DNA of 64,000 nt from a virus. Shown one piece after another: positions 1 to 64,000 of this stretch (position 1 is its first letter; each line of letters starts with the position of its first letter). The position numbers were made by a program, and so were the translations under genes. The notes below the pieces were generated by a model. It did no database searches. It saw only the letters and a list, made by a program, of their open reading frames with translations, and was not told where the DNA came from. The stretch spans positions 64,001 through 128,000 of the IMG/VR virus record IMGVR_UViG_3300044971_002537; one strand, 5' to 3'.

Positions 1-363
1 AGAATCCGTAGGATTATAGTGGGTATAGGTCCAACCCCTAGTGTGAGCTGAAGCCCGCCCTAGTGCGGCAGTCTTTTCCGCATCAATTTTGCCGTTTTCA
101 TCTTGAGGAAAGTCCCCGGCTTGATTGTGCCGCCACAATTGCCCCTTCGGGAATCTTTCGACTCGTTTGCAAAACGAGTCCCAATTGTCCCCGCGACCAC
201 CTTCCCCGATTTTCCGCCAGTGCATCCCTAGGGGACCGAAGCGGGCGTAACAATCCGTATCATTAAGAGGACACTCGATAGGGCACGATTTTTTCTCAGT
301 AGTGGAAACAGGGATTTTGCCAACTTTTATATTGTCAGATTGCATATTAAGAGAAACCCACAT
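1..363 (-). CDS. Phage gp88-like Cys-motif protein (3'-truncated by window edge)
   Basis: Not in the ORF track; manual translation MWVSLNMQSDNIKVGKIPVSTTEKKSCPIECPLNDTDCYARF...WRHNQAGDF...GWTYTHY; GGAG RBS and upstream promoter; CPxxCPx5CYA and RHNxxGD motifs. Confidence 0.65.
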   Translation of the reverse strand, partial: MWVSLNMQSDNIKVGKIPVSTTEKKSCPIECPLNDTDCYARFGPLGMHWRKIGEGGRGDNWDSFCKRVERFPKGQLWRHNQAGDFPQDENGKIDAEKTAALGRASAHTRGWTYTHYNPTDS

Positions 364-401
364 AACTCGCTCCAAATAGGGGTGATTGACTTGACTGGTG
401 C

Positions 402-429
402 ATTGTAACACACTATCAATAATTGTCAA
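402..429 (-). promoter_or_regulatory. sigma70-like early promoter
   Basis: TTGACA-16-TACAAT with extended -10 TG. Confidence 0.75.
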
Positions 430-470
430 GCGAAAAACTCACGATTTGAGTCGCTTGGAAGTTACTGAAG

Positions 471-524
471 TGACACCCGCCACAAGTGGCCGGGTGTAAC
501 AGGAAGGAAGGCGTCTTTCAGCCC
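471..524 (-). repeat. Bipartite hairpin element, copy 1
   Basis: + strand TG-ACAC-CCG-CCACAAGTGGC-CGG-GTGT-AAC-9 nt purine-GGCGTCTTTCAGCCC. Confidence 0.9.
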
Positions 525-530
525 ACCAAT

Positions 531-560
531 AAAAAAAGCCCAGCATATAGCCGGGCTTTT
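531..560 (-). terminator. Rho-independent terminator
   Basis: minus strand AAAAGCCCGGC-TATAT-GCTGGGCTTTTTTT. Confidence 0.8.
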
Positions 561-567
561 CAAATCT

Positions 568-652
568 CATATACTCTCCAGCCTTTCGGCCTTGTAGGCG
601 TAGTAACATACGTTGACGCCTCGTTATTCGGTGTTGCCACCTACAGTATATG
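568..652 (-). ncRNA. Putative structured RNA domain (four-way junction)
   Basis: CATATACT/AGTATATG closing stem with hairpins GGTG-GCAA-CACC, AGGCGT...ACGCCT, GGCC-GAAA-GGCT (two GNRA loops). Confidence 0.6.
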
Positions 653-653
653 C

Positions 654-786
654 TGAGCATTCACGGTTTCGAACCGCGTTTTCAAGATTGATTTGCTGAC
701 AGGTAATTACTCTGTTGCCTTCTGCACGTATCGATCCGTGCTTCCGAGTTCTCTCTTGTGTTTTAGCCAGATTAAACTAAATGCCC
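654..786 (-). ncRNA. tRNA-like RNA with 66-nt region in place of the anticodon loop
   Basis: Acceptor GGGCATT/AATGCTC, D stem GTTT/AAAC, anticodon stem CAAGA/TCTTG, T arm CGCGG-TTCGAAA-CCGTG; loop spans 688-753. Confidence 0.8.
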
Positions 787-818
787 GTGGTGTTTCGGTG
801 TGGTTTATGAAATAAGCC

Positions 819-921
819 ACACAGGGTATTTAAGCTTTTCAAGCTTGTGTTAGGTACTTCGCACGTTGGGACGTTTGAAGATTAGCCGATAGGCCCCTAG
901 GCTATTTAATGCCCCCTGTGT
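819..921 (-). ncRNA. Putative multibranched structured RNA domain
   Basis: ACACAGGG/CCCTGTGT closing stem with nested stems TAGG/CCTA, GGCC/GGCT, ACGT/ACGT, AAGCTT/AAGCTT, GGC/GCC; no ORF. Confidence 0.5.
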
Positions 922-943
922 GTCACCCGACTGACGCCGGGAA

Positions 944-1147
944 TTATAGTGGTCGAAGTGGAACCGGATCAATGACCAAATCGTCAATTGATATCTTCAT
1001 CATTTCCAAATTTGACTCGAAACAATCATCATCTTCCAACATGATGGAATATATGTCGTCGAAGACAAATTGCTGAAGTTGTTCGAGTGTCATTGACTCG
1101 ACCACCAAGTTTGCTAGTGATTCTACTTGTTCTGGTGTTGGTTTCAT
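944..1147 (-). CDS. Small acidic hypothetical protein (probably leaderless)
   Basis: 67-aa ORF; ATG 6 nt after the -10 box. Confidence 0.75.
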   Translation of the reverse strand: MKPTPEQVESLANLVVESMTLEQLQQFVFDDIYSIMLEDDDCFESNLEMMKISIDDLVIDPVPLRPL

Positions 1148-1153
1148 GGGGTT

Positions 1154-1181
1154 ATTATACCATCAGTAAAAGGAAAGTCAA
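1154..1181 (-). promoter_or_regulatory. sigma70-like early promoter
   Basis: TTGACT-16-TATAAT, TGG before -10. Confidence 0.75.
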
Positions 1182-1342
1182 TCTAGAAACTCAACCTTTG
1201 TGGCAATTGCCATCAGATCATGCTCGCCATTCCCGAGATTGAATTCTTTCCCGATGTAGTAAGCGAGTATGCGATCATCAGTACCATTGATGTTGGTGAA
1301 CAGATGATCGCCGTTAGAGAAGTAGACTTTGATTGATCTCAT
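1178..1342 (-). CDS. Small hypothetical protein (54 aa)
   Basis: Manual translation MRSIKVYFSNGDHLFTNINGTDDRILAYYIGKEFNLGNGEHDLMAIATKVEFLD. Confidence 0.7.
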   Translation of the reverse strand: MRSIKVYFSNGDHLFTNINGTDDRILAYYIGKEFNLGNGEHDLMAIATKVEFLD

Positions 1343-1365
1343 GGTGGTCTCAGTTGGGTGTTATG

Positions 1366-1420
1366 TGCTAGCCGCCACAAGTGGACGGCTAGAACAGAAA
1401 GAAAGGGGCCTTTCAGCCCC
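1366..1420 (-). repeat. Bipartite hairpin element, copy 2
   Basis: TG-CTAG-CCG-CCACAAGTGGA-CGG-CTAG-AAC-AGAAAGAAA-GGGGCCTTTCAGCCCC. Confidence 0.9.
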
Positions 1421-1686
1421 TTCGGATCAGACTTCTTCCAGAGAATACTCCGAACAATAGGCTGGCTTCTTAAAGATCTCTGGAGGGACTTCGAAACCCT
1501 CATTCCCCTGCTTTTCTTCGTTTTCTCAGGACGAATACTGAGTGCGGGTTGTTAGCCTTACATTACAGAGATGACAGACCTAATCAATTGAGGATTGATC
1601 TGATCAGTATTGATGTTTTCTTCAGATTTCAGCGTATTCATATATGGGACTCACTACATATGCCCATTTTGAATACGAGGTTTTTC

Positions 1687-2328
1687 ATGATCACTTGTTT
1701 GACTTGTTTAGTAGAAAAAGATGATGACGATTTCTACCTCAGAAATAAGGCTACCGGCAACAGGTTCCGTAGGTGTAAATCTTGTAATGCAAAAGTCGCT
1801 AGAAAAAGATATGGAGCCGACGAGCTAGCCTATCAAGCTGGTAAGGTAGTCAGGCTTGAGAAAATAGCCAAATTGTCTGATGGGAAGAAGTGTTGTGTCT
1901 CATGCTCGGTCGAGAAAGAACTTTCAGACTTTTACTTTCGTAGTAAGGCTAAAGGAATTTTACAATCGAGATGTAAAGAGTGCCAGAACAATAGCAAGTA
2001 TGAGTACTACTTAGATAACAAAGACAAAATAAAGCAGAGAAAGAAGGATAGAAAGGCTATCGCGACTGAATTTGTCCGGAATATAAAGCTAGCTTCTGGC
2101 TGTTTTTTATGCGAAGAGAATGAGCCGATAGCTTTAGATTTTCATCATTTGGATCCACAAGAAAAGGGCGATAGGATCTCTAATATGACAAAAGAGAGGA
2201 GGACTCTTGAAGACATAGAGGCTGAGATTAAAAAATGTATCCTCTTATGCTCTAATTGTCATAGGAAAGTCCACGCTGGAATAATCAAATTGAAGCATGA
2301 GGGATTCGAACCCTCTTCCAAGGGTTGA
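1687..2328 (+). CDS. HNH endonuclease with N-terminal CxxC zinc-ribbon repeats (homing type)
   Basis: CFLC...LDFHHLDP...CILLCSNCHRKVH; GAGG RBS before ATG 1687; AT-rich and opposite to the local strand. Confidence 0.85.
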   Translation: MITCLTCLVEKDDDDFYLRNKATGNRFRRCKSCNAKVARKRYGADELAYQAGKVVRLEKIAKLSDGKKCCVSCSVEKELSDFYFRSKAKGILQSRCKECQNNSKYEYYLDNKDKIKQRKKDRKAIATEFVRNIKLASGCFLCEENEPIALDFHHLDPQEKGDRISNMTKERRTLEDIEAEIKKCILLCSNCHRKVHAGIIKLKHEGFEPSSKG

Positions 2329-2362
2329 AAACCCTCGTGTCCTTCCAGTAGACGAATGCTCC
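2291..2362 (-). tRNA. tRNA-Glu(UUC)
   Basis: Cloverleaf GGAGCAT/ATGCTTC, anticodon loop TT-TTC-AA, T arm GAGGG-TTCGAAT-CCCTC; no encoded CCA. Confidence 0.9.
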
Positions 2363-2363
2363 G

Positions 2364-2432
2364 AATCCCGCACTCCTAGTGAGTGAACACTTGTGTGCTT
2401 ATTTACACCACCTGATAAATCAGGGCGGGATT
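2364..2432 (-). ncRNA. Structured leader or small RNA ahead of tRNA-Glu
   Basis: AATCCCGC/GCGGGATT closing stem with three internal hairpins. Confidence 0.45.
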
Positions 2433-2435
2433 TGA

Positions 2436-2463
2436 ATTATAGCAGCAAATATGCTGCTGTCAA
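2436..2463 (-). promoter_or_regulatory. sigma70-like promoter with palindromic spacer
   Basis: TTGACA-gcagcatatttgctgc-TATAAT. Confidence 0.85.
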
Positions 2464-2464
2464 G

Positions 2465-2537
2465 TGGGCAGTCATGGAATCGAACCATGTGTGCGGCCTT
2501 ATAAGGACCGTCCTCAAAACCGTCGAGGACACTGCCC
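2465..2537 (-). tRNA. tRNA-Ile(UAU)
   Basis: GGGCAGT/ACTGCCC, D stem CCTC/GAGG, CGGTC-CT TAT AA-GGCCG, CATGG-TTCGATT-CCATG. Confidence 0.85.
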
Positions 2538-2550
2538 AAGCTCTACGAGC

Positions 2551-2844
2551 TTATTTTGCCACCAATTCCTTGACTTCGTAGACTTCCCCGCCGATCTGGG
2601 CCTGAATGATGCCCTCAAAAGCGAGACTACGATAGTTCTTCACGACCAAATCATACACAGTGATAACCTTAGCAGACTCTGGAGCGGCCTTGCCAGTGCC
2701 TACGAGGTGTTTTTTCACGTTCGTCTGGCAGTTCAAACGACGGACGTGATTATCACCACGGGCCGCACGGTAGAGAATGCTCATGATCTGGCCATTCGTG
2801 GATCTAACTTTCTGGATCATCTGGTCGCGTGTAACGTATTTCAT
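2551..2844 (-). CDS. WYL_2/SH3-like beta-barrel protein
   Basis: SILYRAARG..VRRLN and VITVYDLVVKNYRSL motifs. Confidence 0.6.
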   Translation of the reverse strand: MKYVTRDQMIQKVRSTNGQIMSILYRAARGDNHVRRLNCQTNVKKHLVGTGKAAPESAKVITVYDLVVKNYRSLAFEGIIQAQIGGEVYEVKELVAK

Positions 2845-2891
2845 AACTAAAGTCCTTTTGGGGGTTAAAAAACTGGTGAACTTGTTAGCCC

Positions 2892-2919
2892 ATTATACTT
2901 CAACAGTACTGGAATGCAA
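2892..2919 (-). promoter_or_regulatory. sigma70-like promoter
   Basis: TTGCAT-16-TATAAT. Confidence 0.6.
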
Positions 2920-3096
2920 GGTGGTTGTGATAAATTGTTTGTCTTCTGGATCGTTTTTCATCACATCAAACGCCCCATCAATCAGGGCTTTCGATAGCAT
3001 CACTGCCATTTCTGGTGAGATATACATAGTGTCCTTGCCACCGTCAATAGCAATCATGTTTCTGAACCGTCGAACTGTTAGTTGTTTGCTGTCCAC
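2893..3096 (-). CDS. Hypothetical protein
   Basis: 67-aa ORF with GTG start and GAGG RBS. Confidence 0.65.
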   Translation of the reverse strand: MDSKQLTVRRFRNMIAIDGGKDTMYISPEMAVMLSKALIDGAFDVMKNDPEDKQFITTTLHSSTVEV

Positions 3097-3319
3097 GTTC
3101 GTATTCCTCGTTAAGTTTTAGCATTTTTGGGTAAGCATCGAAATACGTCAATCCCGATTCAATGAATTTGTAGCGTTTGTATCCGGGATGTTCCGGATTT
3201 GGTTCGAACTGATGTTTATCCATAATGGAACAATTACCCCGAGACATCTCGCTGCGTGGATCTCCATCGAAAGATGGTGGCTTTTGTTTTGCTTGATAGA
3301 TTGCATATCGTTTTGTCAT
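3044..3319 (-). CDS. Hypothetical protein (start reassigned to MTKRY; probably leaderless)
   Basis: ATG 5 nt after TAGAAT; the longer ORF would run through the repeat element. Confidence 0.6.
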   Translation of the reverse strand: MTKRYAIYQAKQKPPSFDGDPRSEMSRGNCSIMDKHQFEPNPEHPGYKRYKFIESGLTYFDAYPKMLKLNEEYERGQQTTNSSTVQKHDCY

Positions 3320-3324
3320 AGCTA

Positions 3325-3352
3325 ATTCTACCATACTAGAGACATAAGTCAA
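3325..3352 (-). promoter_or_regulatory. sigma70-like promoter
   Basis: TTGACT-16-TAGAAT. Confidence 0.7.
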
Positions 3353-3396
3353 GTGGAAAAGTGCCGATTTGGTTAGCGGCTCAGGGTGTCGTCTAC

Positions 3397-3467
3397 TGCG
3401 TCCCGCCACAAGTGGCCGGGACGAGCGGGAAGAAAGGGGAGGGGCAGGGCCTTTCGACCCCACCCCT
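3397..3467 (-). repeat. Bipartite hairpin element, copy 3
   Basis: TG-CGTC-CCG-CCACAAGTGGC-CGG-GACG-AGC, longer purine spacer, GGGCCTTTCGACCC hairpin. Confidence 0.85.
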
Positions 3468-3522
3468 CAGGGCGGCTAGGGGACACCCCTGAACCCTAGC
3501 CACCATATTCGAGGCTTTAGCC

Positions 3523-4800
3523 TCACATCAGTTGGTTGACAATCGCAGCAACCAGATCATGTCCAAACTTGGCAAACTCTGAAGTGTAGTCATCTGCCCC
3601 ACGAGTGTAGTGGTGAGCAAGTTCATGCACCATAGTTCTGCTCAGGTCTTTGTTCTTTTCCCAGAGCATAACTTCACTTTTACCGGAATTGTGCAATCCG
3701 AGGAACCCCGGATGGTGTCCATCCTTAGTATTGTACATGATCAGCTTTGGCCGAGGCAACCCATCCGAAAGACCAACGGTCTCGATCAATTCACAGATAT
3801 CGTTGTAGTGCTTAAGGACAGCTTCGCTCGGAGGAGAGATAAGGAATCCCCTGATCTCTGCTTCACAAACCCCATCAATCCCATTCAATTCTGGGATTTC
3901 GGCAATGATAGACTTGTGCCAGCGTGGATCAATCGCAGTTGCATTCGCGATGGTGAAGTTGGTAGGACATAATCCCACCTTACCAATAAGCTCTCGCCAA
4001 ACCTCAAGGAATTCTTCGCTGAATCCAGAATAGGTCTTCTCAGTTTCAACGAGTTGCATTTGGATAAGAACTGCGTCTCTGATCTTCGCGAGTCGCTCTT
4101 TCGCTTTCTCGTAATAGGTCGTATGGTACTGGATACTGTTGACCAGAGAATCCGAACTGCCAGTACGACACTCGTTGATCGTAAAGTCCATGTTGTAGTC
4201 AAACAGGGAATCATCCGTCAATTCCCGAATGAAAACTCCCTTTCGATAGATTCGACACCTTGAGACTGTGGCCTTATCAATGACCTTTTCGCCTTTCTTG
4301 TCAACGAAGTGCAGGAAGTACTTTCCAATGTTGTCGAAGTATTCCTTCGCCAGATCGGTGTATGGAACAAAAACCGCAACTTCATCGTCAGACGCCTCAA
4401 TCTTGTTCGTGAGAACCAGAAGTTCGCCCGGAATAGCGCCAGCATCCAGAGCGTTTGAGATCCATTCTCGCAATCCAAGGCAGGCAGTCGGCCAGTCTAG
4501 TGTCCCATACTCCAACGCGACGTTGAGCGGGGACTTTTTGCGACTGTGACACATGAGAACCTGCTGGAATGGAATCCCATCGCCCTTCAGGATATCTTTG
4601 GTCTCGAACGTGACTTTCTTCCCATTGATCATGAACACTGGCGATGTGCCATAGGCACGCATCCATGCCAGTGTTCCGAGGAGCGTTCCGCTCCCAAACT
4701 GGCCGATCTTGTCGTCCTTGCCACGAGAAGTGCTAACACCCAGCGTGAACATATCTTCCGGTGTGGTCACGGACTTGCTAACAATCTTAACGTACTTCAT
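3523..4800 (-). CDS. GHKL (HATPase-like) protein with permuted motif order and C-terminal HExxH metallopeptidase-like domain
   Basis: IGQFGSG, LREWISNALDA, MVHELAHHY motifs. Confidence 0.7.
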   Translation of the reverse strand: MKYVKIVSKSVTTPEDMFTLGVSTSRGKDDKIGQFGSGTLLGTLAWMRAYGTSPVFMINGKKVTFETKDILKGDGIPFQQVLMCHSRKKSPLNVALEYGTLDWPTACLGLREWISNALDAGAIPGELLVLTNKIEASDDEVAVFVPYTDLAKEYFDNIGKYFLHFVDKKGEKVIDKATVSRCRIYRKGVFIRELTDDSLFDYNMDFTINECRTGSSDSLVNSIQYHTTYYEKAKERLAKIRDAVLIQMQLVETEKTYSGFSEEFLEVWRELIGKVGLCPTNFTIANATAIDPRWHKSIIAEIPELNGIDGVCEAEIRGFLISPPSEAVLKHYNDICELIETVGLSDGLPRPKLIMYNTKDGHHPGFLGLHNSGKSEVMLWEKNKDLSRTMVHELAHHYTRGADDYTSEFAKFGHDLVAAIVNQLM

Positions 4801-4838
4801 GACTGTCTCTCAACTAGGGGTTTTAAACTGACACACGA

Positions 4839-4866
4839 ATTATACCACACATTAATGTGATGTCAA
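4839..4866 (-). promoter_or_regulatory. sigma70-like promoter with palindromic spacer
   Basis: TTGACA-tcacattaatgtgtgg-TATAAT. Confidence 0.85.
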
Positions 4867-4903
4867 GCACATTTCTTCAGTTGGCTCAGGTGTTTGGCTT
4901 GAT

Positions 4904-4957
4904 TGCCCACCGCCACGCCTGCCGGTGGGAACAGGAAGGAGGGGGCCTTTCGGCCCC
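4904..4957 (-). repeat. Bipartite hairpin element, copy 4
   Basis: TG-CCCA-CCG-CCACGCCTGC-CGG-TGGG-AAC-AGGAAGGAG-GGGGCCTTTCGGCCCC. Confidence 0.9.
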
Positions 4958-4985
4958 ACTCCTTCGGGTCTCTCACCACTCACCC

Positions 4986-5861
4986 CTAGGCGGCAATCGC
5001 CAGTGCCTCAGCACGGTCGACCGCGACGTCCTCAAGGGCCATCAAAGTCTGGTCCATACGGGACATTCGATCGCCACCCTTACCCGCACGCTGAACGTGC
5101 TGAACATACCCCTGCACTGAATTGTAGGCCATCCAGCGAGAAACCATGAAGTCCCCGCCGAAAGTTCGGCCCGTCCGATAGCATTCGGACATTACACGCT
5201 TAACAATCGCCTCGGTACGATTCTTGTGAATCGTGACCGATCGCGGAGTCGCGTCACTCGCGAGCGGGTAGACCGCATCGAGGAAACTCACAAGCGAGAC
5301 TTGTCTCGCTTCCATTTCCGCGACGGTCTCAGTGACCGACTTCCAGCCCTCTTTCAGGCCAGAGAACACGTCGATCAACTCATTCAGGCGAGGACGCAGG
5401 GACTGAGTGTGACGAATCGACACGCTGGTTCCAGACACTTGCTTCAGGCGAGCAAGGTTCAGGCAGGCATCTCGGAACATCCCGAGAGACGCACGGAACG
5501 GACGGTCATCATACCCCGCTGAGACGATCATGCGAGGGAAGATATTGTCAGCGGTCCCGTAAACCGCCTTGCGGTGCTCGCGGGTAGGCTCAACAACCAC
5601 GTAGTGGCCGTTTCGCCAGTGACATTGGACGTTGACACCGTCGTCAAACGCGGCCTGAGCAGCCTCAACCAAAACGACCACGTCGTCGGTGGTGTGCGGC
5701 GAATATTTCGCCGTGACCGCGTTCAGGCAGGAATTGTCGTCGGACTTGAAAAGCCCGAAGTACGGGGTTGTAAACCCGTCAGGACCGGACAAACGCAGTT
5801 TGTCAACAGTAAAGTTAAAAGTGGATCGAACAACGTCAGCAGCAGAAATCAAAGTCGTCAT
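4986..5861 (-). CDS. DUF932/DUF945-family phage/plasmid protein
   Basis: GLFKSDDNSCLNAVTAKYSPH, FRDACLN, SIRHT and WMAYNSV motifs; GGAG RBS before ATG 5861. Confidence 0.75.
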   Translation of the reverse strand: MTTLISAADVVRSTFNFTVDKLRLSGPDGFTTPYFGLFKSDDNSCLNAVTAKYSPHTTDDVVVLVEAAQAAFDDGVNVQCHWRNGHYVVVEPTREHRKAVYGTADNIFPRMIVSAGYDDRPFRASLGMFRDACLNLARLKQVSGTSVSIRHTQSLRPRLNELIDVFSGLKEGWKSVTETVAEMEARQVSLVSFLDAVYPLASDATPRSVTIHKNRTEAIVKRVMSECYRTGRTFGGDFMVSRWMAYNSVQGYVQHVQRAGKGGDRMSRMDQTLMALEDVAVDRAEALAIAA

Positions 5862-5911
5862 ACCAATTCTCCAGAACAGGGGTTTAAGATGGCGATTAGC
5901 CAGACAGGTAC

Positions 5912-5939
5912 ATTGTACCAGACAACGTTCCGTTGTCAA
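5912..5939 (-). promoter_or_regulatory. sigma70-like promoter with palindrome
   Basis: TTGACA-acggaacgttgtctgg-TACAAT; GACAACG-GAA-CGTTGTC. Confidence 0.8.
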
Positions 5940-5982
5940 GCACAAAACAGAACTTTCCGAGGAGGACCAGAGCAACACTAAG

Positions 5983-6036
5983 TGTCACCCGCCACGCCTG
6001 CCGGGTGAAACAGCAAGGAAGGGGCCTTTCAGCCCC
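5983..6036 (-). repeat. Bipartite hairpin element, copy 5
   Basis: TG-TCAC-CCG-CCACGCCTGC-CGG-GTGA-AAC-AGCAAGGAA-GGGGCCTTTCAGCCCC. Confidence 0.9.
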
Positions 6037-6063
6037 TCCCCCTAGTGGATAACCGAACTCAGC

Positions 6064-6432
6064 CTAATCCTCGAATTCCAGCCCGATTAGGTTGGCGAAA
6101 GTGATCTGATTACGATACAGTCGTTCCTCATCCTCATGAAACTTGATTTCTCGTTGTGCGTCAGTGTCCGCACAATATGCTTCCAACCGAAGTTCCTTTT
6201 CAATCTCGCGATCCTCAGCTTCCTGCTTTTTGATCTCAGCGGCAGTTTTCTCGGGATGGAGAATCTGCTTGGCCGTTCGGCCAGTGCGACCATGCAAGCG
6301 GGCCGGTAAAAGAGAATTGGGGATTTCGATAGCTTCGCTCCAAGCGTCATAGAGACCTTTCAGCAGATCTCGGGCCGGAGTCTTCAGGGAATCAATTTGC
6401 TCAATCAAAGTCATAGTCATAGTCTGGCTCAT
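6064..6432 (-). CDS. Hypothetical protein
   Basis: 122-aa ORF downstream of promoter 6495-6522. Confidence 0.7.
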   Translation of the reverse strand: MSQTMTMTLIEQIDSLKTPARDLLKGLYDAWSEAIEIPNSLLPARLHGRTGRTAKQILHPEKTAAEIKKQEAEDREIEKELRLEAYCADTDAQREIKFHEDEERLYRNQITFANLIGLEFED

Positions 6433-6494
6433 CAGGGGTTTCCGATTCTAAGTCAAGGATTGCGAGAATAATTTCATCACGACTTGTGATGCGT

Positions 6495-6522
6495 ATTCTA
6501 GGGAATTCACCATGCTTTGCAA
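6495..6522 (-). promoter_or_regulatory. sigma70-like promoter
   Basis: TTGCAA-16-TAGAAT. Confidence 0.55.
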
Positions 6523-6570
6523 GATACTTCCGGCAATAATATTGCCAGAGTTCTTTAATTGTTGCCTCTC

Positions 6571-6720
6571 TCATTTGGTCGTCACATAGTGAGAGGCAAT
6601 ACTGATCAGCTTTGCGGTTTCCTTGGCATTGTCAAGATCACCTTCCTTGATCTGATCTTCCAAGTACAAGGCCAATGAGCGAATCAGAATGATGTACTGT
6701 TGCTGAGTGAATGTGTTCAT
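6571..6720 (-). CDS. Small hypothetical protein (49 aa)
   Basis: MNTFTQQQYIILIRSLALYLEDQIKEGDLDNAKETAKLISIASHYVTTK; GAGGG RBS. Confidence 0.65.
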   Translation of the reverse strand: MNTFTQQQYIILIRSLALYLEDQIKEGDLDNAKETAKLISIASHYVTTK

Positions 6721-6751
6721 AGTCCCTCGTGTGTTGAATGTGTCGCTTAAG

Positions 6752-6805
6752 TGCTCACCGCCACGCCTGCCGGTGAGAACAGGAAGACAGGGGCCTTTCA
6801 GCCCC
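6752..6805 (-). repeat. Bipartite hairpin element, copy 6
   Basis: TG-CTCA-CCG-CCACGCCTGC-CGG-TGAG-AAC-AGGAAGACA-GGGGCCTTTCAGCCCC. Confidence 0.9.
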
Positions 6806-6822
6806 GTGTTTCAGCTTCTCTT

Positions 6823-7032
6823 TTACTGCTCGATTCTCACGTTTTTATTATTCGCGAAATCGAACATATAGTTAACTGAGTCTGTTGACTCGGCTGCTCT
6901 TGAGTCGGTAGGCACATACCACCGAGACATCAGTTCCTTACCTGACGCTTCTGCTTCTGCCTGTGTAGCAAATCGCAGGGCATTAGATGACCACTCACCA
7001 GCACACTTCATTTCAGGTTTCCACGACATCAT
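6823..7032 (-). CDS. Small phage hypothetical protein
   Basis: 69-aa ORF, AGGAG RBS, promoter directly upstream. Confidence 0.75.
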   Translation of the reverse strand: MMSWKPEMKCAGEWSSNALRFATQAEAEASGKELMSRWYVPTDSRAAESTDSVNYMFDFANNKNVRIEQ

Positions 7033-7049
7033 GATTCTCCTTATGAGGA

Positions 7050-7078
7050 ATTATACCAGAGGGATTCTAGCCTGTCAA
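7050..7078 (-). promoter_or_regulatory. sigma70-like promoter
   Basis: TTGACA-17-TATAAT, TGG before -10. Confidence 0.85.
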
Positions 7079-7359
7079 TCCTGCCACGCTTTTAAGGCTT
7101 TGATTTGTTTGATGATGGCACTCATCTGATCGCAAGCAATTGCTTTTTGTGATTTGCTGAGACCAACTCCGATTTGGGTATATCTCCGCCAGATCGGAAC
7201 TTTTGGGACGCACGCCCGATCAACATCCGACATTGATGTCTGAAGCTGTGTGTATAGTTCATCAGGGATAAGACCCTTAAGGGCGTGGATCATTTCCCAT
7301 AGAGTATTTCTTTCGGACTGGGCTACTGTCGAATCTGATTTGTATACTGTGGCCGTCAT
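7075..7359 (-). CDS. Hypothetical protein
   Basis: ORF from MTATVY, AAGGGA RBS. Confidence 0.65.
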   Translation of the reverse strand: MTATVYKSDSTVAQSERNTLWEMIHALKGLIPDELYTQLQTSMSDVDRACVPKVPIWRRYTQIGVGLSKSQKAIACDQMSAIIKQIKALKAWQD

Positions 7360-7382
7360 GTCTATCCCTTTGTTGTATTGTT

Positions 7383-7435
7383 TGCTACCCGCCACGCCTG
7401 CCGGGTAGAACGGAAAGAAAGGGGCCTGTCACCCC
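7383..7435 (-). repeat. Bipartite hairpin element, copy 7
   Basis: TG-CTAC-CCG-CCACGCCTGC-CGG-GTAG-AAC-GGAAAGAAA-GGGGCCTGTCACCCC. Confidence 0.9.
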
Positions 7436-7451
7436 ACCCCCTATTCCTCTT

Positions 7452-7655
7452 TTACCGGCCCCACGTCCTGTTGCTTGCCACACTACCCTCTAGGGCACCC
7501 TCGGCGATTACAGCTAGGGCGGTCTCTCTACCCCCCACTACGTTCCTCGCAAGCCTACGAGCCTCTAAAGCATTCTCCGCGTCGATGTAAAACGCTGGGA
7601 GGAAAACCTGTTCCCCGTCTCGTTCCGTTGTTGCCATAATCTCAAAACGTCTCAT
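7452..7655 (-). CDS. Small protein, IxAxxxxxA family
   Basis: MRRFEI...IDAENALEARRLA; overlaps stop of the upstream gene. Confidence 0.7.
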   Translation of the reverse strand: MRRFEIMATTERDGEQVFLPAFYIDAENALEARRLARNVVGGRETALAVIAEGALEGSVASNRTWGR

Positions 7656-8197
7656 GATTGTCCTCTTTTTACTGCGACTAAATCAACTCCGATGATTTTT
7701 GCTACTGCAATACACATATCAAATTGACAGGTCGGTTTTCCGGTTTCGAATTCAGAGATAAATCTGAGTCCTACGCCACACATATCTGCTAGTTCACTTT
7801 GTTTAATTCCTGCCTTTTTTCTCCAAGATCTACAATATCTCCCTAGATCGGCAAGATTATCAATATTTGCTTTGTCTGATATACCTAGGGATTCTAGTAT
7901 ACCAATTGATTCAAATTTCTCTAAGCAGATTTGGAATTGCTCTATTACTAATCTTGGAGGACAGGAAAACCAATCCCTCGAACTCCTAATAGAGAATTTC
8001 TTCAGGACATCTCTGACTTGACTTTCTGCTTCAAAGTGGTCTTTAGTTTGTGTCGACCACTCTAATGTTGACCTTCCCGGCAGCACCGAGGACAGATTAG
8101 AAAATCTAGTTTCGACGTCTGTAGTGGCCCCCAGTTTAGTTAGACCGGGGGACCACTCGTTTGTTAGAACATACACATATCCGATTTCGTTCGCCAT
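7652..8197 (-). CDS. T5orf172/GIY-YIG-like domain fused to HipB/y4mF-like XRE HTH
   Basis: GYVYVLTN...GLTKLGATT; RKKAGIKQSELADMCGVGLRFISEFETGKPT. Confidence 0.8.
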   Translation of the reverse strand: MANEIGYVYVLTNEWSPGLTKLGATTDVETRFSNLSSVLPGRSTLEWSTQTKDHFEAESQVRDVLKKFSIRSSRDWFSCPPRLVIEQFQICLEKFESIGILESLGISDKANIDNLADLGRYCRSWRKKAGIKQSELADMCGVGLRFISEFETGKPTCQFDMCIAVAKIIGVDLVAVKRGQS

Positions 8198-8207
8198 AAT
8201 CTCTTTT

Positions 8208-8531
8208 CTATGTAGGAAGTGGCTCGTGGTCCATCACAACCCCGTCAGGGATTTTCACGAAAATCCGATTTCCACAGATCCGAGCCTTGACCTTCCCGTG
8301 CATTGTAGGGAACTCGACAGCATTGTCAAGGCTCTTGAAGATTTCGCTGGAAACTTCCTGATTTCCAGTCATCCGAATCCCGAGGATCGAGTCTCCAGAT
8401 GAGAATGTGCTCCCTGACACCCAGATCCCCCGCAGGTTGCCCTGTTCGTCGCGTGTCCAGAACGTGAGTGAGCAGTGACGCTGGCCTGAAGTGCTCTTGG
8501 TCTTGACCATGGTCTTGATTGAAGTTCTCAT
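8208..8531 (-). CDS. Hypothetical protein
   Basis: ORF on the operon strand ending just before the next RBS. Confidence 0.55.
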   Translation of the reverse strand: MRTSIKTMVKTKSTSGQRHCSLTFWTRDEQGNLRGIWVSGSTFSSGDSILGIRMTGNQEVSSEIFKSLDNAVEFPTMHGKVKARICGNRIFVKIPDGVVMDHEPLPT

Positions 8532-8594
8532 AATTGACAATCCAATAGGGGTGAAGCGGGCTGACCATCCCTTGATGGCCTGTGTTGTTTGTTT

Positions 8595-8647
8595 TGCTAC
8601 CCGCCACGCCTGCCGGGTAGAACCGCAAGGTAGAGGCCTGTCACCCC
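8595..8647 (-). repeat. Bipartite hairpin element, copy 8
   Basis: TG-CTAC-CCG-CCACGCCTGC-CGG-GTAG-AAC-CGCAAGGTA-GAGGCCTGTCACCCC. Confidence 0.9.
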
Positions 8648-8675
8648 ACCCTTAGTACTGGCCGCTCGTGTCCAA

Positions 8676-8837
8676 TTAAGCTAGTGGCCAGACTTTGACC
8701 ATAATGATTGTCTCGAAGACGTATGTGGACACTTTGTCTACAACAGTGTTGATTGCATCGGTGAAGCCCAATGCTCTGACTTCCTGTTGGATTTTCCAAG
8801 CAGAAGCAAAAGTGATTTCAACACAGTATGATTGCAT
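8676..8837 (-). CDS. Small protein (53 aa), VxAxxxxxA family
   Basis: MQSYCVEITFASAWKIQQEVRALGFTDAINTVVDKVSTYVFETIIMVKVWPLA; AGGA RBS. Confidence 0.65.
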   Translation of the reverse strand: MQSYCVEITFASAWKIQQEVRALGFTDAINTVVDKVSTYVFETIIMVKVWPLA

Positions 8838-8876
8838 GATTTTAATTCCTGTAAGGTTTAGGGGCCGTTAGGCCCC

Positions 8877-8904
8877 ATTGTAATAAATCCGCATTTCCCG
8901 TCAA
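8877..8904 (-). promoter_or_regulatory. sigma70-like promoter
   Basis: TTGACG-16-TACAAT. Confidence 0.65.
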
Positions 8905-8907
8905 GCC

Positions 8908-9120
8908 CTAGCCCCGAGAAATTGTTTCTTTATCAGAAATCCAATTGAGGATATGTAGAGGTTTCTCAGTAACGGTAAGATCACCTATTCCCACTACTGA
9001 GAGAAGCGAGCCATTCCCATCAGCCTTGACGCTTGTGATACTGGTCGTGCGTACATGGATCTCAGACTTGGTTGGTGACAGTGACTTGATCGTGAGGGTA
9101 ATGAACATGCTTCGCTCCAT
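8908..9120 (-). CDS. Small hypothetical protein
   Basis: 70-aa ORF, beta-rich. Confidence 0.65.
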   Translation of the reverse strand: MERSMFITLTIKSLSPTKSEIHVRTTSITSVKADGNGSLLSVVGIGDLTVTEKPLHILNWISDKETISRG

Positions 9121-9169
9121 TGTTTATGTATATGGCCGGTTTTGCCGGAGGTCGTCCGACTGTGTCAGA

Positions 9170-9199
9170 AGTATACCACAGTGTGTATGATCAGTGCAA
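9170..9199 (-). promoter_or_regulatory. Possible sigma70-like promoter
   Basis: TTGCAC-18-TATACT, TGTGG before -10. Confidence 0.5.
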
Positions 9200-9311
9200 G
9201 CCAAATGGCAACAATTGGCCCAATTGAGTAATAAAAAACAACACAGGCCCAGTCGGTCTTCGACATTTTGAGTTCCTCCTCTTGTATTATCGACTACCCC
9301 GGCTCCGGACT

Positions 9312-9479
9312 TTACTCTTTTCGCTCAGTACAGGCGATTGAAACGGCTTCAGACAGATTTACCGTTTCTGAGAGTTTCGCGTGGGCGTTTCTCACGGCTA
9401 GCATTGCAGTGATCGCATCAACCTGAATCTCGTGGGTGAAGCCATTAGAGAAAATGAAAGAAACAAGGAATTTTCTCAT
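9312..9479 (-). CDS. Small protein (55 aa), VxAxxxxxA family
   Basis: MRKFLVSFIFSNGFTHEIQVDAITAMLAVRNAHAKLSETVNLSEAVSIACTERKE. Confidence 0.65.
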   Translation of the reverse strand: MRKFLVSFIFSNGFTHEIQVDAITAMLAVRNAHAKLSETVNLSEAVSIACTERKE

Positions 9480-9510
9480 GATCAGGTATCCGTCTGAGAG
9501 TTGTATGATG

Positions 9511-9565
9511 TGTCACCCGCCACGCCTGCCGGGTGAAACGGGAAGAAGGGGGCCTTTCAGCCCCC
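9511..9565 (-). repeat. Bipartite hairpin element, copy 9
   Basis: TG-TCAC-CCG-CCACGCCTGC-CGG-GTGA-AAC-GGGAAGAAG-GGGGCCTTTCAGCCCC. Confidence 0.9.
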
Positions 9566-9591
9566 TCCCTAGCGGAACCAATCAGGCCACC

Positions 9592-9912
9592 CTACGAGAG
9601 GGAATCCTGAATGGCATAGAGCCGCTCGATGGGTGCCCACTCGGCCTCCAGCATCGCCTCATATCGGGCGGATTCATACAGGTCATCTAGGCGTGCCGCC
9701 TCACACTCCCACAGGGCCTTCTCAGCGTCCCACTGACGCTCTAGCTCGTCGTAGGCCTCGTATACCGGCATGGCCCATGGGTGAGTGCTATCGCACTCTA
9801 TGACGGTGTCCCCGTCCTTGAGTCGCCATTCTGGTGCGTCCCCGTGGAAGTAGGGGTTTCCGATGAAGCCGTATCCAGTAGCGTAGCCAGCCATGCCGGG
9901 GGTAACGATCAT
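9592..9912 (-). CDS. Acidic hypothetical protein
   Basis: ORF from MIVTPG, AGGA RBS. Confidence 0.7.
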   Translation of the reverse strand: MIVTPGMAGYATGYGFIGNPYFHGDAPEWRLKDGDTVIECDSTHPWAMPVYEAYDELERQWDAEKALWECEAARLDDLYESARYEAMLEAEWAPIERLYAIQDSLS

Positions 9913-9952
9913 AGTACAAGTCCTGTTGAGGAAGTGAGGAGTTGGCGTCAAC

Positions 9953-10006
9953 TGCCAGCCGCCACACCGGGTCGGCTGGAGCGGGGAGGGAGGGGTCAGT
10001 CACCCC
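9953..10006 (-). repeat. Bipartite hairpin element, copy 10 (divergent)
   Basis: TG-CCAG-CCG-CCACACCGGGT-CGG-CTGG-AGC-GGGGAGGGA-GGGGTCAGTCACCCC. Confidence 0.8.
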
Positions 10007-10232
10007 ACCCTAGGGTGGCTTACTGCTGAGCCTTACGTGCGTTGTCCTGATCTGCCTTAAGGGCGGCCATGGGCTGGACATTAGGGGGTAGCGGCACTGG
10101 TACGTAGGTGGGGCGAGGTGCCTTACCAGTAAGCATACCACGCTGAATAGCCTTGAGGGAATAGAACTTGATGTACTGCATGGGGTGTGTCCTGAGTAGA
10201 GTGAGGGATAATGACATAGCCACCCTAGGGTG
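10006..10232. repeat. 15-bp inverted repeats flanking a small ORF
   Basis: CACCCTAGGGTGGCT (10006-10020) and AGCCACCCTAGGGTG (10218-10232). Confidence 0.7.
10020..10181 (-). CDS. Small hypothetical protein (53 aa)
   Basis: ORF from MQYIKF, AGGA RBS. Confidence 0.6.
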   Translation of the reverse strand: MQYIKFYSLKAIQRGMLTGKAPRPTYVPVPLPPNVQPMAALKADQDNARKAQQ

Positions 10233-10237
10233 ACCTA

Positions 10238-10426
10238 CTAGCCTACCCATTTGGGCATGCTCTTGACTACCTTACAGGTCACTTCGGCAATCTCCACGGG
10301 GGTAGTTTGTGCATCATGCAGGTAGGCGATTGCTTCAGCTACCGCTACGGTGGCATTGACCGCCTCAACTGTGCGAGTCAAGTAACCACCCTCAGTGCAT
10401 ACTAACTTAACTTCGTAGTACTTCAT
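10238..10426 (-). CDS. Small protein, VxAxxxxxA family
   Basis: MKYYEVKL...TVEAVNATVAVAEAIAYL; GGAG RBS. Confidence 0.75.
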   Translation of the reverse strand: MKYYEVKLVCTEGGYLTRTVEAVNATVAVAEAIAYLHDAQTTPVEIAEVTCKVVKSMPKWVG

Positions 10427-10483
10427 CAGAGAACTCCATTAGGGGTGGGGCTTTCGCCCCCTTAGGGAAAAGGTCAGATAGTC

Positions 10484-10753
10484 TTAGGCCTCAATACTAT
10501 CCCACCCTACTGGCGAGGCCTTAGCTGCCCGCATCTTCTCAGCGATAGCCACTAGTTGTTTGTCGGCCTCACTCCTTAGGTGCATTGGCATCTCCCACTT
10601 AGGGGGGGAGTAGTTGGTACTATGCCATGCACAGAATTCATCAGTAGTAGGGTTGCCGCCCCGGACAAGGGCAGACATCGTTACATCGAAGTCGAAGCCA
10701 GACTTTTCTTTGATTTCGCAGAATTCGATCATCAGGTCAGACAATTTGCCCAT
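10484..10753 (-). CDS. Hypothetical protein
   Basis: 89-aa ORF, GAGGAG RBS. Confidence 0.75.
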   Translation of the reverse strand: MGKLSDLMIEFCEIKEKSGFDFDVTMSALVRGGNPTTDEFCAWHSTNYSPPKWEMPMHLRSEADKQLVAIAEKMRAAKASPVGWDSIEA

Positions 10754-10786
10754 TTTAACTCTCCTCAGGGGGTGAATGATAGGGGG

Positions 10787-10815
10787 ATTTTAGAGGATTC
10801 CCCCGAACCTGTCAA
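10787..10815 (-). promoter_or_regulatory. sigma70-like promoter
   Basis: TTGACA-17-TAAAAT. Confidence 0.75.
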
Positions 10816-10817
10816 GC

Positions 10818-11003
10818 CTAGTAATTCCCCTTGTCCAACCATTCCTGATCGAGATATTCAGGAGCCGGATCATAGACGGCTGACGCGGTCTCAATCACGT
10901 CTGCGATCCAATTTTCCATTTTGGCATCTTCTTCGTTCAGAAGGGCCAACAATTCGTTGGTGTTGTTCAATTCAACGCTGGTGATTCGGTCGTCGTATCG
11001 CAT
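10818..11003 (-). CDS. Small acidic hypothetical protein
   Basis: ORF from MRYDDR. Confidence 0.65.
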   Translation of the reverse strand: MRYDDRITSVELNNTNELLALLNEEDAKMENWIADVIETASAVYDPAPEYLDQEWLDKGNY

Positions 11004-11053
11004 CGTGGTATCTTTCGTCAGGGGTGAAACACTTGTCAGACAGTATACTATCG

Positions 11054-11218
11054 TCATTTTGTTTTGATTGCAACAGTAGATGTTCCATAATTTTTTACTT
11101 TTCGAATCAAATAACTCATTTCTTTCGAGGTGAAAACTACGTCACCACGTTTGGCGACGTGATAGCAGGCTGATGTTCCCATGAGGCGTGAACTGAAAGT
11201 GAATCCGTTGATTTCCAT
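11054..11218 (-). CDS. Small hypothetical protein
   Basis: ORF from MEINGF, AAGGA RBS. Confidence 0.6.
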   Translation of the reverse strand: MEINGFTFSSRLMGTSACYHVAKRGDVVFTSKEMSYLIRKVKNYGTSTVAIKTK

Positions 11219-11255
11219 GACTGTTGTCCTTAGAGTGTTTTGAATTGACACGCGG

Positions 11256-11285
11256 ATCATACCATAGTTATCGGCCATGCGTCAA
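11256..11285 (-). promoter_or_regulatory. First promoter of the early block
   Basis: TTGACG-18-TATGAT, TGG before -10. Confidence 0.55.
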
Positions 11286-11439
11286 TACTCGCATCAATGA
11301 TTCGGCCAAAATAAAAAAACTTTTCTGGAATTGGTCGATGGCGTAGGGGGGTGGGGTTTTATCTCCTTAGGGGGAGGGGTCTGTACAGGTATGTTAAGAC
11401 GCCGGGGCCTGCTCAAAAGTAATGTCCCATCAAACCCAA

Positions 11440-12357
11440 TTAAACCCCACCCACGCAACGCCCCAGAAACCTCGACAGCGTAGCCGCATGGACATCGCAC
11501 GGTAAAGCCATAGCTATCTCTTTGAGAGTCTTCCCATCTTTCTTCATCTCTAATATCTTATCTTTGAACTCATCTAGTTTGCTCCCACGGTAGCTCATAT
11601 TAGATAATCTCTTCGAACTCAATTCACGACTTTCTCTACATGAGACACTCACCAAATGATCTGGATTACAGCACTTAAAGTTCTTGCAGTTCCTCTGTAC
11701 CATATAAGAGAAGTTTCCACAATGGTGCATATACGACACTCTATGTGGAATATACTTTTCTCCTCGCAATGAAACATTTGGTTTCTCATATTCCCAGCAG
11801 CCGGAATCCAGTATGACCAAATCGGGCTGCATTTTTTGCCAGATCTCTGAGTAGTCAACGCCTTTATCAGAGATGACTGTACGATTGTACAGGCACCATG
11901 AATCTAGACTTGACATGATTTCATTCTCTCTCCTCAGTAGATCTTTCTCATCACAGTCCTCGATATAGGCCATATAAAAACCATACTTGCCCCAGTCATT
12001 TTGCAGGTCTGTATTTTTGTGTAGTCCTCTATCAAGCTGCGATATATGTTTTTGGAATCTTGAGTATACATCAGCACTCGATCCTATGTAGACTTTTGTA
12101 CAGTCAGTTCTGACTATTGCATAAACTCCGCATTTGCCCTTGAAGAAATCTAGATCCTTCTTGCCAGATATAAATTTGCCAAAATGCTTAGTCTTCAGCT
12201 TATAGTGTTTCACTATCGACTTGAACTGAGTCTTAGAAATATTGTATTTCTTTATCAAGTCGTTATTAGTCATAGTGGAATACTCAGCCACTAAAGACCT
12301 AGTCTCTGCTGCCGTCAGCGGGTTATTGTTACTCAATTTGCCAATTGGTCTAGCCAT
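11440..12357 (-). CDS. Homing-type endonuclease with GIY-YIG and HNH-like domains
   Basis: CGVYAI...VYIGSS...SRFQKH; GCWEY...HRVSY...NCKNFKCCNPDHL; terminal HTH-like segments. Confidence 0.8.
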   Translation of the reverse strand: MARPIGKLSNNNPLTAAETRSLVAEYSTMTNNDLIKKYNISKTQFKSIVKHYKLKTKHFGKFISGKKDLDFFKGKCGVYAIVRTDCTKVYIGSSADVYSRFQKHISQLDRGLHKNTDLQNDWGKYGFYMAYIEDCDEKDLLRRENEIMSSLDSWCLYNRTVISDKGVDYSEIWQKMQPDLVILDSGCWEYEKPNVSLRGEKYIPHRVSYMHHCGNFSYMVQRNCKNFKCCNPDHLVSVSCRESRELSSKRLSNMSYRGSKLDEFKDKILEMKKDGKTLKEIAMALPCDVHAATLSRFLGRCVGGV

Positions 12358-12782
12358 TATTCTTCCTTTGCTAAGATCGCTACTTCGGCTGGATATCCAC
12401 GATAGATACGCTTATGAAGCGTATCGTAAGACACCCCACATCTTGGATCTCTAGCCCATTCTGCGAGAGTGAGTTCTTCGCCAAAGGCTAGAACTCTCAC
12501 ATTATCGACACGATTATTTGCGTTTTCGATGGGTGACATCCTACGTAAGTTGCTTACGCGGTTGTCGAGCCGATCCCTATTAATATGGTCAATGACGATC
12601 CTAGGATCATCCTCGTTCATAACAACTCGGTGCATGCGGACTGTACAGCCGTCCACTACGGCCACCGCATATGTGTTCCTCAAAAACCACTTGTATCGGT
12701 TGAGCCGCACATAATCTTCAGGATCAACCTCAGCATACTTGCCAGCACCAGCAACACCAGACAACCAAAGTTTCATGGCCAC
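12357..12782 (-). CDS. HNH endonuclease (HNH_3 type)
   Basis: MHRVVM...VIDHINRDRLDNRVSNLR. Confidence 0.85.
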   Translation of the reverse strand: MAMKLWLSGVAGAGKYAEVDPEDYVRLNRYKWFLRNTYAVAVVDGCTVRMHRVVMNEDDPRIVIDHINRDRLDNRVSNLRRMSPIENANNRVDNVRVLAFGEELTLAEWARDPRCGVSYDTLHKRIYRGYPAEVAILAKEE

Positions 12783-12874
12783 GCCTTATAAGAACCACAT
12801 AATAGAAGAGTACGGGCACACCGCCCGTACTCTTATACGTTATTTCCACTAATGACAGCCATATTTAGATAAAA

Positions 12875-12886
12875 GCGTATATAATA
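12875..12886 (+). promoter_or_regulatory. Putative phage late promoter (GCGTATWWA motif)
   Basis: GCGTATATAATA at the start of the plus-strand block; motif recurs before other late genes. Confidence 0.55.
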
Positions 12887-12920
12887 GGGAGACTTCTCTT
12901 TTTACTGATGACTTGAGGTC

Positions 12921-13094
12921 ATGATGAAACTCGTAATTAATGGTGATACTCGCTATGTGGCTATGGCCACAGCAGAACTAAAGAAGCGAATTGAAGATGA
13001 GCTTCTTATGCCCGATCCCCCAAAGGAGATGGCGAAAGCTATCCTAGGTAAAATCCGTGAAAAAGCTGACAGAGATTCCCAAGGAACACCTTGA
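12921..13094 (+). CDS. Small hypothetical protein (57 aa)
   Basis: MMKLVINGDTRYVAMATAELKKRIEDELL...; GAGG RBS. Confidence 0.6.
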   Translation: MMKLVINGDTRYVAMATAELKKRIEDELLMPDPPKEMAKAILGKIREKADRDSQGTP

Positions 13095-13506
13095 TATTAT
13101 CTACTTCGTCGTAGATAAAGTCAAGAAGAAACCTTTCTCATTCATGACCGAGGAAGATATTTCCCAAGAGGCCATGATTATAGCATGCCAAGTTTATGAG
13201 AAATGGGATGGGGTGAGATCTCTAGAGTTCTTCCTCATGTACTCCGTTTCAAAGCGACTAATTTCCTTATCACGAAGTTACTACAAAAATCATGAGAAGA
13301 GGTCTGTGTTAGATTTCTCAGAGATTCTGGAACACCCAACTGAAGAATATGATCAGGTTACACCAGATCTCGTTGATTATATTCTAAACAATCTGTCGGT
13401 AAGTATGCGAGCCGACTATTTAAGATGGGCAAATGGGGTGTCTCTACCTTCGGCGAGACGAGCAGCCCTCATAAAAGTAGTTAAGGATCTAGTCGATGGC
13501 CAGTAA
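13057..13506 (+). CDS. Phage sigma-factor-like protein
   Basis: EEDISQEAMI...KWDGVRSLEFFL...V.KRLISL resembles sigma region 2. Confidence 0.6.
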   Translation: MKKLTEIPKEHLDIIYFVVDKVKKKPFSFMTEEDISQEAMIIACQVYEKWDGVRSLEFFLMYSVSKRLISLSRSYYKNHEKRSVLDFSEILEHPTEEYDQVTPDLVDYILNNLSVSMRADYLRWANGVSLPSARRAALIKVVKDLVDGQ

Positions 13507-14311
13507 TATAGCTAAGGCTAAGGGTAGACTCAGTAAAGCTGAGTGGGACTATATCGAGAAACACTGCGATAAGATGACGGCTGACCAGATGGCCAAAAAT
13601 CTTGGGCGGGATATCGAGCCCGTTAGGCTCTATCTGCAAAAAATCGGCAAGACCAAGAACAAGAAAGAGGCCTTTGAGGTTCAGGCCGAATATGACATCA
13701 AGACTCGCCCATTCTGGAAAGAGCTACAAGGACAGTTCAGTAAAGAGGAACTAGAGATGTTCCTTTATCACTGGAAGCAAATTATTGCCCAGTTCCGCAG
13801 AGACGTACTCGCAACTGAGGAACTTCAGATCATTGATACGATCAAACTAGAAGTCCTAATGAATAGGGCTCTTCGTGAGCAGCAGCAGACGATCGAGACC
13901 GTCAGAGATCTAGAAGAGCAGATTGCTGTAGAAGACGCCAAAGCAGTTGCCGATCGCGACAAGGAGCATCATTTCTCTTTACAGAGGCAGGTGGCTTCGC
14001 TGCGTTCCGCCAAAGAGGCTTTGGGTAGGGACTATAAGGAGCTACAAACTAAAAAATCGGCCATGTTCAAGGATCTTAAGGCCACTAGAGAGCAGCGAGT
14101 CCAAAAACTTGAAAGTAATAAGACTACCTTTGCTGGGTTAATGAGCAAGCTCCTACAGGACCCAGACTTCTTTGAAGAGCAAGGTAGATTGATGGAGATG
14201 ATGAGGCTTGCCGCACAGGGAGCCAAAGAAGAGCTTGGTTCTTATCACACCTTTGCTGATTCTAAGGTGGATCGTATCATTCTCTCGCATGAAACGGTTG
14301 GCGATGAATGA
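13496..14311 (+). CDS. HTH plus coiled-coil protein; candidate terminase small subunit
   Basis: N-terminal HTH-like MTADQMAKNLGRD, long coiled coil, position upstream of terminase. Confidence 0.4.
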   Translation: MASNIAKAKGRLSKAEWDYIEKHCDKMTADQMAKNLGRDIEPVRLYLQKIGKTKNKKEAFEVQAEYDIKTRPFWKELQGQFSKEELEMFLYHWKQIIAQFRRDVLATEELQIIDTIKLEVLMNRALREQQQTIETVRDLEEQIAVEDAKAVADRDKEHHFSLQRQVASLRSAKEALGRDYKELQTKKSAMFKDLKATREQRVQKLESNKTTFAGLMSKLLQDPDFFEEQGRLMEMMRLAAQGAKEELGSYHTFADSKVDRIILSHETVGDE

Positions 14312-14571
14312 AAAGAGATTATGACTGCCCATTTTATAAGGAAGCCAGACTTGCTTGTATCAAGCGAGACAAGAAGAGATGCCAAATGCCGGGGTGTAAG
14401 GCAAAGAAGAAGTTAGTGGTCCATCACATAGAAAGGTGGAGCGATGCCCCATCTCTTCGGTTCGAACTGTTCAACTTAGTAACTTTGTGTAAAACCTGCC
14501 ATGACTCCATAAAGGACAAGGAGCTTCATTATGCCCCTTTATTTAGGAGTATCATAAATGGATACAATTAA
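14308..14571 (+). CDS. Small HNH endonuclease (packaging-associated type)
   Basis: RDKKRCQMPGC...VHHI...NLVTLCKTCH. Confidence 0.85.
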   Translation: MKRDYDCPFYKEARLACIKRDKKRCQMPGCKAKKKLVVHHIERWSDAPSLRFELFNLVTLCKTCHDSIKDKELHYAPLFRSIINGYN

Positions 14572-15205
14572 GTCAATCATAGAAAACTACGGGACGATAT
14601 CGTTTGTCGTCGTTGGAGCTTTCGCCTTTATCGCACGCTGTAGGAGGTATATCAAAAATGCAATTAGATCCTTTGTACTCGGTGACCGCTTTCATGTCGT
14701 TTTTGGTGACAGCCCCGCAGAGGCTATTAAGGCGATTTATGACGCAATTCAGACCTCCTATGAGGTCTGTGAACTTCGGCAGCAGATTACAGAAAGGCAT
14801 ATCGAAATTGGAATATTCATCTGCGATACCAAAGGTAGATGCACATGGAGTAACTCATACCTCAATGAGTTATTTTGTCTTGACTCGAAAGATATGATGG
14901 GATTTGGATGGCTGCAAGCCGTTAGGCCGGGGGACAGGAAAAGAGTAAATGATCATTGGCTCTATTCTATACAAAACGACATCGCGTACGATTGTGACTA
15001 TACTCTAGTTAACAAGAAGAACAATTTGTTAACTGATATAACATCTACAGCTATGGCTGTAAAGGATGATACTGGCACTGTTCAGTGCTATCTAGGATAC
15101 GTCAAGGTAAATGCAATAAGGGGAACAAATGGAGATCTATTACGACACGAGGGAGAAAACTCCGTGGACATTCTTCACAGAGAAAACAACAAAGAAAACT
15201 CTTAA
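14558..15205 (+). CDS. N-terminal TM plus PAS-domain protein
   Basis: Hydrophobic ISFVVVGAFAFIA; GIFICDTKGRCTWSN...GFGWLQAVRPGDRKRV typical of PAS. Confidence 0.8.
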   Translation: MDTIKSIIENYGTISFVVVGAFAFIARCRRYIKNAIRSFVLGDRFHVVFGDSPAEAIKAIYDAIQTSYEVCELRQQITERHIEIGIFICDTKGRCTWSNSYLNELFCLDSKDMMGFGWLQAVRPGDRKRVNDHWLYSIQNDIAYDCDYTLVNKKNNLLTDITSTAMAVKDDTGTVQCYLGYVKVNAIRGTNGDLLRHEGENSVDILHRENNKENS

Positions 15206-15632
15206 GTGTGGAGATTACACCACATCTATCCTTATTGGCAAATATGCTGTAGAGAGAAAAGCATCTACTGGCGAAATCTATATGAATCTTGGCAGAACCA
15301 AGAATATGGAGCGATTCCATAGAGAAGTTGACAAGCTTCTTCTTTTAGAAAAGGCAGAATGCGTCTTTGAGTTTTCAGAGTCTGACATCTACTGCTTCCC
15401 TGAGAATTCTGGCATACCAAAGCTCAGAAGACCATCAGTAAAAGAGATAGCCAGTGGCAAATATTCTAGGGGAGAGAGAGTTGATGCTTGGTCGGAGCTT
15501 CGTATAAATGGGCGACATCTTAAAACCTTGATAGATAGAGTGGCGGCTAAAATGCCGGTAGTATTCTGCGGAAATCGGCGTAGTGCTGAAGATTATGTCC
15601 TTGGGCGATTTAAAGAGCTAGAGCAATGTTAG
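15129..15632 (+). CDS. ERCC4/XPF-family nuclease
   Basis: DTREK, LKCGDY, VERK motifs. Confidence 0.85.
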   Translation: MEIYYDTREKTPWTFFTEKTTKKTLKCGDYTTSILIGKYAVERKASTGEIYMNLGRTKNMERFHREVDKLLLLEKAECVFEFSESDIYCFPENSGIPKLRRPSVKEIASGKYSRGERVDAWSELRINGRHLKTLIDRVAAKMPVVFCGNRRSAEDYVLGRFKELEQC

Positions 15633-16159
15633 ACCTACTAACTCAGATCATCCAGTTTATTTGGGAACTTCTTCCAAGGCCCACAATTGTTGGCCCAATG
15701 GAGGAGGCAGTTTGTTTTTGGTTTGGCCGATGGGGGCGACGAAAAGGTCCGGGCCTCTATCTGATATGGCCACTTATCCAGTACTGGCGAGTTCACACAA
15801 TAGCAAGCCAAATCTGTGAGACTGCAATTATTGCTGTAACTTCCGCCGACGATAAAGACTGGCAGTGGAGGCTTGGGATCGAATATGAGATTCATGATGT
15901 CTTGAAGTATGAAACGGCACAGTTTAGCGGTCAGAACCATTTAGAAATGCTGGGTGGTGCTGCCCTAGTCCGAATTATCAGCCAATTGTCAGGTGATCAA
16001 ATTAAAGAAGCTGGTGTTTGGCGGATATGCAACAAGATCAAAACTAGAATTGCTGATTCGGCAGACCAGCGTGGAATGAGAGTACTAGGAGTTAGGCCCA
16101 TTATGGCGTCTCGCTGTCGGCCATTCTTTGTGTCTCAGGCAGAACGGCTAGTTGACTAG
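15626..16159 (+). CDS. SPFH/Band-7-like membrane protein
   Basis: IVGPMEEAVCFWFGR...GPGLYLIWPLIQ. Confidence 0.7.
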   Translation: MLDLLTQIIQFIWELLPRPTIVGPMEEAVCFWFGRWGRRKGPGLYLIWPLIQYWRVHTIASQICETAIIAVTSADDKDWQWRLGIEYEIHDVLKYETAQFSGQNHLEMLGGAALVRIISQLSGDQIKEAGVWRICNKIKTRIADSADQRGMRVLGVRPIMASRCRPFFVSQAERLVD

Positions 16160-16252
16160 GGCGTAACGGCATACAAGGGGTAGGTCGGCCCATTTTTTCT
16201 TTTACTGTGGGCTTCTTTCGCCCAATTCAAATTTAGTGGAACAACGTGCAGC

Positions 16253-18241
16253 TTGGAAAAATTAACCAAACAAGTCTTACGCGAACTCAACGAAGCATAT
16301 TTGACCAAGTATGTAAAGGAAGAGCCAGCATATAACCCATTAGATATCTTGAGAACAGACGATAACTTAGACTTCGAGAAAAAGGTAGCGTGGTTATTAT
16401 CTCAGCCTGAGTATTTTGCTTTTCTGTGTCATCACATTCTAAACGTAGACATACTACCATTCCAGAATGTGGTTCTTCAAGAATTGTGGGTAAGAAAATA
16501 CCCTATGCTAATCGGCAGTCGAGGAAGCTCTAAGAGCTTTATGCTTGCATTGTATTCCCTGATGCGTGCGTTGATTATGCCCAACAGGAGAATACTTGTT
16601 GCGGGAGCGGCCTTTAGACAGTCTAAGTTTATTCATGAATATATGGAAACCATATGGAAGGGGGCTCCTCTTTTAAGGGACTTAGTAGATCAAGATAGTG
16701 GTCCTACCAGATCTCCAGACATGTGTAGGTTTGGCATTAATGGGTCTACCATAACATGTATTCCAATTGGTACTGGTGAGAAGATAAGAGGGTATCGCTG
16801 CCAAGACCTATTGATCGAAGAATTCAGCTCTCACTCTAGGGAAATCTTTGAAACCGTTATCGCGGGCTTCGGTAACGTATCAGCCGCTCCTGCTGATGTG
16901 GTTAGAAGACGAGCCGCTGAAGAGATGGCCGCTGAAAGAGGAATTGACCCATTGTTGCTAGGAGCCAACGACCTAGCTATGGGAAATCAAATTATTTTGT
17001 GCGGAACTGCGTTCTATGATTTTAACCATTTCGCTGATTATTGGAAGAAGTATAAGCAGATTATTGCCTCAAAGGGTGATCCAAGGAGAGTCAGAGAGCT
17101 ATTTCCAGAGGGAGTCCCAGAGGGGTTCAATTGGAAAGATTATTCAGTAATTAGAATACCATACGAGGTTCTACCCAAGGGCTTTATGGATGAGGGAAAC
17201 GTGGCTAGATCTAAGGCGTCTGTTCATAGTGGTATCTTCAATATGGAATGGGGAGCGGTATTTGTCACTGATAGTAATGGGTTTTTCAAACGAAGCCTGA
17301 TCGAGTCTTGTGTTACTAATGAACATAATGAGGTTATTCTCCCATCTGGCCCAGTTGTATTCGATGCTGCGATAAAGGGCAACCCAGCCGCCAGATACAT
17401 CATAGGGGTCGACCCGGCTTCCGAAATCGACAACTTCTCCATAGTGGTCTTGGAACTCTATCAAGACCATAGAAGAATAGTACACTGCTGGACTACTACT
17501 CGTCAGTCTCACACGGAAAGAGTTAAGCTTGGTCTAACTACTGAGGATAACTTTTACAGTTACGCTGCTAGAAAGATTCGTGAGCTTATGCGTGTATTCC
17601 CTACTGAGCGTATCATGCTGGACTCTCAGGGGGGCGGTGTCGCGGTTAACGAAGCCCTACACGAAACCTCTAATTTGCATCCCGGCGAAGTCCCCTTCTG
17701 GCCCGTAATTGACGAAGACAAAGAGAAGCCGACAGATGATGAAGCTGGGCTCCATATCATTGAGTTGGTCAATTTCGCCAAGGCTGAATGGACCTCTGAG
17801 GCTAATCATGGTTTAAGAAAGGACCTAGAGGATAAGACCTTGTTGTTCCCTAAGTTCGATCCTATCGTCCTCGGTCTAGCCGCTGAACAAGATAAGATCA
17901 ATAATAAGCTCTATGACACACTAGAAGACTGTGTTATGGAAATTGAGGAGATGAAGAACGAGCTTGTCCTAATCGAGATAACCAAGACCCCGAATGGGCG
18001 AGATAGATGGGATACTCCGGACATCAAGGTTGGGGCTAACAAGAAAAAGAAGATGAGGAAGGATAGGTATTCTGCTTTACTGATGGCGAATATGGGGGCT
18101 AGAAACTTCTCGTTAGTTGGTCAGGCGGCATACGAAAGCTACGGAGGGTTCTCTAGTGGAGTAGTCGGTAAAAAGGCTAAGTTGGCCTACATTGCTCCGC
18201 AGTGGTTTAAGGATGCTCAAAATGCATATGATGGATATTGA
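16253..18241 (+). CDS. terL: Terminase large subunit
   Basis: Walker A SRGSSKS, GEKIRG, Walker B LLIEE, nuclease IIGVDPA, C-terminal KDRYSA. Confidence 0.9.
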   Translation: MEKLTKQVLRELNEAYLTKYVKEEPAYNPLDILRTDDNLDFEKKVAWLLSQPEYFAFLCHHILNVDILPFQNVVLQELWVRKYPMLIGSRGSSKSFMLALYSLMRALIMPNRRILVAGAAFRQSKFIHEYMETIWKGAPLLRDLVDQDSGPTRSPDMCRFGINGSTITCIPIGTGEKIRGYRCQDLLIEEFSSHSREIFETVIAGFGNVSAAPADVVRRRAAEEMAAERGIDPLLLGANDLAMGNQIILCGTAFYDFNHFADYWKKYKQIIASKGDPRRVRELFPEGVPEGFNWKDYSVIRIPYEVLPKGFMDEGNVARSKASVHSGIFNMEWGAVFVTDSNGFFKRSLIESCVTNEHNEVILPSGPVVFDAAIKGNPAARYIIGVDPASEIDNFSIVVLELYQDHRRIVHCWTTTRQSHTERVKLGLTTEDNFYSYAARKIRELMRVFPTERIMLDSQGGGVAVNEALHETSNLHPGEVPFWPVIDEDKEKPTDDEAGLHIIELVNFAKAEWTSEANHGLRKDLEDKTLLFPKFDPIVLGLAAEQDKINNKLYDTLEDCVMEIEEMKNELVLIEITKTPNGRDRWDTPDIKVGANKKKKMRKDRYSALLMANMGARNFSLVGQAAYESYGGFSSGVVGKKAKLAYIAPQWFKDAQNAYDGY

Positions 18242-18308
18242 GCTTCCTACGTCAGCTCGATCGTATTAAATTGTGCAAGCACAATTCAATTACAATCGGA
18301 ATAAGCAA

Positions 18309-20303
18309 ATGGCAGTAAAAAAGAGTGTTCCACAGACAACTAACGCGATTCTCCAAGATGAGGCTTTAGCCTCATACACCGGGTTGATGAGCACTTCTGC
18401 TAGTAATCGTAGATACCTATCGCTAGAGCCCAACATATCGGTTCGCGATGAGTACAATCGGGAAGACTATTATGGGTTCCGCCCTTCAGAGTCTCCAGAG
18501 GGTGATGCTAAGGGCATCATGCGAAAGTGCGTTAAGGCTTACAATAATGTTGGCCTTATCAAGCAGGTTATTGATTTGATGGGGGATTTTGCCTCTCAAG
18601 GTATTAGGATCTCCCATACTAACAAGAACATAGAGCGATTCTATCGTAGATGGTGGCAGAAGGTCAATGGAGCTGAACGTTCTGAACGTTTCCTCAACTA
18701 CCTATACAGACTTGGCAACGTCGTTGTCTATAAAGCCAACGGTAAAATTACTAAATCTGACCAGAAGGATATGTCGAGGGCTGAAAAGAGAGTTATCCCA
18801 TTCAGGTATGACTTTCTCAATCCACTAGTTGTTGAGGCAGATGGGGACTATTCTGACATCTTCGGCGGGGAGAAGAGCTACAAGATTAGGATTTCTTCCA
18901 AGACCAAGAATGCTATCGCCAATAAGAAGGCTGACCCATCTTTCCTAAAGGACGTAGACCCTAAGACTAGAAAGATGATTCTAGATGGTGCCGAGTTTAT
19001 CCCCTTAGACTCAGAGCGTCTATCACTCTATCATTACAAGAAGGATGATTGGGACGTATGGGCCAACCCAATGATTCATGCCATCTTAGATGATATTACT
19101 ATGATGGAGAAGATGAAGCTGGCAGATATGTCGGCTTTAGATGGGGCCATCTCTAATATACGACTATGGCGATTGGGTAGCCTAGAGCATAAAATCGCCC
19201 CAACTAGAGCAGCCGTAGATAAGCTCAGAGATGTACTAGCTAGTAATGTTGGTGGCGGAACTATGGACCTAGTCTGGGGTCCAGAGCTTGATTTCAAAGA
19301 ATCTACTAGCCAAATTTACCACTTCTTAGGTAGCGAGAAGTACGGCCCAGTACTTAACGCTGTATATGGGGGACTAGGAGTCCCACAAACCATGACCGGG
19401 ACCTCCTCTGGTGGGGGTTTCACTAATAATTACCTGAGCCTTAAGACCCTCATTGAGAAGCTTGAGTATGGCCGAGGCCTCCTAGAGAACTTCTGGAGGC
19501 TAGAGTTTGAGTCTATCGCTACTGCTATGGGCTTCCCATCTCCAGCGGAACTCCGCTTTGACAATATGATCCTGTCAGATGAGGCGGCTGAAAAGAACCT
19601 CTGGATTCAATTGTCAGATCGGCACATCATCTCGGCTGAAACCCTTCGAGAGAGATTCGGCGAGTCTAACGACATTGAAGAGTCACGAATCGCCAAAGAA
19701 GAAAAAGACAGAAAGAAGCGTAAATTGCCACCTAAATCTGATCCATTCCATAACGGCAACGTCGAGTCTGAGTTTGTGAAATTGGCCCTCACCAAAGACA
19801 CACTCAGCATTGAAGATGTGACAGATTATAAGGCAAGAAAGCCTCCTGTCCAGCCCGGAGTTGGAAATCCTGCCGGAAAGAAGCCGGTAAAAGATAATGG
19901 CCGACCTTTGTTCAAAAAGGATGCTGGTCCTAGGAAGCAGAGGAGAGTCCTCCCTAAGAGCAAGGCAGATTTGGCTAGTACTATCTTGTGGACCACAGAG
20001 GCCCAGAAGAAGATTTCGGCCATACTTAATCCAGTTATGCTTTCTCAGTATGGGTGTAGTTCTCTACGAGAACTGACAACGGCCCAGCAGGCCGAATTAG
20101 AGGAGATTAAGTTCGTGACCCTTTGTGGACTAGAACCATTCTCTCTAGTAGATACTGAGTCCGTGGCCGAGGCCATGGAGAAAAAGAAGAAAATAGACGC
20201 CCATCCTTTTTACCGAAACTTTTTGGCGACTCATAATAGACAGCCGACTATTGATGAGGCACGTCAAATAAACTGCTTAGCATATGCTTACGAAGAATTT
20301 TAA
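18309..20303 (+). CDS. Portal protein
   Basis: Follows terL; size and helical character fit a portal. Confidence 0.8.
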   Translation: MAVKKSVPQTTNAILQDEALASYTGLMSTSASNRRYLSLEPNISVRDEYNREDYYGFRPSESPEGDAKGIMRKCVKAYNNVGLIKQVIDLMGDFASQGIRISHTNKNIERFYRRWWQKVNGAERSERFLNYLYRLGNVVVYKANGKITKSDQKDMSRAEKRVIPFRYDFLNPLVVEADGDYSDIFGGEKSYKIRISSKTKNAIANKKADPSFLKDVDPKTRKMILDGAEFIPLDSERLSLYHYKKDDWDVWANPMIHAILDDITMMEKMKLADMSALDGAISNIRLWRLGSLEHKIAPTRAAVDKLRDVLASNVGGGTMDLVWGPELDFKESTSQIYHFLGSEKYGPVLNAVYGGLGVPQTMTGTSSGGGFTNNYLSLKTLIEKLEYGRGLLENFWRLEFESIATAMGFPSPAELRFDNMILSDEAAEKNLWIQLSDRHIISAETLRERFGESNDIEESRIAKEEKDRKKRKLPPKSDPFHNGNVESEFVKLALTKDTLSIEDVTDYKARKPPVQPGVGNPAGKKPVKDNGRPLFKKDAGPRKQRRVLPKSKADLASTILWTTEAQKKISAILNPVMLSQYGCSSLRELTTAQQAELEEIKFVTLCGLEPFSLVDTESVAEAMEKKKKIDAHPFYRNFLATHNRQPTIDEARQINCLAYAYEEF

Positions 20304-20330
20304 GAAAAAAGCAGAAAACTTACAATAGCT

Positions 20331-20342
20331 GCGTATTTAAAT
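20331..20342 (+). promoter_or_regulatory. Putative late promoter
   Basis: GCGTATTTAAAT just upstream of the protease RBS. Confidence 0.55.
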
Positions 20343-20355
20343 TATGAGGTAACCA

Positions 20356-21675
20356 ATGCAAGTATATGAAGCTGAAAAATTAGACAACTTATCTGACGCT
20401 CTTAAGAGCGTTAGTGTTGCTATGGTCTGCCCAATTACTAGCACGCAGTTACTTAGTGGAGATTCTGAGATAGCTGGAATAACACTAGCTTCAATTAGTG
20501 ATAGACCAGTTCAAGCAGATCTTTACTATCTAAATTCCATTCTAGTATCGGCGGGATGGAATAAAAACGACGATGTCTTTGACGTAGCAGACCTATGGGC
20601 GGCACGCGAAACACCAGTCGACAAGCCATTCAATTATATGCACGATGAGACAGACATCATTGGACATATGATTTCTTCAGCCGCAATGGGTGAGGATGGT
20701 GCCATTATTAACGAAGTTCCTCTTCCAGATAAGATGGACCTAGTTACTTCCGCCGTTATTTATAAGACTTGGGGCGACCCCGACCAGTCCATTCGAGTCA
20801 ATGACTTGATTGCTAAAATCGATGAGGGTCAATTAGCTGTATCTATGGAATGCGTATTTCGAAACTTCGATTATGCAGTTGTTGAACCTGATGGTTCACA
20901 AAAAGTTATAGCTAGAGACGAAAACTCTGCGTTCCTCACCAAGCATTTGCGGGCTTATGGTGGCACTGGATCGTATGAGGGCTACAAAATTGGCCGCTTG
21001 TTGAGAGACCTATATTTTTCTGGTAAGGGTCTTGTAGATAAGCCAGCAAATCCAAGAAGTGTTATCCTCCCGAAGGAAGTTAACCCATTCAAGCCCGTAG
21101 ATACTTTTTCCACATTGGCTATGGAGGTAGTGATGCCTGAAGATAATTCAGTGCAACTAGCAGAAGTCAACGCCTTGAAAGAGGCTCTCTCCACAGAGAA
21201 GGCTACTGCGAGCACTCTAGCGACAGAAGTCAGTGGTCATAAGGCCACTATCACTTCGCTTGAGACGAAAGTAAATGAACTAGAAGCCACTATCGCGACT
21301 ATTTCTCAGGAGAAACTGACCCTAAGTCAGGAGATCCAGAAGATGGTTTCTGAAGTGAAAGCTGCTGCAAGAAAGAACGCTCTTGTCACTGCTGGTGCAA
21401 CCGAAGATAAAGCAACAGAGTTGCTCTCTAAATTTGCAGATGCTACTGACGAGATGTTCGATGTAGTAGTAGCTCTAATTGTTAAGCCGACCCCTGTTAC
21501 GGACACTGAGTCGGTTGAAGTCGAAGTCGAGACAGAAACTGAAGCTCTAGAAACTGTAACCGAGGTTGATGAACCAGCAGTTGTAGTAGTTGAAGATTCT
21601 GTTGCTGACAAGATAAGCGTTGCCTCACAATGGCTGCGTGCTAGTGTCCTTCAGTCCACAAAAAATTCGAAATAA
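20356..21675 (+). CDS. Prohead protease/scaffold
   Basis: WNKNDDVF, HDE..IIGH, VSMEC, GLVDKPANP motifs plus acidic coiled-coil C-terminus. Confidence 0.8.
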   Translation: MQVYEAEKLDNLSDALKSVSVAMVCPITSTQLLSGDSEIAGITLASISDRPVQADLYYLNSILVSAGWNKNDDVFDVADLWAARETPVDKPFNYMHDETDIIGHMISSAAMGEDGAIINEVPLPDKMDLVTSAVIYKTWGDPDQSIRVNDLIAKIDEGQLAVSMECVFRNFDYAVVEPDGSQKVIARDENSAFLTKHLRAYGGTGSYEGYKIGRLLRDLYFSGKGLVDKPANPRSVILPKEVNPFKPVDTFSTLAMEVVMPEDNSVQLAEVNALKEALSTEKATASTLATEVSGHKATITSLETKVNELEATIATISQEKLTLSQEIQKMVSEVKAAARKNALVTAGATEDKATELLSKFADATDEMFDVVVALIVKPTPVTDTESVEVEVETETEALETVTEVDEPAVVVVEDSVADKISVASQWLRASVLQSTKNSK

Positions 21676-21685
21676 GGGGTAAGGC

Positions 21686-22135
21686 ATGTCACTAAAGGGT
21701 GATCGTTACGAGCTAGACACAGACATTTCATTTTTCATGAATGAAACTGCTACTCGTGGTTTGGTTGTTTCTGTAAGTACGGCGGGCTCAGGTGCCGCTA
21801 TGGATAGTGCTGTAGCTTTGGCGACAGTAAAAGCGAATCCATCTGGAGCATATCCTCTCGGGGTTCTGCTGAATGATATGGTCAACCTTGACCTGACTCG
21901 TCAGCACTTGAACCAGCACAAGGATGAAGTCCAGAAGGGTGGCAAGATTACTATCTTGCGTAAGGGATTCGTCACTACTGACGCTATCTCTGGTACACCA
22001 GCCGGTGGTCAAGATGCTTATCTTGCTGGTACTGGTCTTATTAGTGCCACTCAGGCCGCTGGGGCTCTGAAGGTCGGTCAGTTCCTTAGTTCTAAGGACG
22101 CTGATGGTTTCGCCAAGGTTTCAATCAATCTATAA
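21686..22135 (+). CDS. Head decoration/capsid cement protein
   Basis: Small Gly-rich beta protein between scaffold and capsid. Confidence 0.65.
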   Translation: MSLKGDRYELDTDISFFMNETATRGLVVSVSTAGSGAAMDSAVALATVKANPSGAYPLGVLLNDMVNLDLTRQHLNQHKDEVQKGGKITILRKGFVTTDAISGTPAGGQDAYLAGTGLISATQAAGALKVGQFLSSKDADGFAKVSINL

Positions 22136-22146
22136 GGGGTAATTTG

Positions 22147-23151
22147 ATGTCGTTCACTAAGCCGAATCCAGAGTTCATTGAAATGCTTAAGCAGTCTGGC
22201 GATACGTCGCCATCTGTAGCATATGCTGGTCAGGAGCAGATGGCGAAAGCTCTTCAGACTCCTCTCCGCGAAGCTATCTTGGTGGGAGACGTTACTGCTC
22301 CTATCTTTGAGAAGCTTACACTTGATGGCAATTCTACAGCCGAGTTCCCACTCGACCTGTTGAATCCCGGCGACGAAGTTGACTTCGTAGCCTATACGAA
22401 TCCCGGCCATGGTCGGATTCCAGAACGAGCAGTTGAAGGCGACTACATTCAGGTTCCGACCTATGGTATCGCTAACTCAATTGACTTCTTGGCACGATAT
22501 GCCCGTGACGCCCGCTGGGATGTTGCTGGTCGTGCTATGAAGGTGCTGGAAGCTGGCTTCGTTAAGAAGATTAACGACGATGCTTGGCACGTTCTGCTTG
22601 CCGCTGGCGTAGACCGAAACATCATGGTATATGATGCTGACGCTGCTGCTGGTCAGTTCACTAAGAGATTGGTTTCTCTTATGAAGTCGGTTATGCGAAG
22701 AAATGCTGGGGGTAACTCTGGCTCTATCTCTCGCGGTCGATTGACCGATATCTATCTTAGCCCAGAAGCTCTGGAAGATATTCGAAACTGGGGCGTGGAC
22801 ATTGTTGACGAAACGACTCGTAGAGAAATCTACGTCGCTAGCGACGATGGTGCTATTACCCGAATTTTCGGTATCAACCTCCATGCTATGGACGAGCTTG
22901 GTGAGTCACAGGAGTATCAGTCCTACTTTACTAGTCAGCTTTCTGGTGCCCTTGGCCCATCAAGCGACGTAGAGTTGGTTGTTGGTCTTGATATGACTAG
23001 CCGAGACTCCTTCATCATGCCTGTTCGGCAGGAAGTTATGATCTACCCAGATCCTAGCTACTTCCGTCAGGGAAGAGTTTCGTTCTTCGGAAATTGCGAG
23101 CTTGGCTTCGCAGCATTAGACAACCGTCGCATTTTGCTGGGTTCTCTCTAA
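22147..23151 (+). CDS. Major capsid protein (HK97-like)
   Basis: Position, ~335 aa, biased codon use, followed by a terminator. Confidence 0.85.
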   Translation: MSFTKPNPEFIEMLKQSGDTSPSVAYAGQEQMAKALQTPLREAILVGDVTAPIFEKLTLDGNSTAEFPLDLLNPGDEVDFVAYTNPGHGRIPERAVEGDYIQVPTYGIANSIDFLARYARDARWDVAGRAMKVLEAGFVKKINDDAWHVLLAAGVDRNIMVYDADAAAGQFTKRLVSLMKSVMRRNAGGNSGSISRGRLTDIYLSPEALEDIRNWGVDIVDETTRREIYVASDDGAITRIFGINLHAMDELGESQEYQSYFTSQLSGALGPSSDVELVVGLDMTSRDSFIMPVRQEVMIYPDPSYFRQGRVSFFGNCELGFAALDNRRILLGSL

Positions 23152-23174
23152 GAGAATTTTGGCCTAATCAAACT

Positions 23175-23211
23175 AAAGTCGCAGAAGTTAATCGCTTCTG
23201 CGATTTTTTTT
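23175..23211 (+). terminator. Rho-independent terminator
   Basis: AAAGTCGCAGAAG-ttaatcg-CTTCTGCGATTTTTTTT. Confidence 0.85.
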
Positions 23212-23264
23212 GGCTATAATGGATTTGCTGGCATCTCCGAATTTGGCGTAGAAAAAGGAAAATC

Positions 23265-24860
23265 ATGCTGCTCGATGACAAAACAATTAAAGAATTTGGC
23301 TATTCACAAACTTCACTTAGCAAGCACTCAAAAAATATGCTCTGGCTTAAGTGTGATTACTGTAGTAATGAGTATACCAATGCACACTGCCGAAGAGTAA
23401 AGTCAAATGCAATGCTGGATAAAGACGCATGTAGAAGCTGTAGGATGATAAAAATAGGCGATATTAACTTTATCAAACTTGGGGTAAGAAATGTTTTTGA
23501 GCTAAAGTCTACCAAGGATAAATTAACTAAGACAAATCTGGATAGGTATGGAGTTGAAAGACCATCACAATCTCAGGCCATTAAGGATAAAGTTAAAGAC
23601 ACCATGATGGAGAGATATGGTGTCGATAAGATAATGGATATAGACGGGGTAAGAGACAAGATTAAAGAGACTAACTTAAAGAAGTATGGTGTTGAGAATG
23701 CTTCTTCGGTTGAGGAGTTCAAGGAGAAAAGGAAGAATACGTGCAAAGAGAGATTTGGTAAAGAGACATATCTCGGGTCTGAAGATTGTATCAAGAAAAC
23801 AAAGGAGGTCACTGGGGTCGACAATGTGTTCCAGCTAGAATCGGTAAAAGAGAAGTCTAGACAAACTATGCTAGAGAAGTATGGCGTAGATAATCTAATG
23901 AAGTTGCCAGAGGTGAGAAAGGATAGGATCAAGAAATGCAGACAGACCAAGATAGATAAAGGAATATTAGCTATTCATAAGGGCAGAACCAAAAGAGAAT
24001 GGGCAGAAGAAACTGGCTTTTCTAGGTCCCGATTTAGCGTTCTAGTAAAAGAGAACGGGTGGGAATTGGCTGTTAAGATGACCCCACGAATTAGTTCCCT
24101 AGAAGCAATAGTCGAGGATTGGCTGAAGCAAGCTGGGATAGAGTATAGCAAGCAGGTAAAAATTGGCAGATATTATGCCGATTTCACAATAGGTAATTTG
24201 GCCATCGAACTCAATGGTACTTATTGGCATAGTGAACTACACAAAAAGGACGACTATCACGTTAAGAAGAGAGAGTTCTATATTGAGCAAGGATTCGTAC
24301 CGCTATTCTTTGGTGAAGATGAAGTCACTCAAAAGTTCCATATAATTAAATCTATCATCCTCAACAAACTTGGCAAGAGTACCCGCCTATTCGCTCGCAA
24401 GCTCAAAATTGGCCAAGTCGGTAAAAAAGAAGGTGCCAAATTTTTAGAGGACAACCATCTCATGGGACAGGGGCGGGGCGAATGCATCGGCCTTTATGAT
24501 GGTACTGAGTTAGTAAGCCTAATGAGGCTTCGTCGAGTCAAGGGAAACGATTGGGAGATTTCCAGATTTTGTAACAAGGTTGGCCATTCGATTGTGGGCG
24601 GTTTGAGTAAGATCCTCTCCTTTTTTACTGAGGTGTTTAAGCCCGAAGGGCTTATTTCCTTTGTGGATTTGAGATATGGGACTGGAGACTATATGGAAGG
24701 GCTTGGCTTCGTAAGGGGCAAGGCTTTTAAGAGCTTTAAATGGACAGATGGTAAGAATTTGTTTAATCGCATGAAATTCCCATCTAATACTGGCTATGAT
24801 CATAAGCTCTATAAGTTGTGGGATTGTGGTCAGCTCAAGTTTTCCAAGAAATTTATGTAA
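23265..24860 (+). CDS. Homing-type endonuclease (xxYGV repeats, DUF559/Vsr-like nuclease, Hef-like C-terminus)
   Basis: Repeated (D/E/K)(R/K)YGV units; YYADF...IELNGTYWH; WEISRFC, WDCGQ. Confidence 0.8.
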   Translation: MLLDDKTIKEFGYSQTSLSKHSKNMLWLKCDYCSNEYTNAHCRRVKSNAMLDKDACRSCRMIKIGDINFIKLGVRNVFELKSTKDKLTKTNLDRYGVERPSQSQAIKDKVKDTMMERYGVDKIMDIDGVRDKIKETNLKKYGVENASSVEEFKEKRKNTCKERFGKETYLGSEDCIKKTKEVTGVDNVFQLESVKEKSRQTMLEKYGVDNLMKLPEVRKDRIKKCRQTKIDKGILAIHKGRTKREWAEETGFSRSRFSVLVKENGWELAVKMTPRISSLEAIVEDWLKQAGIEYSKQVKIGRYYADFTIGNLAIELNGTYWHSELHKKDDYHVKKREFYIEQGFVPLFFGEDEVTQKFHIIKSIILNKLGKSTRLFARKLKIGQVGKKEGAKFLEDNHLMGQGRGECIGLYDGTELVSLMRLRRVKGNDWEISRFCNKVGHSIVGGLSKILSFFTEVFKPEGLISFVDLRYGTGDYMEGLGFVRGKAFKSFKWTDGKNLFNRMKFPSNTGYDHKLYKLWDCGQLKFSKKFM

Positions 24861-24904
24861 GCAGGAGAACTGGGGTAAGTCAATCTTAAGTAATCAGGAC
24901 AATG

Positions 24905-24937
24905 AAGGTCGCAGAAGTAACTCTCTGCGACCTTTTT
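24905..24937 (+). terminator. Terminator, diverged copy of 23175-23211
   Basis: AAGGTCGCAGA-agtaactc-TCTGCGACCTTTTT. Confidence 0.8.
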
Positions 24938-24949
24938 GCGTATTTACTT
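24938..24949 (+). promoter_or_regulatory. Putative late promoter
   Basis: GCGTATTTACTT immediately after the terminator. Confidence 0.55.
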
Positions 24950-25003
24950 ATGGAGAACAAATACGGATCTGTTGATCCGCTGTTGGTCGAATTTGGGGGA
25001 TTT

Positions 25004-25582
25004 ATGAACGGTTACGAAAAAGCTCAGTCGTTGAATTTGACCGGAACTGACGCGGAAATCGTGGCCGTTCTGCATACTTTGACTGTGTCAAACATCGCTG
25101 TAGATGCTGTTCGCGTGTGGCTCCGGGAGAATCTACTGTGGTTCCGATCGAGCCCAACAACAATGGGTGGGGCGATTCAGCAGGTGATAGAATCACCATC
25201 GACTCCGGATGAGACGAAACAGCAGCTCGGAATCTTCTGGAGTGCTGTTTTTGGTGATGGTGCTCAGAACCTGCTGACGACGGTCCCTACATGGGCTGGT
25301 CTTGTGTGGCAAATCATTCAGGGGCTTACTCAGGCCGCTCCGGATGCCGCCGCTTTGGTTGATTCGTTCTATGCTCTGGATGGTGGCAGGCCGTACAAGG
25401 AACTGACTGTTGAGCAATTTGCAGCACAAAGACAGGCTGCGGAAACCGAGGCAGCACTGACAGCAGCGCGAAACGAACGCCGGTCACTTTACGACGCATT
25501 TGAAAACGCTGTCGGCACATCAGAGCAACCTGAAAAGATCAACGAAATGCGGACAATGCTTGATGCGTTGGAGGCTGTTTGA
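25004..25582 (+). CDS. Hypothetical protein
   Basis: Start reassigned to ATG 25004 with GGGGGA RBS. Confidence 0.65.
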   Translation: MNGYEKAQSLNLTGTDAEIVAVLHTLTVSNIAVDAVRVWLRENLLWFRSSPTTMGGAIQQVIESPSTPDETKQQLGIFWSAVFGDGAQNLLTTVPTWAGLVWQIIQGLTQAAPDAAALVDSFYALDGGRPYKELTVEQFAAQRQAAETEAALTAARNERRSLYDAFENAVGTSEQPEKINEMRTMLDALEAV

Positions 25583-25583
25583 A

Positions 25584-26372
25584 ATGACAGTCTACTCCGA
25601 GTTAACACGATACTCCGCATCGATCTTTTTCGACTTTTCGGCGGCCGGAACAAAATATCAGAACACCGGAAAAACTGTCAGTGTTGCTGACGGCGATCCT
25701 GTGGCGGTGCTGGTCGGGACAGGATATGGTAGCAGCACTGCAGATGCTGTGAGGTCGACTGCCGACGCTAATCGGCCAGTGTATCGGGCCAACTTCTCCG
25801 CAAGTGGTTATCCGGCTTTGCAGTTTGACGGAACTGATGACTTGATGCTGATGAGTGCGACTGGGGCACCATCTGGGACATCATCACTTCGGTTTTTGCT
25901 TGCAGCAGTACACGCTACATCAACATCAGGTGCCAGAACGATATTTTCGCGAGCGTCTGACATTCCATCACAGGTATATCTTTCAAGCGCCAATCTTGAG
26001 TGCCAGAATCCGACGTTCACTGCCACTAACGCATCAGCAACAGGAAGGTTCGTGTTAGGGTTATTGATCGACGGATCAGCTACAAAACCGACATCAATGG
26101 TAACGACGGGCTGCGGAGGCGCTGCCAGAAAGATCAGTGCAACATCAGGAGGCAGCGGGAGTTTTTCGTTTGGTGGATACGTATCAGGAGTTAACCTGTT
26201 CGCAGGCGGAATCTCGCAGGTGATATATGGCACGATGCCGTCCACGGCTACGCTGTTGGAATTCCACCAAATTGCAAATGCACTGAGTCAGGACTGGGGC
26301 ATGGGTGATGTGCCATTATCCATCGGATCAAACAAGCCACAACACCCAATGAGTCAGCAGGTGATCGGATGA
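25584..26372 (+). CDS. Virion protein, LamG/ConA-like
   Basis: ADGDPV...ANRPVY...ALQFDGTDDLM pattern. Confidence 0.55.
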   Translation: MTVYSELTRYSASIFFDFSAAGTKYQNTGKTVSVADGDPVAVLVGTGYGSSTADAVRSTADANRPVYRANFSASGYPALQFDGTDDLMLMSATGAPSGTSSLRFLLAAVHATSTSGARTIFSRASDIPSQVYLSSANLECQNPTFTATNASATGRFVLGLLIDGSATKPTSMVTTGCGGAARKISATSGGSGSFSFGGYVSGVNLFAGGISQVIYGTMPSTATLLEFHQIANALSQDWGMGDVPLSIGSNKPQHPMSQQVIG

Positions 26373-27229
26373 GACCAACGATTCTTCACATCGGTGGGGT
26401 TTTGTATTGGACAATTCAAACGCGAAATCCAGACACGCAAGTGCTCAAGGATGCTGATTCCACGCCGTCCGTTGCTGTGCGGAAAAACGGATCTTCAGTC
26501 GCGGATTCCGTTACGATCACAAAGCGATCAGCCACATCTGGGCTTTACGATTGCTCGTATAATCCTGCTGGTGAAGTCGAGGGGGACACATATCAGTTCG
26601 AAGAGTCTGCGGCTGTCACTGGAACGACGACAAGTTCCGCGACTTACGTCAATCAATTTTCAGTTCGTGCTGTCCATGCAGGAGCAGTGGAACTGGACTC
26701 CGCTAGTCGTCTCGCGATCTGGAATACACTGACCACAGAAACATTCACAGCAGACTCATTCGGTGATCTGCTGATAATCAGCGATGGAACTAACGGGCGT
26801 GAGGTAAAAGTGACTGGGGCCAATCACATCGCTGCAGACGTACATGATGTGCAACCTGATGGACTGACTGCCAGTACAGACATTATCGCGATCAAGGCAA
26901 AGACTACTAACTTGCCTACTGATCCCGCCGATCAGTCACTCGTTGAGGCAGCAATCACAGCGGCGACTTCCCCACTGGCGACTCCTGCTCAAGTGAACGC
27001 TCAAGTTCTTGATGTCCTCTCAGTGGATACATTTGGCGAGCTTTCCTCCCCACCAGCAGCGACATCGTCACTTAAAGATAAGCTTGTTTGGTTATTTATG
27101 TGGGCACGCAATAAGGCCACAGCCACTTCATCCCAGCGTAAGCTTTACGCAGATGATACTACGACGGTGGTTTCTACCGAAACCGTGGGAGATGACGGAG
27201 TCACCTTCACGAAGGGAGAAGCCTCGTGA
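26369..27229 (+). CDS. Putative virion structural protein
   Basis: Thr/Ser/Ala-rich ORF with overlapping start/stop junctions. Confidence 0.6.
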   Translation: MRPTILHIGGVLYWTIQTRNPDTQVLKDADSTPSVAVRKNGSSVADSVTITKRSATSGLYDCSYNPAGEVEGDTYQFEESAAVTGTTTSSATYVNQFSVRAVHAGAVELDSASRLAIWNTLTTETFTADSFGDLLIISDGTNGREVKVTGANHIAADVHDVQPDGLTASTDIIAIKAKTTNLPTDPADQSLVEAAITAATSPLATPAQVNAQVLDVLSVDTFGELSSPPAATSSLKDKLVWLFMWARNKATATSSQRKLYADDTTTVVSTETVGDDGVTFTKGEAS

Positions 27230-27435
27230 TCGACAGTAAAAGGGAGCGGTCTGCCGTTCTTTCATTCGCTAGCCCCAATGGACTCCGGGAGCCCAAAGCT
27301 AGTCCAGACATATTGGACAGGGCCACATTGCTGGGTCACTACATATTTGTGTCTGGCCAAACTGGTCAAAGCGTTGTCACGATAAGGGCCAGTTTAGTGA
27401 TCAACCGTACACTAGACATAGAATTGATCAGATAA
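27226..27435 (+). CDS. Small hypothetical protein
   Basis: GTGA overlap with the upstream stop. Confidence 0.55.
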   Translation: MIDSKRERSAVLSFASPNGLREPKASPDILDRATLLGHYIFVSGQTGQSVVTIRASLVINRTLDIELIR

Positions 27436-27437
27436 GC

Positions 27438-29453
27438 ATGTCACACATAATAGCAGATAGAGTAAAAGAAAGAGTCCAGAGTCCAGCAGGTACTGGTATT
27501 TTGTCTTTACTGAATACCACTTCTGGCTATCGAAGATTTTCTTCGGTCATGTCTTCTGGTGATACTTGTTATTATTGCTTAGAATGTCCATCAAATGGGG
27601 ATTGGGAGTGTGGACTAGGCACATATTCTTCCAATAATGCACTATCTAGGACCACTGTTTATAGCTCATCCAACAGCGGAGCTATTGTAAATTTTGCCAA
27701 TCGTGTTTCGTATGCATTTATATCTTATGTAGCTTCTAGAGCCATATACCTCGACCCATCCGGGGAATTGAATTTAGCTCTCAGTGCCCTAAATGATGTG
27801 AGCCTAACGGCTCCTTCCAGCGGCCAGATCTTATCTTTTACTGGATCTGAGTGGGTGAATGGCCCAGTTCCGGGCTCGTATTCTGATGAAGAGGCCCAAG
27901 ATGCAGTAGGAGGAATCTTAACTGATACTTCAAGCATTAGCTTTAGCTACAACGATGGAACCCCATCGATATCCGCTTCTGTAAAGAATAGCGGAGTGAC
28001 CAACGATATGTTGGCCACTGGAATCGACGCGACCAAGCTCGGAAGTGGGAGCGTTAGCTCCACAGAGCTTGGCTACCTAGATGGGGTCACTTCTTCTTTA
28101 CAGGTGCAGCTAGACTCTAAGTATGCTTCTGCGAACCCGAGTGGATATCTGACTGCGTCAGTGGCGTCAGCCACTTATCAACCTCTAGATGCAGACTTAA
28201 CCTCACTGGCTTCAGCCAGCGGCTCTGGCATTTATGAGCGGTCTGGTGGTAGTTGGACCCCAGTAGTGATTGGGACTGGGTTGTCATTGGGGAGTGGCAC
28301 TCTCTCTAATACGCTGGATTTATCCAGCTATCTGACTAGTTCGGTGGCGACAGCCACCTACCTGCCTTTGACTGGCGGTACGCTAACCGGCGATCTAAAA
28401 TTTACTGATGCTACTTATGACATAGGCAAGAGCGGTGCGACTAGACCGAGGGATGGGTTCTTTAGTAGGAACTTGACTGTAGGAGCGTCGATATACGTCC
28501 CAGCCTATGGATCATCGGGAACGCCTATACTCAGTTGGGGTGGAGGTGATTTCGGCTTGTATGCGGCTACTTTCGGAGTTGCATTCAAGGCATATGGTGC
28601 TGCTGCCGCTGTTGCGGCTTTGAATAGTGGATTGATTGTAACAAGCGGATCTACTATCTGTTGGTCATCTACGTCTAGCGTAGACGGTACTAGAGATGTG
28701 TGTTTATGGCGAGGTGGAGCTGACATACTTGACCTCCAAAGAGGCACCAATGCCCAGACGTTTCGCCTCGCAGAGACATGGACTTCATCCACCTCATTCG
28801 GTGCTTTGCAAGTCAAAGCCAACACCGGAGCGGCCTATCAAATCGGTAGTGCTATTGGAAGTGCTGGCGGAACGAATAGAGCGATTACATTTGGTCACTG
28901 GAATGCTGCTGGCACATTTACAGCATCATTATCTGCTGCAGCGGACGGTTCTTTGACTTTTCTTGGTTCGTATTCGCTGGTTTCAAATAATTATAATCTG
29001 CAGTTGACTAATTCTCCTTCAGCGGCATTTGCTGGAACAGCATTTGGATTTTCTGCTTCTGCGGGACATTCAAATACCGTAGCGATTGGCACGAACTCAA
29101 CTACAACAGCCGCAGGTCAGTGCGTTATCGGTGGAAATGCTGCTGGTATTACGTCTGTGTTCATCGGTAATGGTGTCACACACGGAACGCCCAACAATAT
29201 TGTTTACAATGCAACGGGCGGGTCTGGGGCGAACACAGCAGGAGCATCACTTGCCTTGGCTGGTGGAAAAAGTACAGGATCAGCAAATGGAGGGTCAGTT
29301 AAAGTACAAGTTTCTCCTGCTGGATCTAGCGGTTCTACACTAAATACGTTAGTAGATGCGGTTGTAATAGATTCTAATAAAAATTCAACATTTTATGGAA
29401 CTATTTCTTCACCAAGTCTTACTCCTCTTCTACTATTGCAAATTTGGGGCTAA
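27438..29453 (+). CDS. Fibre-like virion protein 1
   Basis: ADRVKE N-terminus, WECGLGTY, YLPLTGGTLTG motif, Gly/Ser/Thr-rich. Confidence 0.7.
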   Translation: MSHIIADRVKERVQSPAGTGILSLLNTTSGYRRFSSVMSSGDTCYYCLECPSNGDWECGLGTYSSNNALSRTTVYSSSNSGAIVNFANRVSYAFISYVASRAIYLDPSGELNLALSALNDVSLTAPSSGQILSFTGSEWVNGPVPGSYSDEEAQDAVGGILTDTSSISFSYNDGTPSISASVKNSGVTNDMLATGIDATKLGSGSVSSTELGYLDGVTSSLQVQLDSKYASANPSGYLTASVASATYQPLDADLTSLASASGSGIYERSGGSWTPVVIGTGLSLGSGTLSNTLDLSSYLTSSVATATYLPLTGGTLTGDLKFTDATYDIGKSGATRPRDGFFSRNLTVGASIYVPAYGSSGTPILSWGGGDFGLYAATFGVAFKAYGAAAAVAALNSGLIVTSGSTICWSSTSSVDGTRDVCLWRGGADILDLQRGTNAQTFRLAETWTSSTSFGALQVKANTGAAYQIGSAIGSAGGTNRAITFGHWNAAGTFTASLSAAADGSLTFLGSYSLVSNNYNLQLTNSPSAAFAGTAFGFSASAGHSNTVAIGTNSTTTAAGQCVIGGNAAGITSVFIGNGVTHGTPNNIVYNATGGSGANTAGASLALAGGKSTGSANGGSVKVQVSPAGSSGSTLNTLVDAVVIDSNKNSTFYGTISSPSLTPLLLLQIWG

Positions 29454-29456
29454 ATA

Positions 29457-29915
29457 ATGGCTAAAACATATACAATTCCTGTAACTCAAAACATCCAATC
29501 GGCCTTCGGCACTTTGCTGAACGCTGACTCATTCAGTGCAGCCAACGGTGGAACCGCACCAACTAATACCAAGCTCCTATGCACAGCAGGTGCTGACGGT
29601 AGTATTTTGAAGTCTTTAGTAATTTCTTCAGACGACTCATCTTCGAGAACGATCCAGTTCTGGGTAAGTACAGACGCTGGAACTACAAAGTATTTAATTG
29701 GATCTATTACTGTTGCAGCTAGTAGCGGGACCAATGGAACAAATGCGAATGTGGACTTTTTAGGAAGCCAAATTCTTTTAGGAATGTGTACCGATGCAAG
29801 CGGCAAGTATGTTATTCCTTTAGCAGCCAATGCTCGAGTCTACTACTGTGTGACTACTGCCGCTGTTACAGCAGGTAGAACAGTCTACATTGCAGCAACG
29901 TTGGAGGACTTTTAA
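29457..29915 (+). CDS. Small virion protein
   Basis: Beta-rich ORF within the fibre cluster. Confidence 0.6.
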   Translation: MAKTYTIPVTQNIQSAFGTLLNADSFSAANGGTAPTNTKLLCTAGADGSILKSLVISSDDSSSRTIQFWVSTDAGTTKYLIGSITVAASSGTNGTNANVDFLGSQILLGMCTDASGKYVIPLAANARVYYCVTTAAVTAGRTVYIAATLEDF

Positions 29916-32488
29916 TGCAAAGTGGTATGTCTAACGGGGGAATGAGTTCTCCCTTAAATAGCGTACTGAGAAAGACTATTAGTCCTTCGTACGATGATAA
30001 TCCTAACCCTATCGCAGGAGCGAGCTGGCCACAGTATCTGAAAAATGCTATGGTTATTACCCCTCCACGTAGTCATATAACGCCCAATACTTTTGGTGGC
30101 TATCCAATTCTGATTATGCCTAAGCAGGGTGGACAGGTATTTATGCCTTCCGCCTTGATGGTTGGATCTCCATCACAGTCAGTTTCTAACCCAGCTATTA
30201 GATTAGGGTACGCTAGTAATCAGTGTTTTGAATTGAGTCAAGCTGGATCACACATAGCCTATTTCGGGAATGGAACAGCGGCTGGTACAAAATTGGGATA
30301 TGCGTGTAAATATCATATTAGGTCAGATGGATTCTATGGATTTTCATCTACTTCTAGTGGTACTACCTTAGCAGATGCTGACACCGCCTTGTTTCGCGTT
30401 GGGTCTGGCACCGTTGGCATTTATAATCCGACAACTCCAGCAACCGCCCAAACATTTGAGTTATATAACACTTGGACTTCTACTACAAGCTTTGAAAATC
30501 TTAGATTTAGGTCTGTGGCTGGAGCGGCCTATCAAATAGGTAGTGCTATTGGGAGTGCTGGGGGTACGACACGACCAATAGAAATTGGGCACACAAATTC
30601 AGCCGGAGCATTCACTTCAAGAATTCATATCACTGCTGCTGGCAACGTCGGAATAAGTCACGGGACTGCTGGGTATCTGAGAGATATTTTTCAGGTAAAC
30701 ACAACAAGCACGTCTACGTCGTTTGGTTCAGGAAGTATTGCTCCTCAAGGTATCACGATCACAAATTCGACCAACACGGTGAACCGACCTATCGGATTGC
30801 AGTTCTCGGGGTACGAAGGCTGGGGATTCGGCGGCATTTATGGAACTATGACGAGCGGTGGTGGCAACACTTATGGCCGAATATCAATCGTACTACGATC
30901 GGCATCAGGAGGATCTTATTCCGAAGTTTGTCGCTGGGATGAAAACGCCTGTATGTTGGTTACACCGTGGTTGAGTACGTCAGGTTCGCCATCGGCGTTT
31001 GTACTTACAGATGCTGCCCACACTACGATGACTGCTTCAACTGAGGCAACATCTGTCAACTTTAATCTATCGTCTACAAAGCAGTTCGCGACAGGAGCAC
31101 TAACGACTCAGCGAGCAATGCGGATTCAGGCACCTACCTATTCGTTCGTAGGTGCGAGTACGATCACGACAGCATCTACGCTTTCTATTAGTGGGCCTCC
31201 GATTGCTGGAACAAATGCGAGTATCACGAATAAGTGGGCACTGAATGTTGAAAGTGGTCACATACGAGCAAACAATGGAATTAGCATCGGTACTAATTAT
31301 ACGAATTCCGCAATAAATCTTGCTTCCTTTCAATGGATTAGCTGGAATAACGTGCAGTTGATTACTGCAGGAAATACGTACGATGGAGTTGCTTCGGTAT
31401 CTTTTGGTAATTGTGGGATTGATTCAATATCTCAAATTAGGCCAGTATCGAACTCGCTTACAATAAGAGCTGGAACCAACGCCCAAACTTTTAGTGTCAA
31501 TGGAACGTGGACATCATCCTCCGCTTATGAACTCATTAACATAAAAGGAAAAGCTTCTGCTAACTTCGAAATCGGCCCAGAAAGTGGGAGTGCTGGAGGC
31601 ACTCTGAGGGGCCTAACGATTGGGGGATACCCAGCCGGTGCGTCTACAATTGTTGGATGGGCACAATTCCGACCTAATACTTCGACGGGGGTACTAGAGG
31701 CGTTCTATCTTGGACCTATCGCTGACAGTACGGTGACTGGCGGAAATGCGAGAGGGACTAACTCGGTTGATTTGCAAACAGTCAGGACTTCAGCTTCGCA
31801 AGTGTGTGTGGCACAAAGGTCCGTGATTGGTGGTGGAGAGAGAAATACTATTGAAGTGTTTTCTTCCGTAAGCGTTATCGGAGGAGGGTATCAAAACTCA
31901 ATCACAGGTTTTGGTTATTATTCCGTGATAGCTGGAGGATACCTAAACACGCTCAGTGGATCTCCGTACTCAGTGATAGGTGGAGGGCGAGAAAATACAG
32001 TCACAACTGAGATTGGTATCATTCCCGGAGGAGTCGGAGCGTCTACTACTCGTTACTGCCAAGAGTCAACTGCGAGCGGAATGTTTGCTGCGGCTGGTGA
32101 CGCTCAAACTGTGCGATTGCGTGCAAGGATAAAAACAACAGACGCCACGCCATCAACACTAATGCTGGATGGGTCTGCAAAAAGATTCACGATCCCAAGC
32201 GGAAAGATCATGTTCTGCGATATTCTTGTCAGTGGTATAAAATCAGACGGCTCAGCCGCAGCCTGCTATAAGCGGAAAGTAGCTATCAAAAATGTGGGCG
32301 GAACAACATCTTTGGTTGGTACTGTTGAAGCCATAGGCACAGACATTGAAGATGACGTATTGACGGACGTAGTCATTACTGCGGACAATACCAATGACGC
32401 TCTAGATATTAGTGTCACTGGTATCGCTGGTGAGACGTGGAGGTGGGTTGCTGTGGTAGAAGGATTGGAAATAGCGTATGGCACCTAA
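29915..32488 (+). CDS. Fibre-like virion protein 2
   Basis: Shares cassettes with neighbours; SVIGGG..N repeats. Confidence 0.7.
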   Translation: MQSGMSNGGMSSPLNSVLRKTISPSYDDNPNPIAGASWPQYLKNAMVITPPRSHITPNTFGGYPILIMPKQGGQVFMPSALMVGSPSQSVSNPAIRLGYASNQCFELSQAGSHIAYFGNGTAAGTKLGYACKYHIRSDGFYGFSSTSSGTTLADADTALFRVGSGTVGIYNPTTPATAQTFELYNTWTSTTSFENLRFRSVAGAAYQIGSAIGSAGGTTRPIEIGHTNSAGAFTSRIHITAAGNVGISHGTAGYLRDIFQVNTTSTSTSFGSGSIAPQGITITNSTNTVNRPIGLQFSGYEGWGFGGIYGTMTSGGGNTYGRISIVLRSASGGSYSEVCRWDENACMLVTPWLSTSGSPSAFVLTDAAHTTMTASTEATSVNFNLSSTKQFATGALTTQRAMRIQAPTYSFVGASTITTASTLSISGPPIAGTNASITNKWALNVESGHIRANNGISIGTNYTNSAINLASFQWISWNNVQLITAGNTYDGVASVSFGNCGIDSISQIRPVSNSLTIRAGTNAQTFSVNGTWTSSSAYELINIKGKASANFEIGPESGSAGGTLRGLTIGGYPAGASTIVGWAQFRPNTSTGVLEAFYLGPIADSTVTGGNARGTNSVDLQTVRTSASQVCVAQRSVIGGGERNTIEVFSSVSVIGGGYQNSITGFGYYSVIAGGYLNTLSGSPYSVIGGGRENTVTTEIGIIPGGVGASTTRYCQESTASGMFAAAGDAQTVRLRARIKTTDATPSTLMLDGSAKRFTIPSGKIMFCDILVSGIKSDGSAAACYKRKVAIKNVGGTTSLVGTVEAIGTDIEDDVLTDVVITADNTNDALDISVTGIAGETWRWVAVVEGLEIAYGT

Positions 32489-32509
32489 TAGAACAAGCGG
32501 AGCACGATA

Positions 32510-35314
32510 ATGGCGACAGTCCCTAATTATTCACAACCAGCAATCTTCTCTGAGGTAGCTACACCTACAGTCCCAGATTCTGGCTATCTAAAAGTCTATG
32601 CTAATAGCGGAGTTTTAGCCTCTATAGCAAATGGTGGCTCTGAAAAGAGGTACGTAGCAATTTCTGACAGTGGGCTTCCTATTGGGGCTTACACATTACC
32701 CACCACAGACGGGACTTCTTCGCAGGTCTTACAGACCAATGGGAGCGGCACGGTAACTTGGCAGACTGTCAGCGGTGGAGGCGGCATCACTTCTATCAAC
32801 GGCGATACGACTGCTGCTCAACTACTCACAGTAGGTACTGCCGGTACTGACTTCGCTATTGATTCGACAACAACTCCCGGTACATCAGTCTTCAACCTCC
32901 CAGATGCGTCAGCTACTGCAAGAGGTCTAGTTACTACTGGTACTCAGACATTTGCTGGTACTAAGACCCTTGCTGGCGATCTGCTGTTTACCGATGCCAC
33001 TTATGACATTGGCAAGAGCGGAGCGACTAGACCACGCGATGGATTCTTTAGTCGGAATCTGACTGTAGCGACAAGCATCTCAATCGGAGCCGCAACCGGA
33101 GGGGTATTAAACATACCCGCGTGGCAATGGGTGTCGATTGGGGGTTCGTTAGTTCGGGGAGGTGACACTGCTGATGGGGTTGGAATTTTATACATTCCGG
33201 GAGTTTCACTGAATGGTGCTATTGTTCCTTCTTCTAATATACTGAATGTGCGGAGCAGCACAAACGCCCAGACACTCAACCTATACAACACTTACACTTC
33301 AGCAACGAGTCTTGAGACGTTCAGAATCAAAGCCAACGCCGGAGCAGCCTATCAAATCGGTTCTGCTATTGGGAGTGCAGGTGGAAGTAATAGAGCGATA
33401 GAAATTGGGCACTACAGTTCTGCTGGGACGTTCACTAGTGCGCTGAGTATCGCGACGAGTGGGACTTTATCCGCTTCTGCTCCGCTATCTTTTGCAGCGG
33501 CTGGCTACATCGACTTGAGTAGTACAACCTATTCGAGAAGTAATGTCGCCATTCGAATGAATTATGGAAGCGGGACTCCCGGAGGTATTTATGGCTCAAA
33601 CGGTAACGTCGGATTTTCAGCAGCCTCATCGTTTTTCTTTGATGCTGTCCAAACTCGCTGCTGCGTGCCAAATTCAAGTGGATACGCGATTGGGGGCACC
33701 ACATCACCGTCTCATCATGTGATGTTAGCGTCTCCATCATCTGGCGTGATGGAAATTAACTCTGGAACTCCCGGAGCATACAGAGACTTGTTAGTCAGAA
33801 ACCTGACTTCAAATTCAGAAACAATAACCCAAGTTGTAGCAACTACAGGTTCCCCAACAGCCTTCACCGTCACTGGTGCAGCCCATACTACGTTGACTCT
33901 GTCCACCGAAGCCACAGACGTAAACTTCAACTTGGCCAGAACTGTCCAATTTGCCACAGGAGCTATTACTACTCAACGGGCGATGCGAATCCAAGCTCCT
34001 ACGTATAGCTTCGTAGGTGCAAGCACGATCACGACAGCGAGTACGCTGTCTATCAGTGGACCTCCAGTCGCAGGCACTAATGCGACTATCACGAATGCTT
34101 ATGCGTTGAATGTTGAGAGCGGGAATAGTTATTTCGCTGGGAACGTCCGAGCGGTTGGCTCGTCTGTGTATGCTCCATCCTACGGATTTGGCTCAGACAA
34201 CTCAGGGTTCTTTAGATCAACTTCATCTAGGGTTTTTCTTGGCTTAAATGGGAATGTGCAATACGATTTCAACTCAGGTAACCTGTGCATAAACAGCGGT
34301 TCGTATGGAGTGGCTGGAGGATCTGTTGACTCTAACAGTGCCGACGTTTTGTGGGTGCGAGACGCTGCCGGTATGTGGGCGACACGAAACGGCACTAACG
34401 TCCAATCACTAGGCATCTACGGCACATGGACATCAACTTCATCCTACGAACGTGTAAACGTCCGGGGCAAAGCCTCAGCCAACTTCGAAATCGGCCCAGA
34501 GAACGGGAGTGCCGGAGGCACTCTTAGAGGACTAACGATCGGCGGCTACTCTGCTGGCACTACCACTATTACCCCTTGGCTCACCTTCACAAGTTCCGGA
34601 ACTCCCACATTCAACCTAGGCACCCTAGTCATCCCATCCGGTGGTACAGGTCTACTGTGCCAACAGACTAACATCTATTTAGACAGTTACGGTACTCACT
34701 CCGGTATTAGATATAGAAGATCTGAAGGCACGCAAGGTTCCCCTACTGGAGTTGCCCTTAATAGCTTGCTGGGATTCGTAGCAACTTATGGCTATCATAC
34801 TGGATCTGCTTATCACTCAACACAGGGGGCTTCTATCTCCTTCTATGCGACTGAGGCATTCACCTCGGGGGCACAAGGCTCTAAGATTGTCTTTGGAACT
34901 ACCCCAAATGGTACGACCACTAATACAGTCGCCCTGACCATTGACCAGAATCAAGTGGCCACCTTCTCTAAGCTGGTCGCCCAAAGTGCGGCTGAAATAA
35001 CCAGTACGCCTTCCGGCACGACTCAAACCATAACCCTGAACAACGGAAACCATCAAACTCTTACGTTGACAAGTGCTACAGGGGCGGTCACAGCCACCCT
35101 AACGGTGCCAAGCAATGTTTCGAGCGGTACGATTATTGTGAAGCAACATGCTTCTACTGTTCGCGATATCACTTGGGCAGTTTCCGCTGGAACCATAAAG
35201 TGGATGGGGACTGAACCAGACTGGGCGGCTGACGCAGCTAGCGACATAAGAATTGTCTCTTGGAGATATGATGGATCAGTTATGTATCTTATGAGTACAG
35301 ATAAGGCAGCATAA
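32510..35314 (+). CDS. Fibre-like virion protein 3
   Basis: YTLPTTDGTSSQVLQTNGSG, LPDASATARGLV motifs; shared cassettes. Confidence 0.7.
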   Translation: MATVPNYSQPAIFSEVATPTVPDSGYLKVYANSGVLASIANGGSEKRYVAISDSGLPIGAYTLPTTDGTSSQVLQTNGSGTVTWQTVSGGGGITSINGDTTAAQLLTVGTAGTDFAIDSTTTPGTSVFNLPDASATARGLVTTGTQTFAGTKTLAGDLLFTDATYDIGKSGATRPRDGFFSRNLTVATSISIGAATGGVLNIPAWQWVSIGGSLVRGGDTADGVGILYIPGVSLNGAIVPSSNILNVRSSTNAQTLNLYNTYTSATSLETFRIKANAGAAYQIGSAIGSAGGSNRAIEIGHYSSAGTFTSALSIATSGTLSASAPLSFAAAGYIDLSSTTYSRSNVAIRMNYGSGTPGGIYGSNGNVGFSAASSFFFDAVQTRCCVPNSSGYAIGGTTSPSHHVMLASPSSGVMEINSGTPGAYRDLLVRNLTSNSETITQVVATTGSPTAFTVTGAAHTTLTLSTEATDVNFNLARTVQFATGAITTQRAMRIQAPTYSFVGASTITTASTLSISGPPVAGTNATITNAYALNVESGNSYFAGNVRAVGSSVYAPSYGFGSDNSGFFRSTSSRVFLGLNGNVQYDFNSGNLCINSGSYGVAGGSVDSNSADVLWVRDAAGMWATRNGTNVQSLGIYGTWTSTSSYERVNVRGKASANFEIGPENGSAGGTLRGLTIGGYSAGTTTITPWLTFTSSGTPTFNLGTLVIPSGGTGLLCQQTNIYLDSYGTHSGIRYRRSEGTQGSPTGVALNSLLGFVATYGYHTGSAYHSTQGASISFYATEAFTSGAQGSKIVFGTTPNGTTTNTVALTIDQNQVATFSKLVAQSAAEITSTPSGTTQTITLNNGNHQTLTLTSATGAVTATLTVPSNVSSGTIIVKQHASTVRDITWAVSAGTIKWMGTEPDWAADAASDIRIVSWRYDGSVMYLMSTDKAA

Positions 35315-35664
35315 TGGTCAGTAAAGAAGATATTTTCAAATTTTCGCCGTGTGTCGCTGCTACTCAGCAGTTAGTAGACACATGTTTTGCTGGGAGGGAA
35401 TTCCTTACCGTACCAGATATATTGGCGTTAGCCCTAGAAGATGAGTACAAATTGTGGCTATTACTACGTCCAGAACTTCTTTCTGAAGACAAATTGGCAA
35501 AGATTCGGGCAGATTTTATCGGCCTAATGAATCAACAGTGGTTAATAGATTTATCATTTTCTTGCCCAGTTTATGATATAATTGGTAAAGTGGCTAGATG
35601 TTTCGATAGGCCATACCCAGAGACATATGCAGAATTGATTAGGATAGTGGAGAGTTATGCCTAG
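35314..35664 (+). CDS. Hypothetical protein
   Basis: Translationally coupled ORF. Confidence 0.6.
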   Translation: MVSKEDIFKFSPCVAATQQLVDTCFAGREFLTVPDILALALEDEYKLWLLLRPELLSEDKLAKIRADFIGLMNQQWLIDLSFSCPVYDIIGKVARCFDRPYPETYAELIRIVESYA

Positions 35665-36166
35665 TACATCTTTCACTTCCCCAACTACTGCAACCAATGA
35701 TGCGGGCATTGGAACGACGGCTTGGACTATAACATCAGTAACAAACTGTATTTGCCCAGTCGATAAGACTACGTCAAACTACTTAGAGATGACCGGATAT
35801 GGATTCGATATACCTACAGGGGCAACCATATCAGGAATAGAGGCCACAATTACTTGCTCAAGTAGCGGGAGCGATACTCTTTACGTTCAAATCATGAAAT
35901 CAAATAATGTCGTGGGAACCTCAAAATCAGTTTTTCCTTTAGCGACAACCGCATTTGGCGATAGCTCAGATTCATGGGGGACCGGATGGACCGAAGCCGA
36001 CGTTGAAGCATCTGGGTTTGGTGTGGCTATTTGGGTAGTAGGAGGATCTAATGGGAATACAGTAAATGTGACTGGGGCAACTATCAGAATAACGTACACA
36101 ACTGGGGGCGGTGCCGCCCCCGGAAGTTCAACAAGTGGTCATTTTCTTTTTACTTGGGTCATTTAG
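35657..36166 (+). CDS. Virion protein
   Basis: GFDIPTGATISGIE motif, beta-rich. Confidence 0.6.
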   Translation: MPSTSFTSPTTATNDAGIGTTAWTITSVTNCICPVDKTTSNYLEMTGYGFDIPTGATISGIEATITCSSSGSDTLYVQIMKSNNVVGTSKSVFPLATTAFGDSSDSWGTGWTEADVEASGFGVAIWVVGGSNGNTVNVTGATIRITYTTGGGAAPGSSTSGHFLFTWVI

Positions 36167-36175
36167 GAGTTAATC

Positions 36176-36595
36176 ATGCCATTCGAAGTACCAACATCAA
36201 CATTCAACGCCGTAGAGCATGCCACCAACAAGGTGCTACGCTCCAATCAGCTCGAAGAAAGTATTCTTCAGCAGTTTAAGTCTTCTTATGAAGATTTCTG
36301 GGGAGTTTCTGGGTCAGACGCTACAAATGAAGTAGATGGCGTACAAGTCACTACTTTCACTGGTGGCGGAAGTCGCTATACGGTTGAAGAAATGCAGTCT
36401 ATTGTCACTACTTTAGGGGCTACGGCGATAGCAATCATGACAGCCGCTGGTGGTCTGGTCCAATTTATTGACGCAGCTTATCCCGGAGTTCTAGAAGATC
36501 GTTATAAGTCTGCGGCATTCGAATATACAGTTGGGGCCGGTATTACCTTGACAAAATTGGCAGATGTGTGGGCTGTGCCAGTAGACGCCCCATAA
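36176..36595 (+). CDS. Hypothetical protein
   Basis: AGGAG RBS. Confidence 0.7.
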   Translation: MPFEVPTSTFNAVEHATNKVLRSNQLEESILQQFKSSYEDFWGVSGSDATNEVDGVQVTTFTGGGSRYTVEEMQSIVTTLGATAIAIMTAAGGLVQFIDAAYPGVLEDRYKSAAFEYTVGAGITLTKLADVWAVPVDAP

Positions 36596-36641
36596 TCCCT
36601 CAACAATTTTTGCTAGCTTAGATATACTAGCAATGGTGTAT

Positions 36642-36653
36642 GCGTATTTACTA
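36642..36653 (+). promoter_or_regulatory. Putative late promoter
   Basis: GCGTATTTACTA in an intergenic gap. Confidence 0.5.
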
Positions 36654-36673
36654 TTGAATAAAAGGAAAATGTT

Positions 36674-36829
36674 ATGACAAAAGAAGAAATTCAGAACGTA
36701 GTAGTACTAATCGACGCCGGAGCGAGAGCCTTGGCTTCACAGAATCCCCTAGATAAAGCCGGTTCTATTATGGCAACTGCCCATGAGTTGTCACTTAAAT
36801 TGACCAAAATGGTGGAGGATGAAGGATAG
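36674..36829 (+). CDS. Small hypothetical protein (51 aa)
   Basis: MTKEEIQNVVVLIDAGARALASQ...; AAGGA RBS. Confidence 0.6.
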   Translation: MTKEEIQNVVVLIDAGARALASQNPLDKAGSIMATAHELSLKLTKMVEDEG

Positions 36830-36953
36830 TGGATTCGCCCATCTCATCTCTGCCGATATCTGGATCTGCAACACTTTCTCAAAATGGGGAAATGTTTACA
36901 GTTATTTTGTCCCTAAATAGGGTTATGACTTTCACTTTACAGATTGCCTACTA

Positions 36954-37256
36954 ATGTCAAGCGAAATACATGCCCTAGATTATGGGACCGAACTCCGGAT
37001 AACGGTAAAAGATGATGATGTAGTTGTAGACATCTCGACAGCTACCGGCACGGACTTCCTGATCAGAAAACCTGATGGGACGCTCCTGACGGTAGCTGCC
37101 GATTTTTATACAGATGGAACTGATGGTATACTAACGTATACTACAGTAGAAGGAGATACCGATATAGTTGGTCTCTATAAATTCCAAGCCAGAATAACTC
37201 TTGGTGGTGTTTTCTATACTAGTTGGGCGACCTTTAAAGCTCACTGTAATGTGTGA
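36954..37256 (+). CDS. BppU-N-like Ig-fold virion protein
   Basis: DYGT.LRITV...VDIS...KPDG...GILTY...G.YKFQ. Confidence 0.6.
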   Translation: MSSEIHALDYGTELRITVKDDDVVVDISTATGTDFLIRKPDGTLLTVAADFYTDGTDGILTYTTVEGDTDIVGLYKFQARITLGGVFYTSWATFKAHCNV

Positions 37257-37319
37257 GTGTCTGGCTAATTCGCCATCCACTCGTTTCGGATGTGGGCGAT
37301 CGCCCACAGGGGAGGCATC

Positions 37320-37790
37320 ATGTGGAATACTGAAATAGGCACGATTGTCAGATATCTAGTTAATGATACTGATATATCTGACCCATCCTACCCGGACGAA
37401 AGAATTGAGCAGACCATACTCGTTGCCGCTCAGCTCGTTTCTACTGAAATTGATTTTGAACAAGTCTACACAATTAATGTAGAGCGGTGTTCCATCTCTC
37501 CCGACCCAACAGAGCCATCCAGTAAAGATGATGGCTTCATAAACCTTATCTCTCTGAAAGCAGCCTGCATCATAATTGGGGCAGAATATAAGACCCACAG
37601 CCTATCGGCTGTTCGAGTCAGTGATGGCCCATCCAGTATTGATATGGGTGGTGTGGCCACCAACTTTAAGAGTCTCTATGCCGATATGTGTGAGAGATAC
37701 GAACGAACCAAATTGAACTTTGCTACGACCAATAATAATGTTGGTGAAGCTATCTTGTCCCCCTATGGATCTTATTGGAGTAGACACTAA
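37320..37790 (+). CDS. Head-tail adaptor-like protein
   Basis: VRYLVND...YPDERI pattern, GGAGG RBS, position. Confidence 0.55.
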   Translation: MWNTEIGTIVRYLVNDTDISDPSYPDERIEQTILVAAQLVSTEIDFEQVYTINVERCSISPDPTEPSSKDDGFINLISLKAACIIIGAEYKTHSLSAVRVSDGPSSIDMGGVATNFKSLYADMCERYERTKLNFATTNNNVGEAILSPYGSYWSRH

Positions 37791-37972
37791 TGCCAGATGT
37801 AGTATCATTTGCCGGTACTGGAGTCGTTTATAAGAATGGGACTGCCACAGTTTATGCTGATAAATTGGGCAATACCAAAAAGGTGAACCCAAGAGTTGAG
37901 CACAATGTGATTGTGGCACAATCTGGCATCCTCGATAGTCGTGTAGACGACAAAACCTACTACTCAAGTTAG
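37790..37972 (+). CDS. Small hypothetical protein
   Basis: Coupled 60-aa ORF. Confidence 0.55.
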   Translation: MPDVVSFAGTGVVYKNGTATVYADKLGNTKKVNPRVEHNVIVAQSGILDSRVDDKTYYSS

Positions 37973-37980
37973 GCGAATCC

Positions 37981-38439
37981 ATGCAAATTCCCGCTAACGT
38001 GTACACTAAATATGCTGAGGCTATGTCATTGTTTTCCTCTCTGGATAACTTTGGTGTGCCCTGTCAGCTAGTGTATCAGAAGACATCGCTCATAGCCTCT
38101 ACTCCTACAGAGATAAGGCAGAGGCTGACTATGTCGCCTCAGGTGGGTCAAGCGGGAATGATTAGGGGCGGCGAGGCAACCAAGTTAGTTGAAACTACTG
38201 AGGATGTGACACTTCGTGTCTATTCCGACAAGAAGAGTTTTGACAAGGTGGGAGCCTTTGAGTTCATCTCGGGCTCCTGCATGACGATAGGGACTCTCTC
38301 CCAGATGGATAATCTAAGGAGAGCTTCATTCCTAATAACTCATAGCGAATCTAATGGCGAGGCCAGACTCCAAAGGAGTGGCGAAGTTCTAGTGTGGGGG
38401 CTAAACGGGGAATACTGCGTAGCTCACTGGACTAAATAA
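37981..38439 (+). CDS. Putative head closure/neck protein
   Basis: Position in the neck module. Confidence 0.45.
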   Translation: MQIPANVYTKYAEAMSLFSSLDNFGVPCQLVYQKTSLIASTPTEIRQRLTMSPQVGQAGMIRGGEATKLVETTEDVTLRVYSDKKSFDKVGAFEFISGSCMTIGTLSQMDNLRRASFLITHSESNGEARLQRSGEVLVWGLNGEYCVAHWTK

Positions 38440-39092
38440 TGGCAAAATCCCGAATCCAAATTATTGAGTCCACCTCCTCAATATCTGCCAAGGTGCTATT
38501 TGAGGTAGTAGAGCAAGTTGACAAGAAGATGAGGAAAGCCGCCCCTCAGATTAATTTGAGAGTGGGCGAACTTATAGAGACAAGGATTAGGGCCACTCCT
38601 CATGTGAAATCTTTGATATCTGGCCAACTTCAGGCTGATTTCGGCTTGAATATAGGAGAAGCCGAAGAAGCTATTGAGTCACTCCTGTTCGTGGTAAAGC
38701 GATCAGTAAAAGTGAATCTTGGCATCAAGAATAGGGGCTCTTTGGGGAATTCGGCATGGTCTATGTCGGTCTCAATACTCCCAGATGGCTTCAGTGACAT
38801 CCTAAAAGGCATAGGAACATACCAAAGCCCCAGAAGCGGCGAATTTATTCCTTGGATGGAGTGGCTATTAACTAAGGGGACTACGATCATCTATGATGAC
38901 TTTTTCGTGGCCAAAGGGGAATTCAGGACAAGTAGGTCTGGTTTCGCCCTGATGTTCCCCTCTGGTGAAAGTGGCAAGATCTTCCGAGTTGACCCAAACT
39001 TCGCCGGAACGGCAGATGATAACTTTGTTGTTAACACCATTGCTTCTCTTTTACCGGAAATTGGCAACATAATGTTCAGTTACCTACAGTGA
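38439..39092 (+). CDS. Putative neck/tail completion protein
   Basis: IPWMEWLL..G, SRSG.ALM, FAGTADDNF motifs; position. Confidence 0.5.
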   Translation: MAKSRIQIIESTSSISAKVLFEVVEQVDKKMRKAAPQINLRVGELIETRIRATPHVKSLISGQLQADFGLNIGEAEEAIESLLFVVKRSVKVNLGIKNRGSLGNSAWSMSVSILPDGFSDILKGIGTYQSPRSGEFIPWMEWLLTKGTTIIYDDFFVAKGEFRTSRSGFALMFPSGESGKIFRVDPNFAGTADDNFVVNTIASLLPEIGNIMFSYLQ

Positions 39093-39099
39093 GGCTTGT

Positions 39100-40041
39100 A
39101 TGTCATTAAAAGGTTTTGTTAGGTTGGGGGATTCTACTCTCACCAATGATATACAAGAGAATCTGGTCTCATATTTAGACTACAACCTTCTCCAGATGGG
39201 GAATTTTGTTGATGTTCCCGTTCCATCTACGGGACTTTATGGGGGAGTTGATAGTAGGCTTCGCTTGGTAGATGATCCTCGGTATACATCTGGACAGGTC
39301 TGGGCCACCTTCAGGCCAAATCTAGTTTGGGAATCTGGAGTCGGAGCCCTAACTTCTACTAATCCAGCCTATCCGGGGGTTTCTGGGGTTCGTGTTAATT
39401 CAACTCTATATCCACCCTCTACTACTGGTACTTATGCCTATCATGTTGACCACATAAATGGGGCAGTAAGGTTTGATACAGCTATAGCCGCAAGCTCTGT
39501 AGTAGAAATGGCCTACTCCTATAAGTATGTGAGTGTTACACGCTCAGATGGGCTGGGCTGGTTTAAGCAGCTACAGGAGAGATCTGAGAGATCCAATGGG
39601 GACTTCGCCTCACAAAGTGGGATCTATGAACTCCTGCCCGAAAACCGCCAAGCTCTCCCGGTAATAGGCGTTGAATTGGCGGGGCGTAGGTTGGCCCCAT
39701 ATCAGTTGGGAGGTGGCCAATTGGTCGAAACAGATTTCTACTGCCATTGTGTGGCGGAAGACTCCTACACGCGGGATTCCCTTGTGGATGCCCTTACATA
39801 CCAATCTAAAGCCTCCATGAAGATGTATGATCTTAACGAAATCGCAGACGCTGATGATTTCCCCCTAGATTACCGGGGAGTCCCAAATTCTGGGGCAAAA
39901 ACCTACCCCGATTTGTGTAGCACATATTCTGGCAGAACCATGTATATCAAAGATGCGAAGCTGGATTCTGTATACTCGTTGGGCACCCTAAAAATTGGCA
40001 CAGTTAAAATTACCACTGAGGTAATTCATTTTGGCGTATAA
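39100..40041 (+). CDS. Putative tail terminator protein
   Basis: Directly upstream of the tail tube; LPVIGVE, PYQLGGG. Confidence 0.5.
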   Translation: MSLKGFVRLGDSTLTNDIQENLVSYLDYNLLQMGNFVDVPVPSTGLYGGVDSRLRLVDDPRYTSGQVWATFRPNLVWESGVGALTSTNPAYPGVSGVRVNSTLYPPSTTGTYAYHVDHINGAVRFDTAIAASSVVEMAYSYKYVSVTRSDGLGWFKQLQERSERSNGDFASQSGIYELLPENRQALPVIGVELAGRRLAPYQLGGGQLVETDFYCHCVAEDSYTRDSLVDALTYQSKASMKMYDLNEIADADDFPLDYRGVPNSGAKTYPDLCSTYSGRTMYIKDAKLDSVYSLGTLKIGTVKITTEVIHFGV

Positions 40042-40045
40042 ATAG
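40034..40045 (+). promoter_or_regulatory. Putative late promoter
   Basis: GCGTATAAATAG upstream of the tail tube gene. Confidence 0.55.
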
Positions 40046-40075
40046 TTAGAAGTTCCTTTTTACTGGAGAAAATAA

Positions 40076-41284
40076 ATGGCGTTTAATACAAGTTCAAATA
40101 AGCGTGTTTTTTACGCCACTCAAGGTGTTGCTATCGGCGACATGGGGGCTACTGGCGTAAAAGATGCATGGGGCACCAGCAATGCTGGAACCGATTTTAA
40201 TGGTTCCGGCAATATGATCATCATGCATGGTCTTCAGAGCCTTGGGGTTAATACCAACTTCAGTCTTGAAGCCGTGCAGGAATTGGGTCAGCTTTCGATC
40301 TATGAGAACGTGGAAGAAGTTCCGGATGTCGAGGCGACTATGGAGCGTCTGCTGGATGGCTACACGATGGCCTATCATGCTGCCACTATTACTGCTAGCG
40401 ATCCTACCCTTTCTGGCAGAGCCAACGCGAGAGCCGACCTCAGAATGATTATCGGTCTCGATACTGACTCTGCTGTAACTAGTGGTGATAGTTTGGCCGC
40501 TGAGTTGTATTGTTCAGGTATGTATTGGTCTTCAGTTAGTATCAATCTTCCGACAGATGGAAATTTCACTGAGAGCCTGACTCTTGTTGGGAACAACAAG
40601 AAGTGGATCTCCACAACTGGAACCGCCGGTATTCTACTTGGTGCTGGTGGAGTTGTCAACTCTGTCTTCGCATTCGGGGATGACTCACCTGATTCGCCAG
40701 ATAGTGGTGTCCTGCGAAGAAACAACTTCCTGACCGGATCAGACTTAGTGACTCGCGGTGGCAATAGTTTCGTTACCGTCCTTCCGAGTTTTATCACTGG
40801 TATTTCTAATAACGGACCATCCACCGGAGCTAACGGAGCATCGACCTTCAAGAATTGTGGGACAATCAATACTGCCGACGTTCACGTTCAGTCTATCAGT
40901 TTCTCAGTTGATGCTGGCCGCGAAGCGATCAACCAGCTTGGTACTTATGCCCCATACTACAGATACGTTAACTTCCCAGTCAACGTAACAACTGAGATTG
41001 AGGTGATTGCAGTTGGTGGGGACAATATCAACGCTGTCGAAGACGTACCTAGCGGTGGTAACTTGTCAAACCATACCATTCAGGTATGTCTTGATGACTC
41101 AACCGTGATTCAGGTTGGCAACAAGAACAAGCTAACTAGCGTAAGCTATGGTGGTGGGGACGCTGGTGGGGGCAACGCCTCTATCACATACTCAATGCAG
41201 AACAACAACGACTTCGTAGTTCTACACTCTGGAGACCCAATGGGGCTTGAGGCTGGTAGCTACTTTAAGTACTGGTTTACGTAG
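40076..41284 (+). CDS. Major tail tube protein
   Basis: GLQSLGVNTNF...ELGQLSIYENVE..PDVE; strong RBS; followed by a hairpin. Confidence 0.75.
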   Translation: MAFNTSSNKRVFYATQGVAIGDMGATGVKDAWGTSNAGTDFNGSGNMIIMHGLQSLGVNTNFSLEAVQELGQLSIYENVEEVPDVEATMERLLDGYTMAYHAATITASDPTLSGRANARADLRMIIGLDTDSAVTSGDSLAAELYCSGMYWSSVSINLPTDGNFTESLTLVGNNKKWISTTGTAGILLGAGGVVNSVFAFGDDSPDSPDSGVLRRNNFLTGSDLVTRGGNSFVTVLPSFITGISNNGPSTGANGASTFKNCGTINTADVHVQSISFSVDAGREAINQLGTYAPYYRYVNFPVNVTTEIEVIAVGGDNINAVEDVPSGGNLSNHTIQVCLDDSTVIQVGNKNKLTSVSYGGGDAGGGNASITYSMQNNNDFVVLHSGDPMGLEAGSYFKYWFT

Positions 41285-41312
41285 GCCTTAGCTGCGTGAA
41301 CCTTCGGACTTG

Positions 41313-41333
41313 ATGGGGGCGAAAGCCCCCATT
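41313..41333 (+). terminator. GC hairpin, terminator-like
   Basis: ATGGGGGC-GAAA-GCCCCCAT with a weak U tract. Confidence 0.55.
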
Positions 41334-41397
41334 CTCGTATAAGGACTTTAGGAGGGCGAAGCCCATCATACAGGAACTGCTGTCTAACACGACGCTA

Positions 41398-42312
41398 TTG
41401 GCTTTTAAAAAGCCGATCAGGATCGCCAATTTCTCCCCTATAGAGAAGGCTGAAGCTTCGGCTTATGCCGAAGCGGTCTACGACGAATGCTTTGAGTCTG
41501 GGTCTTTCAGTAAAGAAGAATTGGCCGATTATTTGATGGAGATTGGCCTATGGACTCAGCAGCAAGAGGAAGACTACCTTAAAGGGTTTGAAGATTTGCA
41601 GCAAATGAAAATGGATTATTTTGAAGCGTTCGCTCTGGAAACCAAACGCACGAAGATCAAGAAGGCGATCGACGCCAAAATGTATCAATTGAACATCGCA
41701 TTTCAGAAGAAAATCTACCTAAGCGAATACACTTGCGAATATGCTAGGGATGAGGCTTATGCATATTATTTATTCAGAGATAAAGACGCCCCGTTTGCGT
41801 TTTCTAGGAAATTTTTAAGTTCTAGGATGTCAGAGGAAGATATCAGGGCTTTGTATTTTGACAGTACTTGGAGAATGATATGGGGAGTTTCTAAAGACGC
41901 CAAATCTATTTTTGGGGTAAGTTCAAACCAGCTCAACGACAATCAGCTTAGTCTACTTTACTGGAGTAAGCTATACGACAATATTGGTGAATCTATGGAT
42001 GCCCCAAGTAATGCAGTCATGAAAGACCCACTAGCTGTTGATGGTTGGTTTATTAAACAGGCCAAAAAGAGAGAGACCGAAGACAAGAAAAATGCCCTTC
42101 CGGATCAGAACGCTGGGGAGGTCTTCGTTATGGCTTCTAGCCAGAAGGAGATTAAAGAGATTAATAGTCTAAATAGCGCAGAAGGTAAGCAGATTCTAAA
42201 GTCTAGGGCTAAAGATTTAGTCGCTAAAGGTGAGCTTGATGAGCGTCAGTTCTCGCACGTAAAACAAGAGATAGGCATCAAAAAGAACGAATTAAGTTTC
42301 AGAGGCAAATAA
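41398..42312 (+). CDS. Hypothetical protein, tail-assembly region (start uncertain)
   Basis: 304-aa helical ORF between tube and tape measure. Confidence 0.65.
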   Translation: MAFKKPIRIANFSPIEKAEASAYAEAVYDECFESGSFSKEELADYLMEIGLWTQQQEEDYLKGFEDLQQMKMDYFEAFALETKRTKIKKAIDAKMYQLNIAFQKKIYLSEYTCEYARDEAYAYYLFRDKDAPFAFSRKFLSSRMSEEDIRALYFDSTWRMIWGVSKDAKSIFGVSSNQLNDNQLSLLYWSKLYDNIGESMDAPSNAVMKDPLAVDGWFIKQAKKRETEDKKNALPDQNAGEVFVMASSQKEIKEINSLNSAEGKQILKSRAKDLVAKGELDERQFSHVKQEIGIKKNELSFRGK

Positions 42313-42343
42313 ATTTGCCTCAACAAGGATTGAGAGGTTAAAA

Positions 42344-42592
42344 ATGGGAAACGGGGCAGTACAACTTTATCAGGCGGTGCGGAAACGCATCATGACAACA
42401 ATGATTGGGGCTCTTGCAAGTTTGGAAGAGTTCAAAGAAATTTTTGAGGAGGATGAATATGAAGGACTAAGAAAAGACATTTTGGACAAGGGCCATTTTC
42501 AGATCAGGGAATTGGAACGGGATTTAGACGGGTACGATATCAAATACAAGACAGTTTACTTTATGCCACTTAGGAGAGATCATGGAAAATAG
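42344..42592 (+). CDS. Hypothetical protein
   Basis: GAGG RBS. Confidence 0.65.
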   Translation: MGNGAVQLYQAVRKRIMTTMIGALASLEEFKEIFEEDEYEGLRKDILDKGHFQIRELERDLDGYDIKYKTVYFMPLRRDHGK

Positions 42593-43364
42593 ATTCACAG
42601 TTGGGGAAAAAGATTATTTTATCAAGCTTACCCCACAAGCCGTTGCAGAAGGAAAAAAGGCCCATAATAGAGCCTTTAGGGAAGCTATTGATGATGGGGC
42701 ACTTCTTAAGAAGAGCCTCATGAACCATATGCGAGAACAGGGCGTATGGAATGACAGCAAAGAGGAAAACTATAAACAATTCATCAAAGAAATTGGTGAA
42801 CTTGAATATAAGTTGTCTTCTGGAAAAATGAAAGTTAGTGAGGGTAAAACTCTTGCAATTCAACTTTCTAAAAAGCGTGCAGAATTTAGATCTCTTATTT
42901 CTGAGCGTAATCAGATGGAGGCAAATTCTGTCGAGGCCCAAGCAGATAACGCTAGATTCAATGCCCTTTTGGCAAAATCTATCTTTGATTATGACACTCA
43001 GAAATTAGTCTATGATTCTGTAGAGTCTTATGTCGAAAAGGGCTCTGACGAGCTAGGCATTGCACTCGCAGAAAAGTTTGCGAATTTTATCTACGGTGTA
43101 GACGAGAAATATGAAGATTCATTGGTAGAAAACAAGTTTTTGAAGCGATTCAAGCTTGTCAATGAATCTGGCCATTTCATCGATAAAGCTGGTCGCCTAG
43201 TCGATATCGATGGGCGTCAAGTCGACGAAGATGGATATAGGCTCGACAAGGACGGAAAGAGGATTGACCTAAATGGTAATCCGATAGGACTAAATATAGA
43301 AGATGCCGAGTTTGAGGATGATTTTAACTGTGATCCTGCACCTACGGAACCTGTAGAAGCTTAG
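42582..43364 (+). CDS. Putative tail assembly chaperone
   Basis: Immediately upstream of the tape measure; DxDG repeats. Confidence 0.5.
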   Translation: MENRFTVGEKDYFIKLTPQAVAEGKKAHNRAFREAIDDGALLKKSLMNHMREQGVWNDSKEENYKQFIKEIGELEYKLSSGKMKVSEGKTLAIQLSKKRAEFRSLISERNQMEANSVEAQADNARFNALLAKSIFDYDTQKLVYDSVESYVEKGSDELGIALAEKFANFIYGVDEKYEDSLVENKFLKRFKLVNESGHFIDKAGRLVDIDGRQVDEDGYRLDKDGKRIDLNGNPIGLNIEDAEFEDDFNCDPAPTEPVEA

Positions 43365-43385
43365 TAACTTTTATGTGGAGTAGTC

Positions 43386-46300
43386 ATGGCCCTTTACGAC
43401 ATATCTGCTAGGTTAGTACTAGAAAATGTAGATAGCTCTTCTGTCGACAGGGCCATTTCTAATATAAACTCACGCCTAGAAAAAGGCACTAGGACAGCTA
43501 AAACCTTTTCTGAGACTATAACCCTTAAAGGAATAAATTTAGCTGCTTACACTGCACTCAGCGGGGTAATGGTTAGACTTGCTTCTTTTGTATCTAGTGC
43601 TACAAATGATGCTATTAAGTTTGATAAAGAATTAGCTAAATTAGCTCAAACAGTAGGAGTTAGTAATCAGGACATAAAACAACATTCTGAGTCTATTAGA
43701 AATATGTCTGTTGCTTATGGTCTATCCGCCCCAAAAATCGCAGAGACTATAAGAGTTCTGGCCCAAGCCGGTTATTCTCTAAGAGAAGCTAAAGCTGCTG
43801 CTGATGAATTAGCCAAAACAACATTGTTAGCCTCATTTGAGAGCATAGCAAACACTACAGAAGGTTTGATTGCTATCAACAAGCAGTTCACTGAGACTGT
43901 TGGGCAGTCTGCGAGAGTTCTTTCTTTACTGAATGTGGTTGCTAAGAAGTACGCTGTTGAATCTGATGACTTGGTCGATGCGGCCAAGCGGGCGGGCGGT
44001 GTTTTTGCGGCAACTGGTGGGTCTTTAGAAGAACTTGTGACTATTTACACAACAGTCAGAGATACTACCAGAGAAAGCTCTGAGACTATCGCGACGGGTC
44101 TTAGAACAATCTTCTCTCGTCTGCAGCGGCCTAAAACGATTGACTACCTACGCCAATTTGGCATAGAGCTTACAGACCTTAAAGGGAACTTCATTGGTAA
44201 CTATGAAGCCATTCTTGAAATTCAGAAGGGGATACAAAGAGCCAATATTCAGCCCGGATCTATCCAGTTCGCTGAAATAGTTGAACAGCTTGGTGGTGTT
44301 TTGCAGCAGTCGAGAGTCATTCCTCTTTTGACTCAAGGTGCCAAGATGCAGAGGATTTATGCAGATGCTCAGAATGCTGCCTCTGAGACTGCTGCCGACT
44401 TGGCCAAGGCTCAAGAGACATTAGCTTTTAAGATAACTCAAACTCAGCAGAACTTTTCAAAGCTGATTGGGGATATCATGGATACTGCCTCCTTTAAAGC
44501 TATGGTCTCTGTGGTTTTGTCTTTGACTAATGCATTCATCGGGTTCGCTGATTCTATCAAGGAGCTTATTCCACTTATAGCTACTTTGGGGGCAATTAAG
44601 TTAGCAAGATCAGCTTTTCAGGTGTTGCCGGGTTCTAGTTTTGGTAGTATGAGGACTCCTATCAAGAGAGCAAGAGGTGGGTTTGTTCCCGGTAGCGGGA
44701 GTGGGGACACTGTACCGGCTATGTTGGAGCCCGGCGAATTCGTTATCAGGAAGAGTGCGGCTCAGGCGATGGGGGCTGACGCTTTGCATGGGATCAATAA
44801 ATATGGCTTTGGGGGCACAGTAGAGAAATTAAGCGATTCTTATAAGAGCATTAAAACCCTTAAAGGCTTTAAAGATTCTTCAGGTAATATTAGTGCTCTA
44901 GCTAAAAGAAAAATGAATTATACGGCTAATTTTAAAAACGTAATACCAAATCAGAAAGATATTGAGCTATTCCATAAATTGAGTGGCCCGTATGGAAAAA
45001 GATTTGAGCAGGTTCTATCTAAGAGTAGAAGATTTAAAACTGGTCGGCCATCTACTAATCCATATGCATATGTAGATTTTCCATATTCTCCCGGAGGTGC
45101 TTCTGAAGCTAAATTCATGAAGGAGGGAACCACGTATAGTGATGATGATAATATAAAGGGGGCAACACATGCAGGTATTGCTGCGAAGGCCCTATTATTA
45201 TCTGCTTCTAATAACGCGAACAGAAGAATACGAGGAATGGAGATTAGGCAGAAGGATCTTAGTCCAAAATCTGTTACTACGTATGTAACCGATCCAGATT
45301 TATGGACGATGAAGCGGAAAAAGAAAGTGGGTATAAGAAGGGCTACTGGTGGTGGAATTTCTGGTACAGATACAGTGCCAGCACTGCTTACTCCCGGCGA
45401 GTTTGTCGTTAACAAGAAGTCCGCACAAGCATTTGGTTATGGAAATCTCCATAAGGTCAATAAATATGCTAAGGGAGGAACTGTTTCTGGTATACAGAGA
45501 TTTTTTGAAGGTGGCGTTGCTGAAAAAGATGTTGTTAGAGCGCAAGGAAATGTGATAAAAGACCTTGAGCATGCTAGTAGGGTCTTTACAGGTGTGCTAG
45601 AGTTGATGCCCGAAACTCTCCAAAACAGTATATTGAGCACATTCAAAGGCATTGAGAATGTTCAAGCTGGTGCATCGCCCCAACTTGGAAGCTCAAAAGC
45701 TTTTGGAGAAGGCACTCGGGGTAGAGCTACAGTTGGAGATAGTGCATCTTCTATAGGCTTACAGATTCAGGGAGCAAAAACAAGTGCTACTGAAGAGACT
45801 GTTGTGCATGAGGCTACGCACCTAGGTGATGCAGCACTTGGAGCAGCTAGGGCCAACAAGGAGGGCTATGCAGGACCCAAATTAGCTAGTCAGCAAGAAG
45901 GAACATTTCAATTTGATGTGGTGGAAAAGGTAAAGCCAATAATGCAGGCCGCTATGGAAGCTGCTGGACATTCTGCTGAAAATATTGAAAAATACTTAGC
46001 CAAAAATGAAGAACTATTTGCTGAATTTGCTGCGAAGGCCACTCCAGAAGTAAGAAAAATTTTATTTAGCACTACAGATGCCGCCATCGGTATGGCCGAG
46101 TTAAGAAGCCACCTAGAAAAAGCTGGAAGCACTTATGCTGGTCTTGAGGCTTCAGATATAGATCTAAGGCCATATAAATCGCAAGAAGTAAGACAAGATG
46201 AAAATTTAGCTATTACAGCATTAAATTCCCCTGTTAATAAAACTTCATCTGTCAGCAGCAGACCTTTGGCTAAAGAATTTGGACCTGAGATAGGACGGCT

Positions 46301-49300
46301 TGGTAAATCTGTTTCAGAGGAACAGACTAAGCTAAAGGCTATACAGGAACAAAAGGCACAAGTTTCAACTAGGCCGGGAGAATCTTCCAAGGAATTAGGT
46401 AAGCTTAATGAGGCAGAAGCAAAATCAATTGAGACAATTGATAAACTTAATAAAGAAAGAGATGCATTACGTTCTGTAATCATTGAAGAGAAAAATAATC
46501 TAACTAAGGGACTAAAGTCCGGAACAGCTTCTACTTTTAGGGAATCTGTTCCATTAGCACCTGCTGTTAATAAGCCAGTCGTGCCCCCTAATCCAGCTAT
46601 GGCTGCGTTTGCTAAAATGGCTCAGTCCGGTCCGAATGGCCCTAACGGTCCGAATGGCCCAAATGGCCCGAAAGATAATAGTACAGTTGAAAAAGAAATA
46701 GAAGAAAGGGGTAAGAATTTAACTGGAACATTCTCTACATTGGCTTTGGTTGTATCTGGAGTCGCTTCTCAATATGTAGATCAAGAAACAGCAACTGGTA
46801 GAGCAATTGGAGGAATATTAGATTTTGTGTCTGTTCTTTCTGCTGCTCAGCTTACTTTGTCTCAATTCGGCATAGATCTTGACCCAAAAAAGATTTTTGA
46901 TATTGGAAAAGACCTATTTACCGGAAAAGGTGCTAAATTAGCTGAACAAGTAACTGGTGGGGCGAGACAAGTTGGGAAAAGCGTGTTTGGAGCTGGTAAA
47001 TATGTACAGGGGATTGGTGGCAAACTTGGCCAAGGGGTAGTTGGAAAGGCCGTCACTGGATTAGGATCACAACTTCAAACAGTAGGTGTTGGAGTTGGAT
47101 CTAAAACTGCTTCTGCTGCTATTGGTACTAAGGTTGCATCTGCCGCTACTGCAGCAGCTCCATTTGTAATCGCAGGAGCATCTGTTCTAGCATTCGGGAA
47201 AGGCTTAGATTATCTACTTGGCAGAGAGCAAGAGGCTGCTAAAGCTATTGAAGAAGGCAATATAGCAAAAGCTGGAGAGACGGCAGTATCTGTTCAGGCT
47301 CAAAATGATCTTACGGCTCTGGCTACTGGGGCCGCAGTAGTGGCGACAGCATTTGGAGGCCCGTTAGTGGGTGCTGCTGTTGGCGTAGCTGTAAAACTTG
47401 CTGGGTTTATACCGGGTGTAGAATATGCTATTGGGGGCCTTAGAAATTTAGGAGCTGAGCTTGGACTACTAGAATCAACGACATCTATAGCTGCTAAGGC
47501 TCAATTTGAAGCTGCAAAAAAGAACGCCGAGAAAACAAGAGAAAAGGGACAAGAGCGACTTACAAAGCTTTCCTCAAAAGTAAAAGACAAAGAATCGGCA
47601 GATAAGGTTTTAAATAGTTCTGAGACTAAAGCAAATGTAGCTGCCGCTATCAAGGTTGCAAATGAAGCAAAAGCAGTAATTGCAGAAAACGATAAAGCGA
47701 ATGTAAAAGATGCTTCAAATCTATCATATATAAAATCGTCTTCTAGAGCGGCCAGTGGTGCCGGTGGGCCGCTTGCTGGAAGTCTTGTAAAATTTTTAGG
47801 TAGCTTTGTTGCTTCAGAAGAAGAGACTAAAGCGAGAGATGAAGATAGTACAAAAAGGAAACAGGAAAGCCAAGCTGAGGCTAAAAAAAGTTTAGAACTT
47901 ATTATGCCCGCTATTGATTTCAAGATGGGTGAATCTGCTGATGCTGGTAAGGGTTGGACAGAATTTTTAGATAGCTTAGGAGAAAATAAAGCACTTGTTT
48001 TAGCTTCTGGAGAAGCTACTAATTTACAAGAAAAATTTGATGAGTTAGCAATTGCTGCAAAAACCGAAGCCGCTATAAGGGCTGTACTAAATGCACAGAT
48101 GCAAAAACAACTTATTACTACTACCGGGATTGCTGAAGCTAATAAAAAAGCAATTGCCGCATCTGAACTTGGAAACGTAGTCTCTGGTTTAGCTTCTGAT
48201 AGCTTTAGGGGCTCTTCTCTTTCTTCAGCCGCTTCTAGTGAAGACATAGATAAGCAATCTAGGGCTGCTGAGGCACTAGGAATAAAGGGCTATAAAGAAA
48301 ATGTTTCTGCGGTCACAAAAGGCAAGTCAGAGATGACTAAGCTAGAAACCGCTTTTGCTACTGCAACTCCCGAGAAAAGACAGGCAGCTCAAGACGCTAT
48401 AACAGCTAAAAAGAAAGAAATAATTAATGCGACTGGTGGAGATGCTACTGGACTAGAAGGTGAAGCTCTTGATAAGGCCTATGAATCTACCATTGAAGGT
48501 TCAGATAAGCTTAAAAACAGTCTAATAGAAGCCGCTAAGAACACAGAAACTGCAATTAATTCATACATAGATAGTGTATCGCGAGCTTCTCAAGCTCAGA
48601 CAGCATACAATGAGGCAGTATTTAATAATGCTCAAGCTGCTCAGAATAGACAGAAAGATTTACAATCATTCAAGGTTGGTGGATCTACTATATCTGAAAT
48701 TAGAGATAGAAAATCGGCTATAAGCACTAATGACGCTAGGGCGAATGCTTCTAGATTAAATTTTGTAGGAACATCAAGCAGGCTTGCTTCTACAGGAATT
48801 AAAATAGCACAAACGCAAGCTCAAGGAAATATAGTCAGTCCAGAGCTTGCTAACACGTTTGCTGCCCTACAAATAAAAGCTAAGGAACAGGCAGATGCTA
48901 TAGGGCTAGAAACTAAAAATAGGCAAGCTCTTATAGAGGCAATAAAAGAAGAGATGGAGATTGAAAAGAATCGCGGTCAAACATTTGAGGATTTGAATCT
49001 TGCTCTCAGCGGAGGACTTGGAAAGCAAGCGAAGAAGGAGGCAGAAAAACAGGTTAAGGCAATCAGCAGGGTTGAAGAAATTAGAAAGACCCAAGGAGAC
49101 GAAGCTGCAAATGCCCAACTCGGTAAAGAAATAGACCGGGGTACTCTAAATAGACAGATGTACACTAGCGTAATCCAAACAGAAGAAAGCCAAAGATTTA
49201 ATCAGAGTGCTTCTATGATGGGAGCTAATCGTTTTGAGAGTATAGCTGGTCCCGGAGCGATTACACAAGACTCAAGATCTATAGCTACTGGAAGAATGAC

Positions 49301-49658
49301 AGAAAGACAAAAGCAGCTCCAAGGAGAAGCCACATCTCAAACTTCTCAAATAGATAAAAATGAGAAGGCCCTTTTACAGGGGCAAGACGCCAGTCTCCAG
49401 TTATTAAAAGCGTCTGCTGATATATTTGGGAATTCTATAAAAGACATGAATACTGGATTAACTGGATTTAATAATGAGCTGAAAAATATTGTAACCTCTC
49501 TACAGAGTGGCTCTATAAGTATGAAATTAGATACCACTAATGTGGTAGTAGATATTAGCTCTCCTGAAGGACTAGAGGCATTGTCAAAGCAGATGAGGCA
49601 AGAAATGAAGACATTGATAGCTGATCAACTATTAGCGCAGAAAACAGGAAGAGTATAA
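43386..49658 (+). CDS. Tail tape measure protein with inserted domains
   Basis: 2090 aa, Ala-rich helical; TP901-type N-terminus (LAQAG, IATGLRTIFSRL); two GxDTVPAxLxPGEFV motifs. Confidence 0.9.
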   Translation: MALYDISARLVLENVDSSSVDRAISNINSRLEKGTRTAKTFSETITLKGINLAAYTALSGVMVRLASFVSSATNDAIKFDKELAKLAQTVGVSNQDIKQHSESIRNMSVAYGLSAPKIAETIRVLAQAGYSLREAKAAADELAKTTLLASFESIANTTEGLIAINKQFTETVGQSARVLSLLNVVAKKYAVESDDLVDAAKRAGGVFAATGGSLEELVTIYTTVRDTTRESSETIATGLRTIFSRLQRPKTIDYLRQFGIELTDLKGNFIGNYEAILEIQKGIQRANIQPGSIQFAEIVEQLGGVLQQSRVIPLLTQGAKMQRIYADAQNAASETAADLAKAQETLAFKITQTQQNFSKLIGDIMDTASFKAMVSVVLSLTNAFIGFADSIKELIPLIATLGAIKLARSAFQVLPGSSFGSMRTPIKRARGGFVPGSGSGDTVPAMLEPGEFVIRKSAAQAMGADALHGINKYGFGGTVEKLSDSYKSIKTLKGFKDSSGNISALAKRKMNYTANFKNVIPNQKDIELFHKLSGPYGKRFEQVLSKSRRFKTGRPSTNPYAYVDFPYSPGGASEAKFMKEGTTYSDDDNIKGATHAGIAAKALLLSASNNANRRIRGMEIRQKDLSPKSVTTYVTDPDLWTMKRKKKVGIRRATGGGISGTDTVPALLTPGEFVVNKKSAQAFGYGNLHKVNKYAKGGTVSGIQRFFEGGVAEKDVVRAQGNVIKDLEHASRVFTGVLELMPETLQNSILSTFKGIENVQAGASPQLGSSKAFGEGTRGRATVGDSASSIGLQIQGAKTSATEETVVHEATHLGDAALGAARANKEGYAGPKLASQQEGTFQFDVVEKVKPIMQAAMEAAGHSAENIEKYLAKNEELFAEFAAKATPEVRKILFSTTDAAIGMAELRSHLEKAGSTYAGLEASDIDLRPYKSQEVRQDENLAITALNSPVNKTSSVSSRPLAKEFGPEIGRLGKSVSEEQTKLKAIQEQKAQVSTRPGESSKELGKLNEAEAKSIETIDKLNKERDALRSVIIEEKNNLTKGLKSGTASTFRESVPLAPAVNKPVVPPNPAMAAFAKMAQSGPNGPNGPNGPNGPKDNSTVEKEIEERGKNLTGTFSTLALVVSGVASQYVDQETATGRAIGGILDFVSVLSAAQLTLSQFGIDLDPKKIFDIGKDLFTGKGAKLAEQVTGGARQVGKSVFGAGKYVQGIGGKLGQGVVGKAVTGLGSQLQTVGVGVGSKTASAAIGTKVASAATAAAPFVIAGASVLAFGKGLDYLLGREQEAAKAIEEGNIAKAGETAVSVQAQNDLTALATGAAVVATAFGGPLVGAAVGVAVKLAGFIPGVEYAIGGLRNLGAELGLLESTTSIAAKAQFEAAKKNAEKTREKGQERLTKLSSKVKDKESADKVLNSSETKANVAAAIKVANEAKAVIAENDKANVKDASNLSYIKSSSRAASGAGGPLAGSLVKFLGSFVASEEETKARDEDSTKRKQESQAEAKKSLELIMPAIDFKMGESADAGKGWTEFLDSLGENKALVLASGEATNLQEKFDELAIAAKTEAAIRAVLNAQMQKQLITTTGIAEANKKAIAASELGNVVSGLASDSFRGSSLSSAASSEDIDKQSRAAEALGIKGYKENVSAVTKGKSEMTKLETAFATATPEKRQAAQDAITAKKKEIINATGGDATGLEGEALDKAYESTIEGSDKLKNSLIEAAKNTETAINSYIDSVSRASQAQTAYNEAVFNNAQAAQNRQKDLQSFKVGGSTISEIRDRKSAISTNDARANASRLNFVGTSSRLASTGIKIAQTQAQGNIVSPELANTFAALQIKAKEQADAIGLETKNRQALIEAIKEEMEIEKNRGQTFEDLNLALSGGLGKQAKKEAEKQVKAISRVEEIRKTQGDEAANAQLGKEIDRGTLNRQMYTSVIQTEESQRFNQSASMMGANRFESIAGPGAITQDSRSIATGRMTERQKQLQGEATSQTSQIDKNEKALLQGQDASLQLLKASADIFGNSIKDMNTGLTGFNNELKNIVTSLQSGSISMKLDTTNVVVDISSPEGLEALSKQMRQEMKTLIADQLLAQKTGRV

Positions 49659-51271
49659 TGCCAGTCATAGTAAACAATAAAAAAATTCTACCTGCCCCAC
49701 TCGTTACATTTGAGAAGAATATAGAACTTTCAGATGACGGTATGCTCTTGGGGTCTTCATACAGTGTCAATTTTGACGGCACAATTTTGCAGAATAAAGG
49801 CAATCCAGTCGCTGTTACTGGAACAAACTTTAGCTCTAGTTTTTCGTCAGATCCTTGGACATCTACTCAAGACCCAAGCGATGACCCAACTCATGGAGTT
49901 TCAGAGTCAGACCTGTTAATATCTACAATCACAAAGATAGAAAGACTTAGAGAAGCTCTTACCCCAGCGACAGGCATAAAAGTAGAAATTGTAGGATTTT
50001 CTAATGACAAAGGCCTAAAGTTTTATGGGGACCTAAAAAATTTCACAGTAAATAATGACAAGAATTGGTCTAATCCAACTAGCTATAGTTTTAGTGTAGG
50101 CTTCAATAATTTTATTGAACCCGCTAATAGCGGCCTATTCCCCAATGGTAGTTCTGAAGATAATTTTTCTTATTATGTTCAGTCAGCTTCAGATAGGTGG
50201 TCAATACAGGAATCTGATCAGGTAGTAGTAAATACTGGCAATTTTACTCAAATATCTAAAGTCTATAATGTAACTAGGAATCTTGAGGCCAAAGGCAAAA
50301 AGGTATATAATCAGAGTGGAGTAGTTTTATTACAACCATGGCAGCAAGCGAGTGGATATGTAATATCTGTTCTTGATACTTCGGCTTCATCTTTACCAGA
50401 TAGTATTCTTGGAGTGACTTCTGGGTACTCTCTAACTGGAAGAAAGATAGTAGAGAATGTAGATAAATTAGGAGGAAGCTATTCCATAGAAGAGTCTTTC
50501 ATATATTTACCATCTGGCTTAATGCCATCTGGACAGTATGCCATAGAAGAGACATCTTTATCAATTGAAAAAAGCGAATCATCAATTACTACAGTAAATT
50601 TACAAGGCACAATTGCAGGAATAGAAACTAATAATCCGTATACCGTATCTGGTACTGGGGTATCTAAATATACTAATGCCATTAACTATTATAATAGCGT
50701 CAAGGCTAGTTTCTATAATAGAGCCAGATTAAATTCTGGGCTAAATTGGCTTCATCCAAAAGTCAAGAGCTTTACAGAGGGCAGAAACCCATACACTGGT
50801 CAAGTAACTTACTCCTATAATTATGACGATAGACCGCCAAATTTAGTGCCGGGGAGTATTAGTGAAGACATATCTGTAAATGATACTTATCCGGGCCAAT
50901 TATTTTCGGCAACACCAGTAATAGGCAGAAATCAGCCCATCTTACAATATCTTGGATCAAGAAGCGAATATAGAAGATCGTTATCTATTAGCGTTCTTAT
51001 GGAAAGAGATTGGCAAAATTGGTCTTCTAGTGATGTTGATGCTTATGGTAGATGGACTACTGCTGATGTTGCTGGAGTTAGGTCTTGGTTTTCTCAAAAG
51101 CCTAGTATAACACAAACATCTTATTTTCAAGGCATATTTGATGCAATCAATCCGGCTAATGAGGTAGGGGTAGTTGCTTCTAAATGTTTTTATTCTGCTC
51201 CACAAGAATCTTGGAATCCTAAAACAGGAAACTATTCATATAATATTGAATGGACTTACGAAAGATCATAG
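49658..51271 (+). CDS. Tail-tip/distal tail protein
   Basis: Coupled to the tape measure; beta-rich. Confidence 0.6.
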   Translation: MPVIVNNKKILPAPLVTFEKNIELSDDGMLLGSSYSVNFDGTILQNKGNPVAVTGTNFSSSFSSDPWTSTQDPSDDPTHGVSESDLLISTITKIERLREALTPATGIKVEIVGFSNDKGLKFYGDLKNFTVNNDKNWSNPTSYSFSVGFNNFIEPANSGLFPNGSSEDNFSYYVQSASDRWSIQESDQVVVNTGNFTQISKVYNVTRNLEAKGKKVYNQSGVVLLQPWQQASGYVISVLDTSASSLPDSILGVTSGYSLTGRKIVENVDKLGGSYSIEESFIYLPSGLMPSGQYAIEETSLSIEKSESSITTVNLQGTIAGIETNNPYTVSGTGVSKYTNAINYYNSVKASFYNRARLNSGLNWLHPKVKSFTEGRNPYTGQVTYSYNYDDRPPNLVPGSISEDISVNDTYPGQLFSATPVIGRNQPILQYLGSRSEYRRSLSISVLMERDWQNWSSSDVDAYGRWTTADVAGVRSWFSQKPSITQTSYFQGIFDAINPANEVGVVASKCFYSAPQESWNPKTGNYSYNIEWTYERS

Positions 51272-51280
51272 GAAAGACGT

Positions 51281-54200
51281 ATGGAAAATATTTTACCATT
51301 TGGTTCTGGAATTGAATCTAGTATCCCAGTTCAAAAATTTATGGGATGTACTGTAGCTAGCTTCAATTGTTCGGCAGATTTCTCGTCTCAACCCGGATCA
51401 TGCTCTATAGATCTAATAGTTGACGATACAGATGGCGATGTATTCTCTCCCGGAGTAATTGGATCTCCATATTTTTTTAAGATCGTAGATTATAATTCTG
51501 CGACTATATTTGGATTCAATGGAATTCTTGAGTCTGTCACTAGAGATTCAAGTCCAGAGGGCAAATTTTACAGAGTGGAGCTACTAAGCCCGCTTAAGAT
51601 ATTGGAAGCAGTTACGCTAATTATTGATGGGTACACAGGATATGGGTCTGCTCTAGAAGGGCTTCCTAGATACTTCTCTGATGACGGATATTATCAGATT
51701 GAAGACTCAGATAAACAACCGGGATATATTCCAGATGGAGTTAGTATGACTCCAACAGTAAGCTATTTTGAAACTGCTCAATTCTCATTCGCAACCAATA
51801 ACGCTAATCTGTCTTTTACTGGAATGTGGAATAGGTTATATAATCTAATAAATGTTTTTGCTGCATATGAAAACGAGTGGGTAGATTCAAATGGTAATTC
51901 TCTTGCGATAGTGCCTTTTGCTGGATTTGGAGCTTCAAGTGTAACTTCTGGAATGAGGGTAGACAAAATAGCTTATGCTATTGATGAGATAGTTAATAGG
52001 ACCGAATCTTCCTCGCCAAGAAGATATATAGGTGGTAATTTAATGTATGGAGCCAACACATACAATATATGTGGTACGGCCAATGGATACGTTCCCCCAT
52101 ATCCATTTTACTATGGATTTGATATCATAGGATTTACTTCTCAGGCATTGAATTATCTTCCTGAAGATTTTGTAATTCCCGGTCCATCTATTTCAATTGC
52201 TGAATTTATTTCCATAATATGCGATACCATAAGTGCTGATTTCATAGTAGAACTAAATGATTATAGCTATAAGGATGGTGCATTTGCAGCATCTATGAGT
52301 CAGACGTATCCAAATTCAGTTTTCGGTGGTATAATTTCCATTCTGCTTATTCCAAGAAGTCAATATGTAACATGCAATAAGCCATTTAGTCAATTCACTT
52401 ATGACTTATTGAATCTTGAAAAACCAGACACTGGAGACTATGGAACTCTTGGCAGCATAAATCCCGGTATAGCTCCGCAAAATGATGGGAGATTTATAAA
52501 TCCATTAGATCTAGATTATAGTAGAAGAGGAGCAGAAGGATCTTCTCCATATGGAGGGAGTTTTCCAGTAACTCCAACCCCATATCAAATACTTAATAAT
52601 ATAACAAATAGGCCAATAAATTTAAGCCTATCACTAAAGTCAACCAATCCAACTGTGGGCAAAATGGTTGTTGGTGGATTTCAGACTAGAATGAATGTTG
52701 TACCAAGAGATTTCATATATCAATATTGGGGAGAAATAACTCTAGTTACATCGTCTGGTGATGCGTGCGGTATAACCTCAAGCTCACAAAAATCAATCCC
52801 AATAATAACTCAGACACTCCCCCCCAATGACATATGGGATTGGGTGGCTATAGATATGCAGCATATTTTTTCCAGCAAAACTATTACAGGTGTCTGCTAT
52901 GATGGTATTTATTTTGCCAGTATGTTAGAGATAAGAGCTGCTATGTGCTCCTATGAATCTTGGGAAGAGTTCATGTCTTCCATAAAGCCTCATAAGTGGA
53001 TGGTATTGAGTGGTGGTGGACTTAATCAAATTAACAATGAGACTTTTAAATCCGCCGTCGCGACTGTTGCTAAATATATGGCGTTTAGAGGCTTGAGAAG
53101 TGCTAATACTTCTCAGGTGGATTTTTCATTTCCAGAAGATGACGATACGATAAAAAAGATCTGGGAAAAAGTGAAAGACATTGGGGACACGCACTATGGA
53201 AAAAGTTGGGTAGCTCCAATTCCTGTCTTTAAGACAAAATTGACCCAAGACAATCAGAGCTTAGTTGGTAACTTTGTCAGGTCTTGGGACGTAAGCTCTT
53301 CTGCATATGTAGAACCATATGCTTTTGACGAAATAGAGGCTCCAAAAGACTCAAAGTTTATAGAAGATGGTAAACTGAAACCATTTGCTAGTTTTGAGCA
53401 TTCTTTTACTGCTGGTGGAAGCGATGATCTTGTTTATGGATTATTAACTGGAGACATATCCGGATTCGCGTCTGGTGTAAAGTATAAATTTGACTTTTCT
53501 GAACATGGCGATAATACAGTTTTTGATCTTGATCCATCTGCATCTGGAGCATGCGCAAAAGTAGGAATGGCGTATACCTCGCCTGAGATATCTGAAAAAT
53601 ATCTATTTATTCCATCTCAATATTTCAGCTATTACAACAGGGGGCATTGTCCGTTTTTTGAAGCCGAAAGTAATGGGTTAGGATCTGCTGTTGAAGGAAA
53701 TCTTGGAAGCTATTATATGTATACATATAATTTTTCAGGAAAAACTGTCAGCAGGCAAGATGAAAGTTTATTACCTAATAATGTTATGAGTAATGCAGGA
53801 GCAAAAGATTTTGCTTCAGCGAATAATACACAATCAGCTATTTCTATAGAAAAGGCTAATCAATCTCAGTATAGTTATACGACCGTATATACACCGCCAT
53901 CTGGAATATTCAGCCATAATGTGCATTCTTCTGGATATTATACTCAAGTACTGCAAAGTTTTGATCAAAATAATAAAGTAGTATATTTAAATCTTGTAGA
54001 ACCAGCAGATATTAATTATACTGCGCATTTTTCTTTTCATTATTCAGGGACTGCCCTAAAAGATATTTTGTATGGAATTAAAAATAACCCAGCTAATGAC
54101 ACTGGCTCTGGATTACCTTTTATAAAATTTACGACTGAACCAGTATATTATCCGTCTAGTTTTCAGCATTCTGGAGTTAATCCACTATCTGGACAATATG

Positions 54201-54841
54201 TTGACGACATTTCTGATCTGATTAAGGAAAAATCATTATCGCTAATACCAGAATCTAGATTTAAGGAATTTGGAGACAACTTTGGTAGTAATTGTGTTTC
54301 TAGACCAGCAGTATCTCCAAGATCTATTGGTATACCACAAAAATCTAATAGGTACGTATATGGGCCTTGGATAACAAATTTTTCTGAAACTATATATTGT
54401 GGAAAATTTGAGTATGAACAAGATGAAGAATTAGTTCCTGAAAACTTTATGATACCTGTATATGGAACAATAAATACAAATTGGCAAATAGTAGATTCTG
54501 ATGGGAGTGTAAGTAGAAATATAGAATCAGTTAAGGGCACATCATTATCTGGTTTTGCTGGAATGAATCTAGCTGGACAAGCTATTGCAAATAGTATTGA
54601 TGATTTTTCTTTGTTCGCTCAAGAAGAAGGTAATTTAACCTTAAAAGGTTTGCCTATAATACAGCGTGTTGGTCAAACTTTGTTAAATGGTCCGAGAATA
54701 ACAGATATAAGTATAAGCTTTAATAACAGTGAAGTTAGTACTACATATAATTTTAGGACTTTGTCCCCAAGAGTTGGTAAAAGTAGTAAAGAACTACTAA
54801 AGCAATTAAGAAAAATATCTAACACATTAAGGAATAAATAA
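51281..54841 (+). CDS. Tail-tip/baseplate hub-like protein
   Basis: 1186 aa; FMGCTV.SF N-terminus, YGPW, ITDISISF...TTYNF C-terminus. Confidence 0.6.
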   Translation: MENILPFGSGIESSIPVQKFMGCTVASFNCSADFSSQPGSCSIDLIVDDTDGDVFSPGVIGSPYFFKIVDYNSATIFGFNGILESVTRDSSPEGKFYRVELLSPLKILEAVTLIIDGYTGYGSALEGLPRYFSDDGYYQIEDSDKQPGYIPDGVSMTPTVSYFETAQFSFATNNANLSFTGMWNRLYNLINVFAAYENEWVDSNGNSLAIVPFAGFGASSVTSGMRVDKIAYAIDEIVNRTESSSPRRYIGGNLMYGANTYNICGTANGYVPPYPFYYGFDIIGFTSQALNYLPEDFVIPGPSISIAEFISIICDTISADFIVELNDYSYKDGAFAASMSQTYPNSVFGGIISILLIPRSQYVTCNKPFSQFTYDLLNLEKPDTGDYGTLGSINPGIAPQNDGRFINPLDLDYSRRGAEGSSPYGGSFPVTPTPYQILNNITNRPINLSLSLKSTNPTVGKMVVGGFQTRMNVVPRDFIYQYWGEITLVTSSGDACGITSSSQKSIPIITQTLPPNDIWDWVAIDMQHIFSSKTITGVCYDGIYFASMLEIRAAMCSYESWEEFMSSIKPHKWMVLSGGGLNQINNETFKSAVATVAKYMAFRGLRSANTSQVDFSFPEDDDTIKKIWEKVKDIGDTHYGKSWVAPIPVFKTKLTQDNQSLVGNFVRSWDVSSSAYVEPYAFDEIEAPKDSKFIEDGKLKPFASFEHSFTAGGSDDLVYGLLTGDISGFASGVKYKFDFSEHGDNTVFDLDPSASGACAKVGMAYTSPEISEKYLFIPSQYFSYYNRGHCPFFEAESNGLGSAVEGNLGSYYMYTYNFSGKTVSRQDESLLPNNVMSNAGAKDFASANNTQSAISIEKANQSQYSYTTVYTPPSGIFSHNVHSSGYYTQVLQSFDQNNKVVYLNLVEPADINYTAHFSFHYSGTALKDILYGIKNNPANDTGSGLPFIKFTTEPVYYPSSFQHSGVNPLSGQYVDDISDLIKEKSLSLIPESRFKEFGDNFGSNCVSRPAVSPRSIGIPQKSNRYVYGPWITNFSETIYCGKFEYEQDEELVPENFMIPVYGTINTNWQIVDSDGSVSRNIESVKGTSLSGFAGMNLAGQAIANSIDDFSLFAQEEGNLTLKGLPIIQRVGQTLLNGPRITDISISFNNSEVSTTYNFRTLSPRVGKSSKELLKQLRKISNTLRNK

Positions 54842-56505
54842 TGGAAAGGGACTTAATAGGTAGGCCACAGTTTATAGTATCTACGGCTGTAGACTTTGTT
54901 AGATCTAGTGGAGACGCATTAGCCAGTGGAACAGATAGACAAAACTTTTTTAATTTTTATACGTCGTTTGTAGACTCTAACTATTTCGATCAGTATACAA
55001 GATTGATAAATTCTTCTGGCAATAAAGATATGCTAGATAGAGTTGGAGCTATAAGTTTAGATGGTTTATTTGTACCATATTCTACTCACATTGAGCATAC
55101 TGGATCGTTGCCACATTTTGAAAGTCCTACAGAGAGCGGGGAAGGAGTAGTTAATGTAAATTCTTTAAATCCATTTAACCCGTCGAATATGTTTGGTACT
55201 GGAATATTATCGACTGGAATTACTGATAGCGGAACTTACAATCAGGATGTGTGGGCTTCTGGAGGTCACAACATACTTGCAGCAATTACTTCAAGTAAAT
55301 ATAGCACAGACAACTCTATAGAGTCTGGAGTACATCCATCAGATCATTATTTTGATGCTGATTTCTACTATAGAAAGAAGACAGAACTACTTGATATTAG
55401 GAGCATAGCCCACAGAGCCCCACTTATCCTTAGTGGCCCCGGCTACGATATTGACGGGAATCCGGTCCCCACGGGGGCTGATGGTGCGATGCATCCTCAG
55501 GCTTACTCGAATCCTTCCCTCTGGAAAACTGGCCCTCTGGACGTTCGCTGGGACCAATCCAGAGCCGTCTGGAGTGCTGGGACTTCTACCAAGGTCTTCT
55601 TATCAAAAGTTACGAATACCTACAATCCGCCAAACTTTTCTTATGAGGTTGAACGAAGTAATTCGAGGGACCAGTTCACCAGATCAGGTCCAGAGATGAT
55701 GAGGCAATTCTCATCTACTGGAGTAATTTATGATCCAGAATATGTTGCGTATACTGGTAATCCTAATAACGTTGGCACCTATGAACAATTAGACTATACT
55801 GGGCTTGAGTTCCCGCACTACGAGGCCTTTATCATCAGAGAAACTATTGATGATGTCGGTCAGGCCTACTATAATATTTGGAATGAAGATTGTCAAGATT
55901 GTGGACATGTGTCCAACCCATGCCCATCTGGTGATCGAATAGGGGGACACGGAACTGCATCAGTAAATAAGAAGATTTTGATTGAGAACCCTCTTAAGCA
56001 AAACTTGGATACTGGAGATCTTTGTTTCACTATGAAAACTGGCCGATCCAAGAATGTGAATACTGGGAGTTTTGTTGGGGGCTCCGGCGTTGGGGCCTCG
56101 GGGAATGTGGTGACCAACTCCTCTGGTATTGCAGTCTTTCAGGTGGCTAATGGTGGAAGTGGATATACCTATGGGGGATTTGGTATAATTAATTCAGGTA
56201 TATGTGCCTCGGTTTCTTTATCATTTACTGACGGAGTTATGACTACAGGGACTGTGAGTCCAAATAGTGGGTTTCCACGTAGCAAGACTTACTCGGTGTC
56301 TATTTATCCTACCAATGCGACTGTAGAGACTGAGAGCCTCGATATTCACTGGATCATGAATTCTGAATATAAAACGCAACAAGTTGTTACCCATGTGGCT
56401 TGTGATGGAGGACTGCTGCAGACTTGTAGCGTAAAGATTCAGAGCCAAGGCTTTAAATCTTGTGAGTGGTGTGGCGAGGACACAGCCCTATCGAACGCCT
56501 TTTGA
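54841..56505 (+). CDS. Tail protein
   Basis: RAPLILSG.GYDIDG.PVP, WKTGPLDVRWD; position. Confidence 0.55.
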   Translation: MERDLIGRPQFIVSTAVDFVRSSGDALASGTDRQNFFNFYTSFVDSNYFDQYTRLINSSGNKDMLDRVGAISLDGLFVPYSTHIEHTGSLPHFESPTESGEGVVNVNSLNPFNPSNMFGTGILSTGITDSGTYNQDVWASGGHNILAAITSSKYSTDNSIESGVHPSDHYFDADFYYRKKTELLDIRSIAHRAPLILSGPGYDIDGNPVPTGADGAMHPQAYSNPSLWKTGPLDVRWDQSRAVWSAGTSTKVFLSKVTNTYNPPNFSYEVERSNSRDQFTRSGPEMMRQFSSTGVIYDPEYVAYTGNPNNVGTYEQLDYTGLEFPHYEAFIIRETIDDVGQAYYNIWNEDCQDCGHVSNPCPSGDRIGGHGTASVNKKILIENPLKQNLDTGDLCFTMKTGRSKNVNTGSFVGGSGVGASGNVVTNSSGIAVFQVANGGSGYTYGGFGIINSGICASVSLSFTDGVMTTGTVSPNSGFPRSKTYSVSIYPTNATVETESLDIHWIMNSEYKTQQVVTHVACDGGLLQTCSVKIQSQGFKSCEWCGEDTALSNAF

Positions 56506-56506
56506 T

Positions 56507-56532
56507 TTATTACTTATTACTTATTACTTATT
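56507..56532. repeat. Short tandem repeat (TTATTAC)x3.7
   Basis: Seen directly in intergenic sequence. Confidence 0.8.
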
Positions 56533-56642
56533 TCAAATGAACGTGATAAATTAAAAGAATCTTCACCGCAATTAGCATATGAAAAATTCATAAATAAACT
56601 TAGGAACATAGCCAGCAATCTTCTGGCTGATTAGGACATACA

Positions 56643-59600
56643 ATGGCCGATATGCTATCTGGGTGCTACGAATGTAGCAGAAACTGCATCAATGACCAGT
56701 TCTGTGGTCAGGACGGCACTATCTCTTTACCGAAGCAGCTCAAGATCAGAGTTATTGCCAATCCTACCTTCTGGGGCTTCAATGATGGAAGTGGCAACGT
56801 ATTAACAAGTGGCACAGCCATCTTCTCAAATGGCCACTACGACTTCTTCGATGGGTATGATGAGCTACACTTCGCCACCAAGCAATGCGGTACTCTAGGG
56901 CCAGTTCAGGGTCCATTTAGAGACGAACAACGACCAGACGTACTATATAGGTCCGTTTACGACCCAGACGATCCTACTGCCGATGAATTTTCTGGGCTGA
57001 AACACTATAACGGTGCCACTAGGGATGACATAGAGCGTGGTGGGGCTGAGGTTTACCTGATTGATAGGGCCGGTACGGCCACTTCAGATCTTGAATCATG
57101 CGACCAATCAGATCCTACCAAGGTATACAAGAAGTTCCCAGAAAATTTCGGCTATGGGACCAAAATCTCAACTACGGACACCATCTTTAAGAACAAGACT
57201 GGGGCTTGGAGATACATATCACAAGACGTATGCTATGACAATATCTATATGGACTCTAGCGTAGTTTCGGAGTGTGATGGTTCTCCGAAACAAGAGATTC
57301 TGAGAGGTGATAATTTTGGCCTAGAATATGACCCATTCCAGATCCGTGTATCGGGAGAGCGGGGCTGCGTCCAAGATGGATCAATTCCGTCTTTATATAA
57401 AGGAGAAGCTTATGTTTACCGAAGTGGTGGGATCGAAGACTTCCTTCATTTAGGTTTAATCTATAATAGTGGAGTGGCTTCGGGCATAGCCGATGGTATG
57501 GCTCTTGGTGTATATGGCTCATATCTAGATGGGGGATACAGAGTCTTTGGAGTGACTCACTCAAGTGGGGTAACCGACTGTAAGGTTGTTGGCACGTTGG
57601 GTAGTGGCGAGGTATTAGAAACTGGGCACCGCTGGTCGGCCCTTGGAACGTCAGACCCGAATACGTGTTGCGGTGGAGCAGCCCACAACATATCGAATGA
57701 CACCAAAAGGCCCAATAGTGTCAAAAACTATCACTCAGATCTTGGCCGAATTTTCAATAATAATAAAAACAAGCTTCAGGCCAATAGGTTCCCAGAAAAT
57801 AGATATACATACGGGTTGGGGACCACTAGCCAGATCAATCCCGCCAACTCGTTTAGGGTCAACAAAACCATTCCAGATGTGACTGAGACTGGTGTACTTC
57901 TTGAGAGTGGTTATCCGGTATTCTCACAAGAGCACCCATACTATGGGGCATTCTTTGACATAGACAAATATGATACGTCCGTTCGGGTAGATGGAAAATA
58001 TAACAAAACCCAAGGAAATAATGGGACTTGCTACAGTAAGAAGGCCTCATTATCGGTATACCCAGATTGTATTACTCAGTATTCCGAAAGATTTCAAGAA
58101 TGTGATGGGCCATACAAACAAATTACTAATATGATTAGTAGATTAGCCATTGTTTATCGTGGCTGTAATTTCGATGATGGTTGCACATATAGTGAATCAG
58201 GACACCCATATTTTGCCCCTACGGGGGTAGAAGACTTAAGAAAGGGGTTGTCTGGTCAAGAGATTTATATGTACATCAATCTCTCAAACGTGTGGGGGCC
58301 TAAGACCAAACCACAAGACGTCTGCGGCTGTGGAGACGATGTTCCACCGGGTCTCAGAGATCCTATTTTTGTCGAAGTTCCATCTCCTGTTACCTTTCCA
58401 ACATTCCCAAAGTTTGACCTGTATCCCGAGGATTACGGATGTAATGACATATTGTGGCAATATAAATGGGCGTCAGAATGTGAAGGGGGAAGCTTAAGTG
58501 AGTGCCCTATCCCGTCATCAGATTATGCTTGTCTTCCCAAGCAGCCATATACTACCTATGGTTTCATTCGTAATCTTTGCGGAAATGAATATCATGATCG
58601 TAGAGAGGTAATCACCTCTGCATTTGCGAACTTAGTACAAGCCGGGGATTATAGGAATACTGGAGTAGCTCCCACAGATCCTCAACCCATGTATTGGCAA
58701 TTCAATAATCCATATACACTAGAAAGTGGACAGGTAGGAGGGTTCTCTGCATCAGGAAATTATCCATTCTGGGGAGTTTCTGATAGTCAGGGAAGAGTAG
58801 TATCGCCGTACTTCCGACCCAAGCCAGCTATTGCTTATGGACTGGCGTGTGATGGACCCCCTCCTGAGTATCCATACTTAGATTTTGATCTTTGCTCAAC
58901 CAGAGCCAGTGGATGGCCGACAGACAAAGTTCCATTCTTGGTGGAGATTGATCATACAGATGATTGTGTCGGATGCGGAAGCATTGAGGCTGCACAAACT
59001 GACCTAATATTAGAAACCGCTGGGCTAAATACCAGTTTCTCTCATGCTAGAGGAGAAAAGTATGGATGGAATCATTGCACTTATAAGGGGACCAACTTTG
59101 ATCCAACATACTCATGTGAGACTGGATTTGGTGTACCATGTGACGGACTAGTTAGTGGAATAGATTTGACAAGCTCGTACGTTGGCAATACGTGTTCGTG
59201 CATAGCAAATCAATTTGATCTTATGAATATAAAGCTCAGAGGAAGCAATATCTCTGCAGGATGGACAACTTGGAATATAAATAACTCATACATCAATGTG
59301 CCAGATTGTGCTCAGGATAGACTGAATGATTATTTCACGCCTGCTCCAACGGTTAGGTCTCCCGGATTTTCTGTCTATGCATCATTTAAGTTAGCATGCG
59401 AGGGGGCTCACGATCATTTAATACCTCCAGACGCTACTGGGATTATAAGGAATTACTTAACCCTATCTCAAATTACTGGGGCTAGTAATGTTTTAGATGT
59501 AATGTATGAAAATGCTGGCTGCGGCCATCATTTCCCTTCGGCTGCGTCTGATCTACAACTGAAAGCAAGCTTTGTTTTGGTCCCGAGTGGAAATGAGCAA

Positions 59601-62231
59601 ATTTTTGAAATCATTCCTGAGCCCCTTATTGATAGCTTAAAGTCGTTAGGAGTTTTAAATTCTCCAGCAGATGTTTTGTCAAGTCTCGCCTCTAATAAGG
59701 TTTTTGGGTGTAATACATATTTTAGCGAATATGGATGTGCCGGTACAAATAGTTATGGCCAGCAAGCATTTTTTCCGTGTGCAGCATGCTCTAATCCCAC
59801 AGTAGAAACCTGTGATTGTCCAACTGTGGTATGTGATGAGTGTGACACAATTACGTTTATACCGCCGGAATATCAAAATCCATGTGTTTGCAATTGTAAT
59901 TTACAGTTAATGAGAAAAACCCTTATAGATATATCTGGTGCAAAAACTTTAGTATATGGAACTGGCACAGTCTGTGATTTTTACGGGATAGAGACAACTG
60001 GACTGGTGGTAGCCGTAAGTTATTCCGGAGAATATGGATCAATTGGCCCAGTCTATATAAATTCGAATACTGAAATTGATTTTGCGTCTACTCCAGTAGA
60101 TCTGATTGCTGATTCGGCTTGTTCATGGCATACTGGCCCCAACATGCTAGCGACTGGCGTTTACTATGAGTTTGAAGAACCACATCGCGAACGTCAGGGC
60201 GATTTAGTATGCACAACACTAATACCATCTACTTGTGATGGAGATTGTAGTCATGATCAGTCAGCTCAAGCTGGATCGTGCGGAGACCCAATCCCTTGGT
60301 CTGGTGATGTGAATAGTGGAGTATCGGTTAATCTAAGATCCTGTTTTCCAGAAGTTATGGTGGTTAACAAGATAGAGTGTACAGGAGATGTCTTTAACCT
60401 ATACGTGGCCAGAGAGTACCATACCAGACCTAGAAATTGGCAACATATAGTAGGTGGTACGCCCGCATCATCCTGTAAACCTAAACAGATAGGATCATAT
60501 CGATACCCAGTTGGGACTGGGACTGTTTGCGTAGAGATCCCATTCTGTACCCCATCTGACTCTGTTACTCCTGCATATTATTCTGAGCCAGAAATGTCTG
60601 GAACTGGCATTGTGTCATATAGGGGAGTCTGCAATGCTCATTATTCAGAAGGTCTCCATTCAAATCAAGATTTTATTTTAGGAGAACCCCCAGCATCTGG
60701 CGAAGACAGACTGTGGAATTATTTTAATCTATTCTATGAGTCAGGTGTGCCTAGTAACAAATATTTTCCAGCCATTGATCTAGGAGATCAAACAGACAAC
60801 AGTCCACCTCCTAATCCTTGCGGGACCGGAGTAGTCTATAGTAGTACTGCTATTTTTGATACTGGCTTATATTTCACACCAGCAAATAGACTCGGGGTAG
60901 ACTGGACTAATAAATTCCATAGTTGCTTACAAGATCATGCAGAGTGTGGAAGTGACTTTTATTGTAATAAAATGTTCTTTCCAAGAAGGAAATATGTTGT
61001 AGGTACTAAAGTATCTAGATTTGGGGCTCTACAACTTTGTACATCTAATTCATCATTGGTTTTAGGAGACTGGTACACTGGATATCAAGATTTTGAAACT
61101 AACGAAATGCCAGACATAATACTAGAAGCAGAAAATACGAGATTTATCAATGCTTGTGACGAAACAGCTAAAACTTCTATAACTGAAAATGTTGGATTAG
61201 ATGACGTAATAATCACTGTTGAAGATTATCTTCCGTTAATAGGTGTGAATACATCATTATTTAGATATACATCAGATACTAAAAGTTGTTCTATAGTTTC
61301 CGATGCTTGTCATATTATGAGTCTACATTCTCAGTCTTCTATCGATGCTAGTGTCGGAAGCCCAAAGACCTTTTTGGCTAACAACTTTAGCAGTATGGGA
61401 TATTATCTTGATAAATCTGCCTATTCAGAACAAGATAATTGCTTATTTAATCCCTTCAAAATATTGGTGGACGTAGAATGTTGCGAGTCGGTTTTGAGGA
61501 GGAGAGACCTATTACAAGATCCGCCAACTTTACTTGAATATGTTCTAGATGGAGTGCCAAGTGTTGCTTGCGGGGGCTTTATAAAACCTCCTCCCTGTAC
61601 CTGCAATGATAGCACTTGTGGAGGGATTCTTGGATATTACGAACTAGCTCCACAGTCGGTCTGTGTAACGCTAGCAAAATCCAGAGGTATATATGCTGAA
61701 GTCGTTGGGACAGGAATAGTGGATTATTGCACTACACCATGTGACACATGTTGTGCTGGCCCAGCTAGTGGATCTGCAAATACTGCAACGGTAAGAGATT
61801 CAGCTCCATATTACGGATATATGACATCGTCAGGAGGGGTCGCTTACGAAATAGGAGAGACTATCGAGCCAGTTGGATGCTCCGCATGCGATAGGGCACA
61901 ACCAATAGCTGGAGCATATACTTACTGTGAATCTGGTGGTCAGCCGTTCATCAGTGATGGGAATATAAGCGTAGCAGCGTATAAGTGCGGTGATTATTTA
62001 TACATTCCATATCCTATCGAGACAGGATGTTGTCCAAGTCGAACCCTATGTAGCGTACTTGGAAACTCATGGAAGCTTAATATTGACGAATGCATGATAT
62101 TCAACTCGGCATCAGACAGCAGGGGAGACCACACCGAAGATTATCTCAATAATTGTGGATGCCTAGATGCAACTAGATATGTTCAGTGTGATTCTTCAGT
62201 AATTCATGTGACAATTACAGAGGCAATGTAA
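56643..62231 (+). CDS. Giant cysteine-rich protein (probable virion or receptor-binding)
   Basis: 1862-aa ORF with many CxC, CxxC and CC clusters after the tail-tip genes. Confidence 0.7.
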   Translation: MADMLSGCYECSRNCINDQFCGQDGTISLPKQLKIRVIANPTFWGFNDGSGNVLTSGTAIFSNGHYDFFDGYDELHFATKQCGTLGPVQGPFRDEQRPDVLYRSVYDPDDPTADEFSGLKHYNGATRDDIERGGAEVYLIDRAGTATSDLESCDQSDPTKVYKKFPENFGYGTKISTTDTIFKNKTGAWRYISQDVCYDNIYMDSSVVSECDGSPKQEILRGDNFGLEYDPFQIRVSGERGCVQDGSIPSLYKGEAYVYRSGGIEDFLHLGLIYNSGVASGIADGMALGVYGSYLDGGYRVFGVTHSSGVTDCKVVGTLGSGEVLETGHRWSALGTSDPNTCCGGAAHNISNDTKRPNSVKNYHSDLGRIFNNNKNKLQANRFPENRYTYGLGTTSQINPANSFRVNKTIPDVTETGVLLESGYPVFSQEHPYYGAFFDIDKYDTSVRVDGKYNKTQGNNGTCYSKKASLSVYPDCITQYSERFQECDGPYKQITNMISRLAIVYRGCNFDDGCTYSESGHPYFAPTGVEDLRKGLSGQEIYMYINLSNVWGPKTKPQDVCGCGDDVPPGLRDPIFVEVPSPVTFPTFPKFDLYPEDYGCNDILWQYKWASECEGGSLSECPIPSSDYACLPKQPYTTYGFIRNLCGNEYHDRREVITSAFANLVQAGDYRNTGVAPTDPQPMYWQFNNPYTLESGQVGGFSASGNYPFWGVSDSQGRVVSPYFRPKPAIAYGLACDGPPPEYPYLDFDLCSTRASGWPTDKVPFLVEIDHTDDCVGCGSIEAAQTDLILETAGLNTSFSHARGEKYGWNHCTYKGTNFDPTYSCETGFGVPCDGLVSGIDLTSSYVGNTCSCIANQFDLMNIKLRGSNISAGWTTWNINNSYINVPDCAQDRLNDYFTPAPTVRSPGFSVYASFKLACEGAHDHLIPPDATGIIRNYLTLSQITGASNVLDVMYENAGCGHHFPSAASDLQLKASFVLVPSGNEQIFEIIPEPLIDSLKSLGVLNSPADVLSSLASNKVFGCNTYFSEYGCAGTNSYGQQAFFPCAACSNPTVETCDCPTVVCDECDTITFIPPEYQNPCVCNCNLQLMRKTLIDISGAKTLVYGTGTVCDFYGIETTGLVVAVSYSGEYGSIGPVYINSNTEIDFASTPVDLIADSACSWHTGPNMLATGVYYEFEEPHRERQGDLVCTTLIPSTCDGDCSHDQSAQAGSCGDPIPWSGDVNSGVSVNLRSCFPEVMVVNKIECTGDVFNLYVAREYHTRPRNWQHIVGGTPASSCKPKQIGSYRYPVGTGTVCVEIPFCTPSDSVTPAYYSEPEMSGTGIVSYRGVCNAHYSEGLHSNQDFILGEPPASGEDRLWNYFNLFYESGVPSNKYFPAIDLGDQTDNSPPPNPCGTGVVYSSTAIFDTGLYFTPANRLGVDWTNKFHSCLQDHAECGSDFYCNKMFFPRRKYVVGTKVSRFGALQLCTSNSSLVLGDWYTGYQDFETNEMPDIILEAENTRFINACDETAKTSITENVGLDDVIITVEDYLPLIGVNTSLFRYTSDTKSCSIVSDACHIMSLHSQSSIDASVGSPKTFLANNFSSMGYYLDKSAYSEQDNCLFNPFKILVDVECCESVLRRRDLLQDPPTLLEYVLDGVPSVACGGFIKPPPCTCNDSTCGGILGYYELAPQSVCVTLAKSRGIYAEVVGTGIVDYCTTPCDTCCAGPASGSANTATVRDSAPYYGYMTSSGGVAYEIGETIEPVGCSACDRAQPIAGAYTYCESGGQPFISDGNISVAAYKCGDYLYIPYPIETGCCPSRTLCSVLGNSWKLNIDECMIFNSASDSRGDHTEDYLNNCGCLDATRYVQCDSSVIHVTITEAM

Positions 62232-62248
62232 TCCAGAGGATTTAGGAT

Positions 62249-62716
62249 ATGGAAGAAAACAAAAAGACCGATTGCTCGTGTCCACTTGCCGGTTTTTGCA
62301 ATAGGCACGGGATCGAAAAATCTCCACATCAGCACAAGCTATGCCAAAATAGTCCAGCCTATTTCAACAGATGGGAAGAGTGTCGTGGTCCGGGCCAGAG
62401 ATTTGTTGAGTGCAATAAAAAAGAATCGCCTACTACGATTCCAGCGATTGAGTCTCCGCAAGTCGCACCGACATTGGAGAAGCCCCATAGTATGCCGTCA
62501 CTGTGGCAGCAAGCTAAAAACCTAGGATCGGCGATAAAACAACATGCTAAAAGCGGCTTTAGCCATGTATCAGAAGAAACGAAGCAGGAGAGGCTGAAGG
62601 TTTGCAGTACGTGCCCTTTTCTGTCTGGAGACAGATGTACGAAATGTGGATGTCATACTCCCACTAAAGCTAGTTGGGCCGCTAATTCATGTCCTGCTGG
62701 CTACTGGAAGGACTAA
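62249..62716 (+). CDS. Cys-rich protein with C-terminal DUF6171-like domain
   Basis: ERLKVCSTCP...CTKCGC...K......CPAGYW. Confidence 0.7.
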   Translation: MEENKKTDCSCPLAGFCNRHGIEKSPHQHKLCQNSPAYFNRWEECRGPGQRFVECNKKESPTTIPAIESPQVAPTLEKPHSMPSLWQQAKNLGSAIKQHAKSGFSHVSEETKQERLKVCSTCPFLSGDRCTKCGCHTPTKASWAANSCPAGYWKD

Positions 62717-62734
62717 TGGAAGGACTAATGGAAG
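62705..62734. repeat. 12-bp tandem duplication at the convergent gene junction
   Basis: TGGAAGGACTAA x2.5. Confidence 0.8.
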
Positions 62735-63666
62735 TACCAATCAGTATTGCAGACCGCATTAGGTAGAATCATCAGATCCTTCTGAGATGCGAACCATAGA
62801 TTGGTTAGAAATTCAAAGAAAAGTCCTTCTTTTCTATTATTGAAACCCACTTCGGGGCCAGAGTAGATCAGGTTCTGGTCACTGTGCATACCACTACATT
62901 TTACAGATCGTAAGTTGTACGAGAATATTTTTTGGACCACCAGCGGGAATACCCTCCTATAGAATTCTTGCAATCTGAGATACACACTCCTGTGACAAAT
63001 TATCTGATTGGACCAAAGACCAAAATTGCATACTTCACCGGTAAGAGAGATAGCGAATTTCTCAAAGTCTCTTATGCAGCCCTTGTTGAATAGCAGAAAA
63101 ATGTCGTTATGTTTAAATAACGATCTTTCTGCCGTCAAAACTATGTTTTTGTCTCCACTATTGAACAAGATTTTGGTGTTATCCCAGTTATGAAAATTAT
63201 CGATTTTATTGGGTCCAAATTTTCTATTCCAAGAAGCTGTAACAACTCCGACATACTCTGCTTCTGGCATATCTGCTAAAAAAGCTCTAGATTCTGCAAA
63301 ACAATTGTTTTGATATTGTCTATAGGTCCCTAGGTCCATGTCCTGCAGTAAAGTAAGATACAGATAATTTCTATCTTCCCCGTCATATTGATCGGGGCGA
63401 TGTCCGAGAAGTAGGATCTTACATTCGTCTAAGATCCGCTCGTCATAATCATGAATGAATTTACGAAGATGCTTTTCTTCTTCTACGTACCTGTGTACAC
63501 AAGAGATTTGATCTTGGGTCATCATGTGATATGGTGTACCAAATTTAAGATCTAGGCTATGCCTATGTCCTTCATTCTTTAGGCACATTAGCCATTTTTT
63601 CCTATCTTTAGTTTCAAAATGGCGACTACACCATCCGGGCTGTGAGCATATGCATTCTTGCATCAC
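62725..63666 (-). CDS. Putative glycosyltransferase-like protein with N-terminal Cys motif
   Basis: KILLLGH, FAESRAF...EYVGVVTASW, FFEFL; weak family resemblance only. Confidence 0.45.
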   Translation of the reverse strand: MMQECICSQPGWCSRHFETKDRKKWLMCLKNEGHRHSLDLKFGTPYHMMTQDQISCVHRYVEEEKHLRKFIHDYDERILDECKILLLGHRPDQYDGEDRNYLYLTLLQDMDLGTYRQYQNNCFAESRAFLADMPEAEYVGVVTASWNRKFGPNKIDNFHNWDNTKILFNSGDKNIVLTAERSLFKHNDIFLLFNKGCIRDFEKFAISLTGEVCNFGLWSNQIICHRSVYLRLQEFYRRVFPLVVQKIFSYNLRSVKCSGMHSDQNLIYSGPEVGFNNRKEGLFFEFLTNLWFASQKDLMILPNAVCNTDWYFH

Positions 63667-64000
63667 ACTATCTCCAGCGGAATAGTTTTTCTACAAATAC
63701 TTAGCCCCTTTTCTGTCGGGACATGTAAGCAACTGTAGCCAGAAGATATCAAGTCATTAACCATCAATTTTTCAGATATCTGATGGTGTCCTGCCGTATC
63801 GTGAAATACCAACATCGTGCTATCTGTAATAACTGACTCTCTTTTTAGAAGCTCAAGACATTTAGTCTGCTCTTCGTAGCAGTGAGCATCAAAGAATATC
63901 ATCTCAATGGATGACCCTATATCCTCAATTCTTATATCAGATATATTTTTGGAAATCATAATATGGTCTGGATGGTTGATTGAAAATGAGTTCACATCAA
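63663..64000 (-). CDS. Class I SAM methyltransferase (Methyltransf_24-like), 5'-truncated
   Basis: IEMIFFDAHCYE and MLVFHDT motifs. Confidence 0.7.
   Translation of the reverse strand, partial: DVNSFSINHPDHIMISKNISDIRIEDIGSSIEMIFFDAHCYEEQTKCLELLKRESVITDSTMLVFHDTAGHHQISEKLMVNDLISSGYSCLHVPTEKGLSICRKTIPLEIV

Follow-up and report, generated by a model that had tools for sequence, protein, structure and literature searches.

A predicted terminator joined to a covarying hairpin bounds gene cassettes in the early region of an uncultivated lake phage

T4-like phages supply most known examples of portable modules that punctuate transcription and also direct the shuffling of genes. Among T4-type phages, promoter-early stem-loop (PeSL) cassettes are composite motifs that join a terminator to a promoter, and chimeric recombinants of them occur (Arbiol et al. 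2010, PMC2839356; Comeau et al. 2014, PMC4122927). The repeated two-hairpin elements described here, from an uncultivated lake phage, are best explained as PeSL-like modules that combine a terminator (attenuator) with a leader and also act as homology for recombination, a reading to which we assign a probability of roughly 0.6. They would be portable boundary modules of the highly variable early-gene region of a large tailed phage that uses the host RNA polymerase.

The window, the whole stretch of DNA analysed, comprises 64,000 nucleotides (positions 64,001 to 128,000) of IMG/VR record IMGVR_UViG_3300044971_002537, a 139,854-bp phage sequence that is 72% complete. The motif CCGCCAC-N6-8-CGG occurs 10 times in the window, always on the plus strand, against a chance expectation of 0.08 in sequence shuffles, and it has no further occurrence in the rest of the record. 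These are the ten copies that the first-pass annotation had listed, with the same starts, and their single orientation and intergenic placement were borne out. A covariance model, also proposed there, added two diverged copies at record positions 63515-63591 and 61857-61934, a short way to the left of the window. All copies lie within a 12-kb stretch of the 140-kb record, and all are intergenic and in sense orientation relative to the genes. The 16-mer GGGGCCTTTCAGCCCC is exact in four copies and has 1 to 3 mismatches in another four. An Rfam covariance-model scan of positions 1-14000 (E ≤ 1) returned tRNAs only; a match of the element to a described motif would, according to the annotation, have refuted its reading. 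In 185,579 genomes of bacteria and archaea, the exact core with its flanks gave only 4 chance matches, all lacking complementary arms.

The minus strand is the coding strand of every gene in the element region, and the order of the element is therefore the opposite of that first described on the plus strand: in the direction of transcription, a GC hairpin (hairpin 1) comes first and the covarying hairpin (hairpin 2) second. They are separated by 12 nt in the window copies, a distance that is near-constant overall, and the linker contains a conserved CYG(T/C)T (C11 in 62, G13 in 64, and T15 in 65 of 65 copies). G(T/C)T is present in 61 of 63 copies, immediately preceded by C-Y-G. The third copy had been credited with a longer spacer but instead has a longer first hairpin (13 bp) and the usual 12 nt between hairpins. 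The elements and associated promoters are listed in Table 1.

Table 1. Positions in the window of the two-hairpin elements, the parts of the exemplar copy, and the nearby promoters
Feature	Position	Strand	Description
E1	465-542	-	stem ACACCCG/CGGGTGT; covariance-model match 64 bits; fold
E2	1360-1437	-	stem CTAGCCG/CGGCTAG; fold and covariance model; next start codon 1342, 24 nt downstream, no promoter in between
E3	3391-3478	-	13-bp first hairpin; stem CGTCCCG/CGGGACG; terminator-like in scan
E4	4898-4974	-	stem CCCACCG/CGGTGGG; fold and covariance model
E5 (exemplar)	5977-6053	-	fold and covariance model
E5, TG	5983-5984	+	
E5, N4	5985-5988	+	
E5, CCG	5989-5991	+	
E5, apical part	5992-6001	+	
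E5, CGG	6002-6004	+	
E5, N4'	6005-6008	+	
E5, AAC	6009-6011	+	
E5, purine tract	6012-6020	+	
E5, first-hairpin core	6021-6036	+	
E6	6746-6822	-	stem CTCACCG/CGGTGAG; next start codon 6720, no promoter between
E7	7377-7453	-	stem CTACCCG/CGGGTAG; next start codon 7359
E8	8589-8665	-	stem CTACCCG/CGGGTAG; next start codon ~60 nt downstream
E9	9505-9581	-	stem TCACCCG/CGGGTGA; next start codon 9479
E10	9947-10024	-	most diverged window copy; stem CCAGCCG/CGGCTGG (ortholog in relative R, CCAC/GTGG); next start codon 9912
Sigma-70-type promoter	402-429	-	41 nt downstream of E1; 11/12 positions, with TG
Sigma-70-type promoter	3325-3352	-	44 nt downstream of E3
Sigma-70-type promoter	4839-4866	-	37 nt downstream of E4; 12/12 positions
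Sigma-70-type promoter	5912-5939	-	43 nt downstream of E5

Hairpin 1 is located after stop codons and, on the minus strand, consists of a GC stem with a GNRA-type loop followed by a C/U tract. Its G-U pairs (94 of ~486 paired cells, mainly outer pairs) exist on the minus strand only, and its sequence type is that of solitary terminators elsewhere in the phage genome. Hairpin 1 is predicted to be the phage's ordinary intrinsic terminator, so that half of an element once said not to behave like a plain terminator would be exactly that. Against this prediction, the C/U tracts are imperfect U-tracts. A simple terminator scan was passed by 3 of the 10 first hairpins; that of E1 is weak, and a strong canonical terminator (561-533) precedes this copy. 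Six of the ten downstream genes lack their own promoter, so termination would also have to be leaky, with hairpin 1 acting as an attenuator.

In hairpin 2, a 7-bp lower stem is topped by an R-G mismatch or bulge and then by an upper stem of 2-4 bp, and the apical part measures 10-11 nt; an A follows within 2 nt of the stem in 60 of 63 copies. The window copies agreed with the earlier count of eight N4 sequences, all 40 positions of which have a Watson-Crick partner. In six related phages, 62 distinct copies show 27 versions of the lower stem, all perfectly Watson-Crick paired and with zero wobble. Pairing across hairpin 2 reaches 99.5% in these copies; 124 cells are compensatory, and one-sided changes are absent. 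Comparison of orthologous copies reveals at least six compensatory double changes. The TG, CCGCCAC, and A(A/G)C segments reported as invariant are so within the window but all vary in relatives, where CCG/CGG covaries to TCG/CGA, GTGG becomes GCGG with CAC changing to CGC, and CA is replaced by TA, AT, or AC. The proposal that stem structure is under selection is supported by the compensatory changes in the 62 copies, and the covariation points to a structure-specific reader at the RNA or DNA level. In addition, the CCG...GG-CGG core is near-invariant, which suggests that a specific factor acts on it in trans; no candidate for this factor was found in the record.

Strong sigma-70 promoters lie 37-44 nt past four of the ten copies (E1, E3, E4, and E5), and copies in relatives also show promoters. 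The remaining six have no promoter; an AC-rich leader comes next, and the start codon lies 24-62 nt from the element. Conservation of hairpin 2 is equal with and without a downstream promoter. The strong sigma-70 promoters indicate that the host polymerase transcribes the region. Hairpin 2 would head the next expression unit, with either a sigma-70 promoter ~40 nt on or an AC-rich leader, Shine-Dalgarno sequence, and start codon.

Differences between related genomes include inserted, deleted, replaced, and reordered cassettes with the element at their boundaries, in agreement with the earlier proposal that the elements bound gene cassettes. The block containing E1 and its promoter is 95% identical and sits between non-homologous flanks, and homology breakpoints were located at 1419, 3380, 6038, 6805, and 8583. 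Between two elements the F11 cassette is swapped for F24, the order of the DUF932 gene and a 425-amino-acid gene is inverted between lineages, and cassettes F40, F41, F37, and F21 occupy positions that differ from genome to genome. Relative R has an additional cassette of 1 kb that is bordered by a chimeric element, rX, with a left part derived from E7 and a right part from E6; its crossover, the only mappable one, falls within hairpin 1 rather than the covarying hairpin. The module of 60-75 nt is repeated at high identity and therefore also offers homology for ordinary recombination. We infer that ordinary, rather than site-specific, recombination at the module caused the cassette differences. 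Breakpoints at intergenic elements are to be expected in part, since exchange operates on whole genes, and many of the region's indels have no element at their boundaries (e.g., the genes at 7652-8197, which encodes a homing endonuclease, and at 10484-10753). More distant relatives (34-56% protein identity) have a terminator followed by a lineage-specific perfect hairpin; in the L141 lineage both loops and stems vary, and there is no conserved hairpin sequence.

The role of hairpin 2 can be considered apart from that of the whole module. A cis-acting RNA structure on read-through transcripts comes somewhat short of even odds, a DNA-level hairpin read by some factor is a tentative second option, and the remaining share falls to some other role. 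Candidate RNA roles are processing at CYGU/U with end protection, leader insulation, and antiterminator loading. The zero wobble and promoter-independent conservation fit a DNA-level or protein-measured helix better than a simple RNA leader or stabilizer.

RNA processing or antitermination by hairpin 2 is possible. In the former, which as a full account of the element is rather unlikely, read-through polycistronic RNA would be cut in the linker at CYGU/U in an RNase E-like manner (G at -2, U at +1); the fragments would end in hairpin 1 or begin with hairpin 2, so that both ends would be protected. This would account for the nearly invariant G13 and T15 in a 12-nt single-stranded linker between two stable hairpins, the unstructured AC-rich leaders after the element, and the invariable sense orientation. 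However, the pairing of hairpin 2 is just as perfect in copies with a downstream promoter, in which case the main transcript of the gene would not contain this hairpin, the absence of wobble is unexpected for a pure stability element, and the stems are much too short for RNase III itself. Alternatively, hairpin 2 and the conserved CYGUU may form a nut/put-like site at which a phage or host factor is loaded onto polymerases that got past the attenuator, with the prediction that these would pass the following terminators and give delayed expression of the six promoterless cassettes. These promoterless genes (6 of 10), the conserved single-stranded box directly 5' of a hairpin whose R-G mismatch and core are conserved while its lower stem is free to vary, and the lineage-specific hairpin family, reminiscent of the N/boxB pairs of lambdoid phages, would all suit such a site. 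We consider it unlikely, as processive antitermination would call for a single site in each operon rather than twelve, the hairpins of the L141 lineage lack conserved sequence, and hairpin 2 has no wobble pairs. Furthermore, the search for an arginine-rich N-like protein suggested by the first-pass annotation found none among the early open reading frames (ORFs), and no NusG or RfaH paralog was found. Lambda boxB is a GNRA-like pentaloop hairpin with a cognate arginine-rich N protein. A lambda nut (boxA/boxB) assignment was rejected, as the GNRA-type loop here is on the terminator hairpin and not on hairpin 2 and no arginine-rich early peptide was found.

Improbable to a similar degree is a single-stranded DNA (ssDNA) hairpin serving a dedicated phage enzyme, which might be a recombinase or nuclease for moving cassettes or else a primase or polymerase that initiates synthesis there. 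If true, this lake phage group would combine ordinary terminators with a hairpin system of the integron or N4 kind. One version, an integron-like site folded in ssDNA and cut and joined by a phage recombinase to move cassettes, is very unlikely. Hairpin 2 is stable as ssDNA (-9 to -12 kcal/mol), its 27 lower stems are strictly Watson-Crick, a GTT adjoins the stem, and the elements bound cassettes in one orientation. Nevertheless, the rX crossover maps to hairpin 1, homology blocks hold the entire element with breakpoints outside it, and stem identities are retained at orthologous positions, indicating that hairpin 2 is not often exchanged. The GTT is also unpaired and outside the stem, without the R''/R' core of attC. 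Neither a tyrosine integrase (PF00589, IntI-type) nor a Y1 HUH transposase (PF01797) was matched in the 140-kb record, which is not decisive because the record is only 72% complete. The dedicated recombination system put forward in the first-pass annotation is disfavored by the lack of enzyme matches, the crossover in hairpin 1, and the external GTT. REP/BIME sequences mobilized by a RAYT were rejected in the absence of a PF01797 match and with only the 4 chance core matches in bacterial and archaeal genomes.

Even less probable is a promoter for a phage RNA polymerase, in the form of an N4-like hairpin promoter or of a promoter/terminator motif for a tape-measure-fused polymerase like that of P23-45, with initiation at the conserved CA after the stem. 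The perfect, DNA-type hairpin is on the fitting strand, the A near the stem is conserved, six genes have no other recognizable promoter, and the record is incomplete. Against this, PF00940 and the Rpb2 family were unmatched in the record, a DFDGD-like (DxDGD-type) motif is absent from all ORFs of ≥150 amino acids, including the 2,090-amino-acid tape measure protein, and the large tail proteins have no solved relatives. N4-type hairpin promoters have a 5-7-bp stem and a 3-nt loop and are used by the virion RNA polymerase. An N4-type promoter was rejected, given the 10-11-nt apical part and the lack of a phage polymerase match. The most doubtful alternative is a G4-type ssDNA priming signal, in which the two hairpins would flank a primase recognition triplet (CTG, or GTT/GCT, which we take to match T4 and Escherichia coli primase recognition sites) on the lagging-strand template; the linker motif, fixed hairpin spacing, Watson-Crick-only hairpin 2, and a Toprim primase fragment at the end of the record accord with it, but the motif match is post hoc and a lagging-strand signal would leave unexplained why copies are limited to 12 kb of early genes and linked to terminators.

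The PeSL-like reading extends the boundary-module principle to unrelated, uncultivated large freshwater phages, down to 34% protein identity, with a second hairpin that is lineage specific. Hairpin 2 offers unusually clean covariation (27 lower stems, zero wobble, and a fixed 12-nt offset) and matches no known family. The element marks sites of accessory-gene exchange, and its covariance model can find such regions in metagenomes; the exchanged genes are probably host-takeover or anti-defense genes.

Several known systems share features with the element. The RNase III sites in the early region of T7 are likewise structured intercistronic elements among early genes, with possible protective hairpins on both products, but the stems here are far shorter (7+3 bp) and belong to two separate hairpins with a single-stranded linker. 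Lambda nut and HK022 put likewise combine a conserved single-stranded box and a small hairpin having a conserved core and free lower stem in terminator-bearing early operons. Unlike the one nut site per operon, there are twelve copies here, each after a terminator, without a GNRA pentaloop in hairpin 2 or an N- or NusG-like protein. Integron attC sites are imperfect inverted repeats with paired RYYYAAC/GTTRRRY cores and extrahelical bases. As in attC, structure-selected hairpins bound same-facing cassettes with GTT next to the stem, but an attC assignment was rejected: the GTT is outside the stem and not paired with the 3' flank, so that paired R''/R' cores are lacking, the lower stem is perfect, the 140-kb record, which is 72% complete, gave no IntI match, and the crossover is not at the hairpin. 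In addition, several cassettes have their own promoters, and the element includes a terminator. A DNA-type perfect hairpin ahead of early genes recalls the N4 virion polymerase promoters, and repeated early units with a conserved terminator motif recall the pre-early units of P23-45 (PMC10770324); unlike in both, no phage RNA polymerase was detected, host-type promoters are present, and the loop is much larger than that of N4.

Of the analogies named in the first-pass annotation, the promoter/stem-loop cassettes of T4-type phages proved closest. Differences exist: the strictly Watson-Crick covarying hairpin 12 nt past the terminator has no PeSL counterpart, the promoter half that defines a PeSL is missing from six of the ten copies, and this large tailed phage is not related to T4. 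Mini-circles arising by exchange between neighboring motifs are a PeSL criterion, and the likeness here comes from sequence comparison. One contig joint lies between E6 and E7, too weak to count toward mini-circles. As in PeSLs, a composite intergenic motif includes a terminator stem-loop (here by sequence alone) and, in four of ten copies, a sigma-70 promoter close to the consensus and preceded by A/T-rich sequence. Likewise shared are clustering among small genes of unknown function where the genome is highly variable, motif-bounded differences between close relatives, and a recombinant marked by a chimeric motif with its crossover in the stem-loop, all without a dedicated recombinase.

The ten copies of the two-hairpin element (E1 to E10, numbered from left to right) that the first-pass annotation had placed in the window were borne out by a pattern search: CCGCCAC-N6-8-CGG matches the window 10 times, on the + strand only, compared with 0.08 in shuffles, and matches nowhere else in the 139,854-bp record. 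The GC 16-mer is exact in four copies and near-exact in four more. A covariance model trained on 21 copies recovered 10 of 10 window copies and also pointed to two more, both diverged, immediately to the left of the window. The observation of the element is therefore confirmed, with corrections; for example, the longer spacer attributed to copy 3 is extra length that belongs to hairpin 1. A described Rfam motif, which the annotation had named as evidence against its reading, was not encountered, as an Rfam E-value scan of positions 1 to 14000 returned tRNAs only. The core gave four chance matches in bacterial genomes, inside coding sequence, and such genomes do not carry the exact core as a repeat. 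On viral contigs, a loose pattern gave at least 119 single chance matches and was uninformative; tighter patterns brought up a close relative, contig R.

On the coding (minus) strand, each element follows an upstream stop codon and runs from hairpin 1 through a C/U tract, hairpin 2, and CA to a continuation. Hairpin 1 is a GC hairpin (e.g., GGGGCU-GAAA-GGCCCC); a purine run upstream of it often lengthens it by pairing with the first bases of the C/U tract. The tract is 12 nt long and ends in C-Y-G-(T/C)-T, with the C present in 62, the G in 64, and the last T in all of 65 distinct copies. Hairpin 2 has a lower stem of 7 bp (the variable outer block N4 plus YCG), above which a purine is unpaired opposite G or bulged, an upper stem of 2 to 4 bp that also covaries (CCA/UGG, CAC/GUG, and CGC/GCG), and a loop of 3 to 4 nt. 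CA follows it in 46 of 63 copies. A strong TTGACA-N16/17-TGnTAnAAT promoter lies 37 to 44 nt beyond E1, E3, E4, and E5. After E2 and E6 to E10 there is no promoter; an AC-rich leader and a GGAGA-like ribosome site precede a start codon 24 to 62 nt away.

Six genomes supplied 62 distinct copies on which the pairing behavior of the two hairpins was compared. For hairpin 2, pairing is 99.5% complete, and six of its nine pairs have changed on both sides (124 compensatory cells), with zero one-sided changes and zero G-U pairs. Its lower stem occurs in 27 versions, each of them perfect. Compensatory changes also separate orthologous copies: a full step from CCAG to CCAC at E10, TGTT to CGTT at copy 0, CCG/CGG to TCG/CGA at E3 and E9, and CTAC to CTCA or CTGC at E7. 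Hairpin 1 is 79 to 84% paired and, when read on the minus strand, includes approximately 94 G-U/U-G cells, chiefly in the outer pairs; because these would be C-A mismatches if read on the + strand, hairpin 1 is an RNA-sense structure. It is of the same type as the solitary terminators found elsewhere in the genome (GGGGCCGAAAGGCCCC followed by a T-run). Hairpin 2 can fold on either strand, with values of -9 to -12 kcal/mol for single-stranded DNA of the minus strand; in its commoner variant (loop GCAGGCGTGG), the + strand is 3 to 4 kcal/mol weaker.

Judged from the sequence, hairpin 1 must be leaky, because six downstream genes have no promoter, and leakiness would turn the modules into attenuators, with expression graded or delayed along the operon. 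On such read-through transcripts, hairpin 2 may have an RNA role (a probability of about 45%): the RNA could be processed at CYGU/U and its ends protected, the leader insulated, or an antiterminator loaded. Such a role is favored by its sense orientation, by conservation of the single-stranded box, and by the leaders, but a simple RNA role fits poorly with the complete absence of wobble pairs, with conservation that is equal where a promoter lies downstream, and with tight coupling to the terminator rather than to the next gene. These three features are consistent with a DNA-level role or with a helix measured by a protein, as is the near-invariant CCG..GG-CGG core surrounding an R-G mismatch. 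However, searches of the record gave no reader, and a DNA-level role is the less probable of the two and, on balance, doubtful; what remains is assigned to something else. The strictly Watson-Crick second hairpin is the element's unusual point and is worth an experiment.

A related-locus search seeded with the 425-amino-acid (aa) protein encoded between the elements gave no match, and further relatives were obtained via homologs of this protein and then the contigs encoding them. R (loci L130 and L131) is a 29.7-kb viral contig that is collinear with the window, 80 to 95% identical, and carries 13 copies. The homologs led to six more loci, ranging from 81% to 34% protein identity. The same element family is present in L142 (81%), L146 (75%), and L144 (44%), with 10 to 17 copies per locus. 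The layout is the same in L141 (49%), with GCT followed by perfect 9- to 11-bp stems and variable loops, and in L140 (56%), where GGCGGCTCGCCCTYCGGGCGGGGCTC occurs four times, behind terminators and ahead of promoters. L145 (34%) has 13 sense-strand copies of CCGCGACAGGC plus a long covarying hairpin (30 to 45 nt) and GCCC, which constitute a separate element family placed as in the window. As L140, L141, and L145 share the layout with a different second hairpin, a terminator plus a lineage-specific perfect hairpin appears to be a design conserved in this phage group.

The window covers positions 64001 to 128000 of an IMG/VR virus record (completeness estimate, 72%), which derives from a tailed phage, encoding a large terminase and a 2,090-aa tape measure protein. 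Cultured phages are distant (closest terminase, 23% identical), megablast of the element region against known phages gave no match, and the large tail proteins had no match among PDB sequences or in the ESM Atlas. DNA of the record is present in >20 lake-water DNA runs, and the public runs listed as containing it include no RNA run. Genes at 1 to 12.8 kb of the window are on the minus strand throughout, except for one HNH gene, and the structural operon runs rightward from ~13 kb. Besides small genes without a known function, the left region contains two tRNAs, a DUF932 protein, the 425-aa protein, and four genes of the homing-endonuclease type (HNH twice, GIY-YIG and T5orf172 once each).

Features of the record and of related locus L145 (window coordinates unless stated otherwise)
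Feature	Position	Strand	Remark
Strong, bidirectional-looking terminator	533-561		Immediately upstream of E1
HNH free-standing endonuclease gene	1549-2328	+	Opposite strand, adjoins tRNA-Glu; segment absent from R
425-aa protein gene	3523-4800	-
T5orf172 + HTH homing-endonuclease-type gene	7652-8197	-	In window; 109 bases instead in R and lake variants
GIY-YIG free-standing endonuclease gene	11440-12357	-
HNH free-standing endonuclease gene	12357-12782	-
Sigma-70 region-2-like ORF	13057-13506	+	Opens rightward structural operon; same place in relatives
Diverged element copies	record 63515-63591, 61857-61934		Just left of window; covariance model
Sigma-70 region-2-like ORF	record 136241-136444	-
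Toprim_2 (primase-type) domain, truncated by record end	record 139379-139573	-	Outside window
L145 element copies	4809-15845 of L145	sense	Between early genes

An unannotated structured stretch (654-786) adjoins the terminator next to E1, with a promoter at 972-943. The 425-aa protein is kept in all seven related lineages and has no Pfam match; its invariants are GQFGSG, RExxxNAxDA (similar to the N box of GHKL ATPases), and a C-terminal, zincin-like HExxHH. The DUF932 gene is always its neighbor, and the order of the pair is swapped between lineages.

Comparison of relatives, as proposed in the first-pass annotation, revealed gain, replacement, and reordering of cassettes at elements. Between two elements, cassette F11 is replaced by F24, and R has an additional 1-kb cassette after E6, flanked by a chimeric element with hairpin 2 and tract from E7, right flank from E6, and the switch within hairpin 1. 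In the gene-family map of all loci, extra cassettes F30, F40, F41, F21, and F31 come along with an element, and F40, F41, F37, F21, and F7 differ in position among genomes. The block of E1 and its promoter (374-545) is 95% identical between the window and R, with nonhomologous flanks on both sides. Homology between the two breaks at the outer ends of hairpin 1 (1419/1420, 6038, and 6805) or 12 to 17 nt past hairpin 2 (3380 and 8583). Stem identities are preserved at orthologous positions, and hairpin 2 is therefore not the usual crossover point.

Some cassette events occur without involvement of the element. In reads, lake variants lack the T5orf172 gene, a clean presence/absence polymorphism, lack gene 10484-10753, and have 482 additional bases beside E8. 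Gene 10484-10753 (stretches 10441-10460 and 10444-10816), missing in lake variants of two runs, has a plain terminator hairpin on one side and a promoter on the other, and the two-hairpin element is uninvolved in its loss. Read contigs break at elements, as any repeat would give, and one E6-to-E7 read joint had a depth of 2, a side of 28, 4 odd letters, and noncomplementary arms and was discounted.

The first-pass reading, a cassette recombination system or an RNA processing/antitermination signal, is supported in part, and a dedicated site-specific system is improbable. Of the factors it suggested, neither a tyrosine recombinase (integrase) nor an HUH (Y1) endonuclease was found in the 72%-complete record, and the early ORFs gave no arginine-rich (N-like) peptide. 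The record likewise gave no T7-like or Rpb2/multisubunit RNA polymerase (at the same completeness), DxDxD/DFDGD-type polymerase motif, NusG/RfaH paralog, or DnaG zinc ribbon; it does encode sigma-like ORFs and, at its end, a Toprim primase fragment. Strong sigma-70 promoters are present, so the host polymerase probably transcribes the region. Four other identities were dropped: a CRISPR-repeat mimic (stems vary between copies), an ECF-sigma promoter on the + strand (wrong strand), an RfaH ops-like GGCGGTAG (match limited to copies whose N4 is GTAG), and a self-cleaving ribozyme (no Rfam match).

The closest known counterpart of the element is the promoter-early stem-loop (PeSL) of T4-type phages. 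In regions of high variability, PeSLs unite terminator and promoter in one small composite motif; they form chimeric recombinants whose crossovers fall within the stem-loop or close to it, and they have no dedicated recombinase (PMC2839356, PMC4122927). The element resembles them in being a composite motif of a variable region, with chimeric recombinants and no dedicated recombinase found in the record. Unlike PeSLs, it lacks the promoter in six of 10 copies, and its second hairpin, offset by a fixed 12 nt, is obligatory.

Follow-up and report, generated by a model that had tools for sequence, protein, structure and literature searches.

The tRNA region of phage T4 encodes species 1 and 2 (rnaC, rnaD), stable non-tRNA RNAs of ~120–140 nt that are matured by the tRNA processing machinery; a literature search on these two species found nothing. 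HIV-1 DIS and phi29 pRNA are symmetric kissing-loop RNAs, and in phi29 pRNA the terminal helix bears a three-way junction whose two loops interact. The tRNA scaffold was reportedly invented in 2007 to stabilise foreign RNAs in bacteria. In this engineered RNA (Ponchon and Dardel) the acceptor, T and D arms are kept and the anticodon stem-loop is replaced, with precise processing, modification and stability seen in E. coli (PMC3753655). Symmetric palindromic kissing loops are a hallmark of the homo-oligomeric RNAs OLE (a dimer), GOLLD and ROOL (both cages), of which GOLLD and ROOL are phage-borne and found near tRNA islands (PMC12286853). The nearest published observation to the RNA described here is that of the 'enigmatic' tRNA introns of Lak megaphages (PMC6784885).

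Here we describe a tRNA-shaped RNA in an uncultured freshwater phage, for which a literature search found no description. The window, i.e. the whole 64,000-nt stretch of DNA that was analysed, comprises bases 64001–128000 of a linear IMG/VR phage record that measures 139.8 kb, with an estimated completeness of 72%.

A tRNA body with a structured insert

The whole tRNA-shaped RNA is 133 nt long and occupies positions 654–786 of the minus strand, with the RNA 5' end at 786 (RNA position p equals 787 minus the window coordinate). It is recovered as a cloverleaf by ARAGORN -i and scores 150.7 bits with a covariance model (R1). A 66-nt region stands in place of the anticodon loop. Plain ARAGORN does not detect the RNA at 654–786; the cloverleaf is drawn only with introns allowed, and is then labelled a 'tRNA-Val GAC' with a 59-nt 'intron' set inside the anticodon. 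The residual loop of this forced assignment, GAGACAA, has G32 and A33 and hence lacks U33. Two ordinary tRNAs are found nearby by both plain ARAGORN and Rfam 15, Glu-UUC (2291–2362) and Ile-UAU (2464–2537). With Rfam 15, no family matches the element at gathering scores or at E≤10, whether 64 kb, 2.7 kb or the 161-nt element is searched; the families without a match include hammerhead, twister, pistol, hatchet, YrlA, tmRNA, GOLLD and ROOL. Standard annotation (plain ARAGORN, Rfam) misses such RNAs or mislabels them as intron-bearing tRNAs.

An earlier sequence-only reading of this DNA had described a tRNA whose acceptor, D, anticodon-stem and T arms are all paired, and whose loop holds the hairpins GCACG/CGUGC and ACAG...CUGU; it had named YrlA, tmRNA and GOLLD as families for comparison. 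The full cloverleaf is indeed recovered by ARAGORN -i at 786→654, the 66-nt loop sequence had been quoted exactly, both hairpins are real and covary among homologues, and none of the three families matches even at E≤10. Overlooked in that reading were the continuation of the anticodon stem as a ~9-bp helix that leads to a three-way junction and the 6-nt palindromic nature of both hairpin loops.

Within the body, the acceptor 5' strand GGGCAUU (780–786) pairs with AAUGCUC (655–661), six of the seven pairs being compensatory among the variants, and is completed by the discriminator A at 654. CCA is not encoded. As an encoded CCA is absent from all tRNAs of this phage, its absence from the element is uninformative either way. 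The D arm (760–777) consists of a GUUU/AAAC stem and the 10-nt loop AAUCUGGCUA, with equivalents of A14, G18, G19 and A21; the stem hardly changes, with three of four pairs constant in all variants, and the mean identity of the arm is 0.84. The T arm CGCGG-UUCGAAA-CCGUG (662–678) contains equivalents of G53, U54, U55, C56, A58 and C61, with compensatory changes at two of five pairs, and the variable loop of the window element measures 4 nt. The likeness to a genuine tRNA extends to the model itself, R1 cross-matching genuine tRNA-Glu genes at 28–32 bits via the body alone.

Comparison of the variants (homologous loci carry an L number below) shows how this body changes. The T loop reads UGCGAAC or UGCGAAG in L019, L021 and L029, compared with UUCGAAA in the window, and in the same lineages the D-loop CUGG is replaced by GCCAG. 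This paired change fits a maintained elbow contact but is a single evolutionary event. The acceptor stem has been rewritten and yet remains paired, its 5' strand reading GGGCAUU, GCCUGCU, GCCUGCC, GCUCACU, GCCCAUU or GCCCACU, and position 3-70 is G-C in the window and C-G or U-G in other variants. Little weight is given to the acceptor variation because the acceptor stem of the genuine tRNA-Glu of these phages is also highly variable; by this comparison, it is in itself no proof of a lost aminoacylation identity. The discriminator is not conserved, occurring as A, U or G across the variants, and is a slightly better indication that synthetase identity is not being maintained.

Read from the aligned variants, the insert prolongs the anticodon helix up to a three-way junction, from which two hairpins arise. 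On the 5' side of this helix CAAGA is followed by the internal-loop nucleotides G A and by a further G A (750–758); opposite lies UC AA UCUUG (683–691), so that the window helix comprises 5 bp (CAAGA/UCUUG), a 2x2 internal loop and 2 bp. In L009 the corresponding helix is a continuous 9 bp, CAGGGAGUG/CACUUUUUG, and L019 and L029 have G-C in place of A-U at the outer extension pair. Junction strand J1, ACUCGGAA (742–749, identity 0.86), follows. In alignment A5 (see below) its last 7 nt take the anticodon-loop form Y-U-NNN-A-A, i.e. CUCGGAA, or UUUCGAA in L011, and its UCGG (UCGA in L011) is complementary to UCGA of the hairpin-1 loop.

Hairpin 1 (724–741) has a GCACG/CGUGC stem, in which four of five pairs are compensatory, and the loop G-AUCGAU-A (729–736). 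Its stem occurs as GCACG/CGUGC, GCAUA/UAUGC, GCAUG/CAUGC, GUAUG/CAUAC and ACAUG/CAUGU; the loop shows 100% identity across the variants. Junction strand J2, AGAAG (719–723; GGAAG in most variants), has an identity of 0.70. Hairpin 2 (695–718) is built from GC/(A)ACAG and CUGU(C) A GC with a bulged A, and closes with the loop AG-UAAUUA-C (703–711). Covariation in this stem is seen as ACAG/CUGU changing to ACGG/CCGU, and as A.C replaced by G-C or A-U. The loop core UAAUUA is invariant and its flanks differ, AG becoming CC in L029 and C becoming A in L009, L011 and L030. The final junction strand J3, AAA (692–694), is invariant in the aligned variants, with a mean pairwise identity of 0.91 over seven lineages. 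No second copy of the insert module was found elsewhere in the genome.

Distribution, transcription signals and conservation

The gene directly downstream of the element encodes a DUF7227 protein with many metagenomic relatives, and the contigs encoding the closest of these were taken for comparison. ARAGORN -i together with model R1 locates the element in L005/L006/L007, L009, L011/L012 and L030, and pattern scans added the metagenomic loci L018–L023 as well as L029 from a 110-kb IMG/VR contig. The metagenome scan yielded six true loci and one AT-rich chance match (L024), and a junction-anchored pattern in IMG/VR gave one true match (L029) and two chance matches in coding sequence (L027, L028). 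In all, the same design is seen in 13 other loci at 117–155 bits with the covariance model, corresponding to ~8 distinct sequence variants on contigs of uncultured phages, and in each case the same DUF7227 gene lies downstream. The carriers form a clade of tailed phages that are uncultured and come mostly from fresh water.

Beyond these loci the searches were negative. Neither a loop-anchored nor an exact 3'-half pattern found any match in IMG/VR, and neighbour-protein searches of IMG/VR returned one non-syntenic locus and then none. Neither the locus nor the element gave a blastn match among 50,697 GenBank phage records. Among 185,579 prokaryote species, represented by one genome each, 27 chance matches were obtained, none of which passes the covariance model, and no host or prophage copy was found. 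The more distant DUF7227 loci L008, L010, L014–L017 and L031 are without the element. Unrelated insert-bearing tRNAs were also encountered in IMG/VR with a pattern gap of 15–22, the gap of the present family being 13. Judged by these searches, the RNA family is real but narrow. The DUF7227 protein itself has no sequence relative in the PDB and no NCBIfam match, and an Atlas search returned its own family only. A functional link between DUF7227 and the RNA is not claimed, as a terminator and a separate promoter lie between the two and most DUF7227 phages do not carry the RNA.

The promoters and terminators of the element are of bacterial type. In the window, a promoter-like TTGATC-18-TATAAT (10 of 12 matches) lies at 972–943 on the minus strand, and an intrinsic terminator with a 12-bp stem and a T run (561–533, minus strand) ends the predicted non-coding transcript. 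The ~400 nt between the two contain no credible ORF and hold, in this order, an upstream structured domain, the tRNA-shaped RNA and a downstream four-way-junction domain. The promoter-like site is likely the start of a ~400-nt co-transcript of all three. The upstream domain is also present in L029 and L030 and the downstream domain in L005, L022 and L009, while the -10 region and 5' hairpin CCCGGCGUCAGUCGGG of the window also precede the element in L005, L029 and L030. Module combinations differ between phages, the tRNA-shaped RNA being the constant, autonomous unit, and a leader CAC(C/U)A(C/U) is found directly 5' of G1 in every variant.

A simpler arrangement occurs in L019/L020, where a near-consensus sigma-70 promoter (TTGACA-16-TACAAT with an extended -10 TG, 11 of 12 matches) at 4544–4517 is followed by the RNA at 4491–4359 and by a terminator at 4353–4334, 5 nt beyond the RNA end. 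L021 has the same promoter and RNA with a different terminator, also 5 nt downstream. By these predicted signals the element is a gene of its own, forming a standalone promoter-RNA-terminator unit in L019 and L021.

To describe selection on the RNA, pairs were counted on a model-based alignment (A5), i.e. one fitted to the covariance model. Standard pairs make up 95.8% of the pair cells over 35 modelled pairs, and 18 of the 35 have changed on both sides. In a slid-partner control pairing falls to 26–42%, and none of 500 shuffles reaches the observed covariation. Alignments made by MAFFT alone agree with this result. The z-score for folding of the single sequence is only -2.3, hence the support for the structure derives from comparison, not from thermodynamics.

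Conservation is unevenly distributed over the RNA. Across seven lineages, the mean pairwise identity is 0.83 for the insert as opposed to 0.68 for the tRNA body; by region, it is 1.00 for the hairpin-1 loop, 0.87 for the hairpin-2 loop, 0.71 for the T loop, 0.57 for the acceptor and 0.24 for the discriminator. As far as these alignments can tell, the head is kept by selection in sequence and the tRNA body in shape. With a narrow family of ~8 variants, the invariance of the loops rests on limited divergence. The sequence-only reading had pointed to covariation among homologues as a check on the insert, and had allowed for a random, unconserved insertion into a normal tRNA. The stems of the insert do covary, and it is the best-conserved part of the RNA.

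Readings of the RNA and its head

Several catalogued classes were considered and rejected. A canonical decoding tRNA (RF00005) would account for the cloverleaf and elbow; a 7-nt loop with U33 is absent, and there is no RF00005 match at E≤10. The RNA differs from tmRNA (RF00023) in possessing a D stem, as the sequence-only reading had remarked, and displays no tmRNA features: there is neither a G3-U70 pair nor a tag, and both ARAGORN -m and Rfam are negative at the locus. A separate tmRNA-like RNA is present elsewhere in this genome. Assignment to YrlA/Y RNA (RF02553) is opposed by the open acceptor, by the lack of an RF02553 match and by the absence of a TROVE gene from the genome, in searches whose positive controls worked. 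Membership of GOLLD, ROOL or OLE receives no Rfam match, and the length of 133 nt compares with 500–800 nt or more. As regards the head, a hammerhead-like three-way junction would call for the invariant CUGAUGA core, which J1 CUCGGAA does not match, convincing complementarity is absent for a purine-riboswitch-like loop-loop contact of the two hairpins, and the likeness of hairpin-2 GUAAU(U)A to the 1095 loop of the 23S GTPase centre and to UGUAAU of the SRP Alu domain is too short to count. On these comparisons the RNA belongs to no catalogued family, and it is almost certainly neither a decoding tRNA nor a dead gene.

The label given by ARAGORN -i would make the RNA an intron-bearing decoding tRNA, in which the ~59-nt insert is a new protein-dependent or self-cleaving intron and the halves are rejoined, perhaps by a phage ligase. 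We consider this quite unlikely. It is in keeping with an Rnl-type RNA ligase encoded by the phage (PF09414, E=1.9e-15), with the anticodon-loop shape of J1, both as CUCGGAA and as UUUCGAA in L011, and with the unexplained, highly conserved introns in Lak megaphage tRNAs (PMC6784885). However, inspection of A5 reveals no excision, in any variant, that leaves a 7-nt loop with U33 on a 5-bp stem; the statement of the sequence-only reading that simple excision cannot restore a U33-anticodon loop thus holds for the whole family. The helix under the junction is ~9 bp, not 5, and the anticodon forced by ARAGORN shifts between variants (Val GAC versus Glu UUC). A group I or II intron, dismissed in that reading on grounds of length, needs ~200 nt or more compared with the 59–66 nt of the insert, and no Rfam intron or ribozyme matches at E≤10. 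An archaeal/eukaryal-type intron is likewise rejected, there being no bulge-helix-bulge at the borders, where the helix runs ~9 bp into the three-way junction. No tRNA-splicing endonuclease (PF01974), RtcB or CCA-adding enzyme was found in the 72%-complete record, again with working positive controls. Every member of the family has the insert, an insert-less allele of the body being found in none of the fetched loci; on this evidence, and with a single copy of the module in the genome, the insert is neither mobile nor polymorphic. Finally, conservation is higher in the insert than in the supposed 'exons' and is lacking at the discriminator, neither of which favours an intron in a decoding tRNA.

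An unlikely alternative with somewhat more to recommend it is a tRNA decoy or sponge, whose body would lure an anticodon nuclease, an acceptor-modifying toxin or a tRNA-binding factor and so protect the tRNA pool, the altered anticodon region making the RNA uncleavable or inhibitory. The body does retain everything required for recognition of the elbow and minihelix, J1 has the look of an anticodon loop, related phages contain a further tRNA look-alike that does not decode (T2), and the genome holds an RNA-damage-response set, in which a macro domain and an HD_4 alarmone-hydrolase-like protein join the RNA ligase and the tmRNA-like RNA. A decoy neither needs nor explains two invariant-loop hairpins with palindromic cores, however, and the varying discriminator and 1-72 pair speak against imitation of the acceptor end of any single tRNA; neither a defence gene nor a target was identified. 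Highly improbable is a dead tRNA gene with a junk insertion, or a tRNA remnant in which the palindromes act as DNA operators. As DNA, the two hairpins form near-perfect inverted repeats (GCACGGATCGATACGTGC and ACAGAGTAATTACCTGT), and symmetric half-site changes in operators can imitate covariation. Yet compensatory changes also occur throughout the acceptor, anticodon and T stems, the G-U wobbles in the hairpin stems (pairs 47-64 and 74-90) would be mismatches in DNA, and operators conserve their arms and vary at the centre, the opposite of what is found here. The reading as a pseudogene fails because of the covariation, the invariant loops and the dedicated promoter and terminator, which are seen in L019 and L021 and also speak against operators.

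The explanation we favour is an ncRNA of scaffold type that does not decode, is matured by the tRNA pathway and acts through its head; this is probably, if by no means certainly, correct. A scaffold architecture is present, with the acceptor, T and D arms kept and the anticodon stem carrying a structured insert. The proposal of the sequence-only reading that the tRNA body serves as a scaffold for a cargo RNA gains from this fit of the architecture and from the standalone units in L019 and L021, and stands as a partly supported model. In such a scheme the RNA would be transcribed alone or together with the neighbouring RNA modules. Its body, comprising the 12-bp acceptor/T minihelix (7+5 bp), the D arm and the D/T elbow, would then be a substrate of the host tRNA pathway, undergoing RNase P cleavage at the 5' end, 3' trimming, CCA addition and modification of the elbow. 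The expected product is a stable species of ~136 nt, as in the engineered tRNA scaffold. As the body retains what the tRNA maturation machinery reads, and given the scaffold precedent, we infer maturation and stabilisation alike. The head would be the effector, consisting of the ~9-bp helix, the three-way junction, the two hairpins with invariant loops and the purine-rich junction strands.

How the head might act is suggested by its loops. Both AUCGAU and UAAUUA are perfect 6-nt self-complements, and for two random loops, one of 8 and one of 9 nt, the probability of a 6-nt palindrome in each is ~0.002, a figure calculated post hoc. Both loops are predicted to be accessible in the monomer. Self-duplexes including the flanks are predicted at about -6.5 and -6.2 kcal/mol, the bare UAAUUA duplex being very weak at -0.4. 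Granted the scaffold-type reading, self-pairing of the head through two palindromic kissing loops is the action we favour, although it is less likely than not. Symmetric kissing loops of this kind would yield head-to-head dimers or closed rings displaying the tRNA bodies. A self-assembling particle, in which rings carry the tRNA bodies on the outside and gather or block ribosomes, RNase P or defence nucleases, is unlikely; if it exists, it would resemble the ROOL and GOLLD cages in principle, on a miniature scale and with tRNA tips.

Alternatively, J1 UCGG could pair with the loop UCGA in a 4-bp H-type pseudoknot, which is sterically plausible. The change from G to A opposite U in J1 of L011, the sole difference between variants at this site, retains the pseudoknot pair. 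A pseudoknotted head might be a compact knob binding a protein or RNA partner. If J1 does pair with the loop, the AUCGAU palindrome becomes incidental, leaving only the UAAUUA palindrome unexplained. The loop cores are invariant in all variants, and no switch from one palindrome to another is seen. With either contact, the scaffold-type reading leaves a head that is a compact module of ~60 nt, with two hairpins and invariant palindromic loops, the function of which is directly testable. Should self-assembly run through the loops, the RNA would rank as the smallest natural homo-oligomer of its kind and lend itself readily to structural work.

Comparison with known systems

Phage-borne RNAs that resemble the present one in part differ from it in instructive ways. 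The tRNAs of Lak megaphages (Devoto et al. 2019, PMC6784885) share the short, conserved anticodon-region inserts that fit no intron class. They differ in having assignable anticodons as well as insert-less alleles in relatives, neither of which applies to the phage RNA described here. YrlA (RF02553; Chen et al. 2014, PMC4201824) is likewise non-decoding, has a tRNA-like D/T elbow, also occurs in phages, and has a second module attached at the position of the anticodon arm. In contrast, YrlA is permuted and ends in a Ro-binding stem with a closed 'acceptor', whereas the phage RNA ends at an open 7-bp acceptor; YrlA furthermore carries a GNCGAAN0-1G motif and adjoins Ro60/Rsr. Species 1 and 2 of phage T4 may be a further parallel, being of similar length and likewise encoded by a phage.

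The head has its own parallels. Conserved hairpin loops with palindromic cores flanked by unpaired bases are shared with OLE, GOLLD and ROOL, and the three-way junction with its two loops on a helix recalls phi29 pRNA. The kissing-loop RNAs (OLE, GOLLD, ROOL, HIV-1 DIS and pRNA) nevertheless differ in measuring 120–800 nt and in having no tRNA body, and oligomerisation of the phage RNA is itself a prediction.

For the RNA as a whole, the closest parallel in design is the tRNA scaffold, in which the same three arms are kept and the anticodon helix carries a structured RNA instead of a loop. While the scaffold is man-made, the phage RNA is natural, evolutionarily maintained and equipped with one specific, conserved three-way-junction cargo. 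By this analogy it appears to be the natural counterpart of that engineered design, and the locus suggests that phages already use the tRNA-scaffold trick.

RNA domains flanking the tRNA-shaped RNA

The tRNA-shaped RNA is bordered on both sides by further structured sequence. Directly 3' of it on the minus strand lies a second structured RNA domain (window 566-653), in which three hairpins are held within the closing stem CAUAUACU/AGUAUAUG. The tetraloop hairpin of this domain takes the forms GGUG-GCAA-CACC, GGCA-GAAA-UGCC and GGUGGC-UUCG-GCCAC, the switch being seen in the related phage contigs L005 and L009. No match for the domain was found in Rfam, and the L019 lineage carries no equivalent of it.

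On the 5' side, the promoter-like site is followed by an upstream RNA domain of ~110-135 nt (window 797-945, minus strand). It consists of a 5' hairpin, CCCGGCGUCAGUCGGG, and further stems enclosed by a long-range helix GACACACAGGGGG.../...CCCUGUGU. The domain is kept in two related contigs, L029 and L030, while L005 retains the 5' hairpin alone. Because of this partial retention, the upstream domain looks like an insertable module. Immediately 5' of G1 (window 787-796), a short conserved leader CAC(C/U)A(C/U) is present in all variants of the tRNA-shaped RNA, at the corresponding place in each homologue, with the sequence farther upstream being unrelated. The leader may act as a processing signal or provide a context for RNase P.

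A hairpin-pair element (window 430-530) occupies the interval between the terminator of the tRNA-shaped RNA and the promoter of the DUF7227 gene (TTGACA-16-TACAAT, window 429-402). The element is found in the same place in the related contigs L019 and L020, downstream of the L019 terminator.

A tmRNA-like RNA and an apparently intein-interrupted ligase elsewhere in the genome

Another stretch of the same phage genome, L003, encodes a 277-nt tmRNA-like RNA on the minus strand (L003:9453-9729, genome about 47453-47729). It was matched to Rfam RF00023 with 41.6 bits (E=1.7e-13), which is less than the gathering score (47). ARAGORN -m made no tmRNA call at this position. Its neighbours encode an Rnl-type RNA ligase, an HD_4 protein and a macro-domain protein. 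On the same strand of L003, an ATP-dependent DNA ligase appears to be interrupted by an intein (L003:15288-17904). Three consecutive ORFs are involved, the first containing Hint and the intein N-part, the second DUF7487 with a nuclease-like region, and the third the ligase domains fused to the intein C-part.

A second tRNA-shaped family and unusual phage tRNA genes

A second tRNA-shaped RNA family, T2, is present in related phages (L009:3249-3378, L011 about 1270-1400, L030 about 3330-3460 and L005 about 3670-3790) and was not found in the genome of the window phage. T2 RNAs combine acceptor, D and T arms with a 6-bp 'anticodon' hairpin, the variable loop of which has only 4-5 nt; the variable region of ~60 nt is conserved and forms two hairpins. 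These RNAs are probably non-decoding too.

The tRNA clusters of related phages also contain tRNA-like genes with abnormal anticodon loops (L008:2492-2564 and L009:886-958), for which ARAGORN reports the four-letter anticodon 'ggtg' and the two-letter 'ga'. L005 is a close relative of the window phage and has a different tRNA beside tRNA-Glu: Met/Ile2-type (CAU) at L005:1971-2044, versus Ile(UAU) at window 2464-2537 (minus strand). In Rfam the latter scores no more than a weak match to tRNA-Sec, at 27.5 bits.

An unrelated phage tRNA was observed in the 138,689-nt IMG/VR contig L073 (L073:1570-1744, minus strand). Its clean body, GCCCACG...CGUGGGCA, carries a ~100-nt insertion 3' of an anticodon-loop-like UUCAUA. 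The insertion falls short of the length of a group I intron, and the gene is another insert-bearing phage tRNA.
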